Source of the DNA: an uncultured Desulfobacterales bacterium | Lineage (GTDB): Bacteria; Desulfobacterota; Desulfobaccia; Desulfobaccales; Desulfobaccaceae | Direction: 5' to 3' | DNA length: 64,000 nt | NCBI GenBank assembly: GCA_964428565.1 | Contig: CAYRYV010000013.1 | Location: 1 to 64,000 of the forward strand | In this document: in pieces, positions 1 to 64,000 of the stretch | Layout of the letters: every line of letters starts with the position of its first letter | Numbering within the stretch: position 1 is the first letter of the stretch | The notes under the pieces: generated by a model | Told to the model about the DNA's origin: nothing | Databases searched by the model: none | Seen by the model: the letters and a program-made list of their open reading frames with translations, nothing else | Made by a program: the position numbers and the translations under genes

Positions 1-1
1 T

Positions 2-48
2 CCGGGGGAGGGGGCAAGGGTCGTAAGACCCTTGGCCCCCTCCCCCGG
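2..48 (+). terminator. Near-perfect 19-bp-stem GC-rich hairpin followed by a T/C-rich tract; likely an intrinsic terminator of a gene upstream of the window
   Basis: CCGGGGGAGGGGGCAAGGG..CCCTTGGCCCCCTCCCCCGG inverted repeat, then tctctcttctcc. Confidence 0.35.
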
Positions 49-130
49 TCTCTCTTCTCCCGCGGCCTGGGCCCCCCGCTCCCGGGGAAGGTGAAAATCG
101 GCAAAAGTATCCGCCTGGGTAAATTATTTC

Positions 131-169
131 TTGACAGCGCCGCCGACTATATGTTATTGAGTCTCTATT
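131..169 (+). promoter_or_regulatory. fur promoter region: -35-like TTGACA (131-136) and 12-mer TGAGTCTCTATT (158-169) ending 4 nt before the fur ATG; the same 12-mer recurs at 649-660
   Basis: Exact 12/12 repeat in two adjacent promoters. No SD in front of fur, so the operator may overlap the TSS or a leaderless start. Confidence 0.4.
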
Positions 170-173
170 GCAT

Positions 174-611
174 ATGAAAACCGAAGCCGACGTCTTTAGA
201 GAATTTTTGGAAAGCAGAGGCATGCGGCCTACCCCCGAACGGCAGGCCATCCTCGCCGAAGTCTTTGCCGAACACGAGCATTTCGACGTGGAAGAGCTCA
301 TCATGCGTCTGCGCCGCAAGGGCCGGCGTCTCTCCCGGGCCTCGGTCTATCGCACCCTGTCTCTGTTGGTGGCCAGCGGCCTGGTCCAGGCGGTCTATTT
401 CGAAGATGGCCATATGCATTACGAACATGTCTACGGCCATGATCATCACTGCCACCTGCGGTGTCTGGGTTGCCGGGAGATCATCGAATTCACCAGCGAC
501 ATGGTGACCGAGGCTGAAAAACGCCTCGGACAGGACTACGATTTCCTCATCACCGGCCATCGCCTGGAGGTCTTCGGGTATTGCGCCGACTGTCGCCGGG
601 TATTGAAATAA
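174..611 (+). CDS. fur: Ferric uptake regulator family transcriptional repressor (Fur/Zur/PerR)
   Basis: N-terminal wHTH-like region and C-terminal HHCHLRCLGC...GYCADC metal sites. Alignment to E. coli Fur places the start at MKTEADV (ATG 174); the track's 168 start is TTG. Confidence 0.85.
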   Translation: MKTEADVFREFLESRGMRPTPERQAILAEVFAEHEHFDVEELIMRLRRKGRRLSRASVYRTLSLLVASGLVQAVYFEDGHMHYEHVYGHDHHCHLRCLGCREIIEFTSDMVTEAEKRLGQDYDFLITGHRLEVFGYCADCRRVLK

Positions 612-648
612 GCGGCAGCGGAAATTTTTTTTATCCATTACTTGCGAC

Positions 649-660
649 TGAGTCTCTATT
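649..660 (+). promoter_or_regulatory. Second copy of the TGAGTCTCTATT motif, upstream of the Fur-CTD paralogue
   Basis: Identical 12-mer to 158-169. Confidence 0.4.
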
Positions 661-683
661 TTAACAGCATCAGGAGAAATACC

Positions 684-1037
684 ATGGCCCGAAATTTCCC
701 GTTCCCGGCCCGCTTTCTGGAACTCCTGCAGCTCCTGCGGCCGACTCCCCCGGGGCTGGCCCGCACCGGCGCCACTCACCCAGGGGAACTCGCCGCCCCG
801 CCCCGGCCGCGGGGTGAGGCCACCTCTGACTTCCTCCCCGCCGCTGCCCTGCCCCCGGCCGGCGATGAACCCTGGGACCGGCTGCAGTGCCTGGGGTGCG
901 GCCGGATCATCGCCCTGCGGCAGGAGCGCTTGCCCCGGGACGTCCGCGCCCTGGCCCGATCCCACGACTTTCAGGACCTCGGGCATCGTCGGCTGTGGTT
1001 CGGCTTCTGCCCCCGCTGTCAGGGAAAACGGCAGTGA
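684..1037 (+). CDS. Fur-like C-terminal-domain-only protein: Pro/Ala-rich N-terminus with no DNA-binding domain, and a Fur dimerisation/metal-binding domain with CLGC...CPRC
   Basis: CLGCGRIIAL...DFQDLGHRRLWFGFCPRC aligns with Fur CLGCREIIEF...DFLITGHRLEVFGYCADC. AGGAGA SD 7 nt upstream of ATG 684. Confidence 0.6.
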   Translation: MARNFPFPARFLELLQLLRPTPPGLARTGATHPGELAAPPRPRGEATSDFLPAAALPPAGDEPWDRLQCLGCGRIIALRQERLPRDVRALARSHDFQDLGHRRLWFGFCPRCQGKRQ

Positions 1038-1113
1038 TCCGGGAGGATATTTTTTTTCGCAGATATAAGAGACTGAATCTCATTTTCTAAAACTTCTTAA
1101 GGAGGAATGTCCT

Positions 1114-1524
1114 GTGCCTGGTTTCCCCGTATGTCTTACCGACCACCGCACCCCGTCCCTCACCGGCGCCGCCGGCCCCCCGGCTTCGGTCGCCCCTCAC
1201 CCCGGCCTCGACCCGGAAGGCCCCGAAAACGGTGCGCTTGCCCCCGCGTTGTCCCGGGAACCCGCCATCCCTCTGGGATTGCTCGCCCCGGGCGAGAAGG
1301 CCGTGGTGGTGGATATCCGCGGCGGCAGACGGCCCCACGGCCCCGGTTGCTGTGGCCACGGCTCCCTCTCCCGCCTGGAGGATTTGGGACTCCGCCTGGG
1401 AAAGACCCTCGAGGTCCTCAACAACCGCGGCGCCTGCCCCCTGCTGATCAAAGTGGACGAATCGCGGCTCGCCCTCGGCCGGGGAGTAGCCATGAAAATA
1501 CTGGTGCGGAGGGTGCAGTCATGA
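1114..1524 (+). CDS. feoA: FeoA family protein, first copy, with a long Pro-rich N-terminal extension; exact start uncertain
   Basis: C-terminal ~75 aa (LAPGEKAVVVDIRGG...LGRGVAMKILV) is a FeoA/SH3-like domain. GTG 1114 lies 8 nt after AAGGAGG; alternative TTG at 1249. Confidence 0.55.
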   Translation: MPGFPVCLTDHRTPSLTGAAGPPASVAPHPGLDPEGPENGALAPALSREPAIPLGLLAPGEKAVVVDIRGGRRPHGPGCCGHGSLSRLEDLGLRLGKTLEVLNNRGACPLLIKVDESRLALGRGVAMKILVRRVQS

Positions 1525-1763
1525 ATCTGACGCAGGTGAATCTGGCCCAGTTGCCCATCGGCAAAGCCGGACGGATCGTCCGCCTGGAGGCCCAGGGGCC
1601 CCGCAAAAGACGCCTGATGGACATGGGGGTGATCGTCGGCCAGCAGGTTCAGGTGGAAAAAGTCGCGCCCCTGGGCGACCCCCTGGAGGTCATCATCAAG
1701 GATTATCGGCTCTCGCTGCGGAAAATCGAAGCCGAAAGCGTCATGGTGGAGGTGTTGCCATGA
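1521..1763 (+). CDS. feoA: FeoA family protein, second copy
   Basis: MNLTQVNLAQLPIGKAGRIVRL...IIKDYRLSLRKIEAESV. ATGA overlap with the upstream feoA and with feoB. Confidence 0.8.
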   Translation: MNLTQVNLAQLPIGKAGRIVRLEAQGPRKRRLMDMGVIVGQQVQVEKVAPLGDPLEVIIKDYRLSLRKIEAESVMVEVLP

Positions 1764-3952
1764 AGCCCGGGAGCGACACCCGTCGTCAGGCCATCACCGT
1801 GGCGGTGGCCGGCAACCCCAACTCCGGCAAGTCCACCCTGATCAATGCCGTGGCCGGCACCCGGCTGCAGGTGGGTAACTGGCCCGGCGTCACGGTGGAA
1901 AAGAAGGAAGCCCACCTCGTCCACGAGGGGCAGGACCTCCGCCTGGTGGACCTCCCCGGCACCTACAGCCTCAGCCCCTATTCCCAGGAGGAGATCGTCG
2001 CCCGGGATTACCTGGTGCAGGACCGGCCCGACGTCCTCATCGACGTCGTGGATGCCACCAACCTGGAGCGCAATCTCTATCTCACCATGCAGCTCTTGGA
2101 GTTGCAGCGGCCGGTGGTGGTGGCCCTGAACTTCTTCGACGAGGTCCGGAAAAAGGGCCTGGACATCAATATCCCGGCCCTGGAGGAGGCCCTGGGGGTG
2201 CGGGTGGTGCCCACCGTGGCCTCCCGGGGCGAAGGTTTGCAGGAGTTGCTGACCGCCGCCGTCGAGGCCGGGCAAAACGGCGGCCGCCGCCCCCCCCGGC
2301 AGTTGACCTACGGCGAGGACCTGGAACGGGCCGCCCAAAGCCTGGAGGACCGCCTGCAAAAGCGTTATCCCGGCCTGGCAGATCGGTATCCCCTGCGGTG
2401 GCTGGCCTACAAGCTCATGGAAGGCGACCCGCTGGCCCTCCAGGAGGCCAACCTGGATGCCGAGGCCGCCGCCTGGGTTGACTCGTCGGCGGCGGTCAGG
2501 CACCTGAAGAGCGGTCACGACGCGGACCTGGAAGGGTTGTTGGCCGAGGCCCGGCACGGCCTGGCGGCCGGTCTCACCCGGGAGGTGATGAAAAGACCCG
2601 GATGGACCAAGGTGGAACTCACTGAGCGCCTCGACCGCATCGTCCTCAATCGGGTCCTGGGCATCCCCATCTTCCTGGTGGCCATGTGGCTCATGTTCAA
2701 ACTCACCTTTGATCTGGGCAATCCCTTTGTCGACTGGGTGGACGGCGTCTTCAGCGGCCCCCTGACCCGCTGGACCAAAGACCTGCTCACCTTTGTCGCC
2801 GCCCCCGAGTGGTTTGTCTCCCTGGCCACCGAAGGCGTTATCGCCGGCGTCGGCACGGTCCTGACCTTCGTGCCCCTCATCTTCGCCATGATGTTCTTCA
2901 TCACCCTCCTGGAGGGCAGCGGCTACATGGCCCGGGCCGCCTTCGTCATGGATCGGGCCATGCATCTGCTGGGCCTGCACGGCAAGTCCTTCATCCCCAT
3001 GATCCTGGGTTTCGGCTGCAACGTGCCGGCCATCTATGCCACCCGCGCCCTGGACAATCCCCGGGACAAGGTGCTCACCGCCCTGCTGATCCCCCTCATG
3101 TCCTGCGGCGCCAAACTGCCGGTCTATGCCCTGTTCACCGCTCTCTTCTTTGCCGACCGCGCCGGCACCGTCATCTGGTCCTTGTACGTGCTGGGCATCG
3201 TCCTGGCCATGGTCATGGGGATCATCTTCAAGAAAACCCTGTTCCGGGGCGAGACCCCCCTGTTTGTCATGGAGTTGCCCCCTTACCGCTTTCCCACTCT
3301 GAAAAGCCTGCTGATCCACACCTGGGAGAAGGGCAAGCACTTCATCATCAAGGCGGGCACCTATATCCTGGCCGTCTCCGTACTCATGTGGTTCCTTCTC
3401 CATCTCCCCTGGGGGGTGGTGGACAAGCAGGATTCGGTGTTGGGCCGCATCGGCCAGGGGCTGGCCCCCGTCTTTCAACCCCTGGGATTCGGCCAGTGGC
3501 AGGCGGCCTCCTCCCTGGTGACCGGCTTTGTCGCCAAGGAGATCGTGGTGGCCACCATGGGGCAGATCTACGGCAAAGAGGCAGAATCGGAAGAGACGCC
3601 CTCCTTCGGCGAAGACCTCAAAGATATCGCCGTTTCCTTCGGCCAGGCCGTCATGACTGCCGGCCGCAATGTGGTCTCCACTTTCGGGGTCGCCACCCTG
3701 GCCGTCGAAGACGACGACAAGACCAAAGACTGGCGGGACGCCCTGCGGGAGCAATTCAGCCCCCTCAGCGCCCTGGCCTTCCTGGCCTTCACCCTGCTGT
3801 ACATGCCCTGTATGGTGACCGCCGTGGCCTATAAGCAGGAATTCGGCACCTGGAAATGGTTCGGGCTGGCCACCGGCTACGGCCTGCTCCTCGCCTGGCT
3901 GGTGGCCCTGATCATCTACCAGGGCGGCGCCCTCTTGGGATTAGGAGGTTAA
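1760..3952 (+). CDS. feoB: Ferrous iron transport protein B
   Basis: N-terminal G-domain GNPNSGKSTL, C-terminal polytopic membrane domain, 730 aa, translationally coupled to feoA. Confidence 0.95.
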   Translation: MKPGSDTRRQAITVAVAGNPNSGKSTLINAVAGTRLQVGNWPGVTVEKKEAHLVHEGQDLRLVDLPGTYSLSPYSQEEIVARDYLVQDRPDVLIDVVDATNLERNLYLTMQLLELQRPVVVALNFFDEVRKKGLDINIPALEEALGVRVVPTVASRGEGLQELLTAAVEAGQNGGRRPPRQLTYGEDLERAAQSLEDRLQKRYPGLADRYPLRWLAYKLMEGDPLALQEANLDAEAAAWVDSSAAVRHLKSGHDADLEGLLAEARHGLAAGLTREVMKRPGWTKVELTERLDRIVLNRVLGIPIFLVAMWLMFKLTFDLGNPFVDWVDGVFSGPLTRWTKDLLTFVAAPEWFVSLATEGVIAGVGTVLTFVPLIFAMMFFITLLEGSGYMARAAFVMDRAMHLLGLHGKSFIPMILGFGCNVPAIYATRALDNPRDKVLTALLIPLMSCGAKLPVYALFTALFFADRAGTVIWSLYVLGIVLAMVMGIIFKKTLFRGETPLFVMELPPYRFPTLKSLLIHTWEKGKHFIIKAGTYILAVSVLMWFLLHLPWGVVDKQDSVLGRIGQGLAPVFQPLGFGQWQAASSLVTGFVAKEIVVATMGQIYGKEAESEETPSFGEDLKDIAVSFGQAVMTAGRNVVSTFGVATLAVEDDDKTKDWRDALREQFSPLSALAFLAFTLLYMPCMVTAVAYKQEFGTWKWFGLATGYGLLLAWLVALIIYQGGALLGLGG

Positions 3953-3958
3953 CCCATC

Positions 3959-4099
3959 ATGATCGATACCTTGTTGGCCGGCGCCATCATCATCGGCGCC
4001 CTCTATCTGCTCTACCGCTCCCTCTGGAAAAAGCGGGGCTATTGCCCGGGATGCGCTTCCCCAACCTGCCCGGTAAAACGGGAAACGACAAACACCTGA
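3959..4099 (+). CDS. FeoB-associated Cys-rich small membrane protein (46 aa); not in the ORF track
   Basis: MIDTLLAGAIIIGALYLLYRSLWKKRGYCPGCASPTCPVKRETTNT: one TM helix plus a CxGCxxxxC tail; AGGAGG 10 nt upstream; directly after feoB. Confidence 0.7.
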   Translation: MIDTLLAGAIIIGALYLLYRSLWKKRGYCPGCASPTCPVKRETTNT

Positions 4100-4295
4100 T
4101 TCAGCCTGGACGAATTAGGCGCCTGCGACAAGGAGGATAAAAAGGAGGATAAATCGGAAAACCAGGTGGATGCAGTAAGGTTTTGGGATCCGGTGCCTGC
4201 AGGTGCATCCTGCCCATCCCTGAATATGGCTGGAGAGCCGGCAGCCGTGCCGTTCATCAGACTCAGGCAGCGACAAAACACAAGGAGGAAACGTC

Positions 4296-5042
4296 ATGAA
4301 AAGGTTGTTAATGGTGACCATCGCTGGTGTTTTCCTGATTATGACTTTCAGCCTGGCGGGAGCGGCTCAGGTTATAGTGGACGCCCCGAGTACGATAACT
4401 GTGGATGGCGTCCCCTACACCCTCGTGAGCCCGGCACCCGACTACAGCGGCCTCATGTGGGAGGAGATTCCCGTCGGGAAAGCCTGTCTGTGCAAGATGT
4501 CGGCCTTCCGGGCCCTGCAGGCGTTGGGAACCTTCCTCTCCCTCAGCGAATTCTCCAGCGCCCAGCTAAGTATCGTCACCGGCTGGAACACCCATGGTCC
4601 CGAAGAACTGTTCGTGGATAGCCTGACCTGGGTGAAGGGGACAAATTTCGCCTACGCTGATCCCATAACCTCAGGCTCTCTGTTGACCCTGGCGGACGCC
4701 TGGTACGAATTCACATATTCGGGGGTCATCTACAGGGTTGCCCATGATTCTTTCAATTACCGCTTTGCGCACGTTGAGACTCATGCCGGCTATCACCCGG
4801 ATTGGGATTTCTTCGACTACCGGCTCTTTATTCAAACCACCGGCGGCTCGACACCTGAAAAGGATTATTTCAGCAGTGTCATCAGACCGCAGATTGTCGC
4901 CAATTTCAGGGGCGAAACTTGGTTCGAGGTGAACGCGGTGCCGATTCCCGGTGCGGTCTGGCTGCTTGGTACGGGTATCATGGGGTTGGCTGCCAGGCGC
5001 TGGAGGATGGCCCGCCGCGATCAAAACGGTAGCTCGACCTGA
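4296..5042 (+). CDS. Secreted protein with a C-terminal PEP-CTERM-type sorting signal (exosortase substrate), in a lower-GC islet
   Basis: N-terminal signal peptide; C-terminus VPIPGAVWLLGTGIMGLAARRWRMARR (VPxP + TM + Arg cluster); good SD AAGGAGG. Confidence 0.7.
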   Translation: MKRLLMVTIAGVFLIMTFSLAGAAQVIVDAPSTITVDGVPYTLVSPAPDYSGLMWEEIPVGKACLCKMSAFRALQALGTFLSLSEFSSAQLSIVTGWNTHGPEELFVDSLTWVKGTNFAYADPITSGSLLTLADAWYEFTYSGVIYRVAHDSFNYRFAHVETHAGYHPDWDFFDYRLFIQTTGGSTPEKDYFSSVIRPQIVANFRGETWFEVNAVPIPGAVWLLGTGIMGLAARRWRMARRDQNGSST

Positions 5043-5093
5043 CGGGGATGGTAAACGGATAACCCCGCCCAGCAAGCACACAGGAGACTCGCC

Positions 5094-5300
5094 ATGGTGA
5101 AAATGGCTCTGAATTTACTGGCCCTGGAGCAGGAGATTAAAAACCTCCGGAACTATATGAATCAACTGCGCCGGGACTCTCGGTCTGGTGACGCCGGTCC
5201 GGTGACCAGCCACCTCCAGGACCGTTTGGACCTCATGGACGCCCACCTGCGCGCCGCCCTGACGGCATGGCCGCAACTAAGCCTGGACTCGCCGGTGTAA
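5094..5300 (+). CDS. Small helical hypothetical protein (68 aa); paralogue of the next gene
   Basis: SD AGGAG; shares the L-E-x-[ED]-[IV]-[KR]-x-L and HL-x-D-x-LD-x-x-D/H-x-HL pattern with 5390-5599. Confidence 0.4.
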   Translation: MVKMALNLLALEQEIKNLRNYMNQLRRDSRSGDAGPVTSHLQDRLDLMDAHLRAALTAWPQLSLDSPV

Positions 5301-5389
5301 TCCGGCTGCCGCGGCGGAATAGGCCGTCCTCGGGCTCGGCCCACCCGCCCCCTGTTCATTAACCTCACTATATTCGGGAGGAACCGCGC

Positions 5390-5599
5390 ATGGGAAGACT
5401 CATCGATGACCTGCTGCACCTGGAGGCGGACGTCAGACACCTCCATGAAGACGTGGAACACATGGAAAAAGACCTGTCGGGACTCGAACAGACCCTGAAC
5501 GTCAGGGATCTCGGCGATCACCTGCGTGATTTGGACCAGCACCTCCATGATGTCCTGAGCCACGTGGGCCATATCCGGATGGAAACGGAAACCAAGTAA
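5390..5599 (+). CDS. Small His-rich helical hypothetical protein (69 aa)
   Basis: SD GGGAGG; HLHEDVEHMEKD and HLRDLDQHLHDVLSH motifs; paralogous to 5094-5300. Confidence 0.4.
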   Translation: MGRLIDDLLHLEADVRHLHEDVEHMEKDLSGLEQTLNVRDLGDHLRDLDQHLHDVLSHVGHIRMETETK

Positions 5600-5673
5600 A
5601 ACAGCTCTCCGGAGCCGGCGTTGTCTCGGCATGGAGCCGCCGGCTCCGGGAGCATGTGGTAAAAGGTGATGCA

Positions 5674-6897
5674 ATGCCGGTTTTTACCAGAATAAGACGT
5701 CCCCTGGCGACCCTGGAGCAGTTTCTTTGTCCTTTGATCGGCACCTGTCTGACCCTCAGGGAACTCCAGAAAATCGCCCGGCGGTTTAAATATGAGGGGG
5801 AGTCCACTCCCTATAACCTCCATACCTGGTTGATCAGGGCTTGTAAAAACTCGCCCCCCGTCGCCAAGTACGTGCAGAAATTCCTCAGCGACAAATATCG
5901 CCCCATCATGCGGCGGCTGGACGAATTCGAGGGCGAGGCCTTGCTCCCCGCCTGGGAAGAGGCGGTGCGGGAAGGTCAGGTGGCCGGAGCCTTCTGGGCT
6001 CTGCTCACCCGCCTGGATGTCCCCGACGCCGTCATTGAGCAGGTCTTCGGGGAGGTCCACATGATGTCCCACCTGCAGGCGTCCGAGGTCCGCACCGAAC
6101 TCCAGGCCTTTGACGCCCTGCGCCGGGACCGCGACCAGTTGGCCCGGCGCCTTCACAAGACCAGGAGCAATCTGGAAGACCAGCGGTCCCGGAGAGAGGA
6201 ACTGCGTCGCCGCCTGGTCCACCGGGAAACCGAAGTCCGGCAGCTCCGGCGTCAACTAACCCAGACAGACAAGGTCCTGCAAAGCTATCAAGATGCCGGG
6301 GTCCTCACCCGCCTGGAGACGGAAAACCAGACGCTGCACCGGGAAAATAAGGACCTGCGGGCCCGCCTGTCCCAGGAACGCCTCCTCCGGGAGAAGCTCG
6401 ACCAGCGCCTGGCGCGCCTGCAGGAGAGGGCCCAGCAGCGGCGCTCCCGCATTCCGACGCCCGCTCCCCGGGGGTGTCCGCACCTCTGTCCCCGGACTCT
6501 GGCCGCGGCTTGTCCCCTGGGGCCTGAAGCTCAGTGCCCCGGCTTGTGTAATAAAAACATCCTGTTAGTGGGGGGATTGGAGAAACTGGTGCCCTTTTAC
6601 CGGGGTGTGGTGGAAGGCGACTTCGGCGCCTGCTTTCTCCGCCATGACGGCGACTTCCATCAGGGACAATCCTGTCTCGCCGGGCTGGTCAAAAAGGCCC
6701 ACGCCGTCATCTGCCCCATCGGCGTCAATAGTCACGACGCCTGCCTGTGCGCCAAGAAGCTTTGCAAGAGGCTGAACAAACCCTGTGTCATGTTGCCCAC
6801 GGCCGGTCTGGGAGTCCTGAAGCAGACCCTCCAACAACTGGCGGACAAAGAAGCCGCCCGGGGGGATACTGGGCCGGATCTGCCCCCGATCCAATGA
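5674..6897 (+). CDS. Coiled-coil protein with a C-terminal DUF2325-like Cys-containing domain
   Basis: Long Arg/Glu-rich coiled-coil in the middle; C-terminal ILLVGG...CPIGVNSHDA...CK pattern typical of DUF2325; ATG 5674 after AAAGGTGA. Confidence 0.5.
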   Translation: MPVFTRIRRPLATLEQFLCPLIGTCLTLRELQKIARRFKYEGESTPYNLHTWLIRACKNSPPVAKYVQKFLSDKYRPIMRRLDEFEGEALLPAWEEAVREGQVAGAFWALLTRLDVPDAVIEQVFGEVHMMSHLQASEVRTELQAFDALRRDRDQLARRLHKTRSNLEDQRSRREELRRRLVHRETEVRQLRRQLTQTDKVLQSYQDAGVLTRLETENQTLHRENKDLRARLSQERLLREKLDQRLARLQERAQQRRSRIPTPAPRGCPHLCPRTLAAACPLGPEAQCPGLCNKNILLVGGLEKLVPFYRGVVEGDFGACFLRHDGDFHQGQSCLAGLVKKAHAVICPIGVNSHDACLCAKKLCKRLNKPCVMLPTAGLGVLKQTLQQLADKEAARGDTGPDLPPIQ

Positions 6898-6965
6898 GCG
6901 TTGCCGCGGCGCACCCCTTGCCGGCGCCTGTAAACGATAATCCTTACAACCTCGAGAGGTGAAAC

Positions 6966-7334
6966 ATGTCGAATGCCTTCAGACTGTATCTAAGAGTCAT
7001 GGACGGTCACTTGCAGATAGTTCCCTGGGGGAACCTCACTGATAGCGGCGTGGACCAGATTTTGGGTGCGGCCCAGGCCGGACTGCGGGTCTTTCCGGTG
7101 ATCGTGGTGGACCTGCACGACGCCCGGGACCTCCCGGAGGACGCCCTGGCCCGGCTGGAAGCGGGCCTGCGGCAATTGGTGGCCGCGAGAGGCCTGGTTT
7201 TGGGGCTCGAGCCGCAAAAATGGACCCTGCAGACGGCGCCCCCGCACTCCTGCCAGTGCCAGGGAGACTGCCGTAATTGCCCCTGTAAATCCCACGCCGA
7301 CCCGGAATCCCGGAAGCAGGCGGAAAACGCCTGA
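6966..7334 (+). CDS. Hypothetical protein with a C-terminal Cys-rich tail (SCQCQGDCRNCPCKSH)
   Basis: SD GAGAGGTGA; 122-aa ORF with coding-like composition. Confidence 0.45.
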   Translation: MSNAFRLYLRVMDGHLQIVPWGNLTDSGVDQILGAAQAGLRVFPVIVVDLHDARDLPEDALARLEAGLRQLVAARGLVLGLEPQKWTLQTAPPHSCQCQGDCRNCPCKSHADPESRKQAENA

Positions 7335-7420
7335 CCGCCGGGGACCGCCTCCAGGTCCGCCCTCGGGAAGTGTGCCGTTTCCGTATCCGGCTTTATGCCA
7401 TCAAACTATGAGGAGGAAGA

Positions 7421-7627
7421 ATGCCGGCCTATCGCTACCAGTGCGTCCATTGTCAGGCGCGGGAAACCCGGATCGGCGGACTGGACGACCATCTGGCCGT
7501 CTGCGCCTCCTGCCGCCATGTGATGCTGCGTCTGGATCTGGATCTGTTCGCTCCCTATTTTTCACCCTCATCGGCCGGGTGCCCGTCGCACCGGAAACCT
7601 GACCTCATACTGTCGACAAGGAGATAA
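7421..7627 (+). CDS. FmdB-family zinc-ribbon putative regulatory protein
   Basis: MPAYRYQCVHCQ...AVCASC (CxxC...CxxC) typical of FmdB/CxxC_CxxC_SSSS; strong SD GAGGAGGAAG. Confidence 0.55.
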   Translation: MPAYRYQCVHCQARETRIGGLDDHLAVCASCRHVMLRLDLDLFAPYFSPSSAGCPSHRKPDLILSTRR

Positions 7628-7632
7628 TTCGG

Positions 7633-8685
7633 ATGAACACCCTGAGTCGGAGTTTTGCCTTGATCTGCGCCTTTATCCTGCTGATATCGTCTGCCGCGGG
7701 CGTCGCCGCCCAGGAAGGGGACGCCCGGGCCCCGGAGCCGCCTGCCGCCGCTCAGGCCCCGGCCTGCCCCCCGGCCGAGGATGAGTGCCCCGCCACCTTC
7801 GGGCCCATCATCACCGATACCGCTGTCCCCATTGAAAAAGGACAATTCGCCGTGCAGCCCACCTTCGGCCTGAGCTTCGTCACCAACACCTTCAGCCCTA
7901 GCTGGCGGCGGGTGTCGGCCGGCGGCGATTTTACGTCCTTCTCCATGGACTACAAGTTCACCTACGGCCTGCTCAACGACCTGGAGGTCTTTGTGGTGGT
8001 CCCCTACATCCACAACTGGGCCGCCAGAGTTGATGCCCCGGGCCCCAACGGCGAGCGCTCCGCCAATTTCGGCGGTATCGGCGACCTCAACCTCACCCTG
8101 AAATACCGGCTGCTGGAAGAAAGCCCCGTCTTGCCCACCGTGACCGCCCTCTTCGCCACCGATTTCCCCACCGGCCATTATCGGCATGTGAATCCCGGCC
8201 GTCTGGGCGCCGACGTCCTGGGAGGCGGCTCGTACGTCTTCACCACCGGCTTGAACTTCTCCAAGTATATTAAACCATTCATCTTCTACGCCAACATCTG
8301 GTATTCCATGGGCACCGACTACACCATCAAGGAGGATCGCTCCGCCTTCTTCTGGGATGACGAAGGCGAACTGGCGGAGACCGACCCCGTCCCCACCAAC
8401 GTCCGCCAGCACCCCCGGGATTTCGTCACCCTCAATCTGGCCGCCGAATATCCCCTGAGCCGGAAGTGGGTCGCCCTGCTGGAACTCACCAGCCGTTGGG
8501 ACGCCGGCCGGCTGATCGGCCATAAGAGCAACGTGCCGCCCGGGGCTTTGCTCTCGGTGCTGCCGGGCATCGAGTATATGGCCACGGACAAGTTCTCCCT
8601 GGCCCTGGGGGTGAACGTCGATCTTTTCGGCAAACACACCGACGTCACCGTGACCCCCCTGTTGTCCATGGTATATGCCTTTTAA
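7633..8685 (+). CDS. Outer-membrane beta-barrel protein, possibly transporter/MetA-pathway family
   Basis: Signal peptide, alternating amphipathic beta-strand pattern, C-terminal ...MVYAF with terminal Phe; SD AAGGAGA. Confidence 0.55.
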   Translation: MNTLSRSFALICAFILLISSAAGVAAQEGDARAPEPPAAAQAPACPPAEDECPATFGPIITDTAVPIEKGQFAVQPTFGLSFVTNTFSPSWRRVSAGGDFTSFSMDYKFTYGLLNDLEVFVVVPYIHNWAARVDAPGPNGERSANFGGIGDLNLTLKYRLLEESPVLPTVTALFATDFPTGHYRHVNPGRLGADVLGGGSYVFTTGLNFSKYIKPFIFYANIWYSMGTDYTIKEDRSAFFWDDEGELAETDPVPTNVRQHPRDFVTLNLAAEYPLSRKWVALLELTSRWDAGRLIGHKSNVPPGALLSVLPGIEYMATDKFSLALGVNVDLFGKHTDVTVTPLLSMVYAF

Positions 8686-8709
8686 TCGTCCCGAAAGGAG
8701 GACCATCCT

Positions 8710-9177
8710 ATGAAACGCTGGCTCTGGGCGGGCGTCGCCCTCGTAAGCCTCACTGCCCTGTGTTGGACCGCGACCGGCTCATCCTGGGCTCAGGGCCGGG
8801 GACAGGGCTTCCGGCCGTGCCCCTATACGCCCTATCTCTGCCCGGTGAAAACCGCCTGTCAACCCTTTGAAGAGGACGGCAAAGTGACCCAGGTCCTTAC
8901 GGAAACCCTGGAAAGCACCATGCATCCCGGCATGGCCCTGCTGCTGGACACCAGGACCCGGGGGCCGGTGCACGTCCACCTGGGGCCGGTCTGGTATCTG
9001 GAGCGCCAGGAGTTCGAACTGCGCCCTGGCGATGAAGTGCGGATCACCGGCATGTGCGAACAGGCCAAGGACGGCAAAACGGCGGTGATCGCCTACGAAC
9101 TCACCCGGGGAGAGTATACGCTCCACCTGCGGGATTCCCAGGGCCGCCCCCACTGGGAGGCCTGGCGTCAGCGTTGA
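8710..9177 (+). CDS. Periplasmic hypothetical protein with signal peptide and Cys pairs
   Basis: MKRWLWAGVALVSLTALC signal; CPYTPYLCP...C motif; SD AAGGAGGA. Confidence 0.5.
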   Translation: MKRWLWAGVALVSLTALCWTATGSSWAQGRGQGFRPCPYTPYLCPVKTACQPFEEDGKVTQVLTETLESTMHPGMALLLDTRTRGPVHVHLGPVWYLERQEFELRPGDEVRITGMCEQAKDGKTAVIAYELTRGEYTLHLRDSQGRPHWEAWRQR

Positions 9178-9292
9178 GTCCTTCTTGGGGAAGTATGGCC
9201 TAGACCCGGAAGCGCATCCGAGGGCTGGGAAGGCCCCCTGCCCTCCCCCCCCAAAGCCCGGTGGCCATGCCTTCACCTTGGCATGAAATGCG

Positions 9293-9330
9293 TGAGGCGC
9301 AGGGAGGGGTGTGCCCCCGCCTGCGCCTCA
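9293..9330. terminator. 11-bp perfect inverted repeat TGAGGCGCAGG/CCTGCGCCTCA between convergent genes (possible bidirectional terminator)
   Basis: Hairpin in the 208-bp gap between the 9177 (+) and 9386 (-) gene ends. Confidence 0.35.
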
Positions 9331-9385
9331 GTCTGACTGCATGATTACGGTTGACGGCTTCGGATCAAGGTGTCGGGTCGAAGGC

Positions 9386-12325
9386 TCAAGCCGACCGGAG
9401 GAACTCCTTCACCAGACGATCCCATCCCAGTTCCGGGCACTGCCCGTAAACGTCGTCGATGAGCGAGCCACCGGCCTGGAGGGTGGCGCCCACCGACGGT
9501 TCCAGCATCCCCAACAGCCGTGAGGTTTCCTCTTCGATCCAGGCCGCCGAGCCCTCGCCGGAGATCAGGGTATCCAGGTCCGGCCTGAGGTTGATGGCGG
9601 CGACGAGCATCATCCAACCCTCGCCGTAGGGATCGTCGTGGATCAGCCCGGGTCTCTTGAGGATCTGGGGGTTCACCTCTTCAATGACGCCAGCCACCGG
9701 CGCCAGCACCCCGGCCCGTTCATTCCGGCGCAAAAGCGCCAATGCCGTCTTCTCCCGGCGAATCTCTTCGCCGATGACCGGCATCTGGATTTCTTCGCTG
9801 GAACCCAGGAGCTTTTGGGAAAAGTCATCCATGCCGATGCGCACCCGCCCGCCGGACTCCAGGGCGACCCAGGTATGGCCCAGATGCAGGTAACGGGACG
9901 TCGGCACCTTGATCCCGAAGACTTCTTCGAGTTGCTCCACCAGCTTTTCCAGGCTGACGGCGATTCCCTCGTAGGACTGGACCATGCCGGCGGACTCGGG
10001 GGCCCCCTTCAGCAGCAGGTCCAGGGCGTTTTTCAAGAAATGCCGGGGCAGGAAGGCCGTTCCCGGCCGGACCCGGTTGGTGACCACGGCCGTGGCGGTG
10101 ATCACGCTCTCCGGGGTTGAGGTCTTGAAACGTTCTCCCGACCGGATGCCCAGGTTTTGGGCGTCCTCGGCGCTGATCTCGACGAGCACTTCCGGCTGTT
10201 CCCGGTATTCAAAGGTATAGGTGTAGGCCGGGGGGACGGTCCGATGCTCTTTGAAGGCCGTCCCGGTGGCCAGCCACACCGGATAGGCGTCGTCCGTGGT
10301 CGCGGCCAGGCGGCGCAGGTTGATCATCAGTTCATCCACGGCGTCGATCAGGTCCCCCGGGGCGTTGGCGGCCAGGGAGTGGAAGAGAAGCCGGCTGGGA
10401 GCGATGCCGGCCTCCGCCAAGAGCTCCTGAACCTGCTCCACCCCCCATTGGGCGCACAGATTGCCATGAGTCGATTTACAGTTGTCCTCCGGGCAGGAGA
10501 GCACCAGCACCCCGTCTGCTCCGGCAGTGAAGGCCTCCAGCAAATACGCCGGATCGACCTTGCCGGCGCACGGCACCTTGACGGGGGTAAAGCCCAAGGG
10601 CAGGGAGGCGCTGTGCAGCTTGACGGCGCTCTGATAGGCCTCCCAGGCGGAATTGCGGCACATATACGCCACGATCCGGGGGCCTAATTGGGGATCGAAG
10701 GCCGTCAGCTGCGCCGCCATCTGCTCATCGGTGAAGTTCCGGAGCTGAATGGCGTCGTTGGGACACTGGCTGGCGCAGATGCCGCAGCCCTGGCACGCCA
10801 GTTCATTGATCACAGCCCGATTGTCCCAGGTGATGGCCCCGTGCGGACAGAAGCGGTAGCAGGTGAGGCAGAACACGCACTTGCCCCGGTCCACTACGGC
10901 CCGCCCCTGTAGAGCGACGGCCTGACCCTGACCCAGAAGGACCTGGATGTCATTGATGGCGGCGCTGATGTCGGTGTCGGTCTCCTCCCGGTCCATGATC
11001 CCCCGGCCCGGCCCCAGGACATATACGCCCCGCCGGGGCGTGGCCACCGGCGTATGGTGGACGTTGCCGGACTGGAGAAAGCCCCCGGCCCCCTGGGGCA
11101 GACGCAGCCGCGCCGCCAGCCCGGCGTTTTCTTGGGCCCCCCGGCAGTGTTCGTCATACACCACCAGATTGGCCTTCAGGCCGAGACGCTCCCGGATGCT
11201 GGGTTCCAGAAACTCCACCAGCAGGCCCTCGTCCGCCGCGCTGATGGTCGGGCAGTCATTGAGCTTGATGACCACCAGACCGGCATCCTGGGCGGCCTGG
11301 AGGGCCCGCTGTAGATCCGGCCCCGCCACCTTGGTGCTGCCCACCAGCAGATACACCTTGCTGCCGGCGTCCAACAGGCGGGCCGACGCCTTCAAGACCC
11401 GCTCCAGGGCCAGGGGATGGCTCTCCCCCGCCAGTCCCAGCAGGACGGTGACGGTTTCCGGTTTATCGGTTGCGGATTCTCCGGCCAGCTGCGCTTCCAG
11501 CCGGGTCAGGGAGATCACTCCCGGGTGATCGGCAATGCCGAAACACCGGGGGTCGTCCTGCAGGTGCAGCTCCGGGGCGAGCACAATCGCCCCCACCTGC
11601 TCGGTGAGACATTCCTGCGGGGTATCCAGGCGCACGGTGAAATTTCCGGTGACGCCGCTGACATCCCTAAGCCGGGCGTCGCAGATCACCTTGATCAGGG
11701 GCTGCTCCTGGACGTTCCGGATCAATTGGGCGGTAGCGTCCCCTGCCGCGGCCTCCTCCGCGTATTCCCAGGGGAGCGGCGCAAGTTGGGGGTGGGGGCC
11801 CGCCAGCAAAACCGGATAGCTCAACTCCGCCAGCTCCCGGGCAGTCTGCAGGGCGGCGCCGGAATCGCCCCAGATCAGCACCTGCCGGTTGACGGCAATC
11901 GCTTGCGGGGTGATGGGACTGGCCAGCCCCGCCTGGGAGGCGGCCTGCCGGATCATCTCCAACCCTTTGGCCCTCCGGCCGCTTTTTTCCGGGTGTTCTA
12001 AGGCCGCGGTCAGATCAACCTGCAGGAGATACTCCGGGTTCAACCCCAGCTCTCTCCGCAACAGGCGGGTCACCCCCGCCCCGCGCCGCTCCGGGTCCTG
12101 GGCCACCAGGAGCACCGGATTCAGTTCCTGCTCCCGGCCAAGGAAGGCGCGCACCTCCTCTTCCTGCTCGGCTGCCGGCCGGCCGGTATCCATGGACAGC
12201 ACCCGGCAGTTCGGCAAGCTGGCCACCGCCTGGAAAAAGTCCTGGGCATCGAGTCCGGCGCCGGCAAGCTCCGGGCCGGACATAAGCAAGATATTGAGCG
12301 GTCTTAACGAATCGGCTAGAGTCAT
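9386..12325 (-). CDS. 979-aa multidomain oxidoreductase: degenerate N-terminal region, FAD/NAD(P)-binding HdrA-like region, 2x[4Fe-4S] ferredoxin, MvhD-like domain, molybdopterin-dinucleotide-binding-like domain, C-terminal glycine-cleavage-H-like domain
   Basis: CVFCLTCYRFCP...CQGCGICASQCP (ferredoxin); RIVAYMCRNSAWEAY...KVPCAGK...LSCPEDNCKS (MvhD); GTAFLPRHF (MopB C-terminal-like); PYGEGWMMLV (GcvH-like); SD AGGAGG. Confidence 0.75.
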   Translation of the reverse strand: MTLADSLRPLNILLMSGPELAGAGLDAQDFFQAVASLPNCRVLSMDTGRPAAEQEEEVRAFLGREQELNPVLLVAQDPERRGAGVTRLLRRELGLNPEYLLQVDLTAALEHPEKSGRRAKGLEMIRQAASQAGLASPITPQAIAVNRQVLIWGDSGAALQTARELAELSYPVLLAGPHPQLAPLPWEYAEEAAAGDATAQLIRNVQEQPLIKVICDARLRDVSGVTGNFTVRLDTPQECLTEQVGAIVLAPELHLQDDPRCFGIADHPGVISLTRLEAQLAGESATDKPETVTVLLGLAGESHPLALERVLKASARLLDAGSKVYLLVGSTKVAGPDLQRALQAAQDAGLVVIKLNDCPTISAADEGLLVEFLEPSIRERLGLKANLVVYDEHCRGAQENAGLAARLRLPQGAGGFLQSGNVHHTPVATPRRGVYVLGPGRGIMDREETDTDISAAINDIQVLLGQGQAVALQGRAVVDRGKCVFCLTCYRFCPHGAITWDNRAVINELACQGCGICASQCPNDAIQLRNFTDEQMAAQLTAFDPQLGPRIVAYMCRNSAWEAYQSAVKLHSASLPLGFTPVKVPCAGKVDPAYLLEAFTAGADGVLVLSCPEDNCKSTHGNLCAQWGVEQVQELLAEAGIAPSRLLFHSLAANAPGDLIDAVDELMINLRRLAATTDDAYPVWLATGTAFKEHRTVPPAYTYTFEYREQPEVLVEISAEDAQNLGIRSGERFKTSTPESVITATAVVTNRVRPGTAFLPRHFLKNALDLLLKGAPESAGMVQSYEGIAVSLEKLVEQLEEVFGIKVPTSRYLHLGHTWVALESGGRVRIGMDDFSQKLLGSSEEIQMPVIGEEIRREKTALALLRRNERAGVLAPVAGVIEEVNPQILKRPGLIHDDPYGEGWMMLVAAINLRPDLDTLISGEGSAAWIEEETSRLLGMLEPSVGATLQAGGSLIDDVYGQCPELGWDRLVKEFLRSA

Positions 12326-12534
12326 CCTGTTACCTCCTGCATCAGTAAGGTTAATCCCGGCGAACCGTTTTCATTGACTACCTTACCTCAGCAAATGTTA
12401 TGCCATGCCTCTATTATTCATGATATGAAGAGGTTATCCATAATTGTTCCCCAGCCCCCCCTTCCTTGCGTGCCGGGAAGTTCAACAACTATGAGGCGAT
12501 TTCCATAACATACAAAAATCACTGAATATTATAT

Positions 12535-12551
12535 TGTTTAATAATTAAACA
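12535..12551. promoter_or_regulatory. Perfect 8-1-8 palindrome TGTTTAATAATTAAACA in the 464-bp AT-rich gap inside the hdr cluster
   Basis: Related copies TGTACAATAATTAAACA (22934-22950) and TTGTTTAATATTATTAG (about 23448-23464). Confidence 0.4.
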
Positions 12552-12789
12552 CCACTTTAACACCGGTGTTTCCTGGTTATTCTGTCATCAAGGCGTTAGC
12601 GCTGGCGCCCGTCTTCCCCCTCGGGAAAGGGTTTTTTCCGGCAGTGGCCCGCACCCCGCGGTGGTGTCGCGCGCCGCTCTTCCCGTGAGGCCACCGCTCA
12701 CGCCGCTAACTCCGGCACGCGGGCGTCCGCCCCTCACTTCTTCGCCGATCTCCAGGCCGTCGGCATCCGGGGAAGCAGCTCAGCTCACC

Positions 12790-14052
12790 TCAGGCCATCG
12801 GGGTCCCGCTCCTTCCCTCCAGATACTGGCGCACCTGCTGAACCGAACGGGTCGCCTGGGCGATGCATTCCACAATACTTTGCGGACCGGTGGCGGTCCC
12901 GGCCAGAAAGACCCCGGGAGCTTCGGTAACGCCGCCCGCCGGGCTGTCCTTCAGGAAGCCATCGGGGGTCTTCTCCAAATGCAGCATCTCCGCCAGCTTG
13001 TCATTGTCCAGGCCCGGGGCGATACCCACCGCCAGCACCAATAGATCCACCACCCGGAATAGCCCCTTCCCCGTAGTCTCGTCCAGGAAACGCAGCCGTA
13101 AACTCCCGTCCGCCGTGGCCGTCAGGTCTCCGGGGAGGGCCCGGATCAACTCGATTTCCCGTCTCACCGTGGCCTCGAACTCCTGGGGGTCGGGCCCGAC
13201 ATTTTGCAGGTCCATGTAAAAAGTGGTCACCTTGCACTCCGGCCACCGATGACACACCAGGCGGGCCAGACGCAACCCATAGGCGCAGCACACCCGGGAG
13301 CAATACGTGTGCTCCCGGTCACGGCTGCCCACGCACTGGATGAAGGCCAGATGCCGCACCGGCCGGCCGTCGCTGGGTCTCACCAGAATCCCCCCCTGAC
13401 GGACCATTTCCTCCAATTCCTCGCCCGTGATGATGTTGGGCAACTGGTAATTGGTGTAATCCCCCCGGGCGGGAGGCGGCGCCGGTTGATAACCGGTGGC
13501 GACGATGAGGCTCGGGGTCTCCAGTTCCGTCACGGTCTCGGCCCGGCCCAGGTCGATGGCCTGGGTGGGGCAGATATCCTGGCATCGGCGGCAGGAGCCG
13601 TCCTGAAAATACCGGCAGGCGCCCGGATTCACCGCATAACGGGGATGATTCTCAGCGGAGGCGGCGCTGACGACGCCTCCCGGAGCCGGGCACTCCTCCA
13701 GGCACAGGCCGCAATTCGTGCAGAGGTGCGGATCAATGACCTGGGGCTGGGACTTCAGGGTCAGGTGCAGCAGACCATTCTCGGACCGGCTGGCCATCAA
13801 CTCCGTATGAGGATAAAAGGTGAGGCCCGGCGCCGCCATCAGGTCCCGCAAACCCTGCTCGACCCGGCAGGCCCCGCATTTCTGGCAGGCATCGGTGGCC
13901 TTGCAGCCGAAGCTGGCGGCCCGGCCGCCGAAAAAGGGGCTCTTCTCCACCAGGACCGCCGGGAGTCCCGCCCGGCTTAACTCCAGGGCCGCCGTAATCC
14001 CGGTAATGCCTCCGCCCAGAATCACCACCGGATTGACTTTGTCGTTCTTCAT
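12790..14052 (-). CDS. hdrA: Heterodisulfide reductase subunit A-like flavoprotein (short HdrA)
   Basis: GGGITGITAALEL FAD motif, multiple CxxCxxC ferredoxin motifs, FIQCVGSRD...CSRVCC HdrA signature. Confidence 0.85.
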   Translation of the reverse strand: MKNDKVNPVVILGGGITGITAALELSRAGLPAVLVEKSPFFGGRAASFGCKATDACQKCGACRVEQGLRDLMAAPGLTFYPHTELMASRSENGLLHLTLKSQPQVIDPHLCTNCGLCLEECPAPGGVVSAASAENHPRYAVNPGACRYFQDGSCRRCQDICPTQAIDLGRAETVTELETPSLIVATGYQPAPPPARGDYTNYQLPNIITGEELEEMVRQGGILVRPSDGRPVRHLAFIQCVGSRDREHTYCSRVCCAYGLRLARLVCHRWPECKVTTFYMDLQNVGPDPQEFEATVRREIELIRALPGDLTATADGSLRLRFLDETTGKGLFRVVDLLVLAVGIAPGLDNDKLAEMLHLEKTPDGFLKDSPAGGVTEAPGVFLAGTATGPQSIVECIAQATRSVQQVRQYLEGRSGTPMA

Positions 14053-14070
14053 GGGAGTTCCCTATTCCTG

Positions 14071-14955
14071 TCAGACACCGGCCTTCTCCAGGACAAGAGC
14101 CATCAGGTCGCCCCGCCCCCGGGCCTTGACATAAACGCCGTCCGCAAGTTTTTGCCCTTTGATCTCCTTGAGCAGACGTCCGGCAAGAGCGGCGCCTTTC
14201 TTCAAGACTTCCTCGGGATCACTGTCGGCCAGTTCCTTCACCATCTCCGGCGGCAGTGAATACACCTTCCGGTGACTACCTTGACTGGCCTCCTCCACTT
14301 CCGCAGCCTTGGGGACCTTGACGCAGGCCAACAGCTTGACGCCCTGGAGATCCACCAACTTCCTGAATTTTTCGAGCTTCTGGAGGTCAAAGACAGGTGC
14401 GGTGACGAAAAATTCGGCGCCCGCCTCCAGCTTTTTCCTGACCTTCAGGAGCTGGGGAGCCACCGGCTCGGCCTCCGGGATCAGGACCGCGCCCAGGCAG
14501 AACTGAGGATTGCCTTTCAGGGAAAGACCGGCGCTGTCATGACCCTCCATCAGCCCCCGGGCGATTTGCAGGAGCTGCACCGAGTCGGCGTCGTAGACCG
14601 GCTTGGCGTCGGGATGATCCCCGAGCGTGACGTAATCGCCGCTCAGGGTGAGGATATTTTCCAGACCCAGGGCGCCGGCCCCCAGGAGATCGCTCTCCAG
14701 GGCCAGACGATTGCGATCCCGGCATGTCATGAGGAGCATGGGTTCTTTACCCGCCTGTTTCACCAGCGCCGCGGCCGCCAGGGCCGAGAGCTTCATCTTG
14801 GCGTGCTCCATGTCCGGGATGCCAAAGGCGGTCACCTTCCCGTCGAGGGATTTCACGGGAGCCAGCATCCCCTCCAGGTCGATGCCCTTGGGGGTTTTTA
14901 CTTCCATGACGATGGGGAACCGGCCGCCCTCCAAAGCTTCCTTAAGTTTACTCAT
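14071..14955 (-). CDS. metF: Methylenetetrahydrofolate reductase catalytic subunit (MetF-like)
   Basis: TIM-barrel MTHFR motifs (FPIVMEVKTPKG..., FFVTAPVFD); start taken at MSKLKEA with SD GGAGAT 11 nt upstream; sits next to metV/hdr/mvhD as in acetogen MetFV-Hdr-Mvh complexes. Confidence 0.8.
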   Translation of the reverse strand: MSKLKEALEGGRFPIVMEVKTPKGIDLEGMLAPVKSLDGKVTAFGIPDMEHAKMKLSALAAAALVKQAGKEPMLLMTCRDRNRLALESDLLGAGALGLENILTLSGDYVTLGDHPDAKPVYDADSVQLLQIARGLMEGHDSAGLSLKGNPQFCLGAVLIPEAEPVAPQLLKVRKKLEAGAEFFVTAPVFDLQKLEKFRKLVDLQGVKLLACVKVPKAAEVEEASQGSHRKVYSLPPEMVKELADSDPEEVLKKGAALAGRLLKEIKGQKLADGVYVKARGRGDLMALVLEKAGV

Positions 14956-15628
14956 GGACGACATATCTCCTCTTGTAAGCCGGGTGGATGACGGTACCCG
15001 GGGTAGTGCCCCGCCCGTGGGGATGGAGCGGTAGGATCGCATCGATCTGCTCCAGCCTTCCCTGCTGTTCCAGCCTGGCATAGATTTCACACCAGGCGCA
15101 CTCCCGGTCCGGATTCACCTCGCATTTTCCCTGGACGTTGCCGCCGCAGGGGCCGTTGAGCAAGCCCTTGGGACACATGGTTTGCGGGCAAATCCCCCCG
15201 GTAACCCCCAGGTAACACTGATGGCAGGCTCGGCAGCGCTCGGTATACCACCCCGCCTCTTCGTTGACCCCGATGAAGGTGGTGTTGAGGGCCGGGAAGA
15301 CCGGTTTCATGCCGGACATTGCCGCCAGGAACTGCACCCCGGCGCCGCAGGCCGTCGAAATGACTACGTCGTAGTCGGCCACCGCGTCGCTCAGGGGCTG
15401 AATAAACTCCCGGTCGCACTGGCGCTCCACCGTCATCTCGCCGATCTTCGGGTGCTTGCCTTCCTGCCCCCAGGCGAGCTTCAGTTGCGAAGCCAACAGC
15501 CCCACCTCTTTTTCCCCGCCTACCAGGCAAACCGCCACACAGGTGCCGCACCCGGCGATGAGAATCTTCTCATAGGGCGCCACCGCCGCCTTGATCTCCG
15601 CAAAAGGCTTTCGTTCCGCGATAATCAT
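14948..15628 (-). CDS. metV: MTHFR small subunit MetV-like (MTHFR C-terminal zinc-ribbon-like domain) protein
   Basis: Cys-rich (GCGTCVAVCL..., CRACHQC...CPQTMCPKGLLNGPCGG) like MetV; ATATGA overlap with the upstream mvhD stop. Confidence 0.7.
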   Translation of the reverse strand: MIIAERKPFAEIKAAVAPYEKILIAGCGTCVAVCLVGGEKEVGLLASQLKLAWGQEGKHPKIGEMTVERQCDREFIQPLSDAVADYDVVISTACGAGVQFLAAMSGMKPVFPALNTTFIGVNEEAGWYTERCRACHQCYLGVTGGICPQTMCPKGLLNGPCGGNVQGKCEVNPDRECAWCEIYARLEQQGRLEQIDAILPLHPHGRGTTPGTVIHPAYKRRYVVHE

Positions 15629-16089
15629 ATTTGCACCGCCAGTTCTTGTTCTTCCGGGACCATGGCCTCCGGTGTCCAGTTTGGGTTCAGGGGACTGGGC
15701 CCCAACCGTTTGACTCTTTCCACCATTTCATTCACTGCTATCACCCACTTGGGGGCGTCTGAAGCAGCCACCTCATACATGATCAGGCGTTCTGAGCCCA
15801 GACCGCATTCATCCAGCAAGTTCTGGCCATATTCCACCCGTTCGCGGGCCCGCAGATTCCCTTCCAGGAAATGGCAGGTGCCCGCCTCGCAGCCACTCAC
15901 CATAACGCCGTCGGCCCCGGCCTCGAAACCCCTCAGAATATGCAGGATGTCAATCCGGCCGGTGCACAGGTACTTGACGATCCGCACGTTGGGCGGATAC
16001 TGCATCCGGGCCGACCCCGCCATATCCGCGGCCGTGTAGGTGCAGTAGGTGCACACCAGGGCCAAAATCTTAGGAGTAAATTCTGTCAC
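15625..16089 (-). CDS. mvhD: Methyl-viologen-reducing hydrogenase delta subunit family protein (MvhD), Cys-containing copy
   Basis: ILALVCTYCTYTAADMAGSARMQYP...YLCTGRID...GCEAGTCHF MvhD hallmarks; start GTG 16089 chosen by alignment to the paralogue (the track's ATG 16110 lacks an SD). Confidence 0.8.
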   Translation of the reverse strand: MTEFTPKILALVCTYCTYTAADMAGSARMQYPPNVRIVKYLCTGRIDILHILRGFEAGADGVMVSGCEAGTCHFLEGNLRARERVEYGQNLLDECGLGSERLIMYEVAASDAPKWVIAVNEMVERVKRLGPSPLNPNWTPEAMVPEEQELAVQI

Positions 16090-16195
16090 TTTTTCTCGAC
16101 TCCCACACATGGGGTGACCGTCGGCCAGGGCTCGCAGAGGGCGCTAAATATGACCATATATTGCACGTCCAGGTCAGGCCGTTTCGACATGGCCT

Positions 16196-16657
16196 TCAGG
16201 TTTGCACCGCCGGTTCTTGTTCGCCCGGAACCACAGCCCCCGGTATCCATTGCGGACTCAGAGGACTGGGGCCCAGAGCCTTGACTTTTTCCGTCATTTC
16301 CTTAACCACGGCAACCCATTTGGGGGCATCGGAGGCGGCGATCTCATAGAATGCCAGACGCTCGGCCCCCAGGCCGCATTCTTCCAGTAAGTGCCGTGCA
16401 TATTCCACACGTTCGCGAGCTCTGAGATTTCCTTCCAGGAAATGGCAGGTGCCGGCCTCTCAGCCACCCACAAATATGGCGTCGGCCCCGGCCTCAAACC
16501 CTTTTAAAATATGCAGGATGTCAATCCGGCCGGTGCACAGGTACTTGACGATCCGTACATTGGTCGGATACTGCATCCGGGCCGACCCCGCCATATCCGC
16601 GGCCGTGTAGGTGCAGTAGGTGCACACCAGGGCCAGTATCTTCGGGGAAAATTCCAT
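16196..16657 (-). CDS. mvhD: MvhD paralogue with in-frame TGA (16460-16462) at the position of the conserved Cys (GC-EAGTCHF); proposed selenocysteine-containing MvhD, 153 aa read-through
   Basis: Track ORFs 16460..16657 and 16196..16408 are in the same frame and ~80% identical to the downstream mvhD on both sides of the TGA; the TGA replaces a TGC codon; SD GAGGAGA before ATG 16657. Confidence 0.6.
16427..16443 (-). other. Candidate SECIS-type hairpin (AUUUCCU-GGA-AGGAAAU) starting 16 nt 3' of the in-frame UGA
   Basis: 7-bp perfect stem seen directly in the sequence; the same region in the Cys paralogue has one wobble pair, so this is not discriminating on its own. Confidence 0.25.
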
Positions 16658-16666
16658 CTCGTCTCC

Positions 16667-19600
16667 TCAACTTCCGGCGCTGACGCCGGCCACCGGCCAG
16701 GATTGGCCGATGGCGCCGATTTTGGCGATGAATTGCTCATCCAGGTTGTGGTTCACGACAATGGCCTTCCGGGGACAGGCGCTGGCGCAGTTGCCGCAGC
16801 CCTGGCAGGCGGCGGGGTCAATGAACACCACGCCTTCGCTTTCATCCATCTTGGGCACCCCATAGGGACAGGTGCGGGCGCAGGTAAGACAGGCGACACA
16901 TTGTAACGGATTCACCTGCGCCACGGATCCGGCCACATACATCTCCTCCTGGGATAGCACCCCCAACGCCCGGCCGGCCGCACCCTTGGCCTGGGCCAGA
17001 CTCTCTTCCAAGAACTTGGGACTGTGCGCCAAGCCGCACAGGAAGACGCCGCTGGAAGCGAAATCCAGGGGCCGCAATTTCAAGTGGGCCTCCATGAAGA
17101 AACCGTCGGCATCAAAGGGCAGCTTGAAGATCTTGGCAATTTCCCGGCTCATGGGGTGAGGCCGGATGGCTGCCGACAGGACCAGGTAATCAGCCGTGAG
17201 CGCCAGCTCCGCCTGCAGCATTTGATCGAAGACCTTTATCTGCAGCCCCCGGTCCGTGGCCTCCACCTCCGGCTTCCGCTCCGGATCAAAGCGGACAAAC
17301 TGGACTCCCAAATCCCGGGCCTTCTTGTAGTACAACTCCTTGAGGCCGTAGGTCCGGATATCCCGGTAGAGGATGAAGACCTGGGCGGCGGGATTGCTCT
17401 CCTTGATGGTTATGGCGTTCTTGATGGCCTCGCCGCAACAGGTGCGGCTGCAGTACTGGTGTTCCGGCTCCCGGGAGCCGACGCATTGAATCATCACTAC
17501 CTTGGGCACGGACCCTAATCCCTGGGGGCGGTCCGCCAGCATGGACTCCATTTCCGCTTGGGTCAGGACCCGGGAATCCTGGCCATAGAGATACTCCTCC
17601 GGCTGATATTCCACCCCGCCGGTGGCGATCACCGCCGCGCCGTAATCCACCTCCCAGCGGTCATCGCCCGCTGCCAGGGTGCTGTGGAATTTGCCGATAC
17701 TGCCGGACACATCCACGACCCTGGTATTGACCCGCCAGTCGATGCGGGGATGGTTTTCCACCCGGCGCACCAGCTCCTCGAGATAGGGTTGAATTTCATG
17801 GCCTTCCAGGGTGCGTTTCATCCGCCTGGCCAGGCTGCCGCCCAGCCGGTCGCCCATCTCCGTCAGATAAACCTGGTAACCGCTGTCGGCAATAGTCAGC
17901 GCGGCCGTCAAACCGGCCAGGCCGCCACCCACCACCAGGGCCTGCTGGCTCACCGGGAAGAGCAGATCGTCCAGAGGCCGTAAAATCGCCGCCCGGGCCA
18001 CCGACATCTGCACCAGTTCCTTGGCCTTGTCCGTGGCCAGCTCCGGCGTCGCCTGGTGGACCCAGGAGTCCTGATCCCGGATGTTGGCCATCTCAAACAG
18101 GTATTTGTTCAAACCGGCCTTCCGGAGGTTCTCCTGGAACAGGGATTCGTGGGTGCGGGGGCTGCAGGAGGCCACCACAATCCGGTTCAGGTTTTCGCGT
18201 TCAATCACCTCGCGCATGTTGTCCAGCGAATCGGTGGCGCAGGTGAAGGTATAGTGGTCGGCGTACACCACGTGGGGGAGAGTCCGGGCGTAATCGGTCA
18301 CCGCCGCCACATCCACCACCGCGGCGATGTTGATGCCGCAATGGCAGATGAAGACGCCGATCCGGGGCTCTGCGCCGCTGACCTCCTGCTCCGGGGGATA
18401 TTCCTCCTTGGACAGCAGGGTGCCCCGGGCTTCGGCGAGCAGGGCCGCGGCGGCTCCGGCCGCCCCGGAAGCCTGGCCCACGGTCTCCGGGATGTCTTTG
18501 GGAGACTGGAAGACGCCGCACGTAAAGGCCCCCGGCCGCGAGGTGGAAACCTGTTCCAGGGGCGGACTCACGACAAAGCCCCAGCGGTCCGTGTCGATGG
18601 CGCAATGGGCTGCCAGTTCCTTGGTGGCCGGATGGGGGACCAGACCCACGGAGAGCACTACCAGATCAAAAACCTCGGTTTGTATGTGGCCGGATTCATC
18701 GGCGTAACTGAGCTCCAGGTTCTGCGTACTGGGATCCTGGGCCACCCGGGAAACCATGGCCCGGATATAGCGTATCCGGTGGTCGGTCTTGGCCCGTTCG
18801 CAGTAACGGTCGAAGCCCTTCCCCTGGGCCCGTAGGTCTATATAAAAGATGGTGGATTCGATATTGTGGTCATGCTCCTGAGCGATAATAGCCTGCTTGG
18901 TGGCATACATGCAACAGACGTAGGAACAGTATTCCCGGCCGCAGGAGGCGTCCCGGGAGCCCACGCACTGGATCCAGGCCACCCTCCGGGGCGGTTTGCC
19001 GTCGCCGGGGCGCAACACATGGCCGTCATAGGGACCGGTGGCCGACAGGAAACGTTCGAACTGCAGCGAGGTCACGACGTTGGGATAGCGTCCCCACCCA
19101 TATTCGGGTTTGAGGCCGGCATCGAAGGGCCGGAAACCCGGGGCCAGGATCATCGCCCCCACCTCGAGTTGCCGGGTCCGGGGCTGCATGCTGTGGTCGA
19201 TGGCCCCGGCCTGGCAGGCAATCACACACTGCATACATTCTGAGCACCCGCCGCAATTGAGACAGCGTTCCGCTTCGGCCACGGCTTGGGCTTCGGGGTA
19301 GCCTCGGTTGATTTCCTGAAAGCCTTTGACCCATTCGGCATGAGGCAACTCCGGCATTACCGCCCGGCGCCGGGGAGTAAGTTTGTCCGGCACGGGCAGC
19401 CAATTGCCTTGTTCCGGGGGAACGGGCCGCAGGGGCAGTTCCCGCCCTTCCCGCAGATCCTGACCGTTGAGGTAGCGGTCGATGGACAGGGCGGCTTCCC
19501 GGCCGGCGGCCACCGCGGCGATGGCGATATAGGGACCGGAAACCACGTCGCCGCCGGCAAAGACGCCCTCCCGGCCGCTGGCCAGGGTCACCGGGTCCGT

Positions 19601-21211
19601 TTCGATGAGACCCCGCGGGGTAAGGTTGATGCCGTCCGCCTCGGTGAGAAAAGCGAGGTTGGTCTTCTGGCCGATGGCCATAATCACCACATCGGCATTC
19701 CGGGTGGTGGTTTTGTCTTCCCGATAGGTGGGAGCGAAACGCCCCTGTTCGTCAAAGACCCGTTCCACGGCCTTCAGTTCGAGGCCGCTGACCCGGCTTT
19801 CCCGGCCCAGAATCTGCTTGACGCCCCACCGATGGATAATCTCGACCCCTTCCTGTTCCGCCTCGGCCACTTCCCAAGGGGAAGCCGGCATCTCTTCCCG
19901 GGTTTCGAGGGCGATCAGAGTGACCTTGGCCCCTTGGCGCCGGGCCGTCCGGGCAACGTCCATAGCCACGTTGCCGCCGCCGATAACCGCCACCTGCTTG
20001 CCCTGAAAATCGAACTGCTGACCGGAAGCGGAATCCTTCAGGTACTCGACGCCCCAAAGGACTCCCTGAGCATCGGCCCCGGGCACCGGCAGACGGATGG
20101 AATCCTGGGCCCCCACGCCGATAAAGACCGCCCGGAAGCCCTTCTTGGTGAGCAGATCGTCTATGGTGTTGCCGGGGCCGCCGATGGGCGAGTTATACCG
20201 GATGTCCACTCCCAGGCGCTGGATGTAGTCAACTTCCCGTTGGAGGACTTCCCGGGGCAGGCGATACTCGGGGATGCCGTAGCGCAACCAACCGCCGGCT
20301 TCGGCGGCAGCCTCGAAAATTACCGCTTTATAGCCTTGGCGAGCCAGATGATAGGCGCAGCTTAAACCGGAAGGACCGGCCCCGATAATAGCCACGGACT
20401 CCTCCCGCGGCTGGATTTCAGGGATCGGCAACGCCTGCCAGTCCACGGCGTCGGCCACAAACCGCTTCAGGTTGCAGATGGCCACGGGCTCGTCCACTTC
20501 CTGTCGCCGGCAGTCGGACTCGCAGGGATGGGGACAAATGCGGCCGATGACGCCGGGCAGCGGCAGCCGGTCCATGATGAGGGACAGGGCCTCGGGAAAT
20601 TTCCCCGCCTTGATGAGCTGCACGTAGCCCTGCACGCTCAGATTCGCCGGACAGGCCCGCACGCAGGGAGCCCGGTCCAGTTTCTTGATGGCATAGTAGG
20701 CCGGAATCGCCTGGGGGAAGTGCCGGTAAGCGGCATGGCGCACGCCCAGGCCCTCATCAAAGGTCGAGGGCAGTTCCACCGGGCAGGCCTCCGAACAAGC
20801 CCCGCAGGCGTTGCATTTGGCCATGTCAATATAGCGGGGCTCCTGGCGAAGGGTGATGGTGAAATGGCCCGCCTCGCCCTCCACGCCGGCAATCTCAGAC
20901 TGGGTGACGATCTCAATGTCCGGGTGCCGGGCCACCTCAATAAGTTTAGGGGAGATCAAACAGGTGGAGCAGTCGTTGGTGGGGAAGGTCTTGTCCAACT
21001 GGGCCATGACCCCGCCGATGGAAATGTCTTTCTCCACCAGATAGACCTTAAAACCCGCATTTGCTGCGTCCAGGGCGGCCTGCATACCGGCGATACCGCC
21101 CCCCACCACCATAATGGCGCCGATTTTGGTCTTTGCAGTAGTCATAGATTTTTTTCGTCTGGAATTGGCGTGGGTATCCACTAGTGTAAGTTTTGCCCGG
21201 CGTTTCATCAC
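16667..21211 (-). CDS. Giant HdrA-like flavoprotein fusion (HdrL type): HdrA FAD/FeS domains, a GltD/NfnB-like NAD(P)H-binding domain, and a second HdrA-like module with C-terminal 2x[4Fe-4S]
   Basis: 1514 aa; repeated GxGxxG FAD motifs (VVGGGIAGM, IIGAGPSGL, VIGGGNVAM, VVGGGLAGL), many CxxCxxCxxxCP clusters, HdrA signature CVGSRD...CSxxCC twice; AAGGA SD; TGATGA overlap with the hdrB stop. Confidence 0.85.
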   Translation of the reverse strand: MMKRRAKLTLVDTHANSRRKKSMTTAKTKIGAIMVVGGGIAGMQAALDAANAGFKVYLVEKDISIGGVMAQLDKTFPTNDCSTCLISPKLIEVARHPDIEIVTQSEIAGVEGEAGHFTITLRQEPRYIDMAKCNACGACSEACPVELPSTFDEGLGVRHAAYRHFPQAIPAYYAIKKLDRAPCVRACPANLSVQGYVQLIKAGKFPEALSLIMDRLPLPGVIGRICPHPCESDCRRQEVDEPVAICNLKRFVADAVDWQALPIPEIQPREESVAIIGAGPSGLSCAYHLARQGYKAVIFEAAAEAGGWLRYGIPEYRLPREVLQREVDYIQRLGVDIRYNSPIGGPGNTIDDLLTKKGFRAVFIGVGAQDSIRLPVPGADAQGVLWGVEYLKDSASGQQFDFQGKQVAVIGGGNVAMDVARTARRQGAKVTLIALETREEMPASPWEVAEAEQEGVEIIHRWGVKQILGRESRVSGLELKAVERVFDEQGRFAPTYREDKTTTRNADVVIMAIGQKTNLAFLTEADGINLTPRGLIETDPVTLASGREGVFAGGDVVSGPYIAIAAVAAGREAALSIDRYLNGQDLREGRELPLRPVPPEQGNWLPVPDKLTPRRRAVMPELPHAEWVKGFQEINRGYPEAQAVAEAERCLNCGGCSECMQCVIACQAGAIDHSMQPRTRQLEVGAMILAPGFRPFDAGLKPEYGWGRYPNVVTSLQFERFLSATGPYDGHVLRPGDGKPPRRVAWIQCVGSRDASCGREYCSYVCCMYATKQAIIAQEHDHNIESTIFYIDLRAQGKGFDRYCERAKTDHRIRYIRAMVSRVAQDPSTQNLELSYADESGHIQTEVFDLVVLSVGLVPHPATKELAAHCAIDTDRWGFVVSPPLEQVSTSRPGAFTCGVFQSPKDIPETVGQASGAAGAAAALLAEARGTLLSKEEYPPEQEVSGAEPRIGVFICHCGINIAAVVDVAAVTDYARTLPHVVYADHYTFTCATDSLDNMREVIERENLNRIVVASCSPRTHESLFQENLRKAGLNKYLFEMANIRDQDSWVHQATPELATDKAKELVQMSVARAAILRPLDDLLFPVSQQALVVGGGLAGLTAALTIADSGYQVYLTEMGDRLGGSLARRMKRTLEGHEIQPYLEELVRRVENHPRIDWRVNTRVVDVSGSIGKFHSTLAAGDDRWEVDYGAAVIATGGVEYQPEEYLYGQDSRVLTQAEMESMLADRPQGLGSVPKVVMIQCVGSREPEHQYCSRTCCGEAIKNAITIKESNPAAQVFILYRDIRTYGLKELYYKKARDLGVQFVRFDPERKPEVEATDRGLQIKVFDQMLQAELALTADYLVLSAAIRPHPMSREIAKIFKLPFDADGFFMEAHLKLRPLDFASSGVFLCGLAHSPKFLEESLAQAKGAAGRALGVLSQEEMYVAGSVAQVNPLQCVACLTCARTCPYGVPKMDESEGVVFIDPAACQGCGNCASACPRKAIVVNHNLDEQFIAKIGAIGQSWPVAGVSAGS

Positions 21212-22053
21212 AACAATCCTTTATTCCGCAGTAAAGGCCGGGGGTCCACCAAATGGCGGGCCAGCCAGGCGGCGACCTCCGGGTGCCCCAGGGCCAGTCC
21301 GATCAGTTCGGTGAAATAGAACACCGGCAAGTAATAGTTCTTCCCTGCCTTCTTTGATATGCGGCCCTGGGAGAGGTCCAGATTGGCCTGGCACATCTGG
21401 CAGGCCACCACGAAACACTCGGCCCCGGCCGCCAGAGCCCGGTCATAGAGGCGCCCCACCAGAGTATCAATGAGATCCGGCCGGGCCATCGCCAGGCCGG
21501 CCCCGCAGCAGTCGGTCTTATAGGACCAGTCGAGAGGGTCGGCCTGCAGGACCTGAAGCAGGCGCTCCATATCCTTGGGGTTTTCGCAATCCACCTTATC
21601 CGTGATCTCCGGAGGCCGGGATGCCAGGCAACCGTAGTAGCCCACCGCCTTCAGACCGGTGAGGGGCCGTACCGTCTTCTGTTTCAGGATGGACAGAAAT
21701 GACTCCTGGGAGAGAAATTCCAATAGATCCCAGATCTTTGTCCCATTTTTCCGACCAACCGGAGTCTCTTGCCGGCGGTTCTGCTCCTTTTCGGCGGCCT
21801 TGAGGCGGTTGAAGCACAAGGCGCAGGGGACCACCAAATCCATACCGGTTTGCCGGGCCAACGCCAGGTTGCGAGCCGGCAGTTCCAAAGAGAGTCGATG
21901 GTTGATACTGTGAGCCGCGCTGGCGCCGCAGCAGTTCCAATCCTCCAGTTCCACCAACTGCAGGTCCACGAGGGGAGCGACAGCGGCAATGGAGGCAGCA
22001 TAATCCGCCGCAGTGCCTTCCAAAGAACAGCCGGGGTAATAAGATACCTTCAT
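21208..22053 (-). CDS. hdrB: Heterodisulfide reductase subunit B (two CCG domains)
   Basis: YYPGCS...CCGxxx and YYGC...CCGAG motifs; start at MKVSYYPGC (ATG 22053) after AAGG. Confidence 0.8.
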   Translation of the reverse strand: MKVSYYPGCSLEGTAADYAASIAAVAPLVDLQLVELEDWNCCGASAAHSINHRLSLELPARNLALARQTGMDLVVPCALCFNRLKAAEKEQNRRQETPVGRKNGTKIWDLLEFLSQESFLSILKQKTVRPLTGLKAVGYYGCLASRPPEITDKVDCENPKDMERLLQVLQADPLDWSYKTDCCGAGLAMARPDLIDTLVGRLYDRALAAGAECFVVACQMCQANLDLSQGRISKKAGKNYYLPVFYFTELIGLALGHPEVAAWLARHLVDPRPLLRNKGLL

Positions 22054-22060
22054 AAATGCC

Positions 22061-22642
22061 TTAACCCCCTGCACGTTTAAAGATTTCGTTGATTTCATCC
22101 CGCCCCTTGAGGGCTGGCGGGCCAATCGGGCGTAAGCGGCCGCGTTTGAAGAGGGCCCAACCCAACTTGGCATTTTCCCAAAGCTCCTGAAGTTGCGGTC
22201 GTCGCCGAAGTTGATACAGGGTGAAGCGGCGCATCAACGCCACCTCCGGCAAGCGGCCGCCAGCCCGACGGAGGCTGTCCAGGAAGAAGCGCTGGAAGGC
22301 CGCCACCTCCGGCTGGTCGACGGCTTTGCCCTGCCGAATCGCCTCCTCTTTGAGCCAGTCCATGACCCCGGCGATGTCAATGCCGTTGGGGCAGCGAGTG
22401 GTGCAGGTGACGCAGGAGGCGCAGACCCAGATGGTCCGGCAGCCCAGAAGCATCTCCGTCTGACCCAGGAGAGCCAGGCGTATGACCCGGTCCGGGAGCA
22501 GATCCATGGCGAAGGTCAGGGGACAACCGGCAGAACATTTCTTACATTGAAAGCAGGCGGACAATTGAATAGCGGCCTCTTGAGAGAGACGTTCCTGCAG
22601 TGAAAATGCCGGGGCCAGCGGTTGGTTGATATTGAGTTCCAT
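22061..22642 (-). CDS. hdrC: Heterodisulfide reductase subunit C (2x[4Fe-4S])
   Basis: CFQCKKCSAGCP and CASCVTCTTRCP ferredoxin motifs; SD AGGAG 9 nt before ATG 22642. Confidence 0.8.
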   Translation of the reverse strand: MELNINQPLAPAFSLQERLSQEAAIQLSACFQCKKCSAGCPLTFAMDLLPDRVIRLALLGQTEMLLGCRTIWVCASCVTCTTRCPNGIDIAGVMDWLKEEAIRQGKAVDQPEVAAFQRFFLDSLRRAGGRLPEVALMRRFTLYQLRRRPQLQELWENAKLGWALFKRGRLRPIGPPALKGRDEINEIFKRAGG

Positions 22643-22879
22643 GAAGACAGGCTCCTGATTATCGGTTGGCATCTATGCCCGGGTCAGACCCCATACATAA
22701 CACAAAACAGATTTCAGGCTGCCCGGGGCTTACAGGGCCTTAAAAATTCCTCCGGTCCACTTGGACCCGGACAAAATATATTGTTAATGCAATTTCGTTG
22801 CCATAATTTAAATAGCCGTGATATCGGCATCTTCATTATCAACAAGATGTCTGCCGGGACCGGAATTTGTCGAAATAAC

Positions 22880-22897
22880 CAACATAAGATTGTTCAG
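22880..22897. promoter_or_regulatory. Rex-like operator candidate TTGTTCAGAATTTCACAA in the hdrCB-hdrL-mvhD-metVF promoter region
   Basis: Matches the Rex consensus TTGTGAA-N4-TTCACAA at 12 of 14 defined positions; AT-rich promoter island. Confidence 0.35.
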
Positions 22898-22933
22898 AAT
22901 TTCACAACGTATTAATATTATTGAAATCTATCT

Positions 22934-22950
22934 TGTACAATAATTAAACA
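22934..22950. promoter_or_regulatory. TGTACAATAATTAAACA near-palindrome (second copy of the 12535 motif)
   Basis: 15/17 identity to the perfect palindrome at 12535-12551. Confidence 0.35.
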
Positions 22951-22982
22951 GGCCCCCGTTCCAGAAGGCGCTACGCCTCCAC

Positions 22983-23405
22983 CTAACGAACCGCAACCGC
23001 CCCGGTAGTCAAGACTGCTGCAATGGCCGCTTTGATCTCATCCTCGGTAAAAGGTTTTTGCAGATAGTCGGCAGCCCCCAATTTCAAGGCATCGACAGCG
23101 GAGGCCACGGTGGAATAACCGGTGATGACGATGACTCTGGTTTCGGGCCACTGCCGTCTCACCTCCTTGATGACCTCCATGCCATCAATATCCGGCAAAA
23201 GCAGGTCGGCCAAGATCAGATCATAAGATTTCCGGCGGAACATCTCCAGGGCCAGTTGGCCTGTTTGGGCCCAATCCACTTCATAACCGGCTTCGCCGAG
23301 GACCATTTGCAACCCTTTGGCCACATTGGTCTCATCTTCCATCAACAGAATTTTCGACAACGACGCCGTCTGGGGCCCGGCAGTTGGTGGCAAAGCACAC
23401 ATCAC
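22983..23405 (-). CDS. Single-domain response regulator (CheY-like receiver)
   Basis: KILLMEDE...DLILADLLLPDIDG...YLQKPF receiver motifs. Confidence 0.8.
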   Translation of the reverse strand: MMCALPPTAGPQTASLSKILLMEDETNVAKGLQMVLGEAGYEVDWAQTGQLALEMFRRKSYDLILADLLLPDIDGMEVIKEVRRQWPETRVIVITGYSTVASAVDALKLGAADYLQKPFTEDEIKAAIAAVLTTGAVAVR

Positions 23406-24522
23406 CTTTCCTCTGGGAAAAATGCACTCAGCTACAGGTTCAGCAATCTTCGTGCCTATCCCGGGAATTGGTCATTGTTTAATATTATTAGTTATAACTA
23501 ACAGTTAATAGAAAGAGGGGTGACGGGAAAGCGGGTAGCGTATGTTTATTTATACGGAACTGCAACGAGACATGGATTTTGACTAAATATATTATAATGT
23601 TATGTGGGTATAGAATAATATACACATACGCCGGGTTGCTGAATGCATCAGATAAAAAGGTCTCGCTTAGGTTCTCATACTGGAATTGGCGGCCCTTTGT
23701 TCCCCTCCTCGGGTTGGGGATAAACAAAAAAATTTAATCTTATCAAATTGATGGATTTTTTTTTAAAACCGCCCCCCGTTTTTCGGACATAAGTATTTCT
23801 TAAGCCGCCTGAGCGCTCGAGCCTGTGCGAGCCCTGCTGCCTTGGCCTGCCAGGGACTCAGAAAGGCGTTTGTTCCACCAGCCGCTCCCAAGTGGAGATG
23901 TTCACAAAGCCACGAATCGCTCCCCTCCTGAATGTTACAGAAAACTCGCCCGCAGATGACTCTCCCTCAGGTCCGGATGAGGGGATCGCCTTTACGGCCC
24001 TTCTCCCGGAAAAGCAGGTCCAGGGATTCGCCCGGAAGATACGCAGCACCGCCTCCCGTTTCCGGGAAGCCGTCCAACGTTGGCCCGGGGCCAATGGCCC
24101 CACCTCGTGCGTCAGGCCGCTTATGTGGTCGCCGTGGAGCGCGTCGTGGACGCGCTGAAACTCCGGGGCTGGGTTTAACCCGGGCCCAAGGAACCGATTA
24201 TGCTGGGTTCAGGGGAAAGAATCTGATAATATTTCTCTATCGTTGACAGCCTGCAATGCGGGCAATCAGCGCTGAGAGAGGAAATCCTTACTGGACAATC
24301 GCGTAGATTTCACTGCAAATCTGCTGTAGCACTCGTAAGGGGATGGTTTATCAAGATAATCTGAAAAGATTTCCCTGCCATCCCCTTATTCAGCTTTCTC
24401 ACGGGGGCGGGGGTGTCGGCAAAAGTTGTACCGGCTTAACCGATTATGGCGTAGAAATGGTACAATATGCTGTTCTTTCAGTATAATCTGGCCAACAGAC
24501 TTTTCATGAAATGAGGTGTTAC

Positions 24523-25371
24523 ATGGCAACTTATGATTTTGACAGAGTTATACACATGGCAATGCAGAAAGGCCCCATGCGGGTGATTGTCATTATCGGC
24601 ATTATTCTGTTGCTCTTTCTCTTTACACGTCCATGGGTTCAGGTCGGGGCGGGGGAAAGAGGAGTGGTCCTTAATTTCGGTGCGGTCCAGGAGTATGTTC
24701 TGGGAGAAGGGCTGCACTTCAGAATACCTGTCGTGCAGACGGTGGCCCTCATGGATGTCAAGGTGCAAAAATCCTTGACCAACGCCGCGGCCTCATCCTC
24801 CGATCTGCAGGAAGTCAGTTCGGAAGTGGCGCTCAATTATCACATAATTCCGGATAAGGCGAACATCGTCTATCAGACCATCGGCTTATACTTTAAAGAT
24901 CGCATCATTGATCCGGCAGTTCAGGAAGTGGTCAAGGCGGTGACGGCCAGGTACACCGCCGAAGAGTTGATTACCAAGCGGCCGGCGGTAAGCGAAGCCA
25001 TGCGGACTACCCTGAGTGAAAGACTCCTGGAGCATAATATCGCAGTTGATGCCTTCTCCATCGTCGGGTTCAGCTTCTCCAAGATCTTTATGGAAGCCAT
25101 CGAGGCCAAACAGACGGCCGAACAGCTTGCCCTCAAGGCGCGCCGGGACTTGGAGCGGATTAAGATCGAGGCTGAACAAAAGATTACCGCGGCCACGGCA
25201 GAAGCGGAGTCCTTGCGGCTTCAGCGGGCCAATATCTCTCCCGATCTGATCGAGTTGCGCAGAGTTGAGGCCAATCTCAGGGCCATAGAGAAGTGGAACG
25301 GCATTCTACCGCAAGTTACCGGTGGCGGCGCAGTGCCGTTTATCGGCATCGGGGAAACGCCGAGGCGATAA
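24523..25371 (+). CDS. SPFH/band-7 (prohibitin-like) membrane protein
   Basis: N-terminal TM helix, SPFH core, C-terminal coiled-coil (EAIEAKQTAEQLALKARRDLERIKIEAEQ); SD GAGGTG; lower GC. Confidence 0.8.
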   Translation: MATYDFDRVIHMAMQKGPMRVIVIIGIILLLFLFTRPWVQVGAGERGVVLNFGAVQEYVLGEGLHFRIPVVQTVALMDVKVQKSLTNAAASSSDLQEVSSEVALNYHIIPDKANIVYQTIGLYFKDRIIDPAVQEVVKAVTARYTAEELITKRPAVSEAMRTTLSERLLEHNIAVDAFSIVGFSFSKIFMEAIEAKQTAEQLALKARRDLERIKIEAEQKITAATAEAESLRLQRANISPDLIELRRVEANLRAIEKWNGILPQVTGGGAVPFIGIGETPRR

Positions 25372-25397
25372 TCGAAAAAACTGAAACGGGTGAGCAA

Positions 25398-25690
25398 TGC
25401 TGCAAGCCCAGATGATAGGCAGCGGCATACCGGCGTTGGACGAAATCCTGGATGGGCTGCGGTGGGGGGATAATGTCGTCTGGCAGGTGGATGGACTTGA
25501 TACTTACCTGAGAGTGGCCCTTTGTCCGGCAGGCCCTGCAAGACCGCCGTACAGCCATCTACATGCGTTTTAGCCTGGATGCCAATATCCTCGAACCGCT
25601 TTCCGGGTATATCACCGAAGAAGTTGGCCCCCGACCCGGTTTTGAGTCGTGCGGCTTTTTGAATGGTATGCCACCGGAAAATACTCACTG
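25398..25690 (+). pseudogene. Decayed, frameshifted fragments of an ATPase-like gene (remnant of a RecA/KaiC-superfamily GIPALDEIL..GL motif) next to the tRNA pair
   Basis: Short ORF MLQAQMIGSGIPALDEILDGLRWGDNVVW... continues in another frame and lacks a P-loop; no intact gene. Confidence 0.3.
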
Positions 25691-25853
25691 AAACAGCGGA
25701 AGCTTCTGGATTTCATACGTTCGAACTGCACGTTATAAGGATGGCGAGCTGCAGCCGGAGTTCAGGCAACCATTTGATATGATTTTCAAATATAGCCAGG
25801 AAGCCGAAAAAGAAAAAGCAGAAAATCCTGATGGTCTTCCGCCTTTGGAGGTA

Positions 25854-25931
25854 TGGCGTCCCCAACCGGATTTGAACCGGTGTTGCCGGCGTGAAAGGCC
25901 GGTGTCCTGGACCAGGCTAGACGATGGGGAC
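25854..25931 (-). tRNA. tRNA-Glu (anticodon UUC)
   Basis: Cloverleaf read by hand: acceptor GUCCCCA/UGGGGAC, anticodon loop CUUUCAC, T-loop UUCAAAU, CCA encoded; close match to E. coli tRNA-Glu. Confidence 0.85.
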
Positions 25932-25936
25932 GCTTG

Positions 25937-26012
25937 TGGTGGGCCGTGTTGGACTCGAACCAACGACTCTCTGCTTAAAAGGCAGATACTCTACCGACTG
26001 AGTTAACGGCCC
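25937..26012 (-). tRNA. tRNA-Lys (anticodon UUU)
   Basis: GGGCCGU...ACGGCCC acceptor, anticodon loop CUUUUAA, T-loop UUCGAGU, CCA encoded; 5 nt from tRNA-Glu. Confidence 0.85.
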
Positions 26013-26409
26013 AAACATAATATTCATAAACTGCGCTCCGCTGTTTGTCAAGGCAATCTGCGGAGTTCTTATGCGTTAACCCAGCGGTTCGGGCCGAGTT
26101 GATTGGGGGAGAATATACCCGATCGTCTCCGTGAAGGCAAGCAGTAAAGTGCAGGTTTGTCAACAGCACGTCCAGATGTCCGGTTTTCATGGCACAGGTA
26201 CTGTCCGGTTGACTTTTGGGAAGAGTTCTCATGTCATCGCGAGGTCACACTGGATGACCGGGCCACGCCGGGGAGCGACCCGGGAGCCGGAGTGAGCCCG
26301 GGGATGGAAGAGCAGCACGTTTCCCATTGCCAAGTTTTCCCCTCTGCGCGACCCCCCGGGCGATGGAATCCGGGGTTCTGAGGGCTGGCCCTCAGGGTGG
26401 CGCACCCGG

Positions 26410-27000
26410 GCCCAGGGGGGGCAGAGGCACACCACCCCGGCAAAAGAGGTACGCGAGGTGTACCGGGGTACCGGGAAAAAATCGCGGGCCCCCCGGTACA
26501 CCGGGGGCGGACGTAGTCACCTTTCTGGCATCATCCTGAATTCCTTCATTATTCATCGCACAAGCCTCATGTCAACGAGCCGGCGGCGTCACGCCGGGGG
26601 CCGGTACCGGCCGGAACAGGTACCGGTTTGTACCGGGGGTGTACCGGGTAAGTCGGTTGTGAGCGCCGGTGGACCGCGGTACCGGTACGGGCCGTCAGCC
26701 GCAAGCGGTGAGTCGGGGACGGGGCGGCCGCTACGCCGGGCGGCGGCGTCCATGGGAGAAAGTGTAACGGAAACGGGCGGGGGTTTCCAGAACAGATGAG
26801 ACACATAGGACACATGTCACAAAATCGTAACGGGGGGAGCATTTTTGGGGGCGCGGGGCGGCGGCGGGGAGGCACCAAAGAAAAAGAAATCCCCCCGGCC
26901 CCCCTTTGTCAAAGGGGGGGCGAAAGGAAAAGAATGGTGGCCAAGCACAGCTTGGCAAAATAATAACGTGCCCAAGTACAACTTGGGCACGAGAAAAAAA
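26410..27000. repeat. Composite non-coding repeat, copy 1 (block B ~26410-26660, block A ~26800-27000); inverted relative to copy 2 at 60521-61170
   Basis: Manual reverse-complement alignment: block A ~95% identical over ~210 bp, including twin hairpins CGTGCCCAAGT-TGT-ACTTGGGCACG and GCCAAGC-TGT-GCTTGGC; block B ~85% over ~230 bp, with GTACCGG/GGTGTACC iterons. Confidence 0.75.
26937..26995 (-). terminator. Intrinsic terminator of the IHF/HU gene: hairpin CGUGCCCAAGUUGUACUUGGGCACG + UUAUUAUUUU, followed by a second hairpin
   Basis: 11-bp perfect stem, 3-nt loop, U-tract on the minus strand directly downstream of the 27092 stop. Confidence 0.6.
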
Positions 27001-27091
27001 GGGCGTTGCCCGCGGGGGCTGGGGAGCGGGACGGGGGGAAAGACAGCGGGCGGAGTTTTTCAGGTGACTACAGATCGACGGAGCAGGGCGG

Positions 27092-27379
27092 TTAATCGTG
27101 GCCGTTAATTCTTTGGCGCAAGATCCCGGAGATCTTAAAGATCACCACTTTGCGGGCCCGTAAGATGAGGTCGGAGCGGGTCTGGGGATTGCGCCCCCGC
27201 CGGGCCTTTTTTTGGCGGACGGAGAATTTGCCGAAGCCGCTGATCAGGATGTCTTCTTCCGCCGCCAATGTCCCCTTCATGATCTCCAGGACTCTTTCCA
27301 CCGCGGCGCGGGCCTCGGGTTTGCTCAACCCCGAGACTTCGTTGATGTTCTGGATGACCTTTTCTTTGGTGAGCGCCAT
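27092..27379 (-). CDS. IHF/HU family nucleoid-associated DNA-binding protein
   Basis: GFGKFSVRQKKARRGRNPQT...beta-arm motif; start MALTKEK with SD AGGAAAGGA. Confidence 0.85.
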   Translation of the reverse strand: MALTKEKVIQNINEVSGLSKPEARAAVERVLEIMKGTLAAEEDILISGFGKFSVRQKKARRGRNPQTRSDLILRARKVVIFKISGILRQRINGHD

Positions 27380-27520
27380 GGCGATTGATCCTTTCCTTAT
27401 CGGCAGACGGACGGTCTGAAGGCCAGCTAACAACACTGTAACGCATTATTAATAAATAGAAAAATCCTGTCAAGCATTTTTTTGTGTTGTCGTGAAGCCC
27501 ACCCCCGGAAATTCCCGGGA

Positions 27521-28273
27521 TTATTCCAGTCCGGTTAGCAGGGCCAGGCAATTGGCTCCCAGATCGGGGAGGTAGTAGCCGCCTTCCAGGAGGGCGAACC
27601 GGCGTCCCTGGCAGACCTCGGCGGCGGCCTCCTTGACCCAGGCCCCGATCTGACGGTAGTCCCCGGTTTGCAAGATACCGCCCCAGTCTTTGACGTAGGT
27701 GTCGAAACCCGCCGAGATGCCGATGAGATCGTAATGCCGATGGGCCGCCAGGACGTCCTGCACCTGTTGAAGAAAACTTTCCCGGTCGGGGGTCTCGATA
27801 TTGGCGACGACCACCTCGGGGCGCTTCGCAAAGAAATTAACCGTACCGTCGCCATAATGCAGATCGATATCCAGGACCAGCGCCCGGGAGATCTGCTTTT
27901 CCCGGAGGAGCTTTTCCAGGGCGATGGCCATGTTGTTGAAGAAGCAGAAGCCCCAGTGGCTGCCGGGACTGGCGTGGTGCCCGGGAGGCCGGATCAGGGC
28001 AAAGGCGGGTTCGCCGGCCAGTCCCAGGCGGGCCGCCATGAGGGCCCCGCCGGCCGCCAGGGCCGCCACTTCATAGAGGCGGGACTGCCGTTTCACTTCC
28101 GCCACCAGCCGGGGGGAGTGCACCAACAGCAGGTCCTCCTCGTCGGCGGGCAGCGGCGGCACCAGGGGATAGCGGCCTTTCAGGGCGTCGATGATGGCGA
28201 GCACCCGGCCGGGATTTTCCACCCCGGCGGTGGGGTAGTCGGTAAGATAGAGATCGTCGTAAATCACTTTCAT
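27521..28273 (-). CDS. Histone deacetylase/acetoin-utilisation (AcuC/HDAC) family amidohydrolase
   Basis: PPGHHA...GFCFFNN...DIDLHYGDGT catalytic motifs. Confidence 0.85.
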   Translation of the reverse strand: MKVIYDDLYLTDYPTAGVENPGRVLAIIDALKGRYPLVPPLPADEEDLLLVHSPRLVAEVKRQSRLYEVAALAAGGALMAARLGLAGEPAFALIRPPGHHASPGSHWGFCFFNNMAIALEKLLREKQISRALVLDIDLHYGDGTVNFFAKRPEVVVANIETPDRESFLQQVQDVLAAHRHYDLIGISAGFDTYVKDWGGILQTGDYRQIGAWVKEAAAEVCQGRRFALLEGGYYLPDLGANCLALLTGLE

Positions 28274-29148
28274 GCCTTACTCCGTATCGCCGGAGTTGCC
28301 GCCATGGTCCTGATCTTGAATTCCAGGGCTCCGAACCGGCAGGCCTCGACGCACTTGAGACAGCGGATACAGCCGGCATCATTGGCTTCCAGGTAGGGGC
28401 TGAGACCGGTGGGGCACTGGCGGACGCACGACAGACAGTGGACGCATTTTTCGCTGTCGTAGGCGAGCTGCAGGACGCTGACTTTGTTGAACAGGCTGTA
28501 AAACGCTCCCAGGGGGCAGAGGACCCGGCAAAAAATCCGGCTGATGAGGATGCTGCCCACGAGAATGACCACCAGCCAGAACACCTTGTGCCAGAAATAG
28601 AAACCGATGGTGGTCCACAGGGAGGGTTTCACCAGCAACAGGGGAACAGCGCCGGTAAGGGTCCCGGACGGGCAGAGCAACTTGCAGAACCAGGGGGAGC
28701 CCAAGCCCAGCTGGTCCACGAGCAGGAGGGGCAGCAGGATCGCCAGCAGCGCCAGGATGACATACTTGCCGTAGGACAGGAACCGGGGCAAGGAAAATTT
28801 CGGGCTGGGGATTTTGTGCAGCAGGTCCTGGATCAGCCCGAAGGGACAGAGCCAGCCGCAGGGAAAACGACCCACCAGGGTGCCGATGAAACCCAGGTAG
28901 CCGAAGACAATCAGCCCCGGTTGCAGGAAACCGGTTTGCGCCGACATGCGCACCGAGCCCATGAAGTGCTGGAGGGCGCCCACCGGGCAGGCCAGGACCG
29001 CGGTGGGGCAGGAGTAGCAATGCAGCCCCGGGTTACAGATGCTTTTCAGGGGGCCTTGATAGATAACCGGTCCGAAGGGAAAGAGCAGATAGGCGTTGGT
29101 CCCCAGGGTCACCAGGGTCTGAATCAGCCGCCGGAAGCGATTCATCAC
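28270..29148 (-). CDS. Polytopic membrane 4Fe-4S ferredoxin-type protein (NapH/MauN-like)
   Basis: FCRVLCPLG motif, CxxCxxC clusters (CVHCLSCVRQCP, CIRCLKCVEAC), multiple TM helices. Confidence 0.75.
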   Translation of the reverse strand: MMNRFRRLIQTLVTLGTNAYLLFPFGPVIYQGPLKSICNPGLHCYSCPTAVLACPVGALQHFMGSVRMSAQTGFLQPGLIVFGYLGFIGTLVGRFPCGWLCPFGLIQDLLHKIPSPKFSLPRFLSYGKYVILALLAILLPLLLVDQLGLGSPWFCKLLCPSGTLTGAVPLLLVKPSLWTTIGFYFWHKVFWLVVILVGSILISRIFCRVLCPLGAFYSLFNKVSVLQLAYDSEKCVHCLSCVRQCPTGLSPYLEANDAGCIRCLKCVEACRFGALEFKIRTMAATPAIRSKA

Positions 29149-29276
29149 CCCACCCCGATACAGGACAGGCAGATGGCGGTGGCATTGCTCAGCAGCGACG
29201 AAATCTCCCCGATATTGACTCCCCAGATGAACAGCAGGGTAAAGAGAATCAACAGGTAGAGCGTAGACCTGGGCAT
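29145..29276 (-). CDS. Small hydrophobic membrane protein (43 aa), translationally coupled (ATGA) to the FeS membrane protein
   Basis: MPRSTLYLLILFTLLFIWGV...; SD GGGAGGGG 5 nt before ATG. Confidence 0.35.
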   Translation of the reverse strand: MPRSTLYLLILFTLLFIWGVNIGEISSLLSNATAICLSCIGVG

Positions 29277-29501
29277 TATCCCCTCCCTGGCAATGTTTAG
29301 CTGTTTGTCATTATAAGCCCTCTGGCCGAACAGGCAATGCAAAACTGCGAAGTAGCTCTTTTTGTTTCATGTCTTGCAATTCTCCCGGGGGTTTGTATGT
29401 TAAAATAGCATTAATATGATATCCGAGACATACCCGGGCGGCCGGGGCGTGCCGGTGGGGGACGCCCACGGCGGCCTGTCGGGGGTATGGAGAGCCGGGA
29501 A

Positions 29502-30035
29502 ATGGGAAGCAAAAGAGGCCGCGTGGCCGTCATAGTCGCCGACATGATCAGGGATTTCATCGAGCCGGAGGGCTCATTGTATGTGGGGGAGCCGGGCCGG
29601 CGGATTCTGCCCTACGTGGCCGCGACGGTGGCGGACATGCGCCGCCAGGGGGCGGCCGTCATTTTTCTGTGCGACGCGCATGCGGAAGACGACCGGGAAT
29701 TCAGCCGTTTTCCGCCGCACGCGGTGCGGGGCACCCGGGGGACAGAGCTGGCGCCCCCGCTGACCCGGCAGCCCGGTGATCACCGGGTGGATAAAACCCG
29801 GTACAGCGGCTTCACCGGCACCGTCCTGGACGAGGTGCTGCAGCGGGAGGGCGTGACCGAAGTCCATTTGCTGGGCGTCTGCACTTCCATCTGTATCATG
29901 GAGACGGCCCGTGACCTGGATGACCGGGGTTACGCGGTGGTGGTCCACCGCCACGGGGTGGCCGATTTCGACCCCGAGGCCCACGAGTGGGCTGTGGCCC
30001 GCATGCAGCGGCTCTTCGGAGTCCGGATCATCTGA
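29502..30035 (+). CDS. Isochorismatase-family cysteine hydrolase (nicotinamidase-like)
   Basis: VAVIVADMIRDF...D/K/C triad context (LLGVCTSICIMETARD); SD GGAGAG. Confidence 0.8.
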   Translation: MGSKRGRVAVIVADMIRDFIEPEGSLYVGEPGRRILPYVAATVADMRRQGAAVIFLCDAHAEDDREFSRFPPHAVRGTRGTELAPPLTRQPGDHRVDKTRYSGFTGTVLDEVLQREGVTEVHLLGVCTSICIMETARDLDDRGYAVVVHRHGVADFDPEAHEWAVARMQRLFGVRII

Positions 30036-30193
30036 GCGCCGGCGGACCGCCCTCCGGCTCCCGGCCGGCGGGGCCCGACGCGGCGGACAGCTTGTCCGCA
30101 CAAGCCCGGAACCCGGCCTCGATATCGGGGGCAGGGTGTCAGGCGCCCAACAGCGGCACAGTCGGATGTATGCAGCAACCGGGGAAAGGCGCC

Positions 30194-30397
30194 TCAACCC
30201 AAATCGAGGACATGGATGCAATGCACCGGGCACTGAGCGACGGCGTCCTGGATGATGTCGGCGGCACCCTCTGCGGGGCGGATGACCCGGGCGTATCCCA
30301 CTGACTTGTCCACCCGGAAGACCTCCGGGCACACGCCCTGACATCCGCCGCAGGTGATGCACTCCTGCCTCACCACCACGACATACCGTTTGCCCAT
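30194..30397 (-). CDS. Small [4Fe-4S]/[3Fe-4S] ferredoxin
   Basis: CITCGGCQGVCP...CP, 67 aa. Confidence 0.8.
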   Translation of the reverse strand: MGKRYVVVVRQECITCGGCQGVCPEVFRVDKSVGYARVIRPAEGAADIIQDAVAQCPVHCIHVLDLG

Positions 30398-30404
30398 CTG
30401 CCCG

Positions 30405-30914
30405 TTACCCTTGCTCTGGCCGGTCCCGCAGGGCCAGCCGGTCTTCGAGTTCCCGGAGGCGTCGCTTCATGTTCCGGTCCTGTTCCCACCGGGCCGTAAC
30501 TTCTCGCAAGATCGCGGCGACCCCCATGAGCCCATCGTCCCCCGCCGCCGGCACCGGGATAACCGTGAATTCCACGGAGAGCCGGCGGCCGTCCCGGTGC
30601 ATCGCCGGCACCGTTAGCAGCTCCCGGCCGTAGCGGGTGACCCCGCCGGCCATCACCCGGCGGTAACCATCCCAATGGCGCTGACGCAGATTTTCCGGAA
30701 TAATGATATCCAGACTCCGGCCCACGGCCTCGGCCTCCCGGAATCCGAAGACCGCCTCGGCCCCGGCGTTCCAGAGCCGGATGATCCCCTCCCGGTCGGC
30801 AAAGATTATGGCGTCCGGGGCGCCCGCCACGATGCGGCGACAGAGATATCCCCGGTCCTCAGTGGGCACGTCCGCCCTCCCGGCCTGCAGGCCCGGCCCT
30901 GGCCCGTCGGCCAT
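30405..30914 (-). CDS. Single PAS-domain protein
   Basis: IIFADREGIIRLWNAGAEAVFGF...GRRLSVEFTV PAS-fold pattern; N-terminal extent uncertain. Confidence 0.65.
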   Translation of the reverse strand: MADGPGPGLQAGRADVPTEDRGYLCRRIVAGAPDAIIFADREGIIRLWNAGAEAVFGFREAEAVGRSLDIIIPENLRQRHWDGYRRVMAGGVTRYGRELLTVPAMHRDGRRLSVEFTVIPVPAAGDDGLMGVAAILREVTARWEQDRNMKRRLRELEDRLALRDRPEQG

Positions 30915-30947
30915 CGTTTGTTCCCGTAAGTGACGGCTCGGTCCGGC

Positions 30948-31151
30948 TCAGTTTTCTTCCTGCCAGTGAATGCACTGCGCCGGGCACTGGTCAATGGCAT
31001 CCTGGATCAAGTCCTCCGGGGCGCCGTCGGGATCGATCACCGTGGAATGTCCCAGCGCCTCGTTGAGCTTGAAGACCTGGGGGCAGACGGCTTCGCAGTT
31101 GCCGCAGGCGATGCATTCTTCCTTGACGATGTAGGGGAAACGTTTCGGCAT
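30948..31151 (-). CDS. Small ferredoxin, paralogue of 30194-30397
   Basis: CIACGNCEAVCP...CP, 67 aa, ~50% identity to the other ferredoxin. Confidence 0.8.
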   Translation of the reverse strand: MPKRFPYIVKEECIACGNCEAVCPQVFKLNEALGHSTVIDPDGAPEDLIQDAIDQCPAQCIHWQEEN

Positions 31152-31243
31152 CTTCGTTTTCCTGTGATGGTCGTCTTCGTATGCGGGTTGGCTGAAAAGT
31201 AAGGATGCGGCCCCCGGATGTCAATGGGAAAGTCGGCCTGGCC

Positions 31244-32170
31244 TCAAGGAGACTCGCATTGCAGGCCGATAACTTCGTACAAGGTGTATTCCCCGGTCTT
31301 GCCGGGGAACCGCAGGCTGGCGCAGCGGCCCACCTTGACGCTCTCCTGCACCTGGGCGTAGATGTCGGCGGAAACGAGAAAATGCGTCCCGAGCTGTTTG
31401 TTGGCGGCCTCGATGCGGCTGGCGACATTGACGGCGTCGCCGATGATCGTGGTCTTCTTGCGCCCTGCCGCGCCCACCGTGCCCGCCACGACATCCCCGA
31501 AATGCAGGCCGATGCGGATGGCAAAATCCTTGTGAAAGAGTTCCTGGAGATAGGGCCGGAGTTTCTCGATCTCCTCCAGCATCTCCAGACCCGCCTGCAC
31601 GGCCCGTAGCGCCCCCCGGCGCGGACTCTCGCCCTCGAACCGGGCCATGAACCCGTCTCCCAGATACGTGTCGATATGGCCGCCATGGCGGCTGATCACT
31701 TCCCCCATGCTATGAAAGAAGTGGTTCAGGACGTGAATGACATCGTAGGGCAACAGATTCTCGGAAAAGGCGGTAAAGCCGATGATGTCGGCGAACATGA
31801 TGTGGATTTCCTTCTCCACGCCGGTGGTGCCGGTCTCCGGCCCCACCACGTAGAGGCTGGCAACCTCGCTTTTTTCCCCGTTTTCCTGAACCAGACGGCG
31901 CACGCTGACATCTCCGTGCACGCGCGCCTGGCATCCCAGGCGCACACCCGGCGCGAAGCGGAGGCGTCGAGCCACGGCCTGCTCCTCCTTTCCGGGAGGG
32001 GAGAGATGCTCCCGGCCCTGGACGATCTCCACGCGACAGGTGGAGCAGCGCGCCCGCCCGCCACAGATATGAGCTATAACCTGGCCCGTCCGCAGGGCTG
32101 CATCCACGATGGTTTCCCCGGAGACGGCCTCCACTTCTCCGCCCTCCGGGACAAAGACGATTTTGGGCAT
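31244..32170 (-). CDS. Plant-type [2Fe-2S] ferredoxin domain fused to a class III adenylate/guanylate cyclase catalytic domain
   Basis: N-terminus PKIVFVPEGGEV...CGGRARCSTCRV...C ([2Fe-2S] Fdx fold); C-terminus FADIIGFT...YLGDGFMA...GLHFGDVVAG (CYC domain). Confidence 0.8.
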   Translation of the reverse strand: MPKIVFVPEGGEVEAVSGETIVDAALRTGQVIAHICGGRARCSTCRVEIVQGREHLSPPGKEEQAVARRLRFAPGVRLGCQARVHGDVSVRRLVQENGEKSEVASLYVVGPETGTTGVEKEIHIMFADIIGFTAFSENLLPYDVIHVLNHFFHSMGEVISRHGGHIDTYLGDGFMARFEGESPRRGALRAVQAGLEMLEEIEKLRPYLQELFHKDFAIRIGLHFGDVVAGTVGAAGRKKTTIIGDAVNVASRIEAANKQLGTHFLVSADIYAQVQESVKVGRCASLRFPGKTGEYTLYEVIGLQCESP

Positions 32171-32296
32171 GGTCTGCTGGACTCCCGCTCCCGGTGAGCA
32201 AATATTGCTGCCCTCACCGGAGGTTCATGATAAGATGTTTGGTGTAAGCATTGATAATATAATTCTTTACAGACCGGGGGGCTACAGGAAAACTGC

Positions 32297-33457
32297 ATGT
32301 TTTCATCTACCACCCCAATGCGCTGCAGCCGCCGTCAATTTATCCGGGCCGGCCTGGCCTCGTTGGCCGCGTTGTCCCTGCCCGCCTGGCCGACTCTCTC
32401 CTGGGGTCAGGGAGTGCGCTTCGGCCTGGTCAACCCCCGGCCGGCCGCCTTTTTTACCCCGCTTCCCGGCGGTCTGGTGCGCTGCGACCTCTGCCCCCAC
32501 CAGTGCGAGACGGTGGACGGCGAACGGGGCGACTGCGGCGTGCGGGAGAACCGCCAGGGCAAATATGTCACCCTGGCCTACGGCAACCCTTGCGCCGTGC
32601 ACATCGACCCCATCGAAAAAAAACCCTTGTTCCATGTCCTGCCCGGGAGCGACTCCTACTCCATCGCCACGGCGGGCTGCAATCTGCATTGCAAATTCTG
32701 CCAGAATTGGGAGATCTCCCAGGTGCGGCCCGAAGAAACCTACAATTTCGACCTGTCTCCGGCGGCCATCGTCCAGGCCGCCCGGGACACCAACTGCCCC
32801 ACCATCGCCCACACCTACGTGGAACCCATTATCTTCTATGAATACATGGAGGAGATCGGACGTCTGTCGAAGCCCGCGGGCATTATCAACGTCTGCCATT
32901 CCGCCGGTTACATAAATGAAAAACCGCTCCACGCCCTCTGTGAGGTGCTGCAGGCGGCCTGCGTGGACCTGAAGGCCTTCACCGAGGACTTTTATCGGCA
33001 GATGGTGGGGGCGTCCCTGGCGCCGGTGCTGGCCGCCCTCAAAACCCTGCGGCGCCGGGGGGTATACCTGGAGATCGTCAACCTGGTTATTCCGCAATAC
33101 AACGATAACCCCAGGGATCTGGAAAAGATGTGCGCCTGGATCAAAGACGAATTGGGGGAGTTGACGCCTTTGCATTTCTCCCGCTTCTATCCCCTTTACA
33201 AAATGAAGAATCACTATCCCACTCCGGTGGCGACCCTGGAACAGGCCCGGCAAATCGCTCTGCAGGCCGGTTTGAAATACGTCTATATCGGCAATGTCCG
33301 GGAGAACCCGGCGGAAAATACCCTATGTCACCATTGCGGGCAGCTCATAATCGCGCGCCTGGGGTATCGGGTAATGGAAATCAAGATGAAAGAGGGGACC
33401 TGTGGCTTCTGCGGGACCGAGATTCCCGGGATCTGGCGGCAACCGTCAGCCGTTTAG
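32297..33457 (+). CDS. AmmeMemoRadiSam-system-type radical SAM enzyme, predicted with an N-terminal twin-arginine (Tat) signal
   Basis: VRCDLCPHQCETVDGERGDCGVR + CNLHCKFCQNW (CxxxCxxC) radical SAM core; N-terminus MRCSRRQFIRAGLASLAALSLPAWP resembles a Tat signal. Confidence 0.7.
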   Translation: MFSSTTPMRCSRRQFIRAGLASLAALSLPAWPTLSWGQGVRFGLVNPRPAAFFTPLPGGLVRCDLCPHQCETVDGERGDCGVRENRQGKYVTLAYGNPCAVHIDPIEKKPLFHVLPGSDSYSIATAGCNLHCKFCQNWEISQVRPEETYNFDLSPAAIVQAARDTNCPTIAHTYVEPIIFYEYMEEIGRLSKPAGIINVCHSAGYINEKPLHALCEVLQAACVDLKAFTEDFYRQMVGASLAPVLAALKTLRRRGVYLEIVNLVIPQYNDNPRDLEKMCAWIKDELGELTPLHFSRFYPLYKMKNHYPTPVATLEQARQIALQAGLKYVYIGNVRENPAENTLCHHCGQLIIARLGYRVMEIKMKEGTCGFCGTEIPGIWRQPSAV

Positions 33458-33805
33458 GGCTCAGGTCCAGATCGGGCCGTTCTCCTTTTTTCATGTCTGC
33501 AGTGGCAACGAATCCCGCTTTTCAAGGGGTTGGCCGGTTCTCCCCATCAGACCCGACAGCTGGCGGGAGGTTGGCAAAGCCCTGGCGGCGCCGGGCGGGA
33601 AAGAACCCCAGCTCTTTCTTGGCCACCGGCAAAGCAGCCGCGCGGTCCCGGGGAAGATTTTACGCAGGTCCAGTATTAAAGGGGAACAGACATTGTGCCG
33701 ATGACAACGCGAAGTTAAACTCTCAATATGCATTTACTGGCTGGCCATTGCGCCGCCGCTAGTCTGAATCGAATGAGGTCTGTATCGGCCCGGAAGGAAA
33801 TCCCC

Positions 33806-34957
33806 ATGCATGCGCTCACCCCTTCTCCCCAGGACAGTTACTTTGCGCCGCCGGAGCGCGCCGACGCCGAACTATTACGCCTGGAAGTCGAAGTCACCAG
33901 TAAAAATCCCATCATCGACGGCCTCTTGAAAACTGTCGGCGGCCTGCTGGCGGTGCTCAATGAACAGCGGCAAATTCTGGCCCTTAACGACACGCTGCTG
34001 TCCAGTTTGGGCCTGGAAGACGTGCATCAGGCTTTGGGTCTGCGTCCCGGTGAAGCCATTAACTGCATCCACGCCCGTGAGCTTCCCGGCGGTTGCGGCA
34101 CCACCAAGTTTTGCGCCAGTTGCGGGGCCGCCATCGCCATCGTGTCCTGTATGGAGAGTGACCACCCGGAGGAGCGGTTCTGTGTGGCCACCGCGAAAAG
34201 ACAGGACAAGGAAGTGGATATTTGTTTCAGCGTGCGCGCCTGTCCCGCCAGACTGGAGGGGCATCGCTTTATCCTGTTATTTCTCCAGGACTGCACCCAG
34301 GCCCAACAGCAGGCGGCCTTTATGCGCGTCTTTTTTCATGATATCACCAATATCATTCATGGCGTGCAGAACGTCGGCGATTTACTGGCGCTGCCGGACG
34401 CCGCCCCCAGCCCTGAAATCACCAACCTCCTCCAGTATTACCTCACCCGGCTGACCACCGAAGTGAAAATTCACCAGATCCTGTTTAAAGACGGCGAGAT
34501 GGACTATAAGCCCCGCTGGCAGACGGTCTCGGTCAGATCGGTGCTGCAGGAAATCCAGCGGTATTTTTCCCTGCATCCCTTGACGCAGGGCAAACGCCTC
34601 GTCATCGCCGACGACTTGCCGGCCGACTCCTTCCAGACGGACATCACCCTGCTGTTGCGCATTCTCGGCAACATGCTAACCAATGCCCTGGAGGCCGCCG
34701 AGCCCGGCGATGAAGTCAAATTATGGGTCGAGCCGCAGCCGCAAGCCCTCTCTTTTTGCGTCTGGAACCGCCAGCCGATCCCCGAAAAGGTGGCCCTGCG
34801 GATATTTCAACGCAACTTCAGCACGAAATATGAATCCGGGCGGGGCTGGGGCACCTTCGCCATGAAGCTGTTCGGCGAGCGGATTCTGGGCGGCCGGGTA
34901 AGCTTCACCACCTCCGAGGCCGCCGGCACCGTATTTCGCTTCTCCCATCCGCAATGA
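33806..34957 (+). CDS. Sensor histidine kinase with an N-terminal Cys-rich sensor domain
   Basis: FFHDITNIIHG (H-box), LGNMLTNALEA, GxGWG ATP-lid; sensor has CGTTKFCASCGAAIAIVSC. Confidence 0.7.
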   Translation: MHALTPSPQDSYFAPPERADAELLRLEVEVTSKNPIIDGLLKTVGGLLAVLNEQRQILALNDTLLSSLGLEDVHQALGLRPGEAINCIHARELPGGCGTTKFCASCGAAIAIVSCMESDHPEERFCVATAKRQDKEVDICFSVRACPARLEGHRFILLFLQDCTQAQQQAAFMRVFFHDITNIIHGVQNVGDLLALPDAAPSPEITNLLQYYLTRLTTEVKIHQILFKDGEMDYKPRWQTVSVRSVLQEIQRYFSLHPLTQGKRLVIADDLPADSFQTDITLLLRILGNMLTNALEAAEPGDEVKLWVEPQPQALSFCVWNRQPIPEKVALRIFQRNFSTKYESGRGWGTFAMKLFGERILGGRVSFTTSEAAGTVFRFSHPQ

Positions 34958-35088
34958 GGGCCCGGTTCAGTCAGTCGTCCCGATGGTGACCGGCTACTGG
35001 CAAAACCAAAAAAATTTACACGGAAAACCGATCAGTTCACCGCTACGCTCAGATCCATGAGACCTTCATAATCCTGTAAGGAGTTCCG

Positions 35089-36183
35089 GTGTCCTGCCGC
35101 AGCGGTATTATCGGCCTGCCCAACGTGGGCAAATCCACTCTCTTCAACGCCCTGACCGCCGGAGCGGCGGAGGTGGCCCCCTATCCCTTTACCACCATCG
35201 CTCCCAACGTGGGTATCGTGCCGGTGCCCGATGAGCGGCTGCGGCGGCTGGCCGACCTCCTCAAACCCCCCAAGGTTACCCCCACCGCCATCGAGTTCGT
35301 GGATATCGCCGGTCTCATCAAAGGCGCCAGCCAGGGCGAGGGGCTGGGAAACCAGTTTTTGGCCCATATCCGGGACGTGGACCTGCTGGTGCACGTGGTG
35401 CGGGTTTTTGAGGCCGGAGACGCTCCCCCCGCCGGCGGCGATCTCGATCCGGTGCGGGATTTGGAGGTGGTGGAGACCGAACTGCTCCTGGCCGACCTCG
35501 AAATCGTCAGCCGGGCCAGAGTCAAAGCCGAGAAGCAGGCCAAGGGGGGCGACAAGCATTATCTGGCCCTGGCGGCCCTCCTGACCCGGGTCCAGGAAGC
35601 TCTGGACCAGGGCCGGGACGTTGGCGGGCTGGCCCTTTCCGGGACCGAGCGGGAGATGCTGCAGGAAACTCCGCTCCTCACCCGCAAGCCCGCACTGCTT
35701 GTGGCCAATATCAGCGAAGCGGAATGGCAGGCCCGCCGTTACCTGCCGGCCCTGGAGGCGGCGGCCGCGGCCCGGAGCCTCCCTCTGGTGCCCATCCTGG
35801 GGGCCGTGGAGGCGGAAATCGCCTGCCTGCCCCCGGCGGATCAGGCGGACTACCTGCGGGCCTACGGCTTGGAGGAATCCGGCCTGAGCCGTTTGGTGCA
35901 GGAAAGCTACCGGCTGTTGCACCTCATCACCTTTTACACCATCGTGGGGCCGGAGGTGCGGGCCTGGACAGTGCCCGCGGGCACGCCGGCGGTCCGCGCC
36001 GCCGGCAAGATCCACTCCGACATGGAGCAGGGCTTCATCCGGGTGGAGGTGATGAGTTTTGCCGATCTGTCCCGCCTGGGGAGCGCCGCCCGCGTCAAAG
36101 AGGCGGGGCTGCTGCACAGTGAAGGCCGGGACTACGCGATCCAGGACGGCCAGATCCTCTTGTTTCGCTTTCAGAAGAAGTGA
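35089..36183 (+). CDS. ychF: Redox-regulated ribosome-associated ATPase YchF (Obg family)
   Basis: GLPNVGKSTLFNALT, TGS C-terminal domain, 364 aa. Confidence 0.95.
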   Translation: MSCRSGIIGLPNVGKSTLFNALTAGAAEVAPYPFTTIAPNVGIVPVPDERLRRLADLLKPPKVTPTAIEFVDIAGLIKGASQGEGLGNQFLAHIRDVDLLVHVVRVFEAGDAPPAGGDLDPVRDLEVVETELLLADLEIVSRARVKAEKQAKGGDKHYLALAALLTRVQEALDQGRDVGGLALSGTEREMLQETPLLTRKPALLVANISEAEWQARRYLPALEAAAAARSLPLVPILGAVEAEIACLPPADQADYLRAYGLEESGLSRLVQESYRLLHLITFYTIVGPEVRAWTVPAGTPAVRAAGKIHSDMEQGFIRVEVMSFADLSRLGSAARVKEAGLLHSEGRDYAIQDGQILLFRFQKK

Positions 36184-36213
36184 TCAACTGATCCCTTATC
36201 ATGAACCAGGGCC

Positions 36214-36948
36214 ATGGCCGCAACCACCATTTTTCTTAACTCACTGTTAGACTTCTTTTTTCCCCGATTCTGTTTGTTCTGCGGGGAGTCGGCGGAGCCT
36301 GTGCCCGGTGCGGTGGTGTGCACCTCCTGTCAGACGCAGGTTCGGCGACTGGCCCCGCCCTTTTGCCGCCAGTGCGGGGCCCCCTTTGAGTCCTGCGGAG
36401 CTTCGGAGGATATCTGCCGGGACTGCCTGGCGGAACCGCCCCCCTTCGCCCGCGCCCGGGCTGCCCTCTATTATGAAGGGCCGGCCCAGGAGGCTATTCA
36501 CCGGCTGAAATATCAACGTCAAATGGTTTTTGCCCGCCCCCTCAAAATGTGGTTGGCCGCTTCCCCGGCAGGGTGTGAGTTGGCGGCGGCGGCCGATCTG
36601 CTGCTGCCGGTGCCCCTGCATCCCCAACGCCTGCGCCAGCGCGGCTTCAATCAATCCCTGTTGTTGGCGCAAGCCTTTCCCGGACGCCCGCTGGTACGGA
36701 ATCTCCTGGAGCGTCACCGGCAGACTAGCCCGCAGGTCGATCTGGACGGCCAGGCCCGCCGGGAAAATATCCGGGATGCCTTCGGTGTGCGGGATCCCGG
36801 GGCGGTGGCCGGGAAGAAGGTGCTGGTCATCGACGATGTCTTTACCACCGGGGCGACCGTCTCTGAATGCGCCCGGGTTTTATTGGCAGCCGGGGCCGCC
36901 CGCGTGGAGGTGCTGACCGTGGCCAGGGTGGGATATGCGACAGTGTGA
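36214..36948 (+). CDS. comF: ComF-family phosphoribosyltransferase-domain protein
   Basis: N-terminal Cys4 (CLFCG...CTSC...CRQCG), C-terminal [14 protein letters not shown] PRTase motif. Confidence 0.75.
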
Positions 36949-36964
36949 TACGCGGTTTAAAGTG

Positions 36965-37462
36965 ATGTCCCGGGATGAGGCCGTCTGGCGGGTGGAGCAG
37001 TCCCGCCAACGGGGCTGGCGGGTGGTCTTCACCAACGGCTGTTTCGATCTGCTGCATCTGGGACACGTGCGCTATCTGGAGGCCGCCCGGTCCCTGGGGG
37101 ATCTGCTGGTGGTGGGCGTCAACTCCGATGACTCGGTGCGCCGTTTGGGCAAGGACCCCAGCCGGCCGGTGGTGCCCCAGGGCGACCGCGCCCAGGTGCT
37201 GGCGGCCCTGGCCTGTGTGGACATTGTCGTCGTGTTCAATGAAGACACGCCTCTCACCCTCATTGAACGCCTGCGGCCCGATGTGTTGGTCAAGGGCGGG
37301 GACTACACCCCCGAGGCCATCGTGGGCCGCCGGGAAGTGGAGTCCTGGGGGGGAGCGGTGCAGGTCATCCCCTTGGTCCCGGACCGTTCCACCACCCGGC
37401 TCCTGAATGCCATCCGGGGCGCCGGGGGGCACAGTCCCCCCCCCGACGACCCAAGCCGATGA
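36965..37462 (+). CDS. D-beta-D-heptose 1-phosphate adenylyltransferase-like cytidylyltransferase (RfaE domain II/HldE C-terminal type)
   Basis: [18 protein letters not shown] (HxGH nucleotidyltransferase motif); start uncertain (36935 or 36965). Confidence 0.7.
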
Positions 37463-37766
37463 GGCGTTCCCGACGCCGGGACCCGGCCCTTCGGGGAGCC
37501 CTCCCCGAACTTTCGACTCCGGCCGTATCGCCTTCCGGCGCCAGCGCCTTGACCGCTCTGCGGGTTTCCGGCCATTGCTAGTCAAGCGAAATAGTTTGTG
37601 CGCAAGTTATCAGTTGTTTTTCATTAAGTTAATGTCCCCCCTGACCGATAAAAATATGAGAACACCCCCACCTGGTTGCCGATGGTGAGGTTTTTGAGCG
37701 GTTAACTGCTCTTGAGTGGTCCGAACCGCGCCGCCCGCGCGGGCGCGCATTTCTCGGAGGTCTCCT

Positions 37767-40529
37767 GTGGCTGGGCCGGACACACGCCGGGTGCTGCTGG
37801 TCAATGACGATTCAACCCAACTCCGGTTAATCGCCAACATCCTGGAGTCAGGCGGCCATAGGGTCATTTCCTGCGACAGCGCCGAAATGGCCCTGGAGAT
37901 CCTGGCCGACCAGGCCCCCCCCGATCTCATCGTCACCGACCTGCACATGCCCGGTATCGACGGCTGGCGGTTCTGCCGCCTCCTCCGGTCCCCCGAGTAC
38001 CCGCAGTATAATCAGACCCCCATCCTGGTCGTCTCCGCCACCCTGGCCGGCGACCATACCCGTCAGATCACCCGGGACCTGGGGGCGAACGGCTTTCTCG
38101 CCCTCCCTTGCGCCCCCGCAGAATTCCGTCGCTGCGTCTCCCTGGTCTTGGACGGTTTGTCCCCCCATGCCGCCCCCAAAGTCCTCATTGTCGAAGACAG
38201 CCCCACCCTGGCGACAATTCTGCGACGCGCCTTTGAAAAACACGACTATACAGTCCTGGTGGCCGAAACCGGGGCACAGGCCCGGGAGTTGTTTGCGGCA
38301 AACCGGCCGGAGGTGGCGGTGCTGGATTACCATCTCCCCGACCTCACCGGCGATCAGCTGCTGATCGAATTTAAGCAGCCGGGGTCCTTGGCGGCGGTCA
38401 TCATGATGACCTCCAACCCCAGTCCCGGATTGGCGACCCATTTCTTACGCCTGGGCGCCGACGGCTATCTCCGGAAGCCCTTTGATCCGGCATATCTGTT
38501 CGCCCTCTGCGAAAAAGCCCAGCGGGAACGGGCCCTGTTGCGGGTGGAGGAGATTTTACAGACCCGGACGCAAGAACTTCGGGAATCTTTCGCCCAGCTG
38601 CAGGTTAGCGAAGAAAAGTACCGCAGTCTCTTTGAAAATGATGTCATCGGCATTTTCCACAGCACTCCCGAGGGCCGGTTTCTCAAAATCAATAAAGCCC
38701 TGGCCCAGATGTTGGGCTATCCCAACCCCTCTGAGGCCGTCAGGTCGATCACCGACATCGGCTCTCAGGTGTATGCCGACCCTCAACGCCGCAGTGAAAT
38801 CCTCAAAACCATCAGTCGCCGCAGCCGGATTTCCAAGTTCGAGGTGGAGTTCCGCCGGCGCACGGGGGAGGTCTTCCTGGGCAACCTGAACCTGCAGGCG
38901 GTGAAGGACCGGCGGGGAGCCATCTCATATCTGGAAGGATTCGTTGAAGACATTACGGAGCGCAAGCGCGCCGAAGAGGCCCTGAAACTCTCCGAAGAGA
39001 AGATGCGTCTGGTAATCGAATCCTCCCCCATCGGTATCATCATCACCCAACACGGCAAATACCTCTTTGTCAACCCGGCGCTGGTAAACATGTTCGGGTA
39101 TGACAGCGCCGACGAGATTATCGGCCAGGCCAGCGGTTCCCGGTTTTATGCCGAAGAGCAGGAACTGGTCGCGCAAATTCAGGTGGGGGGCGCGCCTCGC
39201 CAGTTTTGGCCCGGCTCCCTGGAGGCCCGGGGAATCAAGAAGAGCGGTGAGATCTTCGAAATCAATGTCTGGCTGCAGGAGATTGATTACCAGGGGGAAC
39301 CGGCGATCCTGGAATTCATCATCGATGTGAGTGAAGCCAAAACCTTGCGGGCCCAGTTAATGCAATCCCAAAAACTGGAGGCCGTCGGCACCCTCGCCGG
39401 TGGTATTGCCCATGACTTCAACAACATCCTGGGCGCCATCATCGGCTATGCCGAAATGGCCCTGGCGCAACTCACGCAAGATAGCCCCGTGCGCTACAAT
39501 CTGATGCAGATCTTAAATGCCGGTCAACGCGCCGCCGACCTGGTCAACCAGATCTTAACCTTCGGACGCCCCCGGAAACAGGAGATGAAGCCCCTCAGTC
39601 TGGCCCCGCTGATCGAAGAGTCCTTCCGTTTCATGCGATCATCATTGCCGGCCACCATTGAGATCAACACCACTCTGGAGGCAAAAAACGATTATATCTT
39701 GGCCGACATGACTCAAATCCACCAGATCCTGATCAACCTCTGCACCAATGCCGCCCATGCCATGCGCCATGCCGGGGGCACTCTGGAAATCGGCCTCCGG
39801 GAGGTGAAGTTCGACCACACCAACGCCTCCCCTCTGCAAAATCTCAAATCCGGAGTCTATCTGGAGCTGTCGGTGCGGGATAGCGGGCATGGGATGGAAG
39901 AGCACGTCGTGGAAAGGATCTTCGATCCGTTCTTCACCACCAAGGAACCCGGGGAAGGCACCGGCATGGGACTAGCGGTCGTGCACGGCATCGTCCAGGC
40001 CCACGGCGGCGCGATCCTCGTCAGCAGCCGGCCCCGGAAAGGCACGACCTTTAACATCTATCTCCCCCAGCTCAATGGGGCATCAGCGACCTTTGTTTCG
40101 AAAAAATCTGTTCAACCGGCGCTCACCAGCGGTCATGAGTGTATTTTGTTGGTGGATGACGAGCGGGACCTTATCGAGATCGGCCAAAAAATGTTGACAC
40201 GGTTGGGCTATGAGGTTGTGGCGCAGGCCGACAGCCAGGTAGCCCTGGACATTTTCAAGGAAAACCCCCAACGCTTCGATCTCATTATCACCGATCTAAC
40301 CATGCCTGCGCTCACCGGAGTGGAGTTGGCCCGTGAGATCCTGGCCGTGCGTCCCGATATCCCCATCATTTTGTGCACCGGCTATTCCGAAAGTACTACA
40401 CCCAAAGAGGTCCTGAACGTCGGTGTCCAGGAATTGATTATGAAGCCCGTGCGTATGTCGAGCCTGGCTCAAACCATTCGAAAAACCCTGGACAACCGCG
40501 CCGTCCTGCCTGAACCGCAGATTTCCTGA
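37767..40529 (+). CDS. Hybrid sensor histidine kinase: 2x REC, PAS/PAC, HisKA, HATPase, C-terminal REC
   Basis: Receiver motifs (LLVNDD..., ILIVEDS...), PAS (FENDVIGIFHS...), H-box GGIAHDFNN, G-boxes, C-terminal ILLVDDE...DLIITDLTMP; GTG start after GGAGG. Confidence 0.8.
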   Translation: MAGPDTRRVLLVNDDSTQLRLIANILESGGHRVISCDSAEMALEILADQAPPDLIVTDLHMPGIDGWRFCRLLRSPEYPQYNQTPILVVSATLAGDHTRQITRDLGANGFLALPCAPAEFRRCVSLVLDGLSPHAAPKVLIVEDSPTLATILRRAFEKHDYTVLVAETGAQARELFAANRPEVAVLDYHLPDLTGDQLLIEFKQPGSLAAVIMMTSNPSPGLATHFLRLGADGYLRKPFDPAYLFALCEKAQRERALLRVEEILQTRTQELRESFAQLQVSEEKYRSLFENDVIGIFHSTPEGRFLKINKALAQMLGYPNPSEAVRSITDIGSQVYADPQRRSEILKTISRRSRISKFEVEFRRRTGEVFLGNLNLQAVKDRRGAISYLEGFVEDITERKRAEEALKLSEEKMRLVIESSPIGIIITQHGKYLFVNPALVNMFGYDSADEIIGQASGSRFYAEEQELVAQIQVGGAPRQFWPGSLEARGIKKSGEIFEINVWLQEIDYQGEPAILEFIIDVSEAKTLRAQLMQSQKLEAVGTLAGGIAHDFNNILGAIIGYAEMALAQLTQDSPVRYNLMQILNAGQRAADLVNQILTFGRPRKQEMKPLSLAPLIEESFRFMRSSLPATIEINTTLEAKNDYILADMTQIHQILINLCTNAAHAMRHAGGTLEIGLREVKFDHTNASPLQNLKSGVYLELSVRDSGHGMEEHVVERIFDPFFTTKEPGEGTGMGLAVVHGIVQAHGGAILVSSRPRKGTTFNIYLPQLNGASATFVSKKSVQPALTSGHECILLVDDERDLIEIGQKMLTRLGYEVVAQADSQVALDIFKENPQRFDLIITDLTMPALTGVELAREILAVRPDIPIILCTGYSESTTPKEVLNVGVQELIMKPVRMSSLAQTIRKTLDNRAVLPEPQIS

Positions 40530-40583
40530 AACCGACCGTTTCCCTGGGGACATCATCTGGCCGTCCCGGTCACCGGCTGCCTG

Positions 40584-43481
40584 TCAACCCTGGCAGGCCG
40601 TGCGGTGCGGGCACCAGTCGCAATGCCGGTCCTTCCGGGGGTGGAAATCACCCGCTGCCAGCATGTGCCGGAGCAGAAAGGAAACGGCCCGGGGCGCATA
40701 ATCGGTGATCACCCGGCGCCGCTCCTCCGGGCGCCACCGTTCTTTTTCCGGGAAAAACCACACCTCCGCGCCCCCCTTGTTCAATTCCACCCAACCCGCG
40801 TTCGCCGCCAGCCTCTCTGCAGCCTGGCCGTGCAGAAACAAATACGTGGGCAGTTGCACACTCCCCCACTCCTGGGCCAGCTCCCGGAAGAACTCAGGAT
40901 CGGCCAGGAGTGCAGGAGATGCCGCCGACAGCCTGTCCCATAACGGGTTGTCTTTCCAGGCCCGGACGTGCGTCGGGGGGATCCGGCCGGTCTTATAATC
41001 CAGAATGTATAATCCTCCGGGACGTTCATCCACGCGGTCCACCCGGCCCCCCACCAAAATCCGGCGGTCATTTACCAGCACGGTGGCGGTCAAATAGTTT
41101 TCCAACTCCCGGATAGTGGTGGTCACGCCGGTGTGCAAAAAGGCTTGCAGCTTTGCCCTTCCTGCTTTTTCCAATTGGCGGCGCACTTCAAATCGCAGGT
41201 TTTTAAAAAACCCCGCCCCCGTCAGTCTCCGGAGATAAAGGTGCACTAATTCATCGACCGGCAGGGAGCTGTAGTCGATTTCCTGATCCCGGTAGCGGCT
41301 GAAATACTCATTGAGGACCGCGTGCATCAACTCCCCGAAGGCTCCCGGAGCCGCCTCCTCGCTGATCTCTTCCAAAGGCCTCAATCTCAGGACATGGGTG
41401 TAGACGAAATTGACGGGGCAACGGAGGTAATCATCCAGGGCCGAAACGCTCACCGGCCGGGAAGTCAACCATTCCTCAAGCCGAGCTTGCAGTGCCGGGG
41501 TGCGGGGGAGGGGCCTGGGATTGGTCGTCAGGCTACGGATCTGAAAGGCAATGGGGATTAACGGCGGTTCTCCCGCCACCGCCACCCTGCCCTGTCGCTG
41601 TTCCTCCGCCCACAGGAGCTGCTCGACAAAACGGCTGCGCATGGATTTCTCAAAGCGGTCACCGGCGGCCTCCACTCCGCTATGGTAGAGGAAAACCGCT
41701 TCCTGCGCGCCCTGCACCAGCCGATAGAAGTTGTATGCGGCCACCTGATCCCGGCCGCGGCTGTCGGTCAATCCCAACACGTGGCGTAAGCCGTCGGGCA
41801 GCAGCGGGTCATAGGCCGCCTGGCCGGGGAGCACCTCTTCGGTGGCGTTGATGATGATCACCCGGTCGAACTGCAGCAGGCGGGTCTCCAGCATCCCCAG
41901 GACCTGCAGACCGGTCAGGGGTTCGGCCTCAAAGGCCACCCGCTCACCCTTTATCACCTCTTTCAAGATTGCGAATAATATCTGCGGCTCAAACTCCTGA
42001 CGGCTCATGAGGTTGTCCTGCAACGTGGGCACGACCTGATGGAGCATCCGGTGCAGAACTTCGGCATCCAGGGGAAAGCGCGCCCACAATTCGTTGCCGG
42101 CGAGACGCAACAGGTTCACCACGCCCTCCAGGGCCGCCGCCAGGTCCGTCAAGGTGCGCGTCTTCTCCCACCGGCGCAGGGCTATCTCCCTCAGCCTCTG
42201 CAGCAGTTCCCGCCCGGTCCCGGGGGCCGCGTCCTCCGGCAAATCGTCGTTTGCCGGCACCCAGGTATAAGGGTCGCTATACTTCTGCCCCTGGCGGATG
42301 GCCAACTCCCAGAGGCGCAGGATTTGCCGCCAGGGACGGCCGCCCTCAGGGCCGAGCATCTTTACGTAGGGGTGACGGAGAAGCTTGAGGAAGGGACGCC
42401 AGAAGTACCCCCCGTCCGGGTTGCGGGTCTCCTGGAGCTCCATCAGAATCCCGATAAGGCCGGCCAGAGTGGTCCGGGCCAGGGGATACCCCAGGGTGAT
42501 GTTGACCTCCTTCTCCGGCAAGTGGTGGAGGACCGGCATGAGCATGTCCTCCCGGGTCAACACGACGGCTGTTCCTTCCCGGGGGGCAGCCGCCAGTTCG
42601 CCGGCCAACGCGGTTAGTTGGGAATGGAGGTCGTAGCCCTCGTAAAATCTGACCCGGGGTATAGTCCCGGCATCCCCGGTCCCTGTCGGGCACGCCGCCG
42701 TCGCCTGCCAGCGCGCCAACCATTCCCTGTGCAAGCCGCAGGCCCAATGTCCCGGCTTGCCCCGGGCCAGGGCGGGGTCGCTGTGCCAGACGATGGTGGC
42801 CTGGCCTTTCTCCCACAAACGCCGCAGGATCACCTCTGCGGCTCCCCTGAGGGCGTAGAAGCCGGCGAAGTAATAATGTCTGTCGGTCAGCCGGGGCGCA
42901 ATTTCCCCCCAGCGGCGGGCTGCCTGAAACAGATCGTATCCCGGCGTCGTCCAGCGACGGTCGTCCAGTTGGGCGGTGTAATACCGATAAATGGTGTTCA
43001 GGTGTTCCAGGAGCGCCGCGGCATATTCCAGCACTTCCCCCCGCACATGCAACAGACTTGCAGGCTCCCGGTTCTGCCCGAACAGGTCTTCCAGCAAGGC
43101 GGCCAGGCGCACTCCCCAGGGAAAGAATTTCTCCCGCTCCAGGGGCAGGCGCGCCAGCGGTCCCGGATAATTACCACGCAGTTCCCCTAATATGCCAAAG
43201 AGCATCTCGACCTGGTCCAACACGCCCAGGTTCTTCACCGGCGCCGGCTCCAACTCACGCCGCCACTCGCCGACCACTTCCCGGATAGCCGCCACCTTGG
43301 GTAGCCTGCAGGGTTTGGGCAGTCTCCCATCCGCCGCCAGATGCCGGCGCAGATAACGCCGGGGGCGATCGTGTGGAAAAACCACGATCACCCGCGCCAA
43401 GTCCTCTTCCCTGCTAATAATCAGGTCGGCCAGAGGCGCCAGCAAATCCCGTCGCCAATCAAAAATGATGATGGGCTTCAT
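40584..43481 (-). CDS. AddB-like PD-(D/E)XK nuclease subunit of a helicase-nuclease complex, with a C-terminal Cys cluster
   Basis: 965 aa, no Walker A; C-terminal GRVDRVDE...LYILDYKTG nuclease core and HCDWCPHRTAC Fe-S-type motif; ATGA coupling to the upstream helicase. Confidence 0.7.
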   Translation of the reverse strand: MKPIIIFDWRRDLLAPLADLIISREEDLARVIVVFPHDRPRRYLRRHLAADGRLPKPCRLPKVAAIREVVGEWRRELEPAPVKNLGVLDQVEMLFGILGELRGNYPGPLARLPLEREKFFPWGVRLAALLEDLFGQNREPASLLHVRGEVLEYAAALLEHLNTIYRYYTAQLDDRRWTTPGYDLFQAARRWGEIAPRLTDRHYYFAGFYALRGAAEVILRRLWEKGQATIVWHSDPALARGKPGHWACGLHREWLARWQATAACPTGTGDAGTIPRVRFYEGYDLHSQLTALAGELAAAPREGTAVVLTREDMLMPVLHHLPEKEVNITLGYPLARTTLAGLIGILMELQETRNPDGGYFWRPFLKLLRHPYVKMLGPEGGRPWRQILRLWELAIRQGQKYSDPYTWVPANDDLPEDAAPGTGRELLQRLREIALRRWEKTRTLTDLAAALEGVVNLLRLAGNELWARFPLDAEVLHRMLHQVVPTLQDNLMSRQEFEPQILFAILKEVIKGERVAFEAEPLTGLQVLGMLETRLLQFDRVIIINATEEVLPGQAAYDPLLPDGLRHVLGLTDSRGRDQVAAYNFYRLVQGAQEAVFLYHSGVEAAGDRFEKSMRSRFVEQLLWAEEQRQGRVAVAGEPPLIPIAFQIRSLTTNPRPLPRTPALQARLEEWLTSRPVSVSALDDYLRCPVNFVYTHVLRLRPLEEISEEAAPGAFGELMHAVLNEYFSRYRDQEIDYSSLPVDELVHLYLRRLTGAGFFKNLRFEVRRQLEKAGRAKLQAFLHTGVTTTIRELENYLTATVLVNDRRILVGGRVDRVDERPGGLYILDYKTGRIPPTHVRAWKDNPLWDRLSAASPALLADPEFFRELAQEWGSVQLPTYLFLHGQAAERLAANAGWVELNKGGAEVWFFPEKERWRPEERRRVITDYAPRAVSFLLRHMLAAGDFHPRKDRHCDWCPHRTACQG

Positions 43482-46400
43482 GCCGTCAGGTCCCCGGAAA
43501 CCTCCACGATCTGCTCTTCGTCCAGATAAATCAGCAGGCCCCGCACCGACCGCCGGCCGGGCTCCCGGCGCAGTTCCGGCAACCCCGCCAGCAGCCGCAG
43601 GTACCACCGCACCTGATCGCCATGGTCATCACTGGGTTTGCCGGTCTTATACTCCAGCACCACCGCCTCGGTGTCGGTTACCGTCAGATGGTCCAGCCGG
43701 TAAACGGCCCCCTGTTCATCCAGTATTTCCACCTCCGCCTGGCCCTGTTCCTTTAAGGAGACCAGTTCCGGCACCCCCAGAACCCAGGTGAGCCGCTTTT
43801 CCAGGTCAACCCGCATCCCGGGATCCAAATGCGGCCGGGGAGCATACGCCAGCGCCAGGTCTACCGCCCGGCGGGCATCGGCGGCCGGATCACCGCGGGG
43901 ACGCACATATTCCAACGCCAGGTGGGCCAGTTCCCCCCGGCGGCGTTCGCGGGTCGCTTCTTCTTCCAGGTTGTTGCGGAAGATCTTCAGCCCGGGCAGC
44001 CAGGCCATGGGCATAAAACCAGCCTCCGGGACGTGAGCCTCCGGCTTGAACGCTTTCAGAGGCTCCCCTGACGCGGGTTCGACCGCCTGTCTCCGGGCCG
44101 GCCGCGGCGCGCCGCTGGTATAGCGTACTCCGCTTTCTGCCGGTCCCAGGCATGCCAGCAGGACGGCCAGACCCGCCGTCAAGGGGGAGCCCCCTTTCTG
44201 GGAATCGTTGCGGGTTATAAAGGCGTAAAATTCGTCCACCGCCCGGGTCCAGGCCACGTAGACCAAGTTGAGGCTTTCCAACAGCGCGTCGCGTTGGTAG
44301 CGCCAGTAGTTTTCCCCCAAATCCGTAGTCAACGGCACGATGATCCAATCATCCCCCCACGCCGTCTCGGTCAGCCGCTCGGTTTTTACCGGCCAGTGAT
44401 GGAAGGGAACGATTACCACCGGAAATTCCAGCCCCTTGGCCTTGTGGATGGTCATGACCCGCACCGCCTCGACGTTTTCCGGCAAAGGAGCCCGTTCCTT
44501 AACCCCGTCGCGTCGCCAGTAGTCCAAAAAGGCCGCCAGCGATTGGCAATCGTGTTCTTCTGCCAGATGCACCAGTTCCAGGAACCGGCGCAGAAAAATC
44601 TCGTCCTCGGGATAACGTCCGAGGAGTTGAAAATGCTTGATGATCTCCTGGATCACATCATAAGGGCTCATTAACCCGCTCTGCCGGTAAAAAGGCTCTA
44701 TCCACGTACGCCACGGGCCGGGAAAATCACGTTGGAAAGTCTTGTACAGGGAAGGGCCGGTCTGCCGGGCCAGCCATGCCACCAGGACCTCCGGGCCCAG
44801 GCCGCTCACCGCCTGAAACACCTCGGCTCCCGACACGAAATTCCAAAAATCCAGGTCATGGTCGGGGTAATCCAGAAAACTCAAAAAGGCCAGAAGCTGT
44901 CGGATGAGCGGGTGGTCCGCCAGATGCAGGCTGTTTTCCGTCACCAGGGGAATCCCCCAGTCAATCAGCCAGCGGGACACCTCCTCCGCCTCCTGGTTGC
45001 GGCGCACTAAAACGGCCACGTCGCCCCATGGCCGCCGCCCCTGCAGCTCCCGGAGTATCTGGTGCAACGCCGCCGCTGCCTGTTCCTCCAGGTCCTCCTG
45101 GTGGCGCCCCCGGAGCTCCCGCAACTCCACATACCCCCCCTCCCGCTCCGGGGCCGCGGGCATGGTCTGTTCCGCCTGCCGGTAGGCGTTCTCCAGGGTG
45201 TCTGCCAACTCCGCCGTCCATAGCGGCGGCGCCTTGTCTCCCGCCAGGGCCCGGGCCAACCGCCCGCAGATTTCCCGGTCCTGCAGTTGCCCGAATATCC
45301 GGTTGGTGAAGTCCACCAGGGTCTGCCGGCTGCGCCAGTTGTGGGGCAGGTATTCCGCCGCCGGCGGCTGGCCTCCCAGATCCCGGGCCGCCTCGTCCAA
45401 CAATTGCCAGTCCCCGCCCCGCCAGCCGTAAATGGCCTGTTTGACGTCCCCCACCAGCAACAGGCCGCCCCCCTGATCCCGGCATTCCCGGGCCAGGGGC
45501 AACAGCGCGCCCCATTGCTCTCTGCTGGTGTCCTGAAATTCGTCGATCAGTAAATAACGCAGGTTGGCCCCCAATCGGCACAGGGCCAGGGTTACGCCCC
45601 CTCCCGCCCGCAGCAGTTGAGTCACGGCCCGCCCCCAGGTCCGCCCGGAAACAATCCCCGACCGGTGCGGATACGTGGTGAAATCCCGGGCCAGCACCTG
45701 TCCTATGGCCGCGAAAGGCAGCCAGTGCAATGCCTGGGAGATGAGGTGCCGTTTCCGGCGGTAATCGGTGTAGGCCGCTTTGAACTCCTGGTAACGGGCG
45801 GTGGCGGCAGGGGTTGTCCGGGAACGTGAGGCTTTGCTCAGACACTCCTCTAAACTGTCCTTCTCGGCAAACTTCGAGTCCGGCAACGCCCCCCCGGGTG
45901 TGCCGGCGGCCAGCTTGGTTAAAAAAGTGCTGAAGTGATGCACGCCGCTCAGGTCAGCGTCATGCATCGCCGCCATCAGGGATTCCCGGGCTGCTTGCAG
46001 CCGCCCATGGCTCTCTTCCAGCCCCCGCTCCAGGTCGGCGGCCGCTGCCAGGCGCAACTCCTCCCGGCCGCTGAGATACTCGAAGGCCTGCTGGCTTCTC
46101 TCCCGCAACGGGGTGTCCAGGCGGAATCCCGCCTTGCCCTCCCGGAAGATCAGGCTGTCCAGGGCTGCTTCCAGGAGATGACGCTCCGGGTGGCCCCCTT
46201 GCTCTGCCCGGAATAAGAAGGCGTCGAACAGGTCCTGGAAGATCCTCGTATCGTCGAACTCCACCGTGAAGTCGGGGGACAGGCCGAGGTCAAGGGCCCC
46301 GAGGCGCAGGCAGAGATGCAACAGGCTGTCGATGGTGCGAATATTGAACTGCTGATAGCCGCGCAACAGGAGGGTCAACCACCGGGACGCCTGCCGGGGG

Positions 46401-46663
46401 GTTAAGGCCGCCGCCGGCCCGTCGGCCTCCTGCCCCAGGGCTCGCCGTTTCAGGCTGGAGATCACCCGCGCCTTCATCTCCGCCGCCGCTTTGTTGGTGA
46501 AGGTGATGGCCATGATCTCTTGCCACCCGTAGCCCTCGCCGTCCCCCGACAGGACGCAGGCCGCCAGGGGCTGCTCCTCGGAACCGGCCAACAGCTTCAG
46601 GAAAAACTGGGTGAGCGCAAAGGTCTTGCCGCTGCCGGCCGAGGCCTTCACCCGTCTTAACAT
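43478..46663 (-). CDS. AddA/UvrD-family ATP-dependent helicase-nuclease subunit
   Basis: ASAGSGKT Walker A, ITFTNKAAAEM, DEFQDT, TIHKAKGLEF, C-terminal RLDHLTV...VLEYKTG nuclease motif; SD GGAGGG. Confidence 0.8.
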   Translation of the reverse strand: MLRRVKASAGSGKTFALTQFFLKLLAGSEEQPLAACVLSGDGEGYGWQEIMAITFTNKAAAEMKARVISSLKRRALGQEADGPAAALTPRQASRWLTLLLRGYQQFNIRTIDSLLHLCLRLGALDLGLSPDFTVEFDDTRIFQDLFDAFLFRAEQGGHPERHLLEAALDSLIFREGKAGFRLDTPLRERSQQAFEYLSGREELRLAAAADLERGLEESHGRLQAARESLMAAMHDADLSGVHHFSTFLTKLAAGTPGGALPDSKFAEKDSLEECLSKASRSRTTPAATARYQEFKAAYTDYRRKRHLISQALHWLPFAAIGQVLARDFTTYPHRSGIVSGRTWGRAVTQLLRAGGGVTLALCRLGANLRYLLIDEFQDTSREQWGALLPLARECRDQGGGLLLVGDVKQAIYGWRGGDWQLLDEAARDLGGQPPAAEYLPHNWRSRQTLVDFTNRIFGQLQDREICGRLARALAGDKAPPLWTAELADTLENAYRQAEQTMPAAPEREGGYVELRELRGRHQEDLEEQAAAALHQILRELQGRRPWGDVAVLVRRNQEAEEVSRWLIDWGIPLVTENSLHLADHPLIRQLLAFLSFLDYPDHDLDFWNFVSGAEVFQAVSGLGPEVLVAWLARQTGPSLYKTFQRDFPGPWRTWIEPFYRQSGLMSPYDVIQEIIKHFQLLGRYPEDEIFLRRFLELVHLAEEHDCQSLAAFLDYWRRDGVKERAPLPENVEAVRVMTIHKAKGLEFPVVIVPFHHWPVKTERLTETAWGDDWIIVPLTTDLGENYWRYQRDALLESLNLVYVAWTRAVDEFYAFITRNDSQKGGSPLTAGLAVLLACLGPAESGVRYTSGAPRPARRQAVEPASGEPLKAFKPEAHVPEAGFMPMAWLPGLKIFRNNLEEEATRERRRGELAHLALEYVRPRGDPAADARRAVDLALAYAPRPHLDPGMRVDLEKRLTWVLGVPELVSLKEQGQAEVEILDEQGAVYRLDHLTVTDTEAVVLEYKTGKPSDDHGDQVRWYLRLLAGLPELRREPGRRSVRGLLIYLDEEQIVEVSGDLTA

Positions 46664-47150
46664 CCTCTGCCCTCCCTCACCGCCGCTTGCCCCCACCGTC
46701 TGCCCCGGTGCTCCCGGCCGGCGCCGCCCCGATCATCTCTACCCCCATGCCGGCCGGGGCGCGGGATACTCCCCCGCCCGGTTTCACCTCCCGCACCCGC
46801 CAACCGACCCGACCCTGCTCTGCCTTTACCGGATATTTTATCTCCCGGCCGGCGGAAATTTCCCCCCGGAAATGTATTCTTGTGTTTTTTTAAAATTTTA
46901 CCCTCGCCGCGGCGTTTTTTTGATATAATTATTTTTATCTGTATCAACATACCGTATTCTCATGACGATTATCCCGAAAATCGAGTAATGCCTTTCTTCT
47001 CGAGGTGTTGTCCCGTCAGTCTGTCCGGTTTGACGGGAGTGCGGGGTGATGACCTGGCGTGACCGGCAAAAATGGCGGGGCCGGCGCCGACGGGAAGATG
47101 TTTGCCGGGGACCTCTTGCATCGCTTACTAGCAATAACTATCTCTAAACC

Positions 47151-47825
47151 ATGACTCGATCCGAAACCTTCCCGTTACTGCCCACGGGGGTGATGCGGCA
47201 CAACGGTCACGTAACCCGTTGGGATCGCAACCTCCTGAACCGTCATCCCAGCGGCTTGTTATGGTTTACCGGCTATTCCGGCGCCGGCAAATCCACTCTG
47301 GCCCACGGCGTGGAAAAGGAACTCCACAACCGCGGCATCCGCGCCTATGTCTTGGATGGCGACAATGTCCGCAGCGGCATCAATGCCGACCTGGGGTTCA
47401 GCCCCGCCCACCGGCGGGAAAATCTCCGGCGCACCGCCGAAATCTCCCGACTGCTCGTTGATGCCGGGCTTATCGTGCTGGCCTCCTTCATTTCTCCCTA
47501 CCGGGCGGATCGGGCATTACTGCGGCAAACTTTTCTCCGGGATCATTTTTATGAAATCTACGTGAAATGCTCGCTGGCGGAATGTGAACGCCGGGACCCC
47601 CGGGGTAAATACCGCATGGCGCGCCAGGGCCTCATCCGGCATTACACCGGCATCTCTGCCCCTTACGAAGAGCCGGAGCATCCCGATCTGCTCATCGATA
47701 CCGAAGTAACCTCCGTGGCTGACGCCATCCGCCTGATCCTTGCCTTCATGGCCCGCAAAGAGCTGCTCCGGCCCGCCCCCGCCGATTCCCCCCCGTCGAA
47801 CCTCTGGGAGGAGGCTTCCCCCTAA
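47151..47825 (+). CDS. cysC: Adenylyl-sulfate (APS) kinase
   Basis: LWFTGYSGAGKSTLA P-loop, LDGDNVR, SFISPY motifs. Confidence 0.85.
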   Translation: MTRSETFPLLPTGVMRHNGHVTRWDRNLLNRHPSGLLWFTGYSGAGKSTLAHGVEKELHNRGIRAYVLDGDNVRSGINADLGFSPAHRRENLRRTAEISRLLVDAGLIVLASFISPYRADRALLRQTFLRDHFYEIYVKCSLAECERRDPRGKYRMARQGLIRHYTGISAPYEEPEHPDLLIDTEVTSVADAIRLILAFMARKELLRPAPADSPPSNLWEEASP

Positions 47826-47952
47826 GCCCGCCGGCCCCCGTCTCCCCGCAGATTATCTCCCGCCGTCTCTGGCGTCACGAAAATATTGTGGTATAATAGC
47901 CCCGTTGTGCGTACATCCGGGCAACGCAGCGTCCTTCTAGGTGAAAAAATTT

Positions 47953-49230
47953 ATGCGCGTAGGCCGAACCGTCGCCGGCGACCTCCCCCTTATCCACCAC
48001 CAGCGCCGCAGGTCGCGTTTTTTGAAAGTTGTCAATGCCCTGGGGAGCGCCGTGGGTGGTGGCGGGGTCAATCTTTTCCCCCTCACCGAAGACTACCTCC
48101 TCACCCGGGCGCGGCAGCAAACCGGCCTTGACGACTTCGGGGATGAGGGCTTCCGTAAACCCTTGCGGGTCTTGCTGGACGCCTTTCCCGCGGGCGCCCG
48201 CTTGAACTTTGTGGGCCGCCTCTGCGTCCAAGCCGATCTGCTCCGCCTGCTCACCAACCGCTTGCAACTGGTGGCCGACCGCCGGCGGTATCCGGAGATT
48301 GGCGCCGAAGTCATTCGCCGGCCCTGGTTCATTACGGGGCTCCCCCGCAGCGGCACCACCTTTCTCCACGCCTTGTTGGCCCAGGACCCGGCCGGCCGGG
48401 CCCCCCGGGTGTGGGAGGTCATGCATCCCTCGCCGCCCCCGGCAACGGCCGCCTATCACACCGATGACCGCATCGCCCAAACCGCCCGGGAGTTGTGGTG
48501 GCTGCGCGTCCTCATGCCGGACTTCCATCGGGTGCACCTCATCAATGCCGCCCTGCCCCAGGAATGTATTGCCATCACCGCGCACGCCTTTTTGAGTTAT
48601 GTGTTCGAATCCATGTATTATCTGCCGGACTATCGCCGCTGGCATGACGCCCAGGACAAGGTCCCGGCCTATGAGTACCACCGCCGCTTTCTCCAGCATT
48701 TGCAATGGCGTTGTCCCGGGAGCCACTGGGTGCTCAAGGCGCCCAGCCATGCCCTGGCATTGGAAGCGCTGGTGCAGGTCTACCCCGACGCCGGCGTCAT
48801 CATGACCCACCGCGACCCACTCAAGGTTTTACCGTCGTGCGCCAGTTTCACCGAAGTCATGCGGCTGGGATTCATCGACCACCAGGATCGGCGGGAACTG
48901 GCCCAGGAGATCTGCTCCCGCTGGCAGCATGGCTCCCGCCTGATCCTCGAGTCTCATCGGCATCAGCTCCTGTCCCCGTCTCAGCGTGTGGATGTCCACT
49001 ACCCCGATCTTGTGAGGGACCCCTTAAGCGTGGTGCGGGATATCTACCGGCAGTTCGACATGGAATTTTCCAGGCCCGCTCAAGAGGCCATGAAGCGCTT
49101 TCTGGCGGCCCATCCTCAGAACAAAAAGGGCGTCCACCACTATGCCCTGGAGGATTTTGGCCTGCGGGCCGACGAGGAAGCGAGCCGCTTCAAATTCTAT
49201 ACGGATTATTTCGATATCAAGCCGGAGTGA
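47953..49230 (+). CDS. Sulfotransferase-family protein (PAPS-dependent, Sulfotransfer_3-like)
   Basis: 5'-PSB motif ITGLPRSGTTFL, 3'-PB region; directly downstream of cysC. Confidence 0.7.
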   Translation: MRVGRTVAGDLPLIHHQRRRSRFLKVVNALGSAVGGGGVNLFPLTEDYLLTRARQQTGLDDFGDEGFRKPLRVLLDAFPAGARLNFVGRLCVQADLLRLLTNRLQLVADRRRYPEIGAEVIRRPWFITGLPRSGTTFLHALLAQDPAGRAPRVWEVMHPSPPPATAAYHTDDRIAQTARELWWLRVLMPDFHRVHLINAALPQECIAITAHAFLSYVFESMYYLPDYRRWHDAQDKVPAYEYHRRFLQHLQWRCPGSHWVLKAPSHALALEALVQVYPDAGVIMTHRDPLKVLPSCASFTEVMRLGFIDHQDRRELAQEICSRWQHGSRLILESHRHQLLSPSQRVDVHYPDLVRDPLSVVRDIYRQFDMEFSRPAQEAMKRFLAAHPQNKKGVHHYALEDFGLRADEEASRFKFYTDYFDIKPE

Positions 49231-49349
49231 TACGCGGTCCCGGCCTGCCCCCAAATTTCTCTTATCGGTATCCGGTGCGTTGCCATGGTTTTCCACCCCC
49301 AATATCCTTTGCCTGTCCCGTTGCGCCTATCTTCCTGCAGGACTGACCG

Positions 49350-50309
49350 GTGCGCCGTTTCACCCTGATCCTCACCCTGCTGGCGGTGGTCTTTCTGGCC
49401 TGGATGCTTCATCAGGTGGGTTGGGACCTGCTGCTGGCGCACATCCGCCAGGTGGGCTGGTATTGGCCGCTGCTGCTGCTCCCTTACGGCCTGGTGAACC
49501 TTTTGGGAGCGGTTTCCTGGAGGTATCTCCTGATCTCGCCGGCATCGCGGCCGTCGGTGTCCCGGCTCTTTTGGTTGCGCCTGGCGGGCGAGTCCCTGAA
49601 CCAGTTGACTCCCACGGCCTCCATGGGCGGCGAGCCCTTCCGCGTGACCCGGCTGGCCGCCGACGGCGTGCCCTGGCAGGAAGCCGCCGCCTCGGTGGTC
49701 ATTCAGAAGGGCGTCATGGTTACCAGCCTGGTGCTCTTCATCTGCGTGGGGCTGGCCCTGGTGCCCCTGGTGCTCCCGGAGTCCGCCGCCCACCTCGGCT
49801 GGCTCAGCCTGGCCACCCTGGTCCTGGGCAGCGGCGGCGTGGCCTTTGTCATCGTCCAGCGCAAGCATCCCTGCACCGGCATCCTGCGCCTGTTGGAAAA
49901 ATGCCGCCTCTGCCCCGCCGCCCTCAAGGCCAAAGAAGCGGAGCTGGCCAGCCTGGACGCCGCCCTGGCCGGGTTTTACCGGGACCACCCCCACCGGGGG
50001 CTCCTGGCCTTCCTGCTCTTCTTCCTGAGCTGGCTGCTCCATGCCGTGGAGGTCGCGGTCATCTTCTGGCTGCTGGGCCACCCCTTGGGCTGGGGGCTGG
50101 TCGTGGCGCTGGACGCCCTGGCCATGCTCTTCGCCGGACTGGGTTTCATGATTCCGGTTTCCCTGGGGGTGCAGGATGGCGGCAATATCTTGCTGGCCCT
50201 GGGTTTCAACCTGGGAGCGGCCCTGGGCGCGGCCTTTTCCGTCCTGCGGCGCTTGCGGGAGGCCTTCTGGCTGGCCCTCGGGCTGCTAGTGGCGGTCCGG
50301 GAAAAATAG
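49350..50309 (+). CDS. Flippase-like/lysylphosphatidylglycerol-synthase TM-region family membrane protein (UPF0104)
   Basis: 8 predicted TM helices, LAGESLNQLTP...GGEPFR motif. Confidence 0.65.
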   Translation: MRRFTLILTLLAVVFLAWMLHQVGWDLLLAHIRQVGWYWPLLLLPYGLVNLLGAVSWRYLLISPASRPSVSRLFWLRLAGESLNQLTPTASMGGEPFRVTRLAADGVPWQEAAASVVIQKGVMVTSLVLFICVGLALVPLVLPESAAHLGWLSLATLVLGSGGVAFVIVQRKHPCTGILRLLEKCRLCPAALKAKEAELASLDAALAGFYRDHPHRGLLAFLLFFLSWLLHAVEVAVIFWLLGHPLGWGLVVALDALAMLFAGLGFMIPVSLGVQDGGNILLALGFNLGAALGAAFSVLRRLREAFWLALGLLVAVREK

Positions 50310-50375
50310 CATACCCGCTCCCCGGCGCTCTGCCCTCCCCTGCGACTTTGCCGCGGCATAACGACGAGGAACCCG

Positions 50376-50780
50376 ATGAACAAGATACAGCCCGGTCTGA
50401 CCGGTGAGGCCGCACTCGTGGTCGAGGAGAAACACACGGCCCACCACCTGGGCAGCATCGGCGTGCACGTCCTTTCGACCGCGGTGCTGATCGCCCTCAT
50501 GGAGCAGGCCGCCCGCGACCTGATCGACCCCCTCCTGGAGGCGACGCAGCTGACCGTCGGCACCGCAGTCAACATCAAGCACCTGGCGGCCACCCCCGTG
50601 GGCCGCCGCGTCACTGCCCGGGCGGAGCTGTTGGCCGTCCGGGGACGACATCTGACCTTTGCCGTCGCAGCCTATGACGGCGACACCCAAATCGGCGCCG
50701 GAACTCATTCCCGGGCCATTATACGCCTGGCCCGTTTTCTCGCCCGGCTGCCGCGCCACGCCTCCGGGAAAACATCCTGA
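50376..50780 (+). CDS. Hotdog-fold thioesterase-superfamily protein
   Basis: 134 aa, HxxG...central helix pattern (HLGSIGVHVLSTAVL). Confidence 0.7.
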   Translation: MNKIQPGLTGEAALVVEEKHTAHHLGSIGVHVLSTAVLIALMEQAARDLIDPLLEATQLTVGTAVNIKHLAATPVGRRVTARAELLAVRGRHLTFAVAAYDGDTQIGAGTHSRAIIRLARFLARLPRHASGKTS

Positions 50781-51198
50781 GCGGCTGCGCTGACTCCCCA
50801 CCGACCCCCAGCGACCGGGATAGGCCCCCACGGCCCTTCCCTGTCCTACCACCGGGCATACGGGTCCGGACCCGGCGGTTCGGAGGGCGCCGGCCGGCGG
50901 CCACCCCTGCCGCCACCCCGGGCGGCGTTTAAAAAGACTGGCGAGACTTTGTTCGACTGAGAGGTTGGACGGCAGGGGCGGCCTCTCCGGCCGCTGTTTC
51001 CGGATGAGGCCGGGTGTGGACGGATTAATTCTTAACAGACTGCAACTTGGTATAAGATGGGCGTTGGGCGCGGACTGCCGTCTCCGAGCTGTGGTGCCGG
51101 CCCGGCCCCCACGCGCAACCCGGCGGCGTGATGCCGCCGGGTTGCGGTTCCCGGGCTGTCGCTGAGCCCGCGTGGCCCCATCTTCGCCTGCTGGGGGC

Positions 51199-52185
51199 TT
51201 AATTTACCAGGCGGGGGGGGGCCAGCACCCCGTAATTGGCGCCGCCCGGCACCGAGGCCCCCGGCCCCATGCCCAGGGACAGGGGAATGCCCTTGACGAA
51301 TTTATCCCCGCCCGTGGCGTCCACCTGCGTCACCCGGAAGACCAGGAAGCCCTTCACCGGTTTGTTTTCGTTGAACTGGGTCGAATCCACCACCGGCAGG
51401 GTCACGTCCCAGGAGCCCCCGTGGCCGGCCAGCTTCTGCGCCAGCAATTGCAGTACCGAAGTGATCACCCCGTTGTTCAGGCTGATGATGTCGCCCACCT
51501 TGATGGGCGGACAGCTGCCGTTGTTGATGTAGTCGCTTAAGGTGCTGGCGCTGGCCGAATCCGGCGGCACCGAAAACCAGCCGCCCACGTCCGAGGTCGA
51601 GGGGTTGAAGGTGATCTTCTCCGGGTTGCCGCTCTTGGCGTAATCCTCGTTGATGGCGATGGGGACGGTGCCGGCGCCTACGCCCCTCACCCAGTCCATC
51701 ACCGCCGTGGCGCTGGCGGACTCATCGACCGCGTTGATCCCGAAGATCCGGGCGAAGGCCATGGGCACGCCGTTCTTCCGGATGGTCACCCGGACGGTGT
51801 TGGTGAAGGAGTTGCACTGCTGGATGAACTGCCGGGTGGAGTAATCCCAGGTGCCGGTCTCCACCGTCGTGTCTTCCCGGGCCGGCGCCGTGCCTTCAAT
51901 GGGGTTGTTGGCCGCCGCCGCCCCCGCCCGCGCCTCGGCCTGGGCGCAGTTGGGCGGCGAGCCGTAGGTGATGTTGTTGAGAATGTCGGGGTACAGGCCC
52001 CGGGCCCCCGCCAGCGCCGAGGCGTCCGCGGCCCGCTGCAGTTCGCCTTTGACCCCGATGATATGGCCGATGTCCAGGGCCAGACCCACCACCCCCAACA
52101 GGGCGAACAGCCCCAGGGCCGTCATGGCCGCCACTGAACCCGAGTCGTTGCGGCGGAATGTCTTCCAGAATGATTGCATAGCCAA
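51199..52185 (-). CDS. TadG-like Flp-pilus assembly pseudopilin
   Basis: N-terminus FRRNDSGSVAAMTALGLFALLG (TadG N-terminal motif); SD AAGGA. Confidence 0.65.
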   Translation of the reverse strand: MAMQSFWKTFRRNDSGSVAAMTALGLFALLGVVGLALDIGHIIGVKGELQRAADASALAGARGLYPDILNNITYGSPPNCAQAEARAGAAAANNPIEGTAPAREDTTVETGTWDYSTRQFIQQCNSFTNTVRVTIRKNGVPMAFARIFGINAVDESASATAVMDWVRGVGAGTVPIAINEDYAKSGNPEKITFNPSTSDVGGWFSVPPDSASASTLSDYINNGSCPPIKVGDIISLNNGVITSVLQLLAQKLAGHGGSWDVTLPVVDSTQFNENKPVKGFLVFRVTQVDATGGDKFVKGIPLSLGMGPGASVPGGANYGVLAPPRLVN

Positions 52186-52200
52186 TTTCCTTTTAACGAG

Positions 52201-52665
52201 TTACTCGCAACTCATCACCGTAGCGGATGTCAGGTTGATGGAGCTTCCCAAACCGGGAATGAGCCGCCCGATCAAAAACCACGTCTTCCGGGCGCTGACG
52301 CTCACATTGACGCTCTGCCCGGGTGCCCCGGTGGTGTACCCCGGCCCGGAAACCGTGGTGGACAGGTTCGCGTCCGCCGGCAGCATACTCGCGTAATTGC
52401 TCTGGATCCAGCTGCCGATGGACGGACTCAACCCCGACGGGAGAATATGGTTGCCGCTGGCGTCGGTTTGATACCGGGTGCCGTAGCGCGCCCCCTCCCG
52501 GCTGGCGTTGGTGACGATCTGCTTCATGTACCAGGCGTGCCCCATATCGATCACCCCGAACACCAGCATCAGGAATACCGTGCACAGAATGGCGAACTCC
52601 ACCGACACCGCCCCCTCCTCCCGGGCGGCCAACCTGCGGCATCGGCGTCGCATGCTCCCCAACAT
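52201..52665 (-). CDS. TadE/TadF-like Flp-pilus minor pilin
   Basis: REEGAVSVEFAILCTVFLMLVFGVIDMG (TadE motif). Confidence 0.7.
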   Translation of the reverse strand: MLGSMRRRCRRLAAREEGAVSVEFAILCTVFLMLVFGVIDMGHAWYMKQIVTNASREGARYGTRYQTDASGNHILPSGLSPSIGSWIQSNYASMLPADANLSTTVSGPGYTTGAPGQSVNVSVSARKTWFLIGRLIPGLGSSINLTSATVMSCE

Positions 52666-53242
52666 CGCACCCTCCTCACCTAGATGTTGCTGCCCCCGTG
52701 GGGCCTCTCCTGAAAGTTACTGCCCCGCGTCATACCCAACGGGGCAGTTTGTCAGAGCCCGACCCCGCCCCGGCCGCCCTTGGCGCTTCCGGAGCCTTGC
52801 GTTCCCGGCCCTTGCCATGAATTGTCAGTAGTGATGCTTTTTCCTATTCCTCTCCGTTTTATTCATCGGCATTAACTATGAAAACTTAAATTTTGGCGGT
52901 GCCCTTTTTTCCTCTTTCATGGCGGCTTGCCCTCCTCCCGCCCGCAAAAAAAAACCCCCCCACACACCGGTGCGGGGAAGTCTGCTGGAGCATAGAGTGG
53001 CGGTCCCGCGGCCTTGGCCGTTCAGATGCTGGCCGGTGCCCTGGCGCTCTCCGTCTCGGAAAGCTTGCCTTGCCTGTTGAGAATAACTCTCGTTGATAGC
53101 CTTATCGGCCGCCTTTGCTTGAATCTTAAATTTTTTGTCGGGAAAAAATCGCCTCCTTTGGCCGGCCGGCCGGGGCCCGGCCGGTCCCGGGATTCCTTCC
53201 CCGGCGTCCCTTCCATGCCTGGCGGCCTGGCGGCAGCACAAC

Positions 53243-53289
53243 AAAGTCGCCGGCGGATCGGGGTCTTATGCCCATCCGCCGGCGACTTT
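53243..53289 (-). terminator. 16-bp perfect-stem hairpin (AAAGTCGCCGGCGGAT...ATCCGCCGGCGACTTT) downstream of the YcaO gene
   Basis: Long GC-rich inverted repeat just 3' of the 53358 stop. Confidence 0.4.
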
Positions 53290-53357
53290 GTCGGGGTGAC
53301 GGGAGTCCCTGGCCCTCCCCGGCGCTCACCGCGGCGCCACCAGCCGGCGCGCCCGCC

Positions 53358-55091
53358 TCAGGGCGTCGCCTCGGGTTCCTCCAGGGCCGCCAGGGCCTGC
53401 CGGGCGAAGTTCAGTTCCGGGTCCAGGTCCAACGCCAGGCGCAGCAGATGGGCCGCCTCCCGGGGATGGCCCAGTTCCCGCAGGTTGATTCCCAGGTTGG
53501 CGTAGTCGATCCCCGAGCCCGGGTCCAGCTCGATGGCCCGCTCGAAGCACTCCGCCGCCCGCTGGTGTTCCCCCAGCTTGAAATAGCAATATCCCAGCAG
53601 ATGGTGGACCTCCTTGAGGCCCTCATTGGCGGCCCGGGCGGCCAGCAGGGCGGCCTCCGCCCCCCGGTAGTCGCCCAGGTCCTTCAGGCAGGAGCCCAGA
53701 TGCGTGTGGACGCTGGCGATCTCCGCCGCCGGGGGGCCGGCCGCCAGCGACGCCCGGAAGAACTCCAGGGCCTCCGCCGGCCGTCCCAGCCCGTCCAGGC
53801 TCAGCCCCAGAAAAAACAGCACGTCGAAGCGCCCGGGGAAAGCCGCATTCAGCCGGCGCAGGGCCTCCAGGGCGTCGGCCGGGTAGGCGTGGCGGCCGGC
53901 CAGCTTGGCCAGGTGGAAGATGACGTTGGTGTCCCGGGTGCGGGCCAGAAAATGCGCCCCCGGCACCATGACGTAGACCGCCGGCATCTGTATCGCCGGA
54001 TGGGTCGCGTCCACCGCCAGCACCTCCAGCCCCAGCCGATCCAAGGCCGCGACGCACCGTTCGATCTCTACTTTGATATTGTCGTGGGCCAGATTCGGCA
54101 GGGCATGCAACGGCGTCACCGGACCCGGTTGGGTCAGGTAGGCCGCCTCCGTCAGCGTGGCGTACTTGGGGAGCGTCGGGCGGTACGAGGTCTTCTTGTT
54201 GAAGTCGCCGGCCAACTGCGCCACTTCGGTGAGGGCCCGGATCAGGGACTTCTCCGGGTCCGGGGTCGTCCCGGCGGTGAACACGATCTCGCTGGCCTCC
54301 GGGAAGGTCGCCGGATCATAAGCCAGCACCCCCACCGTGGGGATGCCGGTGTCCAGGGAGAAGTCCCGGATGTGCAACTCCACCCCCCGCCTCCGGAACT
54401 TGTCCAGCAACTGCCGGGCGACCGGGTCCTGCACCGAATCCGGGTCGAGGCGCGGCGTGAACAGGCGTTCGTGGCTGATCACCGACCCCACGTGCCGCTC
54501 CACCACCTCGCACAGCCCCTGGAGGATGGCCTCCTCCAGGGTGTTGCCGGCGGCCGGGCCGTTGTATTCGTTGATGAGATAGAACCAGTAGATGGGGATG
54601 TCCACGGTCCGGCCGCGGGTCAGGTTGGCGGCCCCGGTGAAATGCAGGGGCCAGTCCTGATAAAGCCCCGCCGCCCGGGACGCCTCCGGGGAGGTGTCGA
54701 ACAGGGAGCGGGCCAGGGCCGCGAACGGCAGGGGGTTTTTCATCTGCCGGGCGGTGCCGTAAACGAACTCCCGCCCCTTCATGAAGCTGAAGAAGCTGAA
54801 CCGCTCCACCAGTTCCATCAGGGCGCTGGCCTCGGCCTGGGCCGGGGTGGAGCCTTTGCCCATCTGCTTCTGGGTGCCGATGGTGCGCACCGCGTCCACT
54901 CCGCACAGGCTGATGTACACCGGAATGTCCAGGCGGCCGGAATCGATGCGCATGGTGTTCTTCAGCAGGTCCAGTTCCAGGGCGGCGAAGCGCTGTCGCA
55001 CCCGGGCCGCCGTCTCCTCCGGGGTGCAGACCTTGTCCAGGTCGTAGGTATAGTGTTTCACACAATCTTGCAGGTTCCGCGGTATGCTCAT
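53358..55091 (-). CDS. ycaO: YcaO-domain protein of the E. coli YcaO type (YcaO ATP-binding domain + C-terminal TPR repeats)
   Basis: 577 aa; YcaO core in the N-terminal ~400 aa; C-terminal TPR repeats (HLGSCLKDLGDYRGAEAALL..., GYCYFKLGEHQRAAECFERAIELDP...). Confidence 0.75.
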   Translation of the reverse strand: MSIPRNLQDCVKHYTYDLDKVCTPEETAARVRQRFAALELDLLKNTMRIDSGRLDIPVYISLCGVDAVRTIGTQKQMGKGSTPAQAEASALMELVERFSFFSFMKGREFVYGTARQMKNPLPFAALARSLFDTSPEASRAAGLYQDWPLHFTGAANLTRGRTVDIPIYWFYLINEYNGPAAGNTLEEAILQGLCEVVERHVGSVISHERLFTPRLDPDSVQDPVARQLLDKFRRRGVELHIRDFSLDTGIPTVGVLAYDPATFPEASEIVFTAGTTPDPEKSLIRALTEVAQLAGDFNKKTSYRPTLPKYATLTEAAYLTQPGPVTPLHALPNLAHDNIKVEIERCVAALDRLGLEVLAVDATHPAIQMPAVYVMVPGAHFLARTRDTNVIFHLAKLAGRHAYPADALEALRRLNAAFPGRFDVLFFLGLSLDGLGRPAEALEFFRASLAAGPPAAEIASVHTHLGSCLKDLGDYRGAEAALLAARAANEGLKEVHHLLGYCYFKLGEHQRAAECFERAIELDPGSGIDYANLGINLRELGHPREAAHLLRLALDLDPELNFARQALAALEEPEATP

Positions 55092-55251
55092 AATGTCCTC
55101 GTCGGGGGTGAACGGGTGGGCGCCGGGGTCGGGCAGGGGAACGGTGCCCCGAACCTCCCCCGCCTCGCCGGCCGCCAGCTCACTGTATACCAGGAAACCG
55201 GCAACGCCTGCAACCTCCGCGCCGCGGCCGCCGTTTTCCCGCCCCCCCGCC

Positions 55252-55581
55252 TTACGAGGGGATCAGCCCCAACGCCACATTAAAGACGATGTCGATCAGC
55301 GCCCCCTTGAACTTATCCGCCTGCGCCACCCCCATCCCCTTCTGTTTCAGCCCCTCCAGCAGGTCCACGGCGATGCGGGTGGCGATCAGGTCTTTCACCT
55401 CCTCCGGGCTCAGTTGCTGGTCCACGGCCAGCGCGCTCCAGCGCTCCAAATCGCCCTTGTGGGCCTCCAGGGAGGTCTGGGCGTCCTTCACCACGGTGTC
55501 GGCGTATTCCTGCAGGTGCTCCCGGGCATACTCCCGGATCTGCCCCAGGGCCGCTTGGATCAGTCGGTTCACATCCGCCAT
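55252..55581 (-). CDS. Small helical hypothetical protein
   Basis: 109-aa ORF with helical, charged composition; no recognisable domain. Confidence 0.4.
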   Translation of the reverse strand: MADVNRLIQAALGQIREYAREHLQEYADTVVKDAQTSLEAHKGDLERWSALAVDQQLSPEEVKDLIATRIAVDLLEGLKQKGMGVAQADKFKGALIDIVFNVALGLIPS

Positions 55582-55596
55582 GACCGCCGCTCCTCC

Positions 55597-56037
55597 TTAA
55601 TCTTTGGGTTTGGCCGCTTCCAGTTGGATGATCTTGTCGAACCCCTCTTCGATGAGCCGTTGCTTCTCCTGGATGTAGGCCGGCGACAGCGTCGATTTCT
55701 CCCGCCAGCGCTGCAAAAAGCCGCCCATCAGCGGCTGGCCGGGGTCCTTCATCAGCGCCCACTGCTGCGCGGTGACTTCGTTCTTGGGGAGATTGCGGGC
55801 GTATTCATAGGCCTTGTCCATGTCCACCTGCAGTTTCTCCGCCGCCGCCTGATGCTGGCTGTAGGGCTCCGCGGCCTTGGCCATCAGATTGCGGGCCTCC
55901 ACCTTCAGGTCCACCGCGGTCCTGTAAACCTCCGGGCTCTGGGTCGGCCCCATGGGCGCCACCGCCGCACACCCCGCCAGCAGGACCCCCAGCAACCACA
56001 CCGCCACCATCCTGCCACTGCCGCGCTCCTTACACAT
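55597..56037 (-). CDS. Lipoprotein (lipobox LLAGC)
   Basis: MCKERGSGRMVAVWLLGVLLAGCAA signal/lipobox; SD AGGAGG before ATG 56037; the upstream part of the track ORF is likely a non-coding extension. Confidence 0.5.
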   Translation of the reverse strand: MCKERGSGRMVAVWLLGVLLAGCAAVAPMGPTQSPEVYRTAVDLKVEARNLMAKAAEPYSQHQAAAEKLQVDMDKAYEYARNLPKNEVTAQQWALMKDPGQPLMGGFLQRWREKSTLSPAYIQEKQRLIEEGFDKIIQLEAAKPKD

Positions 56038-56245
56038 AACCGCCTCCTGTGCCATGTATTTCAAACCATGCCCGGCGCTCCGGCGCCGGCCTCCGGCTTT
56101 TCCCCTCTCCGGCCCCGCCGCCCCATAATTCTTTTGTATTTCCTCCCCGGTTTGCGATACTATTGACCTTGATCGCTGAGGCCCGGAGGGGGCCGGGACC
56201 CCCGTCCCGCGCCTCCCCTCTAACTTCCGGCCGCCCGAGGTGTCC

Positions 56246-57883
56246 ATGACCGCGCCCTGTAAGTCACCCCCCCCGGTGTTCAGCATTCTGATCCTGGCGC
56301 TCGCTTGCGTCCTGCTGTCCTTCTCTCCGGCCCGGGCCGTGACCCCCGGCGACCTCATCGTGGTCTACAACGCCAACCTCCCGGACAGTCAGGCGGTGGC
56401 CCGGCATTACGCCAAGGTCCGCGGCGTGCCCCCGGCCAATCTGCTGGGGGTGGACGTCACCCGTGAAGAGCGCATGGCCCGGGCCGACTTCGAGCCCAAA
56501 CTGGCGGCCCCGGTGCGGGCCGCGGCCCAACGCCTGCAGAAGGTGGGCCGGACTCCCGTCGTCGTCACCGTCTACGGCATCCCCCTGATCATCACCGGCG
56601 CCCCCGCCACCGCCGCCGACCAGGAATTCAAGTCCCAGGCCGCCGCCCGCTTCAATGACACCCTGGCCCAGCTCCTCCAAACCCTGCTGGAGCTGGACGC
56701 CGCGGTGCCCCCGGCGAAACTGACCCCGGAACGCCTCCGCACGGTCCCCTTCCCCGCCCTGATGAAGGCCGTCCAGGAGACCCTGGCCCGGGCCGTCGGC
56801 GCCCTGAAGCGGTCCCGGGTCCCCGAGGATAAGCGCGCCCAGATCATCACCCTGGCCACCCGCCTCACCGGCTCTCCCCAAGGCCGCGGTGCCGCCGCCG
56901 CCCCCGCGGCGGAGGTCCCGGAGGTCCCGGCGGAGCTCGACGTCCCCGAGGCCGCCCCGCCCCCCGCCTCCCCCCTCACCGACACCCAGGCCCTCTTCTG
57001 GGGCCTGCCCCCGGCCCAGGCCGAGGCCCATGCCCTGGCCGTCCGCTTCCGGTCGGGCCTGGTGGGCGAACTGGTCTTCTGGGAGCGCCAGAACCAGGCC
57101 TACCGCGGCCTGAAGGACACCGCCGCCGTGGACGGCGAGCTCACCCTCGTCCTGGCGGAGGCCTACCACCCCGCTCACTGGCTCCCCAATCCCTTTCTCC
57201 CCGCCTATGACCGGCTGCCCCTCATCCAGGACATCCGGCGGCGCACCGTCATGGTCAGCCGCCTCGACGGGCCCACCCCGGCCATTGCCCGCCGGCTGGT
57301 GGACGACGCCGCCGCCGTGGACAAAACCGGGCTTCAGGGCACCTTTTACATCGACGCCCGGGGCCTTTCCGGGAGCGCCGACAAGGTGGGGAGCTATCCC
57401 TGGTTCGACCGCCACCTGACGGCCCTGGCCGACTTCCTCAAACGGCGCACCAAACTCAAGGTGGTGCTCGACCAGAACCCCGCCGTCTTCCCTCCCTTTT
57501 CCTGCCCTCAGGCCGCCCTCTACGTCGGCTGGTACTCCCTGGGCCAGTATGTGCCCTCCTTCCAGTGGGTCAAAGGCGCGGTGGGCTACCACGTCGCCAG
57601 CGCCGAAGCCACCACCCTGCGGGACAAGGGCAGCCGGGTGTGGTGCAAACGCCTGCTCGAGGAAGGCGTCGCCGCCACCCTGGGCCCGGTGCACGAACCC
57701 TACCTGCACAGCTTTCCCCTGCCGGACCGCTTCTTTCCCCTGCTCCTCACCGGCCGCCTGTCCCTGGTGGAGGTCTACTTCCGCACCGTTCCCTTTGTGT
57801 CCTGGATGCAGGTCCTCATCGGCGACCCCCTCTACACCCCCTTCAAGGCCAAACCCGCCCTGGGGGAGGTTGCCGACGACTGA
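56246..57883 (+). CDS. Secreted hypothetical protein (546 aa) with an Ala/Pro-rich linker
   Basis: Signal peptide SILILALACVLLSFSPARA; no recognisable catalytic motif. Confidence 0.55.
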   Translation: MTAPCKSPPPVFSILILALACVLLSFSPARAVTPGDLIVVYNANLPDSQAVARHYAKVRGVPPANLLGVDVTREERMARADFEPKLAAPVRAAAQRLQKVGRTPVVVTVYGIPLIITGAPATAADQEFKSQAAARFNDTLAQLLQTLLELDAAVPPAKLTPERLRTVPFPALMKAVQETLARAVGALKRSRVPEDKRAQIITLATRLTGSPQGRGAAAAPAAEVPEVPAELDVPEAAPPPASPLTDTQALFWGLPPAQAEAHALAVRFRSGLVGELVFWERQNQAYRGLKDTAAVDGELTLVLAEAYHPAHWLPNPFLPAYDRLPLIQDIRRRTVMVSRLDGPTPAIARRLVDDAAAVDKTGLQGTFYIDARGLSGSADKVGSYPWFDRHLTALADFLKRRTKLKVVLDQNPAVFPPFSCPQAALYVGWYSLGQYVPSFQWVKGAVGYHVASAEATTLRDKGSRVWCKRLLEEGVAATLGPVHEPYLHSFPLPDRFFPLLLTGRLSLVEVYFRTVPFVSWMQVLIGDPLYTPFKAKPALGEVADD

Positions 57884-58004
57884 GGCCGCCTCGCCAGCGA
57901 TCCTTAGCGCGGTGCTCGCCGGTCCCTTCTCCCCGCACCGGGAAAAGGAGTTCTTGATCCTTCCCCCGCTCGGGCTGACCGGCAGCCGGTTGTTCACCAG
58001 CCGT

Positions 58005-59111
58005 CTACAGGAGGAGATGCTCGTTGCCCAGGCGCACGTGTTTCACCCCGGCGTCCCGGGCCACGCGGCGGGCCGCTTCGGCATACTCCCGGGACGTCGC
58101 CGGCAGGTCGTTGAGATAGAACTGGGGGTAGAAGGCGAGCAGGCTGTAGGGGATGTCAGGATTGCGACTGGCGATCAGCCGCGCCAGCCCGTGAATCTCT
58201 TCCAGGTCGACGTAGCCCGGCACCAGCAGGGTGCTGGCCGTCAGCAGCGGCACCTTCGGCCGCTCCTCCACTCTCTGGGCCAGGGCCGCGAAGTTCTGCA
58301 ACGTCTGGCTGTTGCTGACCCCGGTGAGGGCCAGGTGGATCTCTTCGCTGAAGGCCTTCAAATCCACTTTGATGATGCCGCCGTTGGCCAGGGAGCTGGC
58401 CACCAGCGGCTCCAGCCAGCCCGCCGTCATGCTGCCGTTGGTCTCCCAACAGATCCGCAGGGGCGTCCCTCGCGCCACCGCCGCCTCCCGGGCATAGCGG
58501 GCCGCGGCCAACGCATGGGGCAGCTGGGGGCTGGGGTCCCCCCCGAAATAGCAGATGCAGGCGGTTTTGCCGTTCACCGCCGCCGCCAGCTCCCGGGCCG
58601 ACTGCATCTCGCCGGTGAACGTTGATTTTTTGTAGGTCCAGTTCTGGCAATAGAGGCAATTGAAGTTGCAGGCGTGATAAAAGACCGCCAGATTGACCCA
58701 GCCGTACTCGGGGCCGTTGCGATGGGCGTACTGCGGATAGCCCCGGCCGGTGCCCCCGGGGCAGAACCAGTCGGCCACGCAATTGGTGGGCAGGGGGTCC
58801 TGATAGTAACTGACTCCGGCCGCCGCCGGGCTGCCGCCCCGCAGACGCCCCCCCTCCACCCGCCGGGCCCCGCAATAGCCGTAGCCCCCTTCCGGGATGC
58901 GGCAGCGGTGGAAACACAGGGAGCACGTCTTGCCCACCGGGGCCCGGGGAACCGCCGTCGGCAGGCCGAAGGCCTCCCGGGACTGACGGTGCACCGCCTC
59001 CACCTCCGGCCAGGCCCGCCCGAAGTCCCGGCGCAGGCACGGGCCGCAAAAGCCCAGGCGCTCCGAAATGTCCACGCCTTCCTGGCCGCATATCCGACAT
59101 GTGCCCATGGT
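58005..59111 (-). CDS. Radical SAM protein (activase-like) with an N-terminal CxxC...CxxC zinc ribbon
   Basis: CNFNCLYCQNW radical SAM cluster motif; N-terminal CRICGQ...CGPC. Confidence 0.7.
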   Translation of the reverse strand, partial: TMGTCRICGQEGVDISERLGFCGPCLRRDFGRAWPEVEAVHRQSREAFGLPTAVPRAPVGKTCSLCFHRCRIPEGGYGYCGARRVEGGRLRGGSPAAAGVSYYQDPLPTNCVADWFCPGGTGRGYPQYAHRNGPEYGWVNLAVFYHACNFNCLYCQNWTYKKSTFTGEMQSARELAAAVNGKTACICYFGGDPSPQLPHALAAARYAREAAVARGTPLRICWETNGSMTAGWLEPLVASSLANGGIIKVDLKAFSEEIHLALTGVSNSQTLQNFAALAQRVEERPKVPLLTASTLLVPGYVDLEEIHGLARLIASRNPDIPYSLLAFYPQFYLNDLPATSREYAEAARRVARDAGVKHVRLGNEHLLL

Positions 59112-59187
59112 CTCTCCCTGACCGTGGCGGGCCGCTCTCCCCCGGCCCGCTTCCCCGGCGCCCACCTGCAGCCCCGGCCTCCGGACC

Positions 59188-60216
59188 TCAATCAAATATG
59201 CTGGGGTGAGCTTTCTTCGGGGTCTTCTGGTGAAAATACTCCAACGCCCGCCGGGTCACCACGCGCCCCCGGGGGGTGCGGCTTAAAAAGCCGCACTGGA
59301 TCAGAAAGGGCTCGTAGACCTCCTCCAGGGTGTCCCGCTCCTCGCCCACCGCCGTGGCGATGGTGTCGATCCCCACCGGGCCGCCGTCGAACTTCTCCAT
59401 GATGGTCAACAGAATCTTGCGGTCCATGCGGTCGAAGCCCTGGGCGTCCACCTCCAGCAGGCTCAGGGCGGCGTCCGCCGTCTGCCGGTTGACGATCCCG
59501 TCGCTCCGCACCTGGGCGTAGTCCCGCACCCTTTTCAGCAGCCGGTTGGCGATGCGGGGCGTGCCCCGGCTCCGGCGGGCGATCTCCCGGGCGCCCCCCG
59601 CCTCGATCTGCACCCCCAAAATGGCCGCCGCCCGGGTGACGATGACGGTCAACTCCTCGGGCCGGTAGAACTCCACCCGCAGCATCAGCCCGAACCGGTC
59701 CCGCAGCGGCGGGGTCAACAGGCCCGCCCGGGTGGTGGCCCCCACCAGCGTAAAGCGCGGCAACTCCAGCTTGATGGCCCTCGCCCCCGGCCCCTGGCCG
59801 ATGATCAGGTCCAGCTGGAAGTCCTCCATGGCCGGGTAGAGGATTTCCTCCACCACGTGGGGCAGCCGGTGCACTTCGTCGATGAACAGCACGTCCCCGG
59901 CCTTCTGGTTGGTCAGCAGGGCCGCCAGGTCCCCGGGCCGCTCGATCACCGGCCCCGAGGTGGTCTTGATCCCCACCCCCATCTCCTGGGCGATGATGTG
60001 CGACAGGGTGGTCTTGCCCAACCCCGGGTGGCCGTGGATCAGGATGTGGTCCAGGGCCTCCCCCCGCCCCTTGGCCGCCTCGATGGCGATCTCCAGGGTG
60101 CGCTTGGTCTCCTCCTGCCCCACAAACTCGCGCAGCCGCCGCGGCCGCAGCCCCAGTTCCAACCCCAACTCGTCCAACTGCAACCGGGGACTGACAAATC
60201 TCTCCGCACTCTCCAT
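59188..60216 (-). CDS. ruvB: Holliday junction branch-migration helicase RuvB
   Basis: [10 protein letters not shown] Walker A, FIDEVHRL, RuvB winged-helix C-terminus. Confidence 0.9.
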
Positions 60217-60520
60217 AATTGCCCTCAGTCTACCGCACTTTTTTCGACAATACAACCATCTTTCCGCCTCCCCCCCCGTACCGCTCCCCGGTACACCCCC
60301 CGCGTTGCCGGGGTGGCGCCGCCACCAGAGGCTCTTCTCCCCGCTCCCCAACTCCTGCCGGGCAACGCCCTTATCCCGCCCGGCTCCCGCCGGGCCTCCT
60401 CTGGTTTTCTGCTATGACGCCGCCGCCCCCGGCGCGCTCTGTTCCCCCGTCCCGCTCCCCGGCACACCCCCGGCTGTCCCCGACCACGTGTTGCCGGGGT
60501 GGCGCCGCCACCAGAGGTTA

Positions 60521-61170
60521 TTTTTTTCTCGTGCCCAAGTTGTACTTGGGCACGTTATTATTTTGCCAAGCTGTGCTTGGCCACCATTCTTTTCCTTTCG
60601 CCCCCCCTTTGACAAAGGGGGGCCGGGGGGATTTCTTTTTCTTTGGTGCCCCCCCGCCGGCTCCCGGCCCCCAAAAATGCTCCCCACGTTACGATTTTGT
60701 GACATGTGTCCTATGTGTCTCATGTGTGTTGGACCCGACCCCGCTTTTTCTGTACAGTGGTAACCGGGCGGCCACCCCGCCCCCCAAACAAACCAGAAAA
60801 ACAATACGTTTCCTTAACTGGAAACCGGAAACCGGAAACTCACCAGGGGCCGTTAGCCGCACCCGCGGCCGGCGCGCCCCGCCCAAGGATTGGGCTATGG
60901 ACAAACACACGCTGTTGTGCAGCATCTGCAACCACCCGCGGCCGGGTCGCCCTTACCCGGTACACCCCCGGTACAGGCCGGTACCGGTACCGGCCTGTAC
61001 CGGCCCCCGGCGGTCCACCGCCGGCCCGTTGATATGAGGCTTGCGCGATGAATAAGAAAGGAAATCAAGATGATACAGGAAAGGTAACTGCCGCCGCCCC
61101 CCGGTGTACCGGGTAACCGGCGTTTTTTCCCCGGTACCCGGTACACCGGCACGCGCCGGTGTGCCCACGG
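60521..61170. repeat. Composite non-coding repeat, copy 2 (block A 60521-60730, block B ~60950-61170); inverted relative to copy 1
   Basis: Same twin hairpins + U-tract and the perfect 32-bp palindrome GGTACAGGCCGGTACCGGTACCGGCCTGTACC; (GGAAACC)x3 between the blocks. Confidence 0.75.
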
Positions 61171-61305
61171 CCCCCCTCCCCCGGCCATCTTCTCCCTCCC
61201 GCGGCCCCCGCCCCCGGGGTGATTGCGCCTGGGGTCGGGAATATGCTATAGTAGGCTCACGCTGGGGGGCCGCCCTCTGGCGATCTCACTTCCAAGGAGC
61301 TGATT

Positions 61306-61590
61306 ATGGCCACCTTTTTCATGTTCGGCAAATATACCAATGAAGCCCTCAAGGGCATGAGCGCCGCCCGCACCACCAAGGTCCAGGACCTGGTGAAGAA
61401 GTATGGGGGCGACATCAAATCCATGTATGCCCTCCTGGGCGCCTATGATCTGGTTTTCCTTGCTGAATTCCCGGGGGTGGGTCAGGCCATGCAGGCCTCG
61501 GTGGCCTTGGCCAAGGCCACCGGCATTTCCTTCACCACCCGCCCGGCGGTGTCCGTGGCGGAGTTTGATCAGCTCATGGCTGCGGTCTGA
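61306..61590 (+). CDS. GYD-domain protein
   Basis: MATFFMFGKYTNEALKG...LGAYDLVFLAEFP pattern of the GYD family; SD AAGGAG. Confidence 0.7.
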   Translation: MATFFMFGKYTNEALKGMSAARTTKVQDLVKKYGGDIKSMYALLGAYDLVFLAEFPGVGQAMQASVALAKATGISFTTRPAVSVAEFDQLMAAV

Positions 61591-61617
61591 TCCGGCGCTG
61601 GCCGTCGCCGTCCACTG

Positions 61618-62034
61618 ATGCGCTGCCCGGGATGTGGCCGCCGGCTTGATCCGGCTTGTCATGCCGAGCTGATTTGCGACGTGCAGGTCTGGTGCGACGC
61701 CTGCCGCGCCTACGACCCCGAGTTGCTGCGGACCCGGCCGCTGGGCGAACTGGCGGAGTGGGCGGCGCTGATCTGCCGCGCCTTTGACCGGCCGCCGGTG
61801 CCCCTGGATCATGATCCCCAGGCGGCTCACGACTGGCGCCGTTACTGGCAGGGCGACTTCTGCCAGTTGGGGGAGGCCGACCACGGCCGGGGCCGCGTCC
61901 TGCTCTTTCCCCCCGGCTACCGGCTGGTTTCCCTGTGCCACGAACTCGCCCACATCTTCACCGGCGAGGACCACACCCCCGCCTGGGCCCGCACCTTCGC
62001 CGTCCTGGTCGCCTGGGTCAGGGGCCGCCTGTAG
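61618..62034 (+). CDS. Hypothetical protein with N-terminal Cys4 zinc ribbon and an HExxH motif (HELAHIFTGEDH)
   Basis: CPGCG...CDAC; HELAH could be a metallopeptidase-like site. Confidence 0.45.
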   Translation: MRCPGCGRRLDPACHAELICDVQVWCDACRAYDPELLRTRPLGELAEWAALICRAFDRPPVPLDHDPQAAHDWRRYWQGDFCQLGEADHGRGRVLLFPPGYRLVSLCHELAHIFTGEDHTPAWARTFAVLVAWVRGRL

Positions 62035-62164
62035 GCCCCCCGGTCTTCTTCTCCGGGCCAACCTTCCAGGCCGGGCACACAAAAAGGGGCCGGGGGTTGC
62101 CCCCCGGCCCGGTTAAGGTTACTGGTGCGTCAGTGATAGAGAGCGTGGGGCCGTCTCCAATCCC

Positions 62165-62527
62165 TTACTTGGTTCCCTCCTTGCCCTGCTCCTTCACGTC
62201 CTTCGGGGGCTCGGGTTTGCCTTTCTCGCCCGCCGGCTTGTCCGGAGTGGCCGGCTTGGCGCCTTCGGGTTTGCTCATTTCGGTCTTGACGCCTTCTTTC
62301 ACCTTGGCGGGGTCTTTTTCGCCTTCATGAGACTTGGCCAACTGACCGGGGTTCTGCTTCTTGATATCCTTGGTGTCGACCTGCTTGTCCTTGATATCCC
62401 CGGCCTTGGCGGCCTGGGCTACGGGTTTGGCCGGGGGGGTTTTGCTGCCGGTGGCCTCGGCGGACGCGGCCGCCGCCAGTCCCAGGGTGAATACCAAAGC
62501 GGTGGCGGTGGAGATGATCTTTTTCAT
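62165..62527 (-). CDS. Secreted Lys/Pro/Glu-rich low-complexity protein
   Basis: Signal peptide MKKIISTATALVFTLGLAAAASA; KP/KE-rich repeats. Confidence 0.5.
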   Translation of the reverse strand: MKKIISTATALVFTLGLAAAASAEATGSKTPPAKPVAQAAKAGDIKDKQVDTKDIKKQNPGQLAKSHEGEKDPAKVKEGVKTEMSKPEGAKPATPDKPAGEKGKPEPPKDVKEQGKEGTK

Positions 62528-62813
62528 GCAGTGTTTCCTCTCTTTTCTTTGTTATGGGCGCTCCCTGGCGCCTGTCTTAGGTAATTGCAAGGGGTTTGCC
62601 AACCGCTGATAAGACGATAACCTGCGGAATATCGGAGTGAATTTCCTGCGAAGAAAAACGTCCGGCCCCTGCCGGATTGCCGGGGAATCTTAATTTGAAA
62701 AACGCTCCCCGGCCGCGGCCGCAACCCGTATCAATTTGACATTGCGACCCGGCTGCTGCCCCCGGGAGGGCGGGCGCGCCTTCTCTTTCCGAGAATCGGA
62801 TATTTTTGATGTG

Positions 62814-63962
62814 TTAACCGGCGAGGTCCACTGCCAGCGCCGCCGCCCGCCGGGAAGCCCCCGGTCCTCCCAATTCGCCCAGCAGCCGCTCCACGCCCCG
62901 GCGCATCGCCCTCAGGCGCTCCGGTTGCGTCAGCCAGGCCTGCACCTGGGCCGCAATACCCTCCGGAGTCGCCTCTGCCTGGATCAGCTCCGGGAAGAGA
63001 CCCTCCCCGGCCAGCAGGTTCGCCATGCCGATGTAGGGCACCCGGATGAGCCGGCGGCCCAGCCGGTAGGAGAGCGGCGCCAGCTTATAGACGATGACCA
63101 TGGGCGTGCCCCACAGGACCGCCTCCAGGGTGGCCGTCCCCGACGTCACCACCGCCAGGTCCGCCGCCGCCAGCACCTCCGCGGTCCGCTCCGTCACAAT
63201 GGCCACCGCCGCGGCCGCCAGCCGCCGCACCATGTCCTCCGGCGCTCCCGGGGCCAACGGCAGGACAAACCGGCATCCCGGGGTCCGCCCGGCGATGAGC
63301 CCCGCTGCCGCGCCCATCACCGGCAGTATCCGGGCGATCTCGCTGCCCCGGCTCCCGGGCAGCAGCGCCACCAGGAGTTCCCCCTGACCCACGCCCAAAC
63401 GCCGCCGCAGCTCTGCCCGCGGTGGCAGGGTCGGCAGGGTCTCCCGCAGGGGATGGCCTACGTACGTGGCCGCCACCCCATAGTCCCGGTAGAACTTCTC
63501 TTCGAAGGGGAAGATCACCGCCAGGCGGTCCGCCAACCTGGCCAGGGTGTGCACCCGGTATCGCCGCCAGGCCCACACCTGGGGACAGATGTAGTACATC
63601 ACCCGCAGGCCCAGCCTCTTTGCCATCCGGGCCACCATGAAGTTGAAGTCCGGAAAGTCCACCAGGATAACCACGCCGGGCCGCTGCTGTTGGAGGTAGC
63701 GCCAGATCCGGAGCAGCGCCCGGGCGACATCGGGCAGCTTGGCGAACACCTCGGTGAGGCCCATCACCGCCAGGTCCTCGGCCGGAAACAGGATCTCCAT
63801 GCCTTCCCCGGCCAGCCTCCGGCCCCCGATGCCGGCGAAAGTCGCCCCCGGCCGCAGCCTCCTGATCTCTGCGGCCAGCCGGGCCGCATGCCCGTCCCCG
63901 GACGCCTCTCCGGCGGAGAGGAAGAAAAGCTGCGGGTTGCAGTTCTTCGGCGCCCGTTTCAC
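62814..63962 (-). CDS. lpxB: Lipid-A-disaccharide synthase
   Basis: GT-B fold family motifs (FFLSAGEASGD, LLPGSR, SGTATLE). Confidence 0.85.
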   Translation of the reverse strand: MKRAPKNCNPQLFFLSAGEASGDGHAARLAAEIRRLRPGATFAGIGGRRLAGEGMEILFPAEDLAVMGLTEVFAKLPDVARALLRIWRYLQQQRPGVVILVDFPDFNFMVARMAKRLGLRVMYYICPQVWAWRRYRVHTLARLADRLAVIFPFEEKFYRDYGVAATYVGHPLRETLPTLPPRAELRRRLGVGQGELLVALLPGSRGSEIARILPVMGAAAGLIAGRTPGCRFVLPLAPGAPEDMVRRLAAAAVAIVTERTAEVLAAADLAVVTSGTATLEAVLWGTPMVIVYKLAPLSYRLGRRLIRVPYIGMANLLAGEGLFPELIQAEATPEGIAAQVQAWLTQPERLRAMRRGVERLLGELGGPGASRRAAALAVDLAG

Positions 63963-64000
63963 GCTCGCGGCAACCTTCTCTTGTTGCTGTAATTCTTCAC

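Follow-up and report, generated by a model that had tools for sequence, protein, structure and literature searches.

The locus and its neighbourhood

The DNA analysed here, hereafter the window, is a 64,000-nt stretch from an uncultured Desulfobacterales bacterium (assembly GCA_964428565.1, contig CAYRYV010000013.1). It contains two copies of a composite intergenic repeat in mutually inverted orientation, which together bracket a 33.5-kb segment. Copy 1 lies between a pair of tRNA genes and a gene of the HU/IHF family, and copy 2 lies between ruvB and a gene for a GYD-domain protein. Each copy consists of two conserved blocks, A and B, separated by a spacer, and block A includes a pair of hairpins that we refer to as the REP doublet. 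The features of both copies and their neighbours are as follows.

25854 to 26012, minus strand: genes for tRNA-Glu(UUC) and tRNA-Lys(UUU), outer neighbours of copy 1, 445 nt from block B
26457 to 26652, minus strand: block B of copy 1, with arrays of CCGGTAC and GGTGTACCGGG sites on both sides of an AT-rich core of ~90 nt
26548 to 26575, minus strand: sigma-70 promoter-like site TTGACA-16-AATAAT with 11 of 12 consensus matches, pointing outward to the tRNA operon
26653 to 26785, no strand: spacer between the blocks of copy 1, unalignable with that of copy 2
26786 to 26935, no strand: part of block A outside the REP doublet, copy 1, containing a direct repeat of GACACAT, a stretch rich in G, the palindrome CCCCCCTTTGTCAAAGGGGGG and, pointing inward, a weak promoter-like site
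26936 to 27000, minus strand: REP doublet of copy 1, with the small hairpin at 26940-26956, the large hairpin at 26967-26991 and an A7/T7 run at 26994-27000
26999 to 27030, no strand: short shared module (GGGCGTTGCCC...GGGGAGCGGG) of copy 1, 88% identical over 33 nt to 60372-60340
27092 to 27379, minus strand: HU/IHF-family gene, inner neighbour of copy 1, its 3' end facing the REP doublet
59188 to 60216, minus strand: ruvB, inner neighbour of copy 2, its 5' end facing the repeat
60273 to 60517, no strand: additional repeat modules in the interval from ruvB to block A of copy 2, namely a 74-nt element with its repeat, the 33-nt module at 60340-60372 and a GGTGTACCGGG site at 60287-60297
60521 to 60585, plus strand: REP doublet of copy 2, with the large hairpin at 60530-60554 and the small hairpin at 60565-60581
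60586 to 60733, no strand: part of block A outside the REP doublet, copy 2, delimited by blastn and exact-match comparison
60734 to 60951, no strand: spacer between the blocks of copy 2, containing a (GTTTCCG)3 run, unalignable with that of copy 1
60952 to 61147, plus strand: block B of copy 2, with site arrays around an AT-rich core and a 36-nt perfect palindrome at 60968-61003
61306 to 61590, plus strand: GYD-domain gene, outer neighbour of copy 2, with its own conserved promoter at ~61215-61255

The enclosed 33.5 kb consists of ordinary chromosomal genes. Specifically, its Pfam matches comprise HU, a deacetylase-like protein, ferredoxins, isochorismatase, PAS and cyclase proteins, radical SAM enzymes, histidine kinases, YchF, a ComF-like protein, an AddA-like helicase-nuclease, APS kinase, sulfotransferase, Tad pilus proteins, YcaO and RuvB. 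At its left side, the window carries FeoAB together with a MetF/Hdr/MvhD-type cluster. An earlier, sequence-only reading of this DNA had taken the outer side of copy 1 for an integration hotspot, pointing to the tRNA pair, decayed gene fragments and a low-GC SPFH gene. The low GC content is there (0.52-0.53 in the stretch from 22 to 26 kb), but the fragments could not be confirmed: the open reading frames at this end have no Pfam match, and none was identified as the remnant of a gene.

The region around copy 2 can be compared with related genomes through the GYD gene. In the nearest relative found, this gene is 82-85% identical and lies 50 nt behind a LexA/ImuA-like/PolB cassette, and homology to the window begins at ~61214, taking in the GYD promoter only. 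In two more distant relatives, a co-directional gene lies 80-160 nt upstream of GYD, and the repeat is absent upstream of GYD in all relatives examined. The difference in what lies upstream of the relatives' GYD genes marks the 1.1 kb of repeat-rich DNA between ruvB and GYD as lineage-specific and places it at a break in gene order. Two accounts of this DNA were thereby rejected. As a regulatory region conserved with the GYD gene it does not qualify, since the relatives carry a co-directional gene 50-160 nt upstream and lack the repeat, and it is not a remnant of the PolB gene that stands upstream of the relative's GYD, as the shared stretch is confined to the GYD promoter.

Geometry and divergence of the two copies

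The inverted pair in two blocks that the sequence-only reading had described was recovered by both a repeat finder and gapped blastn. In the blastn alignments, block A (26786-27000 versus 60733-60521) is 95.3% identical over 215 nt, in good agreement with the ~95% over ~210 bp given before. Block B (26457-26652 versus 61147-60952) is 84.3% identical over 197 nt, so that the earlier figure of ~85% holds while the length of ~230 bp was too generous. The repeat finder returned the inverted arms 26457-26652/60952-61147 (196 nt, 80% identical without gaps), 26844-27000/60521-60677 (157 nt, 96%) and a third pair, 26763-26869/60650-60756. The longest identical runs between the copies measure 130 nt and 37 nt in block A and only 24 nt in block B.

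The order of modules is shared by the two copies: block B comes first, then the spacer, block A including the REP doublet, and the 33-nt module. The genes around the two copies are unrelated. The spacer between the blocks is ~130 nt long in copy 1 and ~195-220 nt in copy 2. The 33-nt module lies just inside block A in copy 1 and is shifted ~148 nt inward in copy 2, where the extra ~148 nt holds a 74-nt element (60444-60517) that is duplicated beside ruvB at 60273-60331.

This arrangement is not a one-off assembly artefact, because an ENA assembly of the same organism shows it as well: two of its contigs (window positions 1-60873, and 60836 onward) match the window with a single SNP. A Logan contig, furthermore, stops exactly 30 nt into block A, and the repeat accounts for the termination of short-read contigs from this organism at its copies. 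Two copies of the REP doublet were seen in the 64-kb window and none in a further 7.6 kb of the source organism.

The copies have diverged unequally, by 3.8% in block A (95-97% identical overall) and by ~16-18% in block B. Uniform neutral decay cannot account for this difference, given the 130-nt exact stretch in block A. The composite may have been copied as one piece and then have diverged by ~16-18%, in which case the identity of block A would reflect either gene conversion confined to an alignable island or constraint and selection.

The REP doublet and its relatives

The sequence-only reading had reported twin hairpins followed by a T-tract at the start of block A, and these are present as claimed, with the T-tract following the hairpins on the minus strand. 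In copy 1 the small hairpin reads GCCAAGC-ACA-GCTTGGC and the large one CGTGCCCAAGT-ACA-ACTTGGGCACG, and the hairpins of both copies are short imperfect palindromes in intergenic DNA. In both copies a scan classes the large hairpin together with TTATTATTTT (on the HU sense strand in copy 1) as a terminator-like structure. Read along the HU sense strand, block A presents a series of hairpins with U-rich tracts after them. The doublet of copy 1 lies ~100 nt downstream of the HU stop codon, and its hairpin and U-rich tract probably end or stabilise the HU transcript. The terminator-like hairpin of copy 2 has no upstream gene on its strand. Within the window each copy carries a single doublet: no REPIN arrangement was found, a blastn self-search detected no inverted similarity to the doublet in the remaining 150 nt of block A, and tblastn found no gene for a REP-associated tyrosine transposase (RAYT, a Y1 HUH transposase) anywhere in the 64 kb.

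Related genomes provide the context for these hairpins. A scan with the 23-nt large hairpin, in which each species was represented by one genome, returned 20 loci from other metagenome-assembled genomes (MAGs), with several genomes giving more than one locus and 44 hairpin instances in total. The MAGs are labelled Desulfobacca, Syntrophobacterales, Thermodesulfobacteriota and 'delta proteobacterium', plus one Verrucomicrobiota. Copies are found on five contigs of CAWAEI01, JAQVHY01 gave seven matches, and one locus (L008) packs nine units into 2.6 kb. By blastn, these loci have only the ~60-70-nt doublet in common with the window, and the rest of blocks A and B is absent from them. The spacer between the two hairpins, AAATAATAA, is identical in the window and in loci L006 and L008. 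In the other genomes the hairpins are extragenic, several of them directly after stop codons, and their stems show compensatory change: in many copies GTGCCCAAGT...ACTTGGGCAC is replaced by GTTCCCAAGT...ACTTGGGAAC, a G-C to T-A change on both arms, and stem variants of this kind are also listed as GTTCCC...GGGAAC.

At three loci (L014, L008 and L006), hairpins stand on both sides of a gene for a 177-aa protein. This protein scores 111-115 bits against the NCBIfam model NF047646, REP_Tyr_transpos ('REP-associated tyrosine transposase'), for which the cutoff is 80, and it matches the structure of E. coli TnpArep (PDB 4ER8; PMC3479197), while its match to Pfam Y1_Tnp is borderline. At L008, furthermore, the RAYT gene has REPIN-type units of ~195 nt on both sides, formed by two inverted doublets; one of these units has its arms at 1160-1224 and 1289-1353. 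REP/REPIN-RAYT systems are known from E. coli and Pseudomonas (Bertels & Rainey 2011, PMC3116915; PMC3337134; PMC5581495), and the hairpin family is assigned to them because dispersed palindromes, compensatory stems, the flanking of a RAYT gene and the formation of REPINs are their defining traits. At the level of sequence comparison, these data place the doublet in a REP family scattered over related Thermodesulfobacteriota genomes, where it flanks a RAYT gene and forms REPIN-type pairs. By the same comparison, the twin hairpins of the window are a REP doublet, that is, a dispersed intergenic repeat with its own RAYT transposase in related genomes. REP elements in general are a widespread class of scattered repeats in bacteria, propagated by a domesticated transposase. 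The sequence-only reading had remarked that many scattered copies would turn the repeat into a generic intergenic family, and for the twin hairpins such copies exist, in related genomes.

The likeness to the known systems extends to short extragenic palindromes, which the related MAGs have in several dispersed copies per genome, to compensatory stems, to inverted pairs that flank the RAYT gene in related genomes and to the frequent position just after stop codons. There are also differences. The unit here is a tandem pair of two unlike hairpins (17 nt and 25 nt), only two units occur in the window, each inside a longer duplicated block, without REPIN arrangement or RAYT gene, and the host belongs to the Thermodesulfobacteriota and not to the Gammaproteobacteria. 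We found no description of REP-RAYT in Desulfobacca or Syntrophobacterales; the doublet represents such a system in this lineage.

Block A outside the doublet

In the 150 nt of block A outside the doublet, a G-rich stretch holds most of the differences between the copies, and CCCCCCTTTGTCAAAGGGGGG forms a perfect palindrome. Both copies also have a weak promoter-like site that faces inward, TTGTCA-18-AAGAAT (26906-26935 on the plus strand in copy 1). Searches of metagenome, viral, plasmid and protein-space collections found no relatives of this part. A scan of JGI metagenomes with a 20-mer from block A likewise had no match, and neither did scans of viral contigs with block A, block B and the REP hairpin.

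Block B as an array of sites around a promoter-like core

The iterons that the sequence-only reading had noticed in block B are genuine. The window contains 23 occurrences of CCGGTAC where 6.2 would be expected, and 20 of them lie in or beside the two copies. The 11-mer GGTGTACCGGG is found exactly seven times, always in or beside a copy: three exact sites occupy conserved positions in each copy, and the seventh (60287-60297) lies ~70 nt upstream of the ruvB start. The tetramer GTAC itself is under-represented in the window (73 sites against 218 expected from base composition), and more than a quarter of all its sites fall in the repeats.

Within block B the CCGGTAC sites are spaced by ~10-11 bp. 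In copy 1, sites ending at 26647, 26636, 26626 and 26610 lie upstream of the -35 element (26575-26570) of the sigma-70 promoter-like site, and those at 26493-26499 and 26460-26474 lie downstream of it. Differences between the copies affect 4 of the 62 site columns and 31 of the 140 other columns (Fisher p=0.008), which indicates that the sites are more constrained than their surroundings. The promoter-like core itself is not equally preserved. In copy 2 it reads TTGATA/AATAAG, again pointing outward but towards the GYD gene; it fails the promoter scan, and the loss of the invariant T of the -10 hexamer weakens the promoter reading of block B. Downstream of the promoter-like site lies non-coding DNA, followed by the tRNA genes in copy 1 and the GYD gene in copy 2.

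Relatives of block B were not found in metagenome, viral, plasmid or protein-space searches. Specifically, a metagenome scan with three spaced CCGGTAC sites returned 120 loci, all unrelated by blastn and mostly tandem repeats. A search of viral contigs for an inverted pair of GGTGTACCGGG gave one unrelated intergenic palindrome, and the distant mode of the plasmid search yielded only a 44-nt chance match. Blocks A and B were also translated in six frames and joined into a chimeric protein query, so that spurious open reading frames annotated on further copies would be caught; it had no match at E up to 1. Several known functions were considered for the array and rejected. It is not a LexA operator, as no GTAC-type site occurs in the relative's lexA promoter; inspection by eye revealed no fit to a sigma-54 promoter or an IHF site; and a replication origin is discounted by the lack of dnaA or dnaN nearby and by the presence of two inverted copies.

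What the composite repeat may be

By the evidence of its sequence, the repeat is non-coding. The differences between the copies of block B are spread over the three codon positions (11/14/10) without codon periodicity, the small open reading frames are not conserved in frame, and open reading frames within and beside the repeats have no Pfam matches; a protein-coding repeat was rejected on these grounds. We consider the two copies to be, with somewhat better than even confidence, diverged paralogues of a lineage-specific, mosaic intergenic repeat that resembles the bacterial interspersed mosaic elements (BIMEs), carries a REP doublet and does not mark the ends of a mobile element. Family status is shown for the REP doublet only. 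Within this reading, block B would serve as a platform for a putative DNA-binding protein around a promoter aimed at its outward neighbour, which would be the tRNA operon in copy 1 and the GYD operon in copy 2. The orientation that the copies share in this respect would explain why they are mutually inverted, with the caveat that two copies are too few to test it. Among the three readings that had been proposed from the sequence alone (a driver of inversion, the ends of an ancient integrated element, and a non-coding repeat or regulatory family), the third thereby comes closest: its hairpins are dispersed REP sequences, whereas the remainder of the repeat has neither detectable relatives nor an Rfam match.

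Comparison with known intergenic elements is consistent with the mosaic reading. BIMEs of E. coli and BOX elements of Streptococcus pneumoniae are likewise collinear intergenic mosaics that combine REP-type palindromes and short motifs with variable spacers. BIMEs measure 40-500 bp and occur in hundreds of copies, whereas the unit described here extends over ~0.6-0.8 kb, was seen twice in the window and contains an iteron-flanked promoter-like module, which is not a BIME feature. The Correia elements (NEMIS) of Neisseria are also non-coding repeats that bring promoter-like and terminator-like signals into intergenic regions. They are highly abundant, 100-155 bp long, bounded by terminal inverted repeats and flanked by a TA duplication, and none of these traits (size, terminal inverted repeats, TA duplication, abundance) was seen here. 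For block B, the closest likeness is to parC of plasmid R1, a centromere and operator in which iteron arrays flank a promoter. Both have two clusters of short, helically spaced repeats that flank a sigma-70 core promoter, but block B is chromosomal, its repeats are in mixed orientation and no parM/parR-type genes lie downstream.

The strongest competitor of the mosaic reading, although an unlikely one, is a regulatory cassette in which block B is a promoter controlled by a GGTGTACCGGG-binding factor and common to the tRNA-Lys/Glu and GYD operons, while block A acts as an upstream stack of terminators or an insulator. Several observations speak for it: the sites are conserved above background, they stand 10-11 bp apart upstream of the -35 element, copy 1 has a promoter-like site with 11 of 12 matches, block A contains terminator-like hairpins, and the seventh exact GGTGTACCGGG site lies beside the ruvB promoter. 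Both copies, moreover, have the same orientation relative to an outward, co-directional gene. The cassette is disfavoured by the -10 hexamer of copy 2 (AATAAG), by the proximal promoters that both downstream operons possess, by relatives that lack the cassette upstream of GYD, by the lack of a candidate gene for the binding protein nearby and by the fact that just two instances are known.

An extended version of this idea is more doubtful still. It holds that block B is the operator array of a putative DNA-binding protein and that the B-A unit constitutes a new, long (0.6-0.8 kb) REP-linked cassette, which would carry a regulated promoter together with a stack of terminators into new intergenic locations within this lineage and whose paired copies would also allow an occasional flip of the 33.5-kb segment.

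It is very unlikely that the inverted copies flip the 33.5-kb segment by homologous recombination, be it as a polymorphism of the population or as a switch. RecA-dependent recombination between the copies could physically invert the segment, as the sequence-only reading had proposed: 130 nt of perfect identity within 215 nt at 95% stand in inverted orientation, and 130 nt exceed the minimum homology that RecA needs. The gene order beside the repeat also differs from that of the nearest relative. The composite could thus act as a substrate of homologous recombination, but its use as such is unsupported. GC skew is -0.065 inside the segment against -0.036 and -0.078 in the flanks, and GC3 skew stratified by gene strand is -0.116/-0.016 inside against -0.156/-0.008 outside, which we take as equal. 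The agreement of both skews inside and outside suggests that the present orientation is long-standing and gives no sign of a recent fixed inversion. All contigs recovered from other assembly or sequencing runs share the orientation of the window, none having inverted junctions, and an inversion would bring no obvious change in the expression of any gene. A site-specific invertible segment finds no counterpart in the window either, as no invertase or recombinase gene accompanies the inverted repeats.

Equally improbable is that block A, block B or both encode paralogous small structured RNAs. The predicted fold of block A is far more stable than that of shuffled sequence on either strand (z -5.6 and -5.3), and a hairpin in block B shows one G-C to U-A compensatory change between the copies. 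However, the fold signal of block A, being equal on both strands, comes from the REP hairpins and the DNA palindrome, and block B reaches z values of only -1.5 and -1.9. In Rfam searches of the window only the two tRNAs reach the gathering score, and nothing meaningful appears over either copy at E up to 10. Neither block, furthermore, is bracketed by a conserved pair of promoter and terminator.

Least credible of all is that the copies form the terminal inverted repeats of a transposon, island or prophage inserted beside the tRNA genes, with the sites of block B as transposase-binding sites in the manner of Tn7, Mu or Tn402, despite outer ends that start with TGT, repeated sites in both orientations within ~200 bp of each end and a tRNA pair 445 nt away. 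Pfam scans of the open reading frames in the segment and in the rest of the window revealed no integrase, transposase, recombinase or other mobility gene, and the outer ends lack a target-site duplication, the adjoining 5 bp being CGAGG/CCGGC or, with the boundary moved by 2 nt, CGCGA/GGCAC. The cargo includes the housekeeping genes ruvB, ychF and HU, and the segment does not differ from its flanks in base composition or skew. Attachment sites beside a tRNA gene are direct repeats, whereas these repeats are inverted. The ancient integrated element of the sequence-only reading is therefore not supported, on account of the ordinary genes, the missing mobility genes and target-site duplication and the inverted orientation, and Tn7-like or Mu-like ends were rejected for want of a transposase and a target-site duplication.

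Significance

The main value of these results is negative, in that they speak against annotating the pair either as the edge of a genomic island or as an invertible element. To a specialist, the site array of block B would be the sole element with some potential, and the rest would hardly be surprising. At the level of the lineage, the results indicate that genomes of the Desulfobacca/Syntrophobacterales type share a conserved REP-RAYT system whose unit of two hairpins is unusual. At the level of the locus, the block B array, with its GGTGTACCGGG sites, offers a clean candidate binding platform for studies of regulation in this uncultured lineage.

Block B and the spacer of copy 2

Both copies of the inverted composite repeat carry an outer module, block B, in which arrays of CCGGTAC-type sites surround an AT-rich, promoter-like core. 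Directly 3' of this core, each copy holds a mini-ORF of five codons (26541-26526, MMPER, and 61049-61066, MIQER), preceded by the Shine-Dalgarno-like motif AAGGAA. As read from the sequence, the two mini-ORFs are equal in length and end in different stop codons; the occurrence of such a mini-ORF with its Shine-Dalgarno-like motif in both copies may well be due to chance. A perfect 36-nt palindrome made of CCGGTAC sites (60968-61003) is found only in the block B of copy 2. The spacer of copy 2 further contains a short tandem run, (GTTTCCG)3, at 60826-60846, near which two ENA contigs of the source organism share a mutual overlap of 38 nt (60836-60873).

REP hairpins and RAYT genes in other genomes

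The REP hairpin of the window recurs, with a second variant hairpin close by, at 3359-3404 of L004, a locus from a MAG labelled Verrucomicrobiota, and its presence there reflects either a binning contaminant or a REP family that crosses phyla. In three loci of other MAGs with this hairpin, genes for REP-associated tyrosine transposases (RAYTs) lie between two-hairpin REP units:

L008, 1160-2570: RAYT gene between two-hairpin REP units
L014, 4180-4840: RAYT gene between two-hairpin REP units
L006, 3700-4540: RAYT gene between two-hairpin REP units

The encoded proteins are 177 aa long and about 80% identical across MAGs, and in L008 the gene is bracketed by two REPIN-like units of 155 nt each that are 94% identical.

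Other regions of the window and a locus of a relative

A solitary ruvB occupies 59188-60216; the DNA ahead of it is non-coding and rich in repeats over 1.1 kb, and no ruvA is present upstream of this gene or elsewhere in the 64-kb window. In L144, the locus of the nearest relative found, the GYD gene has a LexA / ImuA-like (Rad51 fold) / DUF8156 / family-B polymerase cassette (5250-9950), split by a HicAB pair, immediately 5' of it. No such cassette is present in the window.

Positions 22000-26000 form an islet of low GC (0.52-0.53 versus 0.63 window-wide), including about 1.1 kb of AT-rich DNA at 23405-24510 that holds no convincing ORF and is directly followed by the SPFH/Band_7 gene and the two tRNAs. 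Pfam and Rfam searches of this AT-rich stretch returned no match.

Two direct repeats of the window

A repeat search identified a tandem duplication of about 570 nt at 15625-16635, with 300-nt units of 76% identity and runs of perfect identity 48 and 71 nt long. The duplication covers one gene inside the MetF/Hdr-like cluster:

15625-16110: MvhD/FlpD-type gene (Pfam FlpD)

An AT-rich direct repeat of 54 nt with 72% identity (12498-12551 and 22897-22950; repeat-finder family D5) ends in TTGT(T/A)(T/C)AATAATTAAACA. One copy lies immediately 5' of the large Hdr/FlpD-type gene, and the other adjoins the response-regulator gene. This repeat may be an operator common to both sites.

What the first reader, a model, noticed from the sequence alone, without database searches (positions are those of the whole stretch)
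30194..32170. Ferredoxin - PAS - ferredoxin - [2Fe-2S]ferredoxin::adenylate-cyclase module
A class III nucleotidyl cyclase catalytic domain is fused N-terminally to a plant-type [2Fe-2S] ferredoxin fold. It is flanked by two paralogous small ferredoxins and a stand-alone PAS protein, all on the same strand. The arrangement suggests cAMP (or cGMP) synthesis gated by the redox state of a ferredoxin pool, which would be a direct cluster-to-second-messenger coupling.
Basis: partly seen in the sequence, partly recalled or inferred. Interest (0 to 1): 0.55.

Follow-up and report, generated by a model that had tools for sequence, protein, structure and literature searches.

The report
Ferredoxin-linked iron-sulfur nucleotide cyclase operon
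A sulfate-reducer-like anaerobe encodes a soluble signalling enzyme in which an iron-sulfur ferredoxin domain is fused to a cyclic-nucleotide cyclase, next to two small ferredoxins and a probable haem sensor. It is a real, probably redox-controlled switch, but a soluble variant of a known type rather than a new principle.

Summary
Four co-directional minus-strand genes fill 30194-32170: a 308-aa Fer2::class III cyclase fusion, a 67-aa [4Fe-4S]-type ferredoxin (FdA), a stand-alone PAS protein, and a second ferredoxin (FdB, 48% identical to FdA).

In all 120 closest homologues the four cluster cysteines, both metal aspartates, the transition-state Asn/Arg and the class IIIb Thr are invariant. 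Two details are off:
- The Fer2 domain is adrenodoxin/ISC-type (Cx5Cx2Cx34C), not plant-type.
- The purine-specifying Lys is replaced by Thr (Asn/Thr/Ser/Ala in the family), so "adenylate" cyclase is unproven.

The redox-gating idea is supported only indirectly. Fer4_13 ferredoxins lie next to the cyclase in 4 of 9 informative contexts, and in one relative the ferredoxin is fused in frame. The Fer2-cyclase cassette is elsewhere fused to Rieske, CDGSH, FNR-like, globin and haem-b membrane domains.

The principle has a precedent. Sinorhizobium meliloti CyaC is a dihaem-B/[2Fe-2S] class III adenylate cyclase that is switched on by oxidation. The PAS gene is lineage-specific; a hemerythrin takes a similar place in another relative. 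No cNMP receptor is encoded in the window.

Verdict: a soluble, ferredoxin-coupled variant of a known kind, of moderate interest.

The parts
32171..32296 (.). Divergent intergenic region between the cyclase operon (minus strand) and an AmmeMemoRadiSam radical-SAM gene (plus strand). It presumably holds both promoters. It contains an AT-rich block (ATTATATTAT ... TTAYCATGAAC) shared with relative L087, and a perfect 8-bp inverted repeat CCGGTGAG-N14-CTCACCGG at 32191-32220 in the cyclase leader.
   Evidence: Sequence, alignment with L087, inverted repeat. The consensus scan found no sigma-70 promoter. The promoter role is inferred.
31892..32170 (-). Cyclase gene, residues 1-93: N-terminal adrenodoxin/ISC-type [2Fe-2S] ferredoxin (Fer2) domain. 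Predicted ligands are C36, C42, C45 and C80.
   Evidence: Pfam Fer2 E 2.2e-10. NCBIfam fdx_isc is the best hit. PDB 1I7H at E 6e-13 with all four Cys aligned to its ligands. The Cys are invariant in 120 of 120 homologues.
31820..31891 (-). Cyclase gene, residues 94-117: conserved linker between the Fer2 and cyclase domains. R91, R92, E99, L106, G117 and E119 are invariant in the 25-sequence alignment. This is the presumed signal-transmission segment.
   Evidence: Alignment A1. pLDDT is below 50 in the AlphaFold model, so the relative domain orientation is unresolved.
31244..31819 (-). Cyclase gene, residues 118-308 plus stop codon: class III (IIIb-like) nucleotidyl cyclase catalytic domain. 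Metal Asp D128 and D172, transition-state N248 and R252, phosphate Lys K291, class IIIb Thr T241. T168 occupies the position of the purine-specifying Lys.
   Evidence: Pfam Guanylate_cyc E 2.3e-23. Alignments to 2W01, OaPAC and CyaB. Foldseek top hits Cya2, Spirulina CyaC, OaPAC and CyaB. Residue census over 120 homologues.
30948..31151 (-). FdA: 67-aa single-cluster ferredoxin of the Desulfovibrio africanus Fd I type (CxxCxxC...CP, predicted [4Fe-4S]). It is the proposed redox partner of the Fer2 domain.
   Evidence: Pfam Fer4_13 E 1e-14. PDB 1FXR/1DAX at E 1.3e-13. Orthologues lie next to the cyclase in L087 (83% identical, in frame), L082 (72%) and L100 (71%).
30405..30914 (-). Stand-alone PAS protein with a FixL/DosP-like predicted haem pocket; H80 aligns with FixL His200. 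The likely true start is GTG at 30869, giving 154 aa.
   Evidence: Pfam PAS_4/PAS/PAS_9. All top PDB hits are haem-PAS proteins: FixL at 6e-11, and DosP. H80 and R77, R79, W81, R94, Y95 are invariant in 20 homologues. The gene is not conserved in this position in relatives.
30194..30397 (-). FdB: 67-aa paralogue of FdA (48% identity) with the same CxxCxxC...CP motif. It starts 7 nt after the PAS stop codon.
   Evidence: Pfam Fer4_13 E 2.4e-12, BLASTP E 4e-26. An orthologue follows FdA directly in L087 (58% identity).

Best explanation
The 308-aa protein is a soluble homodimeric class III (IIIb-like) nucleotide cyclase. Its N-terminal adrenodoxin-type domain carries a [2Fe-2S] cluster that acts as a redox input.

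Proposed mechanism:
1. The cluster exchanges electrons with low-potential soluble [4Fe-4S] ferredoxins, namely FdA and FdB encoded immediately downstream.
2. The oxidation state of the cluster is relayed through the conserved roughly 25-residue linker to the cyclase dimer, setting its activity.
3. By analogy with S. meliloti CyaC, the oxidised state is expected to be the active one.
4. The cell thereby converts the redox state of a ferredoxin pool into a cyclic-nucleotide signal, most likely cAMP. That pool would report electron-donor supply, or exposure of a strict anaerobe to O2 or NO.
5. The signal is read by receptors encoded outside this window.

The FixL-like PAS protein is a lineage-specific accessory input. 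A hemerythrin occupies a comparable place in another relative.

Shown: domain composition, intact ligand and catalytic residues, family-wide conservation, operon-like arrangement, recurrent ferredoxin adjacency and fusions.

Inferred: cluster binding, electron transfer, direction of regulation, the product, and the role of the PAS protein.
For: - Domains and residues. The four Cys, D128, D172, T241, N248, R252 and K291 are invariant in 120 of 120 homologues.
- The gene spacing is compatible with one transcript. Gaps are 92, 33 (or 78) and 7 nt, with no terminator on the coding strand.
- Fer4_13 ferredoxins lie directly beside the cyclase in four contexts, in different arrangements. Downstream pair: the window and L087. 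Single upstream: L082. Upstream pair: L100.
- A rubredoxin-like CxxC...CxxC protein follows the cyclase in L095.
- In L087 the cyclase ORF runs in frame into FdA. It is catalogued as one 394-aa protein with Fer2 + Guanylate_cyc + Fer4_13.
- The Fer2-cyclase cassette is fused in other lineages to Rieske, CDGSH, FNR-like NAD-binding, globin and ferric-reductase-type haem-b membrane domains. It is also fused to a His-rich 6TM anchor in rhizobial CyaC-like proteins, which carry the same CGGxxxCSTCRV...RLxCQ motif and are 37.6% identical over residues 10-273.
- CyaC is experimentally a dihaem-B/[2Fe-2S] adenylate cyclase activated by oxidation (PMC10463352, PMC9552081).
- The host is a ferredoxin-centred anaerobe. 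The window holds HdrA/MvhD/MetF-type genes, and RuvB is 80% identical to that of a Desulfobacca MAG.
- O2/NO-related neighbours occur near the same ferredoxin cassette: hemerythrin in L100 and NorB in L091.
Against: - There is no direct evidence for cluster binding, electron transfer or redox control.
- Ferredoxin adjacency is absent from 4 of 9 informative contexts: L083, L085, L094 and L096.
- The same cupin-Fd-Fd cassette occurs without any cyclase next to NorB (L091), so the ferredoxins are not dedicated partners.
- The window and L087 share their arrangement by descent, so independent observations are few.
- The L087 fusion could simply be a lost stop codon. An AGGAG Shine-Dalgarno and an ATG are retained before the ferredoxin part.
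- The linker and inter-domain geometry are not resolved in the model.
- The missing purine-binding Lys leaves the product open.
- No cNMP-binding or CRP-type gene was found among the roughly 50 ORFs of 112 aa or more (plus the two 67-aa ferredoxins) that were scanned in the window.
Confidence: 0.55

Rival explanations
1. Cluster-integrity or occupancy sensor. The [2Fe-2S] cluster does not cycle between redox states as the signal. Instead it is destroyed, nitrosylated or not assembled under O2, NO, ROS or iron/sulfur limitation. The holo-to-apo transition switches the cyclase, as in FNR-, IscR- and NsrR-style sensing. The neighbouring ferredoxins would be bystanders or repair and reduction partners.
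For: - The host is a strict-anaerobe-type organism.
- O2/NO-related proteins accompany the cassette: a FixL-like PAS here, hemerythrin in L100 and NorB next to the same ferredoxin pair in L091.
- The FeoAB iron-uptake genes are in the window, although 26 kb away.
- Many homologues have no ferredoxin neighbour.
Against: - Adrenodoxin-type [2Fe-2S] clusters with four Cys ligands are typically stable electron carriers (established knowledge of the family).
- The repeated fusion to bona fide electron-transfer modules (FNR-like, Rieske, CDGSH, haem-b anchors) points to electron flow.
- The one studied relative, CyaC, responds reversibly to quinone oxidation and reduction (PMC10463352).
Confidence: 0.2
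2. The Fer2 domain is a constitutive structural or dimerisation module, or a general electron-transfer appendage, with no regulatory role. The ferredoxin and PAS genes are simply neighbours in a ferredoxin-rich genome.
For: - Gene contexts of homologues are variable.
- PAS homologues occur in unrelated contexts.
- The ferredoxin pair is a mobile generic cassette.
- AlphaFold gives no confident inter-domain interface.
Against: - The four Cys and the linker residues are invariant across 120 homologues at only 54-62% overall identity.
- The two-domain cassette persists across many phyla: Thermodesulfobacteriota, Poribacteria, Cyanobacteria, Planctomycetota, Alphaproteobacteria and Bacteroidota.
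- It attracts further redox domains.
- Ferredoxin adjacency recurs in three different arrangements.
- N-terminal domains of class III cyclases are generally regulatory (established knowledge).
Confidence: 0.15
3. The enzyme is redox-regulated as proposed, but its product is not cAMP. The position of the ATP-specifying Lys is Thr (Asn/Thr/Ser/Ala in the family), so the clade may make cGMP, a pyrimidine cNMP, or have relaxed specificity. This rival concerns the output only and is compatible with the best explanation for the input.
For: - The census of position 168 gives N 81, T 25, S 11, A 3, and never K or E.
- More distant soluble Fer2-cyclases show K, N or D at this position.
- The closest solved structure is the guanylyl cyclase Cya2 (2W01).
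- PADLOC PycC (pyrimidine cyclase) models score up to 105 bits, above the Pfam model.
Against: - The GC-type Glu is also absent.
- There is no resemblance to the R-x-Q or Y/D/R specificity residues described for PycC (PMC11224242).
- No CNBD effector is adjacent, so this is not a Pycsar system.
- T241 is the class IIIb adenylate-cyclase hallmark.
- Mycobacterial cyclases with Asn or Gln at the Lys position (Rv1900c, Rv0386) are still mainly adenylate cyclases (my own knowledge, not re-checked here).
- The related CyaC makes cAMP, not cGMP (my recollection of the Wissig et al. 2019 abstract; that paper was not held).
Confidence: 0.25

Closest known systems
Sinorhizobium meliloti CyaC (SMc01818) and CyaC-like 6TM-ferredoxin class IIIb adenylate cyclases of alpha- and beta-proteobacteria (Beltz et al. 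2016, PMC4821796; Wissig et al. 2019, as cited in PMC10463352 and PMC9552081)
   Same: - The Fer2-cyclase two-domain cassette is homologous. The Cys motif is the same (CGGxxxCSTCRV...RLxCQ).
- The window protein is 37.6% identical over residues 10-273 to the R. etli p42e CyaC-like protein.
- Both have the class IIIb Thr and an intact catalytic core.
- For CyaC, a [2Fe-2S] cluster and redox-dependent adenylate cyclase activity are shown experimentally.
   Different: - The window protein begins at the Fer2 domain and has no 6TM dihaem-B anchor, so quinones cannot be its input. Separate soluble [4Fe-4S] ferredoxins are the candidate partners.
- CyaC-like proteins keep the canonical Lys (LDKFIGDG). 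The window clade has Thr, Asn, Ser or Ala there.
- The host is an anaerobic member of the Thermodesulfobacteriota, not an aerobic rhizobium.
Soluble class IIIb cyclases with N-terminal sensor domains (OaPAC/bPAC BLUF-cyclases, Spirulina CyaC, P. aeruginosa CyaB, Synechocystis Cya2)
   Same: - These are the best sequence and fold matches of the catalytic domain.
- They share the layout of an N-terminal sensor followed by a C-terminal homodimeric cyclase domain.
   Different: - The sensor here is an Fe-S ferredoxin domain rather than BLUF, GAF or PAS.
- The linker is short and not predicted to be a long coiled coil.
- The specificity residue differs: K in the adenylate cyclases, E in Cya2, T here.
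Adrenodoxin / ISC-type [2Fe-2S] ferredoxins (E. coli Fdx 1I7H, adrenodoxin, putidaredoxin, terpredoxin)
   Same: - The fold family, the Cx5Cx2Cx34-36C ligand spacing and the residues around the ligands match.
- NCBIfam fdx_isc is the best hit.
   Different: - The score is far below the equivalog cut-off (45 versus 132 bits), so it is not an ISC ferredoxin orthologue.
- It is a fused domain, not a free carrier.
Desulfovibrio africanus ferredoxin I / D. gigas ferredoxin II (single-cluster Fer4_13 ferredoxins)
   Same: FdA and FdB share the length, the CxxCxxC...CP motif and the C-terminal CP(V/A)QCIHW motif. The PDB hit 1FXR has E 1.3e-13.
   Different: - They are encoded as a tandem or split pair beside a signalling enzyme.
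- Two extra Cys (C23, C60) are present.
- The cluster type ([4Fe-4S] versus [3Fe-4S]) is not determined.
FixL / DosP haem-PAS oxygen sensors
   Same: - These are the best structural-sequence relatives of the PAS protein.
- The motif P-x3-R-x-R-H-x2-Y contains the aligned proximal His.
   Different: - The PAS protein stands alone at about 150 aa, with no kinase or phosphodiesterase output.
- The distal-pocket residues do not align cleanly.
- Haem binding is untested.

Membership tests
Class III nucleotidyl cyclase (cyclase homology domain, PF00211) | Profile match above the curated threshold | tested here: met
   83.2 bits against a cut-off of 21.9, residues 120-290.
Class III nucleotidyl cyclase (cyclase homology domain, PF00211) | Two metal-binding aspartates | tested here: met
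   D128 (FADIIGFT) and D172 (LGDGF) align with the metal Asp of 2W01 and OaPAC. Both are invariant in 120 of 120 homologues.
Class III nucleotidyl cyclase (cyclase homology domain, PF00211) | Transition-state Asn and Arg (GDxVNxAxR) | tested here: met
   N248 and R252 are invariant in 120 of 120 homologues.
Class III nucleotidyl cyclase (cyclase homology domain, PF00211) | Purine-specifying residue: Lys for adenylate cyclases, Glu for guanylate cyclases, four residues before the second metal Asp | tested here: not met
   T168 in the window. The family has N 81, T 25, S 11, A 3, and never K or E. This bears on the label 'adenylate cyclase', not on membership of the fold family.
Class III nucleotidyl cyclase (cyclase homology domain, PF00211) | Class IIIb hallmark: Thr in place of the second specificity Asp | tested here: met
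   T241 aligns with the Thr of OaPAC. It is invariant in 120 of 120 homologues.
Class III nucleotidyl cyclase (cyclase homology domain, PF00211) | Head-to-tail homodimer with cyclase activity | not testable with these tools
   Only a monomer model could be built. No assay is possible.
Adrenodoxin/ISC-type [2Fe-2S] ferredoxin (PF00111 Fer2) | Profile match above threshold and four Cys ligands with Cx5Cx2Cx~35C spacing | tested here: met
   Fer2 at 40.7 bits against a cut-off of 21. C36, C42, C45 and C80 align with the ligand Cys of E. coli Fdx 1I7H and are invariant in 120 of 120 homologues.
Adrenodoxin/ISC-type [2Fe-2S] ferredoxin (PF00111 Fer2) | Actual binding of a [2Fe-2S] cluster | not testable with these tools
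   Inferred from the ligands and from the [2Fe-2S] cluster reported for CyaC (PMC10463352).
   The spacing is Cx5Cx2Cx34C. The best-scoring PDB relatives are mostly ISC Fdx, adrenodoxin, putidaredoxin and terpredoxin.
CyaC-type redox-regulated adenylate cyclase (6TM dihaem-B + Fer2 + cyclase) | Homologous Fer2-cyclase cassette | tested here: met
   37.6% identity over residues 10-273 to the R. etli p42e 570-aa CyaC-like protein, with the same Cys motif.
CyaC-type redox-regulated adenylate cyclase (6TM dihaem-B + Fer2 + cyclase) | N-terminal hexahelical membrane anchor with four haem-ligating His | tested here: not met
   The ORF starts at the Fer2 domain and the reading frame is closed upstream of Met1. 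The same holds for 13 soluble homologues.
CyaC-type redox-regulated adenylate cyclase (6TM dihaem-B + Fer2 + cyclase) | Redox-dependent activity | not testable with these tools
   This needs biochemistry.
FixL/DosP-type haem-b PAS domain (the PAS protein) | PAS fold with the proximal His in the F-helix motif | tested here: met
   H80 aligns with FixL His200 and is invariant in 20 of 20 homologues.
FixL/DosP-type haem-b PAS domain (the PAS protein) | Distal-pocket residues (FixL Arg220, DosP Met95) and haem binding | tested here: inconclusive
   An Arg lies one position out of register in the alignment. Haem binding is untestable here.
Single-cluster Fer4_13 ferredoxin (D. africanus Fd I type) | CxxCxxC...CP motif, about 60-aa length, profile match | tested here: met
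   FdA 55.4 bits and FdB 47.8 bits against a cut-off of 24.5. PDB 1FXR at E 1.3e-13.
Pycsar anti-phage system | PycC cyclase plus an adjacent effector with a cyclic-nucleotide-binding domain (PycTM or PycTIR) | tested here: not met
   PycC HMMs hit the cyclase domain (E 9e-31), as expected for any class III cyclase. No CNBD, TIR or TM effector lies in the operon or among the window ORFs scanned.

The most novel reading that the evidence does not exclude
The soluble Fer2-cyclase clade of anaerobic Thermodesulfobacteriota has lost the purine-binding Lys. Together with a dedicated pair of [4Fe-4S] ferredoxins and interchangeable O2/NO-binding proteins, it would form a previously unrecognised 'oxidant alarm'. 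The interchangeable proteins are a FixL-like haem-PAS here and a hemerythrin in L100; the same ferredoxin cassette flanks NorB in L091. In this reading, oxidation of a specific ferredoxin pool switches on synthesis of a cyclic nucleotide whose identity may not be cAMP.
Probability: 0.15. Interest if true: 0.65.

Novelty: new variant of a known kind. Interest (0 to 1): 0.4.

Why it matters
In anaerobes that live on low-potential electron carriers, it is largely unknown how the redox state of the ferredoxin pool is reported to gene regulation. A soluble cyclase with a built-in [2Fe-2S] domain, encoded beside its likely ferredoxin partners, offers a simple system that can be tested in vitro. It comprises one 308-aa protein and two 67-aa ferredoxins.

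Such a system would extend the quinone-coupled CyaC paradigm to the cytoplasmic ferredoxin pool. The family is large (hundreds of 50%-identity clusters across many phyla). It is repeatedly wired to other redox domains, so a mechanism worked out for one member would probably generalise.

The consistent loss of the canonical ATP-binding Lys also makes the clade a useful test case for how class III cyclases select their nucleotide.

Tried and rejected
- **Genome-collection scan with the family alignment.** It returned distant full-length Fer2-cyclases but none of the close Thermodesulfobacteriota relatives.
- **Metagenome scan with the single protein.** It gave only one close relative (L087).
- **Context survey.** Because of the two points above, it relied on 12 exact-protein look-ups and is small (9 informative loci).
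- **AlphaFold monomer.** pLDDT is 76, but the linker (94-117) and cluster loop (34-41) are below 50, so there is no usable inter-domain geometry. A homodimer could not be submitted.
- **Foldseek.** It only re-identified the cyclase domain.
- **Promoter and terminator scan.** It found nothing usable on the coding strand.
- **Pycsar membership.** Considered because PycC HMMs score highly. Rejected for lack of any CNBD effector and no match to the published PycC specificity residues (PMC11224242).
- **ISC-system ferredoxin orthology.** Rejected: 45 bits against a cut-off of 132.
- **A cNMP receptor in the window.** Pfam was run on about 50 ORFs, all of 112 aa or more apart from the two 67-aa ferredoxins. 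No cNMP_binding or CRP hit appeared. The other short ORFs were not scanned.
- **PAS gene as a conserved member of the module.** Rejected. It is absent in L087, and PAS homologues in L097 and L098 have unrelated neighbours.
- **Literature searches.** They found no paper on a soluble Fer2-cyclase. Wissig et al. 2019 itself is not held and is cited second-hand.


Full report
**1. What is in the sequence**

Between 30194 and 32170 the minus strand carries four ORFs in one direction.

| Coordinates | Length | Pfam result |
|---|---|---|
| 31244-32170 | 308 aa | Fer2 at residues 8-84 (E 2.2e-10); Guanylate_cyc at 120-290 (E 2.3e-23) |
| 30948-31151 | 67 aa (FdA) | Fer4_13, E 1e-14 |
| 30405-30914 | 169 aa | PAS_4 / PAS / PAS_9 |
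| 30194-30397 | 67 aa (FdB) | Fer4_13, E 2.4e-12 |

All four matches are above Pfam's thresholds. Independent gene calling on another contig of the same organism gives the same four genes. Gaps between the genes are 92, 33 and 7 nt. No terminator-like site lies on the coding strand. The cluster therefore looks like an operon, transcribed from the 126-bp region it shares with a divergent radical-SAM gene.

The PAS gene probably starts at GTG 30869 rather than ATG 30914. A GGAGGG lies 5 nt upstream of that GTG, and homologues begin at that point. FdA and FdB are 48% identical.

**2. The fusion protein**

*The ferredoxin domain.* Its closest solved relatives are mostly adrenodoxin/ISC-type:
- E. 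coli ISC ferredoxin 1I7H, E 6e-13;
- a Rhodopseudomonas ferredoxin, yeast Etp1, adrenodoxin, terpredoxin and putidaredoxin.

C36, C42, C45 and C80 align with the cluster ligands. The spacing is Cx5Cx2Cx34C, which is the adrenodoxin/ISC pattern and not the plant-type Cx4Cx2Cx29C. NCBIfam fdx_isc is the best hit but falls far below its cut-off. The domain is of that type but is not an orthologue of the ISC ferredoxin.

*The cyclase domain.* It matches class IIIb enzymes best: Cya2 (2W01), the BLUF cyclases OaPAC and bPAC, P. aeruginosa CyaB and Spirulina CyaC.

*Conservation.* In an alignment of the 120 best homologues, which are 54-62% identical to the query, these positions are invariant:
- the four Cys;
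- metal-binding D128 and D172;
- T241, the class IIIb substitute for the specificity Asp;
- N248 and R252;
- K291.

*One real deviation.* The residue four positions before D172 is Lys in adenylate cyclases and Glu in guanylate cyclases. Here it is T168. Across the family it is Asn (81), Thr (25), Ser (11) or Ala (3), and never Lys or Glu. The nucleotide specificity cannot be read from the sequence.

*Structure model.* The AlphaFold model is confident for both domains but not for the linker at residues 94-117. That linker nevertheless contains invariant residues R91, R92, E99, L106, G117 and E119.

**3. How common the fusion is, and its relatives**

- All 120 best hits have the same Fer2 + cyclase architecture at about 305 aa. 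Most come from metagenomes. Where named, they come from Deltaproteobacteria/Thermodesulfobacteriota MAGs and are called only 'adenylate cyclase' or 'adenylate/guanylate cyclase domain-containing protein'.
- An exhaustive search of 50%-identity representatives finds 517 clusters at E <= 1e-30.
- Full-length soluble versions occur in Poribacteria, a cyanobacterium (Tychonema), Planctomycetota, SAR116, Mesorhizobium/Sinorhizobium and Bacteroidota (Maribacter, Hymenobacter).

The two-domain cassette also appears with additional redox modules:

| Extra module | Examples |
|---|---|
| C-terminal Rieske | P0250, P0343, P0259, P0256 |
| C-terminal CDGSH | P0336 |
| C-terminal FNR-like NAD-binding domain | P0257, P0264 |
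| Four N-terminal CDGSH domains plus C-terminal Rieske | P0281 |
| N-terminal ferric-reductase-type haem-b membrane domain | P0300 |
| Globin | P0339 |
| His-rich 6TM anchor (rhizobial plasmids, e.g. the R. etli p42e 570-aa protein) | L092 |

**4. Known precedent**

The Schultz and Lupas groups described a cluster of alpha- and beta-proteobacterial class IIIb adenylate cyclases. These have a ferredoxin between a cytochrome-b-like 6TM anchor and the catalytic domain (PMC4821796). S. meliloti CyaC is reported to carry two haem B and a [2Fe-2S]2+ cluster, and to be activated by oxidation through quinones (PMC10463352, PMC9552081, both citing Wissig et al. 2019, which I could not read).

The R. 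etli CyaC-like protein shares the window protein's Cys motif (CGGxxxCSTCRV...RLxCQ). It is 37.6% identical over residues 10-273, but it keeps the canonical Lys.

Coupling of a [2Fe-2S] cluster to a cyclase is therefore an established principle. What differs here:
- there is no membrane anchor, because the ORF is closed upstream of Met1;
- the Lys is lost;
- the neighbours are different.

I found no paper on a soluble Fer2-cyclase. The library is incomplete, so this is not proof of absence.

**5. The neighbours**

*The ferredoxins.* FdA is closest to Desulfovibrio africanus ferredoxin I (1FXR, E 1.3e-13) and D. gigas ferredoxin II. Both FdA and FdB have the full CxxCxxC...CP motif.

*The PAS protein.* Its best solved relatives are all haem-PAS sensors: FixL at 6e-11, and DosP. 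H80 aligns with the proximal His200 of FixL. That His, and the surrounding R-x-R-H-W...R-Y motif, are invariant in 20 homologues of a large family of stand-alone PAS proteins of about 150 aa. Haem binding is likely but unproven.

*Contexts of cyclase homologues:*

| Locus | Identity to window cyclase | Arrangement |
|---|---|---|
| L087 | 74% | Same divergent radical-SAM gene, then cyclase-FdA(83%)-FdB(58%), no PAS. The cyclase ORF continues in frame into FdA. Gene callers list one 394-aa protein (P0125) with Fer2 + cyclase + Fer4_13. An AGGAG/ATG is retained before the ferredoxin part, so the fusion is equivocal. |
| L082 | 62% | An FdA orthologue (72%) lies 48 nt upstream. |
| L100 | 61% | hemerythrin - cupin-like - Fer4_13 - Fer4_13 (71% to FdA) - cyclase, all on one strand. 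|
| L095 | 60% | A 58-aa CxxC...CxxC rubredoxin-like protein follows. |
| L083, L085, L094, L096 | 57-62% | No small redox protein adjacent. |
| L099 | 61% | Cut off upstream, so uninformative. |

The same cupin-Fd-Fd cassette lies next to NorB, without a cyclase, in L091. PAS homologues in L097 and L098 have unrelated neighbours.

In summary:
- Ferredoxin adjacency recurs in 4 of 9 informative contexts and in three different arrangements, but it is not universal.
- The PAS gene is a lineage-specific insertion between the two ferredoxins.
- Proteins related to O2 or NO (haem-PAS, hemerythrin, NorB) recur around the ferredoxin cassette.

**6. The host**

RuvB is 80% identical to that of a Desulfobacca MAG. 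The other named hits are Desulfobacteraceae, Syntrophales and Thermodesulfobacteriota. The window also encodes the following:
- HdrA-like, MvhD/FlpD, HdrB-like and MetF-type proteins;
- FeoAB;
- APS kinase.

This points to an anaerobe whose metabolism depends on low-potential ferredoxin. No cNMP-binding or CRP-type protein was found among about 50 scanned ORFs, all of 112 aa or more apart from the two 67-aa ferredoxins.

**7. Most likely mechanism (confidence about 0.55)**

The protein is a homodimeric class IIIb-like cyclase. Its N-terminal [2Fe-2S] domain is reduced and oxidised by soluble ferredoxins (FdA/FdB). The redox state of the cluster is relayed through the conserved linker to the catalytic dimer. 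By analogy with CyaC, the oxidised state would be the active one. The output is most likely cAMP.

- Shown: the anatomy, the conservation, the adjacency and the fusions.
- Inferred: cluster binding, electron transfer, the sign of regulation, the product and the role of the PAS protein.

My own knowledge of the families puts the midpoint potentials of adrenodoxin/ISC-type [2Fe-2S] ferredoxins and D. africanus-type [4Fe-4S] ferredoxins in a similar low range, roughly -270 to -400 mV. Electron exchange between them is therefore plausible. This was not tested here.

Rivals:
- Cluster loss or damage, rather than redox cycling, is the signal (0.2).
- The Fer2 domain is non-regulatory and the neighbours are incidental (0.15).
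- On the output side only, the product is not cAMP (0.25; compatible with the main model).

A Pycsar-type defence role is rejected. PycC profiles hit the domain generically, but no effector is present. The PycC specificity residues described in PMC11224242 are also absent.

**8. Verdict**

It needs four corrections:
- The ferredoxin is adrenodoxin-type, not plant-type.
- The nucleotide is uncertain.
- The PAS gene is not a conserved part of the module.
- The principle is already known from CyaC.

It is best described as a soluble, ferredoxin-coupled variant of the known [2Fe-2S]-containing redox-regulated class III cyclases. It belongs to a large, uncharacterised and phylogenetically wide family. 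Interest is moderate at 0.4. The value lies in a compact, testable system for ferredoxin-pool sensing in anaerobes, and in the unusual specificity residue.

Noticed in passing
L087:4001-5185 (relative of window 30948-32170): In the closest relative (74% identity) there is no stop codon between the cyclase and FdA. A 394-aa Fer2 + cyclase + Fer4_13 protein (P0125) is catalogued. An AGGAG Shine-Dalgarno and an ATG are still present before the ferredoxin part. This could be a true fusion, a lost stop codon or an assembly error.
   Followed up: partly
window 30869-30914: The PAS ORF is probably annotated 15 codons too long. GTG at 30869 is preceded by GGAGGG at a 5-nt spacing, and homologues start at the equivalent residue.
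   Followed up: partly
window 32297-33457 (+): AmmeMemoRadiSam-system radical SAM enzyme (TIGR04337, E 1.5e-111) with a twin-arginine-like N-terminus (SRRQFIRAGLASLAAL). It is transcribed divergently from the cyclase, and this arrangement is conserved in L087 (79% identity). No AMMECR1 or Memo partner was seen nearby.
   Followed up: no
window 33728-34957 (+): Histidine kinase (HATPase_c) whose N-terminal half has no Pfam match but is Cys-rich (CIHARELPGGCGTTKFCASCGAAIAIVSC). It may be a metal- or Fe-S-binding sensor domain.
   Followed up: no
window 12790-22173 (-): Cluster of electron-bifurcation-type genes: a 1514-aa HdrA/GltD-like polyflavoprotein with Fer4 domains, an HdrB-like CCG protein, MvhD/FlpD, a MetF-type methylenetetrahydrofolate reductase and a further FAD/Fer4 protein. 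This fits a Wood-Ljungdahl-type anaerobe.
   Followed up: no
window 9386-12325 (-): A 979-aa protein that combines Fer4, MvhD/FlpD, a molybdopterin-dinucleotide-binding domain and a glycine-cleavage H-protein (lipoyl carrier) domain. This is an unusual combination.
   Followed up: no
L091:1-3189 and L100:17-2537: A conserved cupin-like protein plus two Fer4_13 ferredoxins forms a cassette. It lies next to NorB (nitric-oxide reductase) in one organism. In another it lies next to a hemerythrin and the Fer2-cyclase. This hints at a link to O2/NO handling.
   Followed up: partly
L004, L006-L010, L012 (alphaproteobacterial loci); P0250, P0257, P0281, P0300, P0336, P0339: The Fer2-cyclase cassette occurs fused to Rieske, FNR-like NAD-binding, CDGSH, ferric-reductase-type membrane and globin domains. 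The residue at the purine-Lys position varies between lineages (K, N, D, T, S, A, and R in L012).
   Followed up: partly
window 22000-26100: A low-GC stretch (0.52-0.53 against about 0.63 elsewhere). It contains a stand-alone response regulator, an SPFH/Band 7 protein and adjacent tRNA-Glu(TTC) and tRNA-Lys(TTT) genes at 25854-26012.
   Followed up: no
window 53358-55091 (-) and 58005-59195 (-): A YcaO-TPR fusion protein and a nearby radical SAM enzyme. Two large ORFs without Pfam matches (55084-57883) lie between them.
   Followed up: no
window 32191-32220: A perfect 8-bp inverted repeat CCGGTGAG-N14-CTCACCGG lies in the leader of the cyclase gene. It is not obviously conserved in L087. Its function is unknown; it could be an operator or an RNA hairpin.
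   Followed up: partly

Follow-up and report, generated by a model that had tools for sequence, protein, structure and literature searches.

The window, i.e. the whole 64-kb stretch of DNA analysed here, was predicted to contain a cluster of four genes at positions 47151-50780, and four + strand ORFs with the corresponding domain matches are found at exactly these coordinates. Together with two promoter-like motifs, they form the following arrangement:

46921..46929, + strand: TGATATAAT, extended -10-like motif with a predicted promoter function, about 220 nt upstream of cysC
47151..47825, + strand: cysC, APS kinase (Pfam APS_kinase, TIGR00455, NF003013)
47889..47897, + strand: TGGTATAAT, second extended -10-like motif with a predicted promoter function, about 55 nt upstream of the sulfotransferase start
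47953..49230, + strand (ORF opens with GTG 47941): PAPS-type sulfotransferase (ST) of the mycobacterial Stf1/Stf9 kind (Sulfotransfer_3)
49350..50309, + strand: HpnL-like polytopic membrane protein (LPG_synthase_TM, or LPG_TM / UPF0104; predicted fold nearest to the MprF flippase domain by TM-score; Pfam PF03706)
50376..50780, + strand: FlK-type hotdog thioesterase, probably outside the module (PF22636, 4HBT)

The intergenic gaps measure about 127 nt between cysC and the ST gene, 119 nt between the ST and LPG_TM genes and 66 nt between the LPG_TM and thioesterase genes, and an identical locus is present in two independent Logan assemblies.

The assignment of the first gene as cysC is borne out by scores above the curated APS kinase cut-offs (TIGR00455, 221.9 bits, cut-off 138.7; NF003013, 244.6 bits, cut-off 163) and by a match to Pfam APS_kinase (PF01583, 1.7e-58), and the translation shows the P-loop (GYSGAGKST, of the form GxxGxGKS/T) and the DGD motif (LDGDN). 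As originally predicted, this is not the usual assimilatory cys operon: tblastn detects no cysD or cysN homologue in the 64-kb window, cysDN, cysH and cysIJ are not linked to cysC at this locus, and no sulfate-assimilation gene appears among 20 other long ORFs, a subset of those in the window, that were given a Pfam scan.

The second gene encodes a PAPS-type sulfotransferase with the RSGTT motif that had been recognized in it (Sulfotransfer_3, 1.9e-41; GLPRSGTT present). Its start is likely ATG 47953 rather than GTG 47941, giving a protein of 425 aa, because AGGTGA precedes this ATG by 8 nt and the protein keeps the RSRF that is conserved at the N terminus; the TTG at 48022 chosen by another gene caller would remove RSRF. 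Across 24 homologues, the core residues of GLPRSGTT do not vary, and PRSGTT, KAPSH and HRDP vary little or not at all. In the 425-aa numbering PRSGTT lies at residue 131 and HRDP at 286, followed by a conserved S, and in a 429-aa numbering the invariant positions are R136, G138, T140, H290, R291, D292, P293 and S299. Both PAPS-binding motifs, the 5'-phosphosulfate-binding loop (PRxGTT) and the 3'-phosphate-binding RDP...S, are present, and the protein is predicted to be soluble, with no TM segment (top 19-residue hydropathy, 1.22). A profile of the 24 homologues matches PDB entries 2ZQ5 (2zq5_A, positions 41-406, 4e-75) and 2Z6V (2z6v_A, positions 40-418, 1.5e-69), which we take to be mycobacterial Stf1 and Stf9, respectively. 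This homology is full-length, including the N-terminal domain of about 125 aa, and the PAPS-binding motifs are common to both sides; BLASTP identity is 33% over 372 residues (2ZQ5) and 32% over 390 (2Z6V). The proposed comparison with Stf0 and NodH thus places the enzyme with neither: no Stf0-type structure is among the PDB matches of the profile, and NoeE, the sole NCBIfam match, scores 20.8 bits where the cut-off is 500.

To our knowledge, the acceptors of Stf1 and Stf9 have not been identified, and mycobacterial Stf3 presumably belongs to the same family. The cyp128-stf3 sulfomenaquinone operon, in which Stf3 sulfates hydroxylated menaquinone-9, an isoprenoid lipid alcohol made by CYP128 (PMC7404182), provides a precedent for the sulfation of such alcohols, and alphaproteobacterial relatives of the window's ST also have a P450 gene beside the ST gene. 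However, the mycobacterial enzymes come from another phylum than the window's host, have an identity of only about one third and lack an HpnL-like partner. In neighbor-joining (NJ) trees, the clade of the window's ST (69% bootstrap) adjoins HpnL-adjacent and hopanoid-cluster STs. Additionally, relatives of the same ST type occur as fusions to PKS-ACP-TE modules, so that acceptors within the family are not uniform.

The third gene encodes a membrane protein of 319 aa that matches Pfam PF03706 LPG_synthase_TM (1.7e-31; 110.2 bits, cut-off 33.4; residues 10-305) and passes the flippase-like model TIGR00374 (61.7 bits, cut-off 43.2). The predicted UPF0104/LPG-synthase-TM family stands, but the count of eight TM segments is only approximate, with 6-7 strongly hydrophobic segments and further amphipathic ones in the hydropathy profile. 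The best NCBIfam match is HpnL (TIGR03476) at 148 bits, under the cut-off of 195.65. In delta-clade loci, the neighbours resembling HpnN and HpnM likewise fall short of their cut-offs, so that these proteins may be paralogues with another lipid as their cargo. A PDB search with the sequence returned no match. The AlphaFold (AF2) model is all-helical (pLDDT 85.5), and a Foldseek search ranks MprF as its nearest fold by TM-score (9j8q_A, TMq 0.58, prob 1.00; 7duw_A, prob 0.97), with weak E-values of 0.04-0.06 and CitS first by E-value. The likeness to MprF extends to the LPG_synthase_TM domain itself and to the proposed coupling of a cytoplasmic head-group-modifying enzyme to the same membrane domain, which the ST-HpnL fusion described below takes as far as a single protein. 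Here, however, a PAPS sulfotransferase takes the place of the tRNA-dependent aminoacyl-PG synthase, enzyme and membrane domain are encoded by separate genes, and the product would gain negative rather than positive charge. The membrane protein consists of the TM domain only, with no C-terminal aminoacyl-PG synthase domain, and scores 23.6 bits with the bifunctional MprF model NF033480 (cut-off 600).

Comparison with related loci separates these three genes from the fourth. Among loci of the ST clade (at least 53% identity) with enough downstream sequence, 25 of 45 have LPG_TM as the next gene downstream, in the same orientation; 19 of these genes are of the window's type, and six share only 29-34% identity with it. 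The hosts are Geobacteraceae, Syntrophobacteraceae, Desulfarculales and Desulfobaccales-like genomes, and the pairing recurs over several orders and phyla; in three other phyla, the partner of the ST is a bona fide HpnL. In 8 of 44 loci, the gene immediately before ST is one for PAPS supply (cysC or cysNC), and some Geobacter-type loci show the order cysD-cysNC-ST-LPG_TM. The pair also exists as a natural ST-HpnL fusion of 762 aa with a Pro-rich linker (P0496), found as the same protein on four separate contigs; its ST part scores 342 bits with the ST profile, and its partner is a bona fide HpnL (TIGR03476, 229.5 bits, cut-off 195.65). The fourth gene does encode the predicted hotdog thioesterase (FlK PF22636, 8.8e-35; 4HBT, 7.5e-07), yet an FlK-type gene beside ST or LPG_TM was found in none of 80 genome loci and none of 80 metagenome loci. 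The closest syntenic relative, which is 77% identical, continues from cysC-ST-LPG_TM to moeA without a thioesterase gene, and thioesterase orthologues with 61-64% identity adjoin SOUL-domain genes in unrelated contexts. By this comparison, the conserved unit is cysC, ST and LPG_TM only, and the thioesterase is probably a bystander. Genome context in relatives, which had been suggested as a check, supports a dedicated sulfation module with a flippase-like protein, through its pairing, PAPS genes and fusion, and speaks against the thioesterase as a member. With this gene outside the module, nothing found here points to an acyl-thioester-linked acceptor; of the two acceptor types originally considered, the lipid type is plausible.

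A connection to hopanoids was not picked up in the original prediction. HpnL, the best curated match of the membrane protein, is described as hopanoid-associated with its function stated as unknown, and the described hpn gene set lacks a sulfotransferase (bioRxiv 10.1101/2025.07.29.667474; PMC12583986). ST homologues are nevertheless found within hpn clusters. One locus (L051) is a tight operon of hpnN (911 bits, cut-off 752), hpnL (308.9 bits, cut-off 196) and ST. Another (L060) shows the order hpnN-hpnA-squalene synthase-nudix-hpnH (534 bits)-hpnM, one small ORF, ST, a gap of 36 nt, shc (642 bits, cut-off 431) and dxs. In a Thermodesulfobacteriota locus (L052) the ST gene occurs with hpnN, an hpnG-like gene and shc, in a Nitrospirae locus (L071) it adjoins hpnL (277.5 bits), and in six alphaproteobacterial loci it adjoins an hpnM-family gene (representative 179 bits, cut-off 160). 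The STs inside true hopanoid clusters are more distant homologues than those of the window's own clade. Among delta-clade loci, a bona fide hpn gene occurs close to ST in only one, that of a Desulfobacca acetoxidans MAG (L036) with an ST of 59% identity to the one in the window; there, hpnH (411 bits, cut-off 225) lies 2.3 kb from a cysC-ST pair that overlaps by 4 nt. The window differs from the hpn clusters in its sub-threshold HpnL-like protein and in the absence of shc, hpnH, hpnN, hpnM, hpnA and hpnG homologues from its 64 kb.

The three genes may be transcribed together, although the gaps of 120-127 nt and the promoter-like motif inside the cluster make this less certain. Upstream of cysC lies TGATATAAT; the pattern TGNTATAAT has only two matches on either strand of the 64-kb window, this one and TGGTATAAT, with 0.23 expected by chance, and a relative (L086) carries TGCTATAAT upstream of its cysC. 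The second match, TGGTATAAT, is a perfect extended -10 motif in the cysC-ST gap; it hints at a separate promoter and shows no clear conservation in L086.

Taken together, the locus is best explained as a three-gene lipid-sulfation module of cysC, ST and HpnL-like protein with a hopanoid polyol as the most likely acceptor, a reading to which we assign even odds (about 0.5); the probable product of the trio is a sulfated membrane lipid that has yet to be described. In this proposed pathway, CysC would phosphorylate APS to PAPS; if the host reduces sulfate like its relatives, APS would be plentiful. The soluble Stf1/Stf9-type ST would then use PAPS to sulfate a hydroxyl of an isoprenoid lipid embedded in the membrane, working from the cytoplasmic side; the most likely acceptor is an extended hopanoid, sulfated on its polyol side chain. 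Finally, the HpnL-like protein, a predicted flippase, would take the anionic lipid and most likely translocate it to the outer leaflet, so that the pair could act as a split analogue of MprF with a sulfotransferase in place of the aminoacyl-PG synthase. This reading is based on the pairing, the ST-HpnL fusion, the PAPS supply, the STs of hopanoid clusters, the NJ trees, the Stf precedent and the nearest predicted fold, that of MprF. Counted against it are the sub-threshold HpnL score, the lack of an hpn gene in the window, solitary STs, LPG_TM genes linked to EmrAB, the PKS-TE-ST fusions, the weak Foldseek E-values and a search of 8 million papers in which no sulfated hopanoid was found.

The same module could instead serve a non-hopanoid membrane lipid or a lipid-linked glycan, translocated by an HpnL-like paralogue, which we consider rather unlikely but the strongest competitor. 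Candidates include a menaquinone derivative such as the Stf3 substrate (PMC7404182), a phospho-inositol-type or ether lipid and a polyprenol-linked sugar. The Hpn cut-offs are missed by the membrane partner and, in delta-clade loci, by the RND/MlaC-like neighbours, a CDP-alcohol phosphatidyltransferase gene separates ST from LPG_TM in several delta loci, which also have radical SAM and B12-radical SAM genes, three loci (L005, L009 and L036) have ArnT-like and GT2 glycosyltransferases around cysC-ST, and the PKS-TE-ST fusions represent other lipid acceptors within the family. However, the glycosyltransferase and CDP-alcohol neighbours are each limited to a few related loci, the above-threshold curated lipid-pathway genes that recur beside STs are those of hopanoids only (shc, hpnH, hpnN, hpnM, hpnL), and in the fusion the ST is joined to a bona fide HpnL. 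Further from the module reading is the view that the ST acts on a soluble metabolite, peptide or polysaccharide and that LPG_TM is merely syntenic, with a role of its own, e.g. with efflux pumps. About half of the close ST homologues are solitary, and among 80 metagenome loci picked by their LPG_TM gene, ST lies upstream in only about 16, while in about 39 the gene follows a TetR/TolC-like/EmrA/EmrB operon, so that most sampled window-type LPG_TM genes are without ST; the 119-nt gap in the window points the same way. These ST-less genes belong mainly to one derived clade of an unbootstrapped NJ tree and are therefore not independent observations. Gaps shrink to 12-70 nt in Geobacter-type loci, ST pairs with two LPG_TM subtypes as well as with bona fide HpnL, and the fusion recurs on four contigs, all of which makes unlinked neighbours improbable.

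Two further explanations receive very little weight. According to the original prediction in full, an acyl- or ACP/CoA-linked acceptor would be sulfated, freed by the thioesterase and flipped, in analogy to the ST-TE modules of CurM and olefin synthase (OLS). The same-strand thioesterase gene only 66 nt downstream and the PKS ACP-TE fusions of some ST relatives fit this scheme, as does, at a general level, the combination of a PAPS sulfotransferase with a thioesterase; the OLS ST (4gox) is a weak PDB match of the ST profile (E 0.0038). Comparative context largely refutes it, however, as the FlK-type gene is missing from all other ST or LPG_TM loci examined and its orthologues have unrelated neighbours. 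In addition, the TE of the PKS fusions is an alpha/beta-hydrolase (PF00975) and not a hotdog enzyme of the FlK type (PF22636/4HBT), domain order also differs, and the window's cluster has no ACP, KS or acyl-activating gene and no PKS, so that it does not constitute an ST-TE module. Equally improbable is a housekeeping cysC that serves assimilatory sulfate reduction through PAPS and adjoins ST by accident. The gene does encode a standard APS kinase, but cysD and cysN are absent from the window, the scanned ORFs hold no sulfate-assimilation gene, and cysC-ST adjacency, the 4-nt overlap and the cysD-cysNC-ST order recur in relatives. Moreover, sulfate reducers are known to assimilate sulfide directly and are not known to require PAPS for this purpose.

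The lipid-sulfation reading can be extended to a broader proposal, tentative and in our view doubtful as a whole, that several phyla make sulfated hopanoids (e.g. bacteriohopanetetrol sulfate) via Stf1-like STs and that HpnL is a dedicated partner or translocase for head-group-modified hopanoids. If true, the producers would include anaerobic Desulfobacterota (the window's host and Geobacter relatives), hopanoid-producing Gamma- and Alphaproteobacteria and Nitrospirota. The loss of sulfate esters in standard hopanoid work-ups and in positive-ion MS would then explain why such a lipid class has been overlooked, and HpnL, the orphan of the hpn cluster, would gain a function.

The four plus-strand open reading frames (ORFs) of the original prediction are confirmed in both coordinates and families:

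47151-47825 (+): cysC, canonical APS kinase (PF01583, 1.7e-58; TIGR00455, 221.9 bits against a cut-off of 138.7)
47941-49230 (+): ORF of the sulfotransferase (ST), Sulfotransfer_3 (1.9e-41); likely start ATG 47953, giving 425 aa
49350-50309 (+): LPG_synthase_TM/UPF0104 polytopic membrane protein (LPG_TM; 1.7e-31)
50376-50780 (+): FlK-type hotdog thioesterase (8.8e-35)

The likely ST start is preceded by AGGTGA, 8 nt 5' of the ATG. The 425-aa form contains no hydrophobic segment and is therefore soluble, and the residues of its GLPRSGTT (5'-phosphosulfate loop), KAPSH and THRDP...S (3'-phosphate) motifs are nearly all invariant among 24 homologues. Gaps of about 127, 119 and 66 nt separate the genes in order from cysC to the thioesterase, neither cysD nor cysN occurs in the 64-kb window, and the identical locus is present in two independent assemblies. 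The remaining long ORFs that were scanned (Hdr/MvhD/MetF-type, FeoB, AddAB-like nucleases, Tad pilus, YcaO-TPR) are those of a typical anaerobic Desulfobacterota chromosome. A large redox cluster occupies 9386-22173 (-); among its products are an MTHFR, a CCG-domain protein resembling HdrB, a multi-domain flavoprotein/ferredoxin of 1514 aa, and a 979-aa protein in which FlpD (MvhD), GCV_H and a molybdopterin-binding domain are fused. At 53358-55091 (-) lies the gene for a protein of the YcaO cyclodehydratase type that carries a TPR array at its C-terminus. The GC content falls to 0.52-0.53 at 22000-26100, compared with about 0.63 elsewhere. This low-GC stretch, a possible island or site of insertion, runs up to a tandem pair of tRNA genes, tRNA-Lys(ttt) and tRNA-Glu(ttc) (25854-26012, -).

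For the gene neighbourhood, 80 genome loci were collected via the ST and then searched with the four window proteins. In the closest relative, whose ST is 77% identical, AddB-AddA is followed by cysC-ST-LPG_TM-moeA, and the upstream synteny is retained. Within the window's own ST clade (delta-clade; at least 53% ST identity), LPG_TM lies directly downstream of the ST on the same strand at 25 of the 45 loci with enough downstream sequence; 19 of these partners are of the window type and six are only 29-34% identical to it. PAPS-supply genes stand directly upstream of the ST at 8/44 loci, as cysC in Desulfobaccales-like genomes and as cysD-cysNC in some Geobacter-type genomes, and cysC and the ST overlap by 4 nt at L036, a Desulfobacca acetoxidans MAG locus. 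Cultured carriers of the ST are found among Geomonas, Geotalea and Geomesophilobacter isolates. The pairing and the upstream PAPS supply uphold the idea of a dedicated sulfation unit with a flippase-like partner. The cysC-ST-LPG_TM order is kept in related loci, whereas the thioesterase, which had been read as a further member of the module, is not: it occurs at none of the 80 genome loci, moeA takes its place in the 77% relative, and its orthologues (61-64% identity) adjoin SOUL-domain genes in unrelated contexts. On this comparative context the thioesterase is therefore a bystander, and the proposed acyl-linked acceptor falls with it.

Other neighbours of the delta-clade vary. At three Desulfarculales/Syntrophobacteraceae MAG loci (L032, L039, L043), a CDP-alcohol phosphatidyltransferase of 450-490 aa with an N-terminal extension, resembling inositol-phosphate synthases, is inserted between the ST and the HpnL-like gene and flanked by SPASM-type radical SAM and B12-radical SAM genes; these loci may encode a separate pathway for lipid head groups. 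An ArnT-like polytopic glycosyltransferase is convergent to cysC-ST at three Desulfobaccales-like loci (L005, 9434-14535; L009; L036, 4082-5917), to which L005 adds a GT2 gene and an HpnJ-like B12-radical SAM gene (189 bits, sub-threshold).

Regarding expression, the extended -10 consensus TGNTATAAT matches only twice in the whole 64-kb window, both strands counted, with 0.23 matches expected by chance:

46921-46929: extended -10 consensus match 5' of cysC
47889-47897: extended -10 consensus match 5' of the ST

These paired sites suggest two similar candidate promoters, not a single operon transcript. They are partially conserved in the 77%-identical relative; upon alignment, the intergenic regions are poorly conserved and the internal promoter-like motif has no clear counterpart there. 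A promoter/terminator consensus scan of 46600-51300 yielded nothing informative between the genes and no terminator-like hairpin. A riboswitch in the cysC leader was also considered and found no support, as an Rfam search (E<=1) of 46400-51300 returned no RNA family and folding of the leader (about 215 nt) gave a z-score of 0.05.

The kind of sulfotransferase was approached with a profile built from the 24 homologues. Across the PDB, this profile matches 2ZQ5 (E 4e-75; 33% identity to the window ST) and 2Z6V (E 1.5e-69; 32%) over the full length, and other entries (TPSTs, OLS ST) only in short segments, e.g. the P-loop-like motif. The PDB labels both full-length matches merely "uncharacterized proteins"; we take them to be Mycobacterium tuberculosis Stf1 and M. 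avium Stf9, respectively. None of the curated NCBIfam families fits the ST, NoeE reaching 20.8 bits against a cut-off of 500. The enzyme therefore lies outside the Stf0, NodH and NoeE groups and clusters with no housekeeping enzyme. Stf1 is presumably a homologue of Stf3, another mycobacterial protein. Stf3 sulfates hydroxylated menaquinone-9, the product of CYP128, which yields a sulfated isoprenoid lipid (PMC7404182). In a simple neighbour-joining (NJ) tree with 100 bootstraps, whose deep nodes are weak, the window's ST clade (69% bootstrap) stands beside HpnL-adjacent and hopanoid-cluster STs, and the placement of Stf9 is unstable.

For the membrane protein, an AlphaFold2 run with 25 homologues gave a confident, all-helical model (pLDDT 85.5, pTM 0.81). 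Its highest TM-scores in the PDB are to the MprF membrane domain, all with weak E-values (0.04-0.1): Pseudomonas aeruginosa 9j8q_A (TMq 0.58, prob 1.00) and 9j8s_A (TMq 0.54), and Rhizobium tropici 7duw_A (prob 0.97). A sequence search of the PDB with the LPG_TM profile found no match at E<=1. On the predicted structure, the earlier "flippase-like" label is thus reasonable at the fold level. Among curated families, the best match of LPG_TM is HpnL (148 bits), and all delta-clade partners tested likewise match HpnL best (113-146 bits), each below the cut-off of 195.65.

The strongest evidence that an ST and an HpnL-type protein act as one unit is a natural fusion. When the ST profile was run with HMMER against the full set of 1.84 billion cluster representatives, 3175 clusters were returned at E<=1e-30, among them P0496, a 762-aa protein. 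Its N-terminal part is an ST of the window's type, from which a Pro-rich linker leads to a C-terminal membrane domain; the latter is a bona fide HpnL by TIGR03476 (229.5 bits against the cut-off of 195.65). The same 762-aa protein occurs on four separate metagenome contigs and is therefore no assembly artefact. An ST at the N-terminus of the membrane domain would fit a cytoplasmic PAPS enzyme on an N-in membrane protein. In the NJ trees, with their weak deep nodes, P0496 groups with HpnM-linked alphaproteobacterial STs, and STs fused to polyketide synthases (PKS) branch outside. The neighbours of the fusion gene (L169, 8001-10289), encoding phasin, PEMT and LysR, look alphaproteobacterial, and no hpn gene lies within 8 kb of it. 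The same ST type is also found C-terminal to PKS-ACP-TE modules in P0470 (1159 aa) and P0489 (2511 aa; KS-AT-KR-DH-ACP-TE(PF00975)-ST), the ACP-TE-ST order of the latter differing from that of CurM (ACP-ST-TE). These PKS fusions and the varied neighbours within the delta-clade indicate that acceptors of the ST family are lipid-like but not uniform.

When the pairing is viewed from the other side, using 80 metagenome loci collected via LPG_TM, an ST is upstream at only about 16/80, and about 39/80 have LPG_TM behind a TetR/TolC-like/EmrA/EmrB operon. There, LPG_TM closes a TetR / TolC-like OMP / HlyD-EmrA / EmrB-MFS operon, in place of following an ST (e.g. L091, L094, L105, L106, L123, L126, L140, L144 and about 30 more metagenome loci). 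The low count was weighed as a contradiction of the pairing and rejected, since in an unbootstrapped NJ tree most EmrB-linked genes fall into a single derived clade, whose sister is the window plus L087, and the ST-linked genes are distributed across basal branches. The EmrB-linked count is therefore inflated by a single abundant lineage that has the two genes apart; such a separation agrees with the large number of solitary STs. We consider it probable that the ST and the HpnL-like protein are functionally coupled.

Hopanoids, which stand in for sterols in bacteria, have given rise to the most abundant of all molecular fossils. Within the hpn cluster HpnL is conserved, and two papers, one of them a 2025 survey, state that its function is unknown (bioRxiv 10.1101/2025.07.29.667474; PMC12583986). 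ST homologues at a greater distance (41-48% identity along the entire protein) lie inside true hopanoid clusters:

L051: hpnN (911 bits, cut-off 752) - hpnL (309 bits) - ST, a tight operon
L060: hpnN-hpnA-squalene synthase-nudix-hpnH (534 bits, cut-off 225)-hpnM-one small ORF-ST-36 nt-shc (642 bits, cut-off 431)-dxs
L052 (Thermodesulfobacteriota): ST with hpnN, hpnG-like and shc
L064: hpnA-like, hpnN and hpnG-like, divergent from ST
L071 (Nitrospirae): ST adjoining hpnL (277 bits)

Additionally, an hpnM-family gene (representative 179 bits, cut-off 160) stands beside the ST at six alphaproteobacterial loci, and roughly 14/30 loci with less than 53% ST identity have at least one such hopanoid gene within 8 kb. 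The six loci (L069, L073, L074, L078, L080, L082), from Acetobacteraceae and other alphaproteobacterial MAGs, usually carry a P450, a P450-ST pair that parallels mycobacterial cyp128-stf3, and in some cases an LLM-type monooxygenase and a TauD-family dioxygenase, which could be a sulfate-ester dioxygenase. In the window's clade, a bona fide hpnH (411 bits) lies at a distance of 2.3 kb from cysC-ST at L036, the HpnN-like RND genes of L023 and L048 stay sub-threshold at about 513 bits, and L026 has two HpnM-like genes (96 bits). Against a hopanoid acceptor, several delta-clade loci carry CDP-alcohol phosphatidyltransferase, radical SAM/B12-radical SAM or ArnT-like/GT2 genes instead, the window's own partner is sub-threshold for HpnL, and the window holds no hpn gene. 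A tblastn search of the window for shc, hpnN, hpnM, hpnA, hpnG, hpnH, P450 and radical SAM partners gave no match. The searchable literature links neither hopanoids nor HpnL to a sulfotransferase and reports no sulfated hopanoid or bacteriohopanepolyol; supplements of a 2026 hopanoid synteny preprint hold generic sulfotransferase entries only. That hopanoids are the actual acceptor of the ST is a tentative proposal, with the odds against it.

In the proposed mechanism, CysC makes PAPS, as its family membership shows, and the soluble Stf1-like ST would sulfate, on the cytoplasmic side, a hydroxyl group of an isoprenoid lipid in the membrane; genomic context points to an extended hopanoid polyol as the most likely acceptor. 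The HpnL-like protein would then accept the anionic product and probably translocate it, after which it may be carried outward by an HpnN-like RND protein and an MlaC-like HpnM, or by a pump of the EmrAB-TolC type in one lineage. The pair would follow the MprF design, but split into two proteins and with another chemistry at the head group. For the whole statement, a PAPS-dependent lipid-sulfation module with an HpnL-like partner and most likely a hopanoid acceptor, we estimate a probability of about 0.5.

All components belong to known kinds. What the searchable literature does not describe is the way they are paired, the ST-HpnL fusion and the presence of STs in hopanoid clusters. Since cultured carriers exist, both lipidomics and genetic work could be done. 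Should the acceptor be another lipid, the two proteins would still define a new "modify and hand over" pair of the MprF type, which would make the surface more negatively charged and, in sulfate reducers, draw on the dissimilatory APS pool. The fusion, the pairing with HpnL-like genes and the embedding between hpnM and shc turn the question of HpnL into a testable hypothesis: the head group of a membrane triterpenoid would receive an anionic modification in a PAPS-dependent step, and an MprF-like membrane domain would handle the product. This would give HpnL a function and predicts a new class of lipids.
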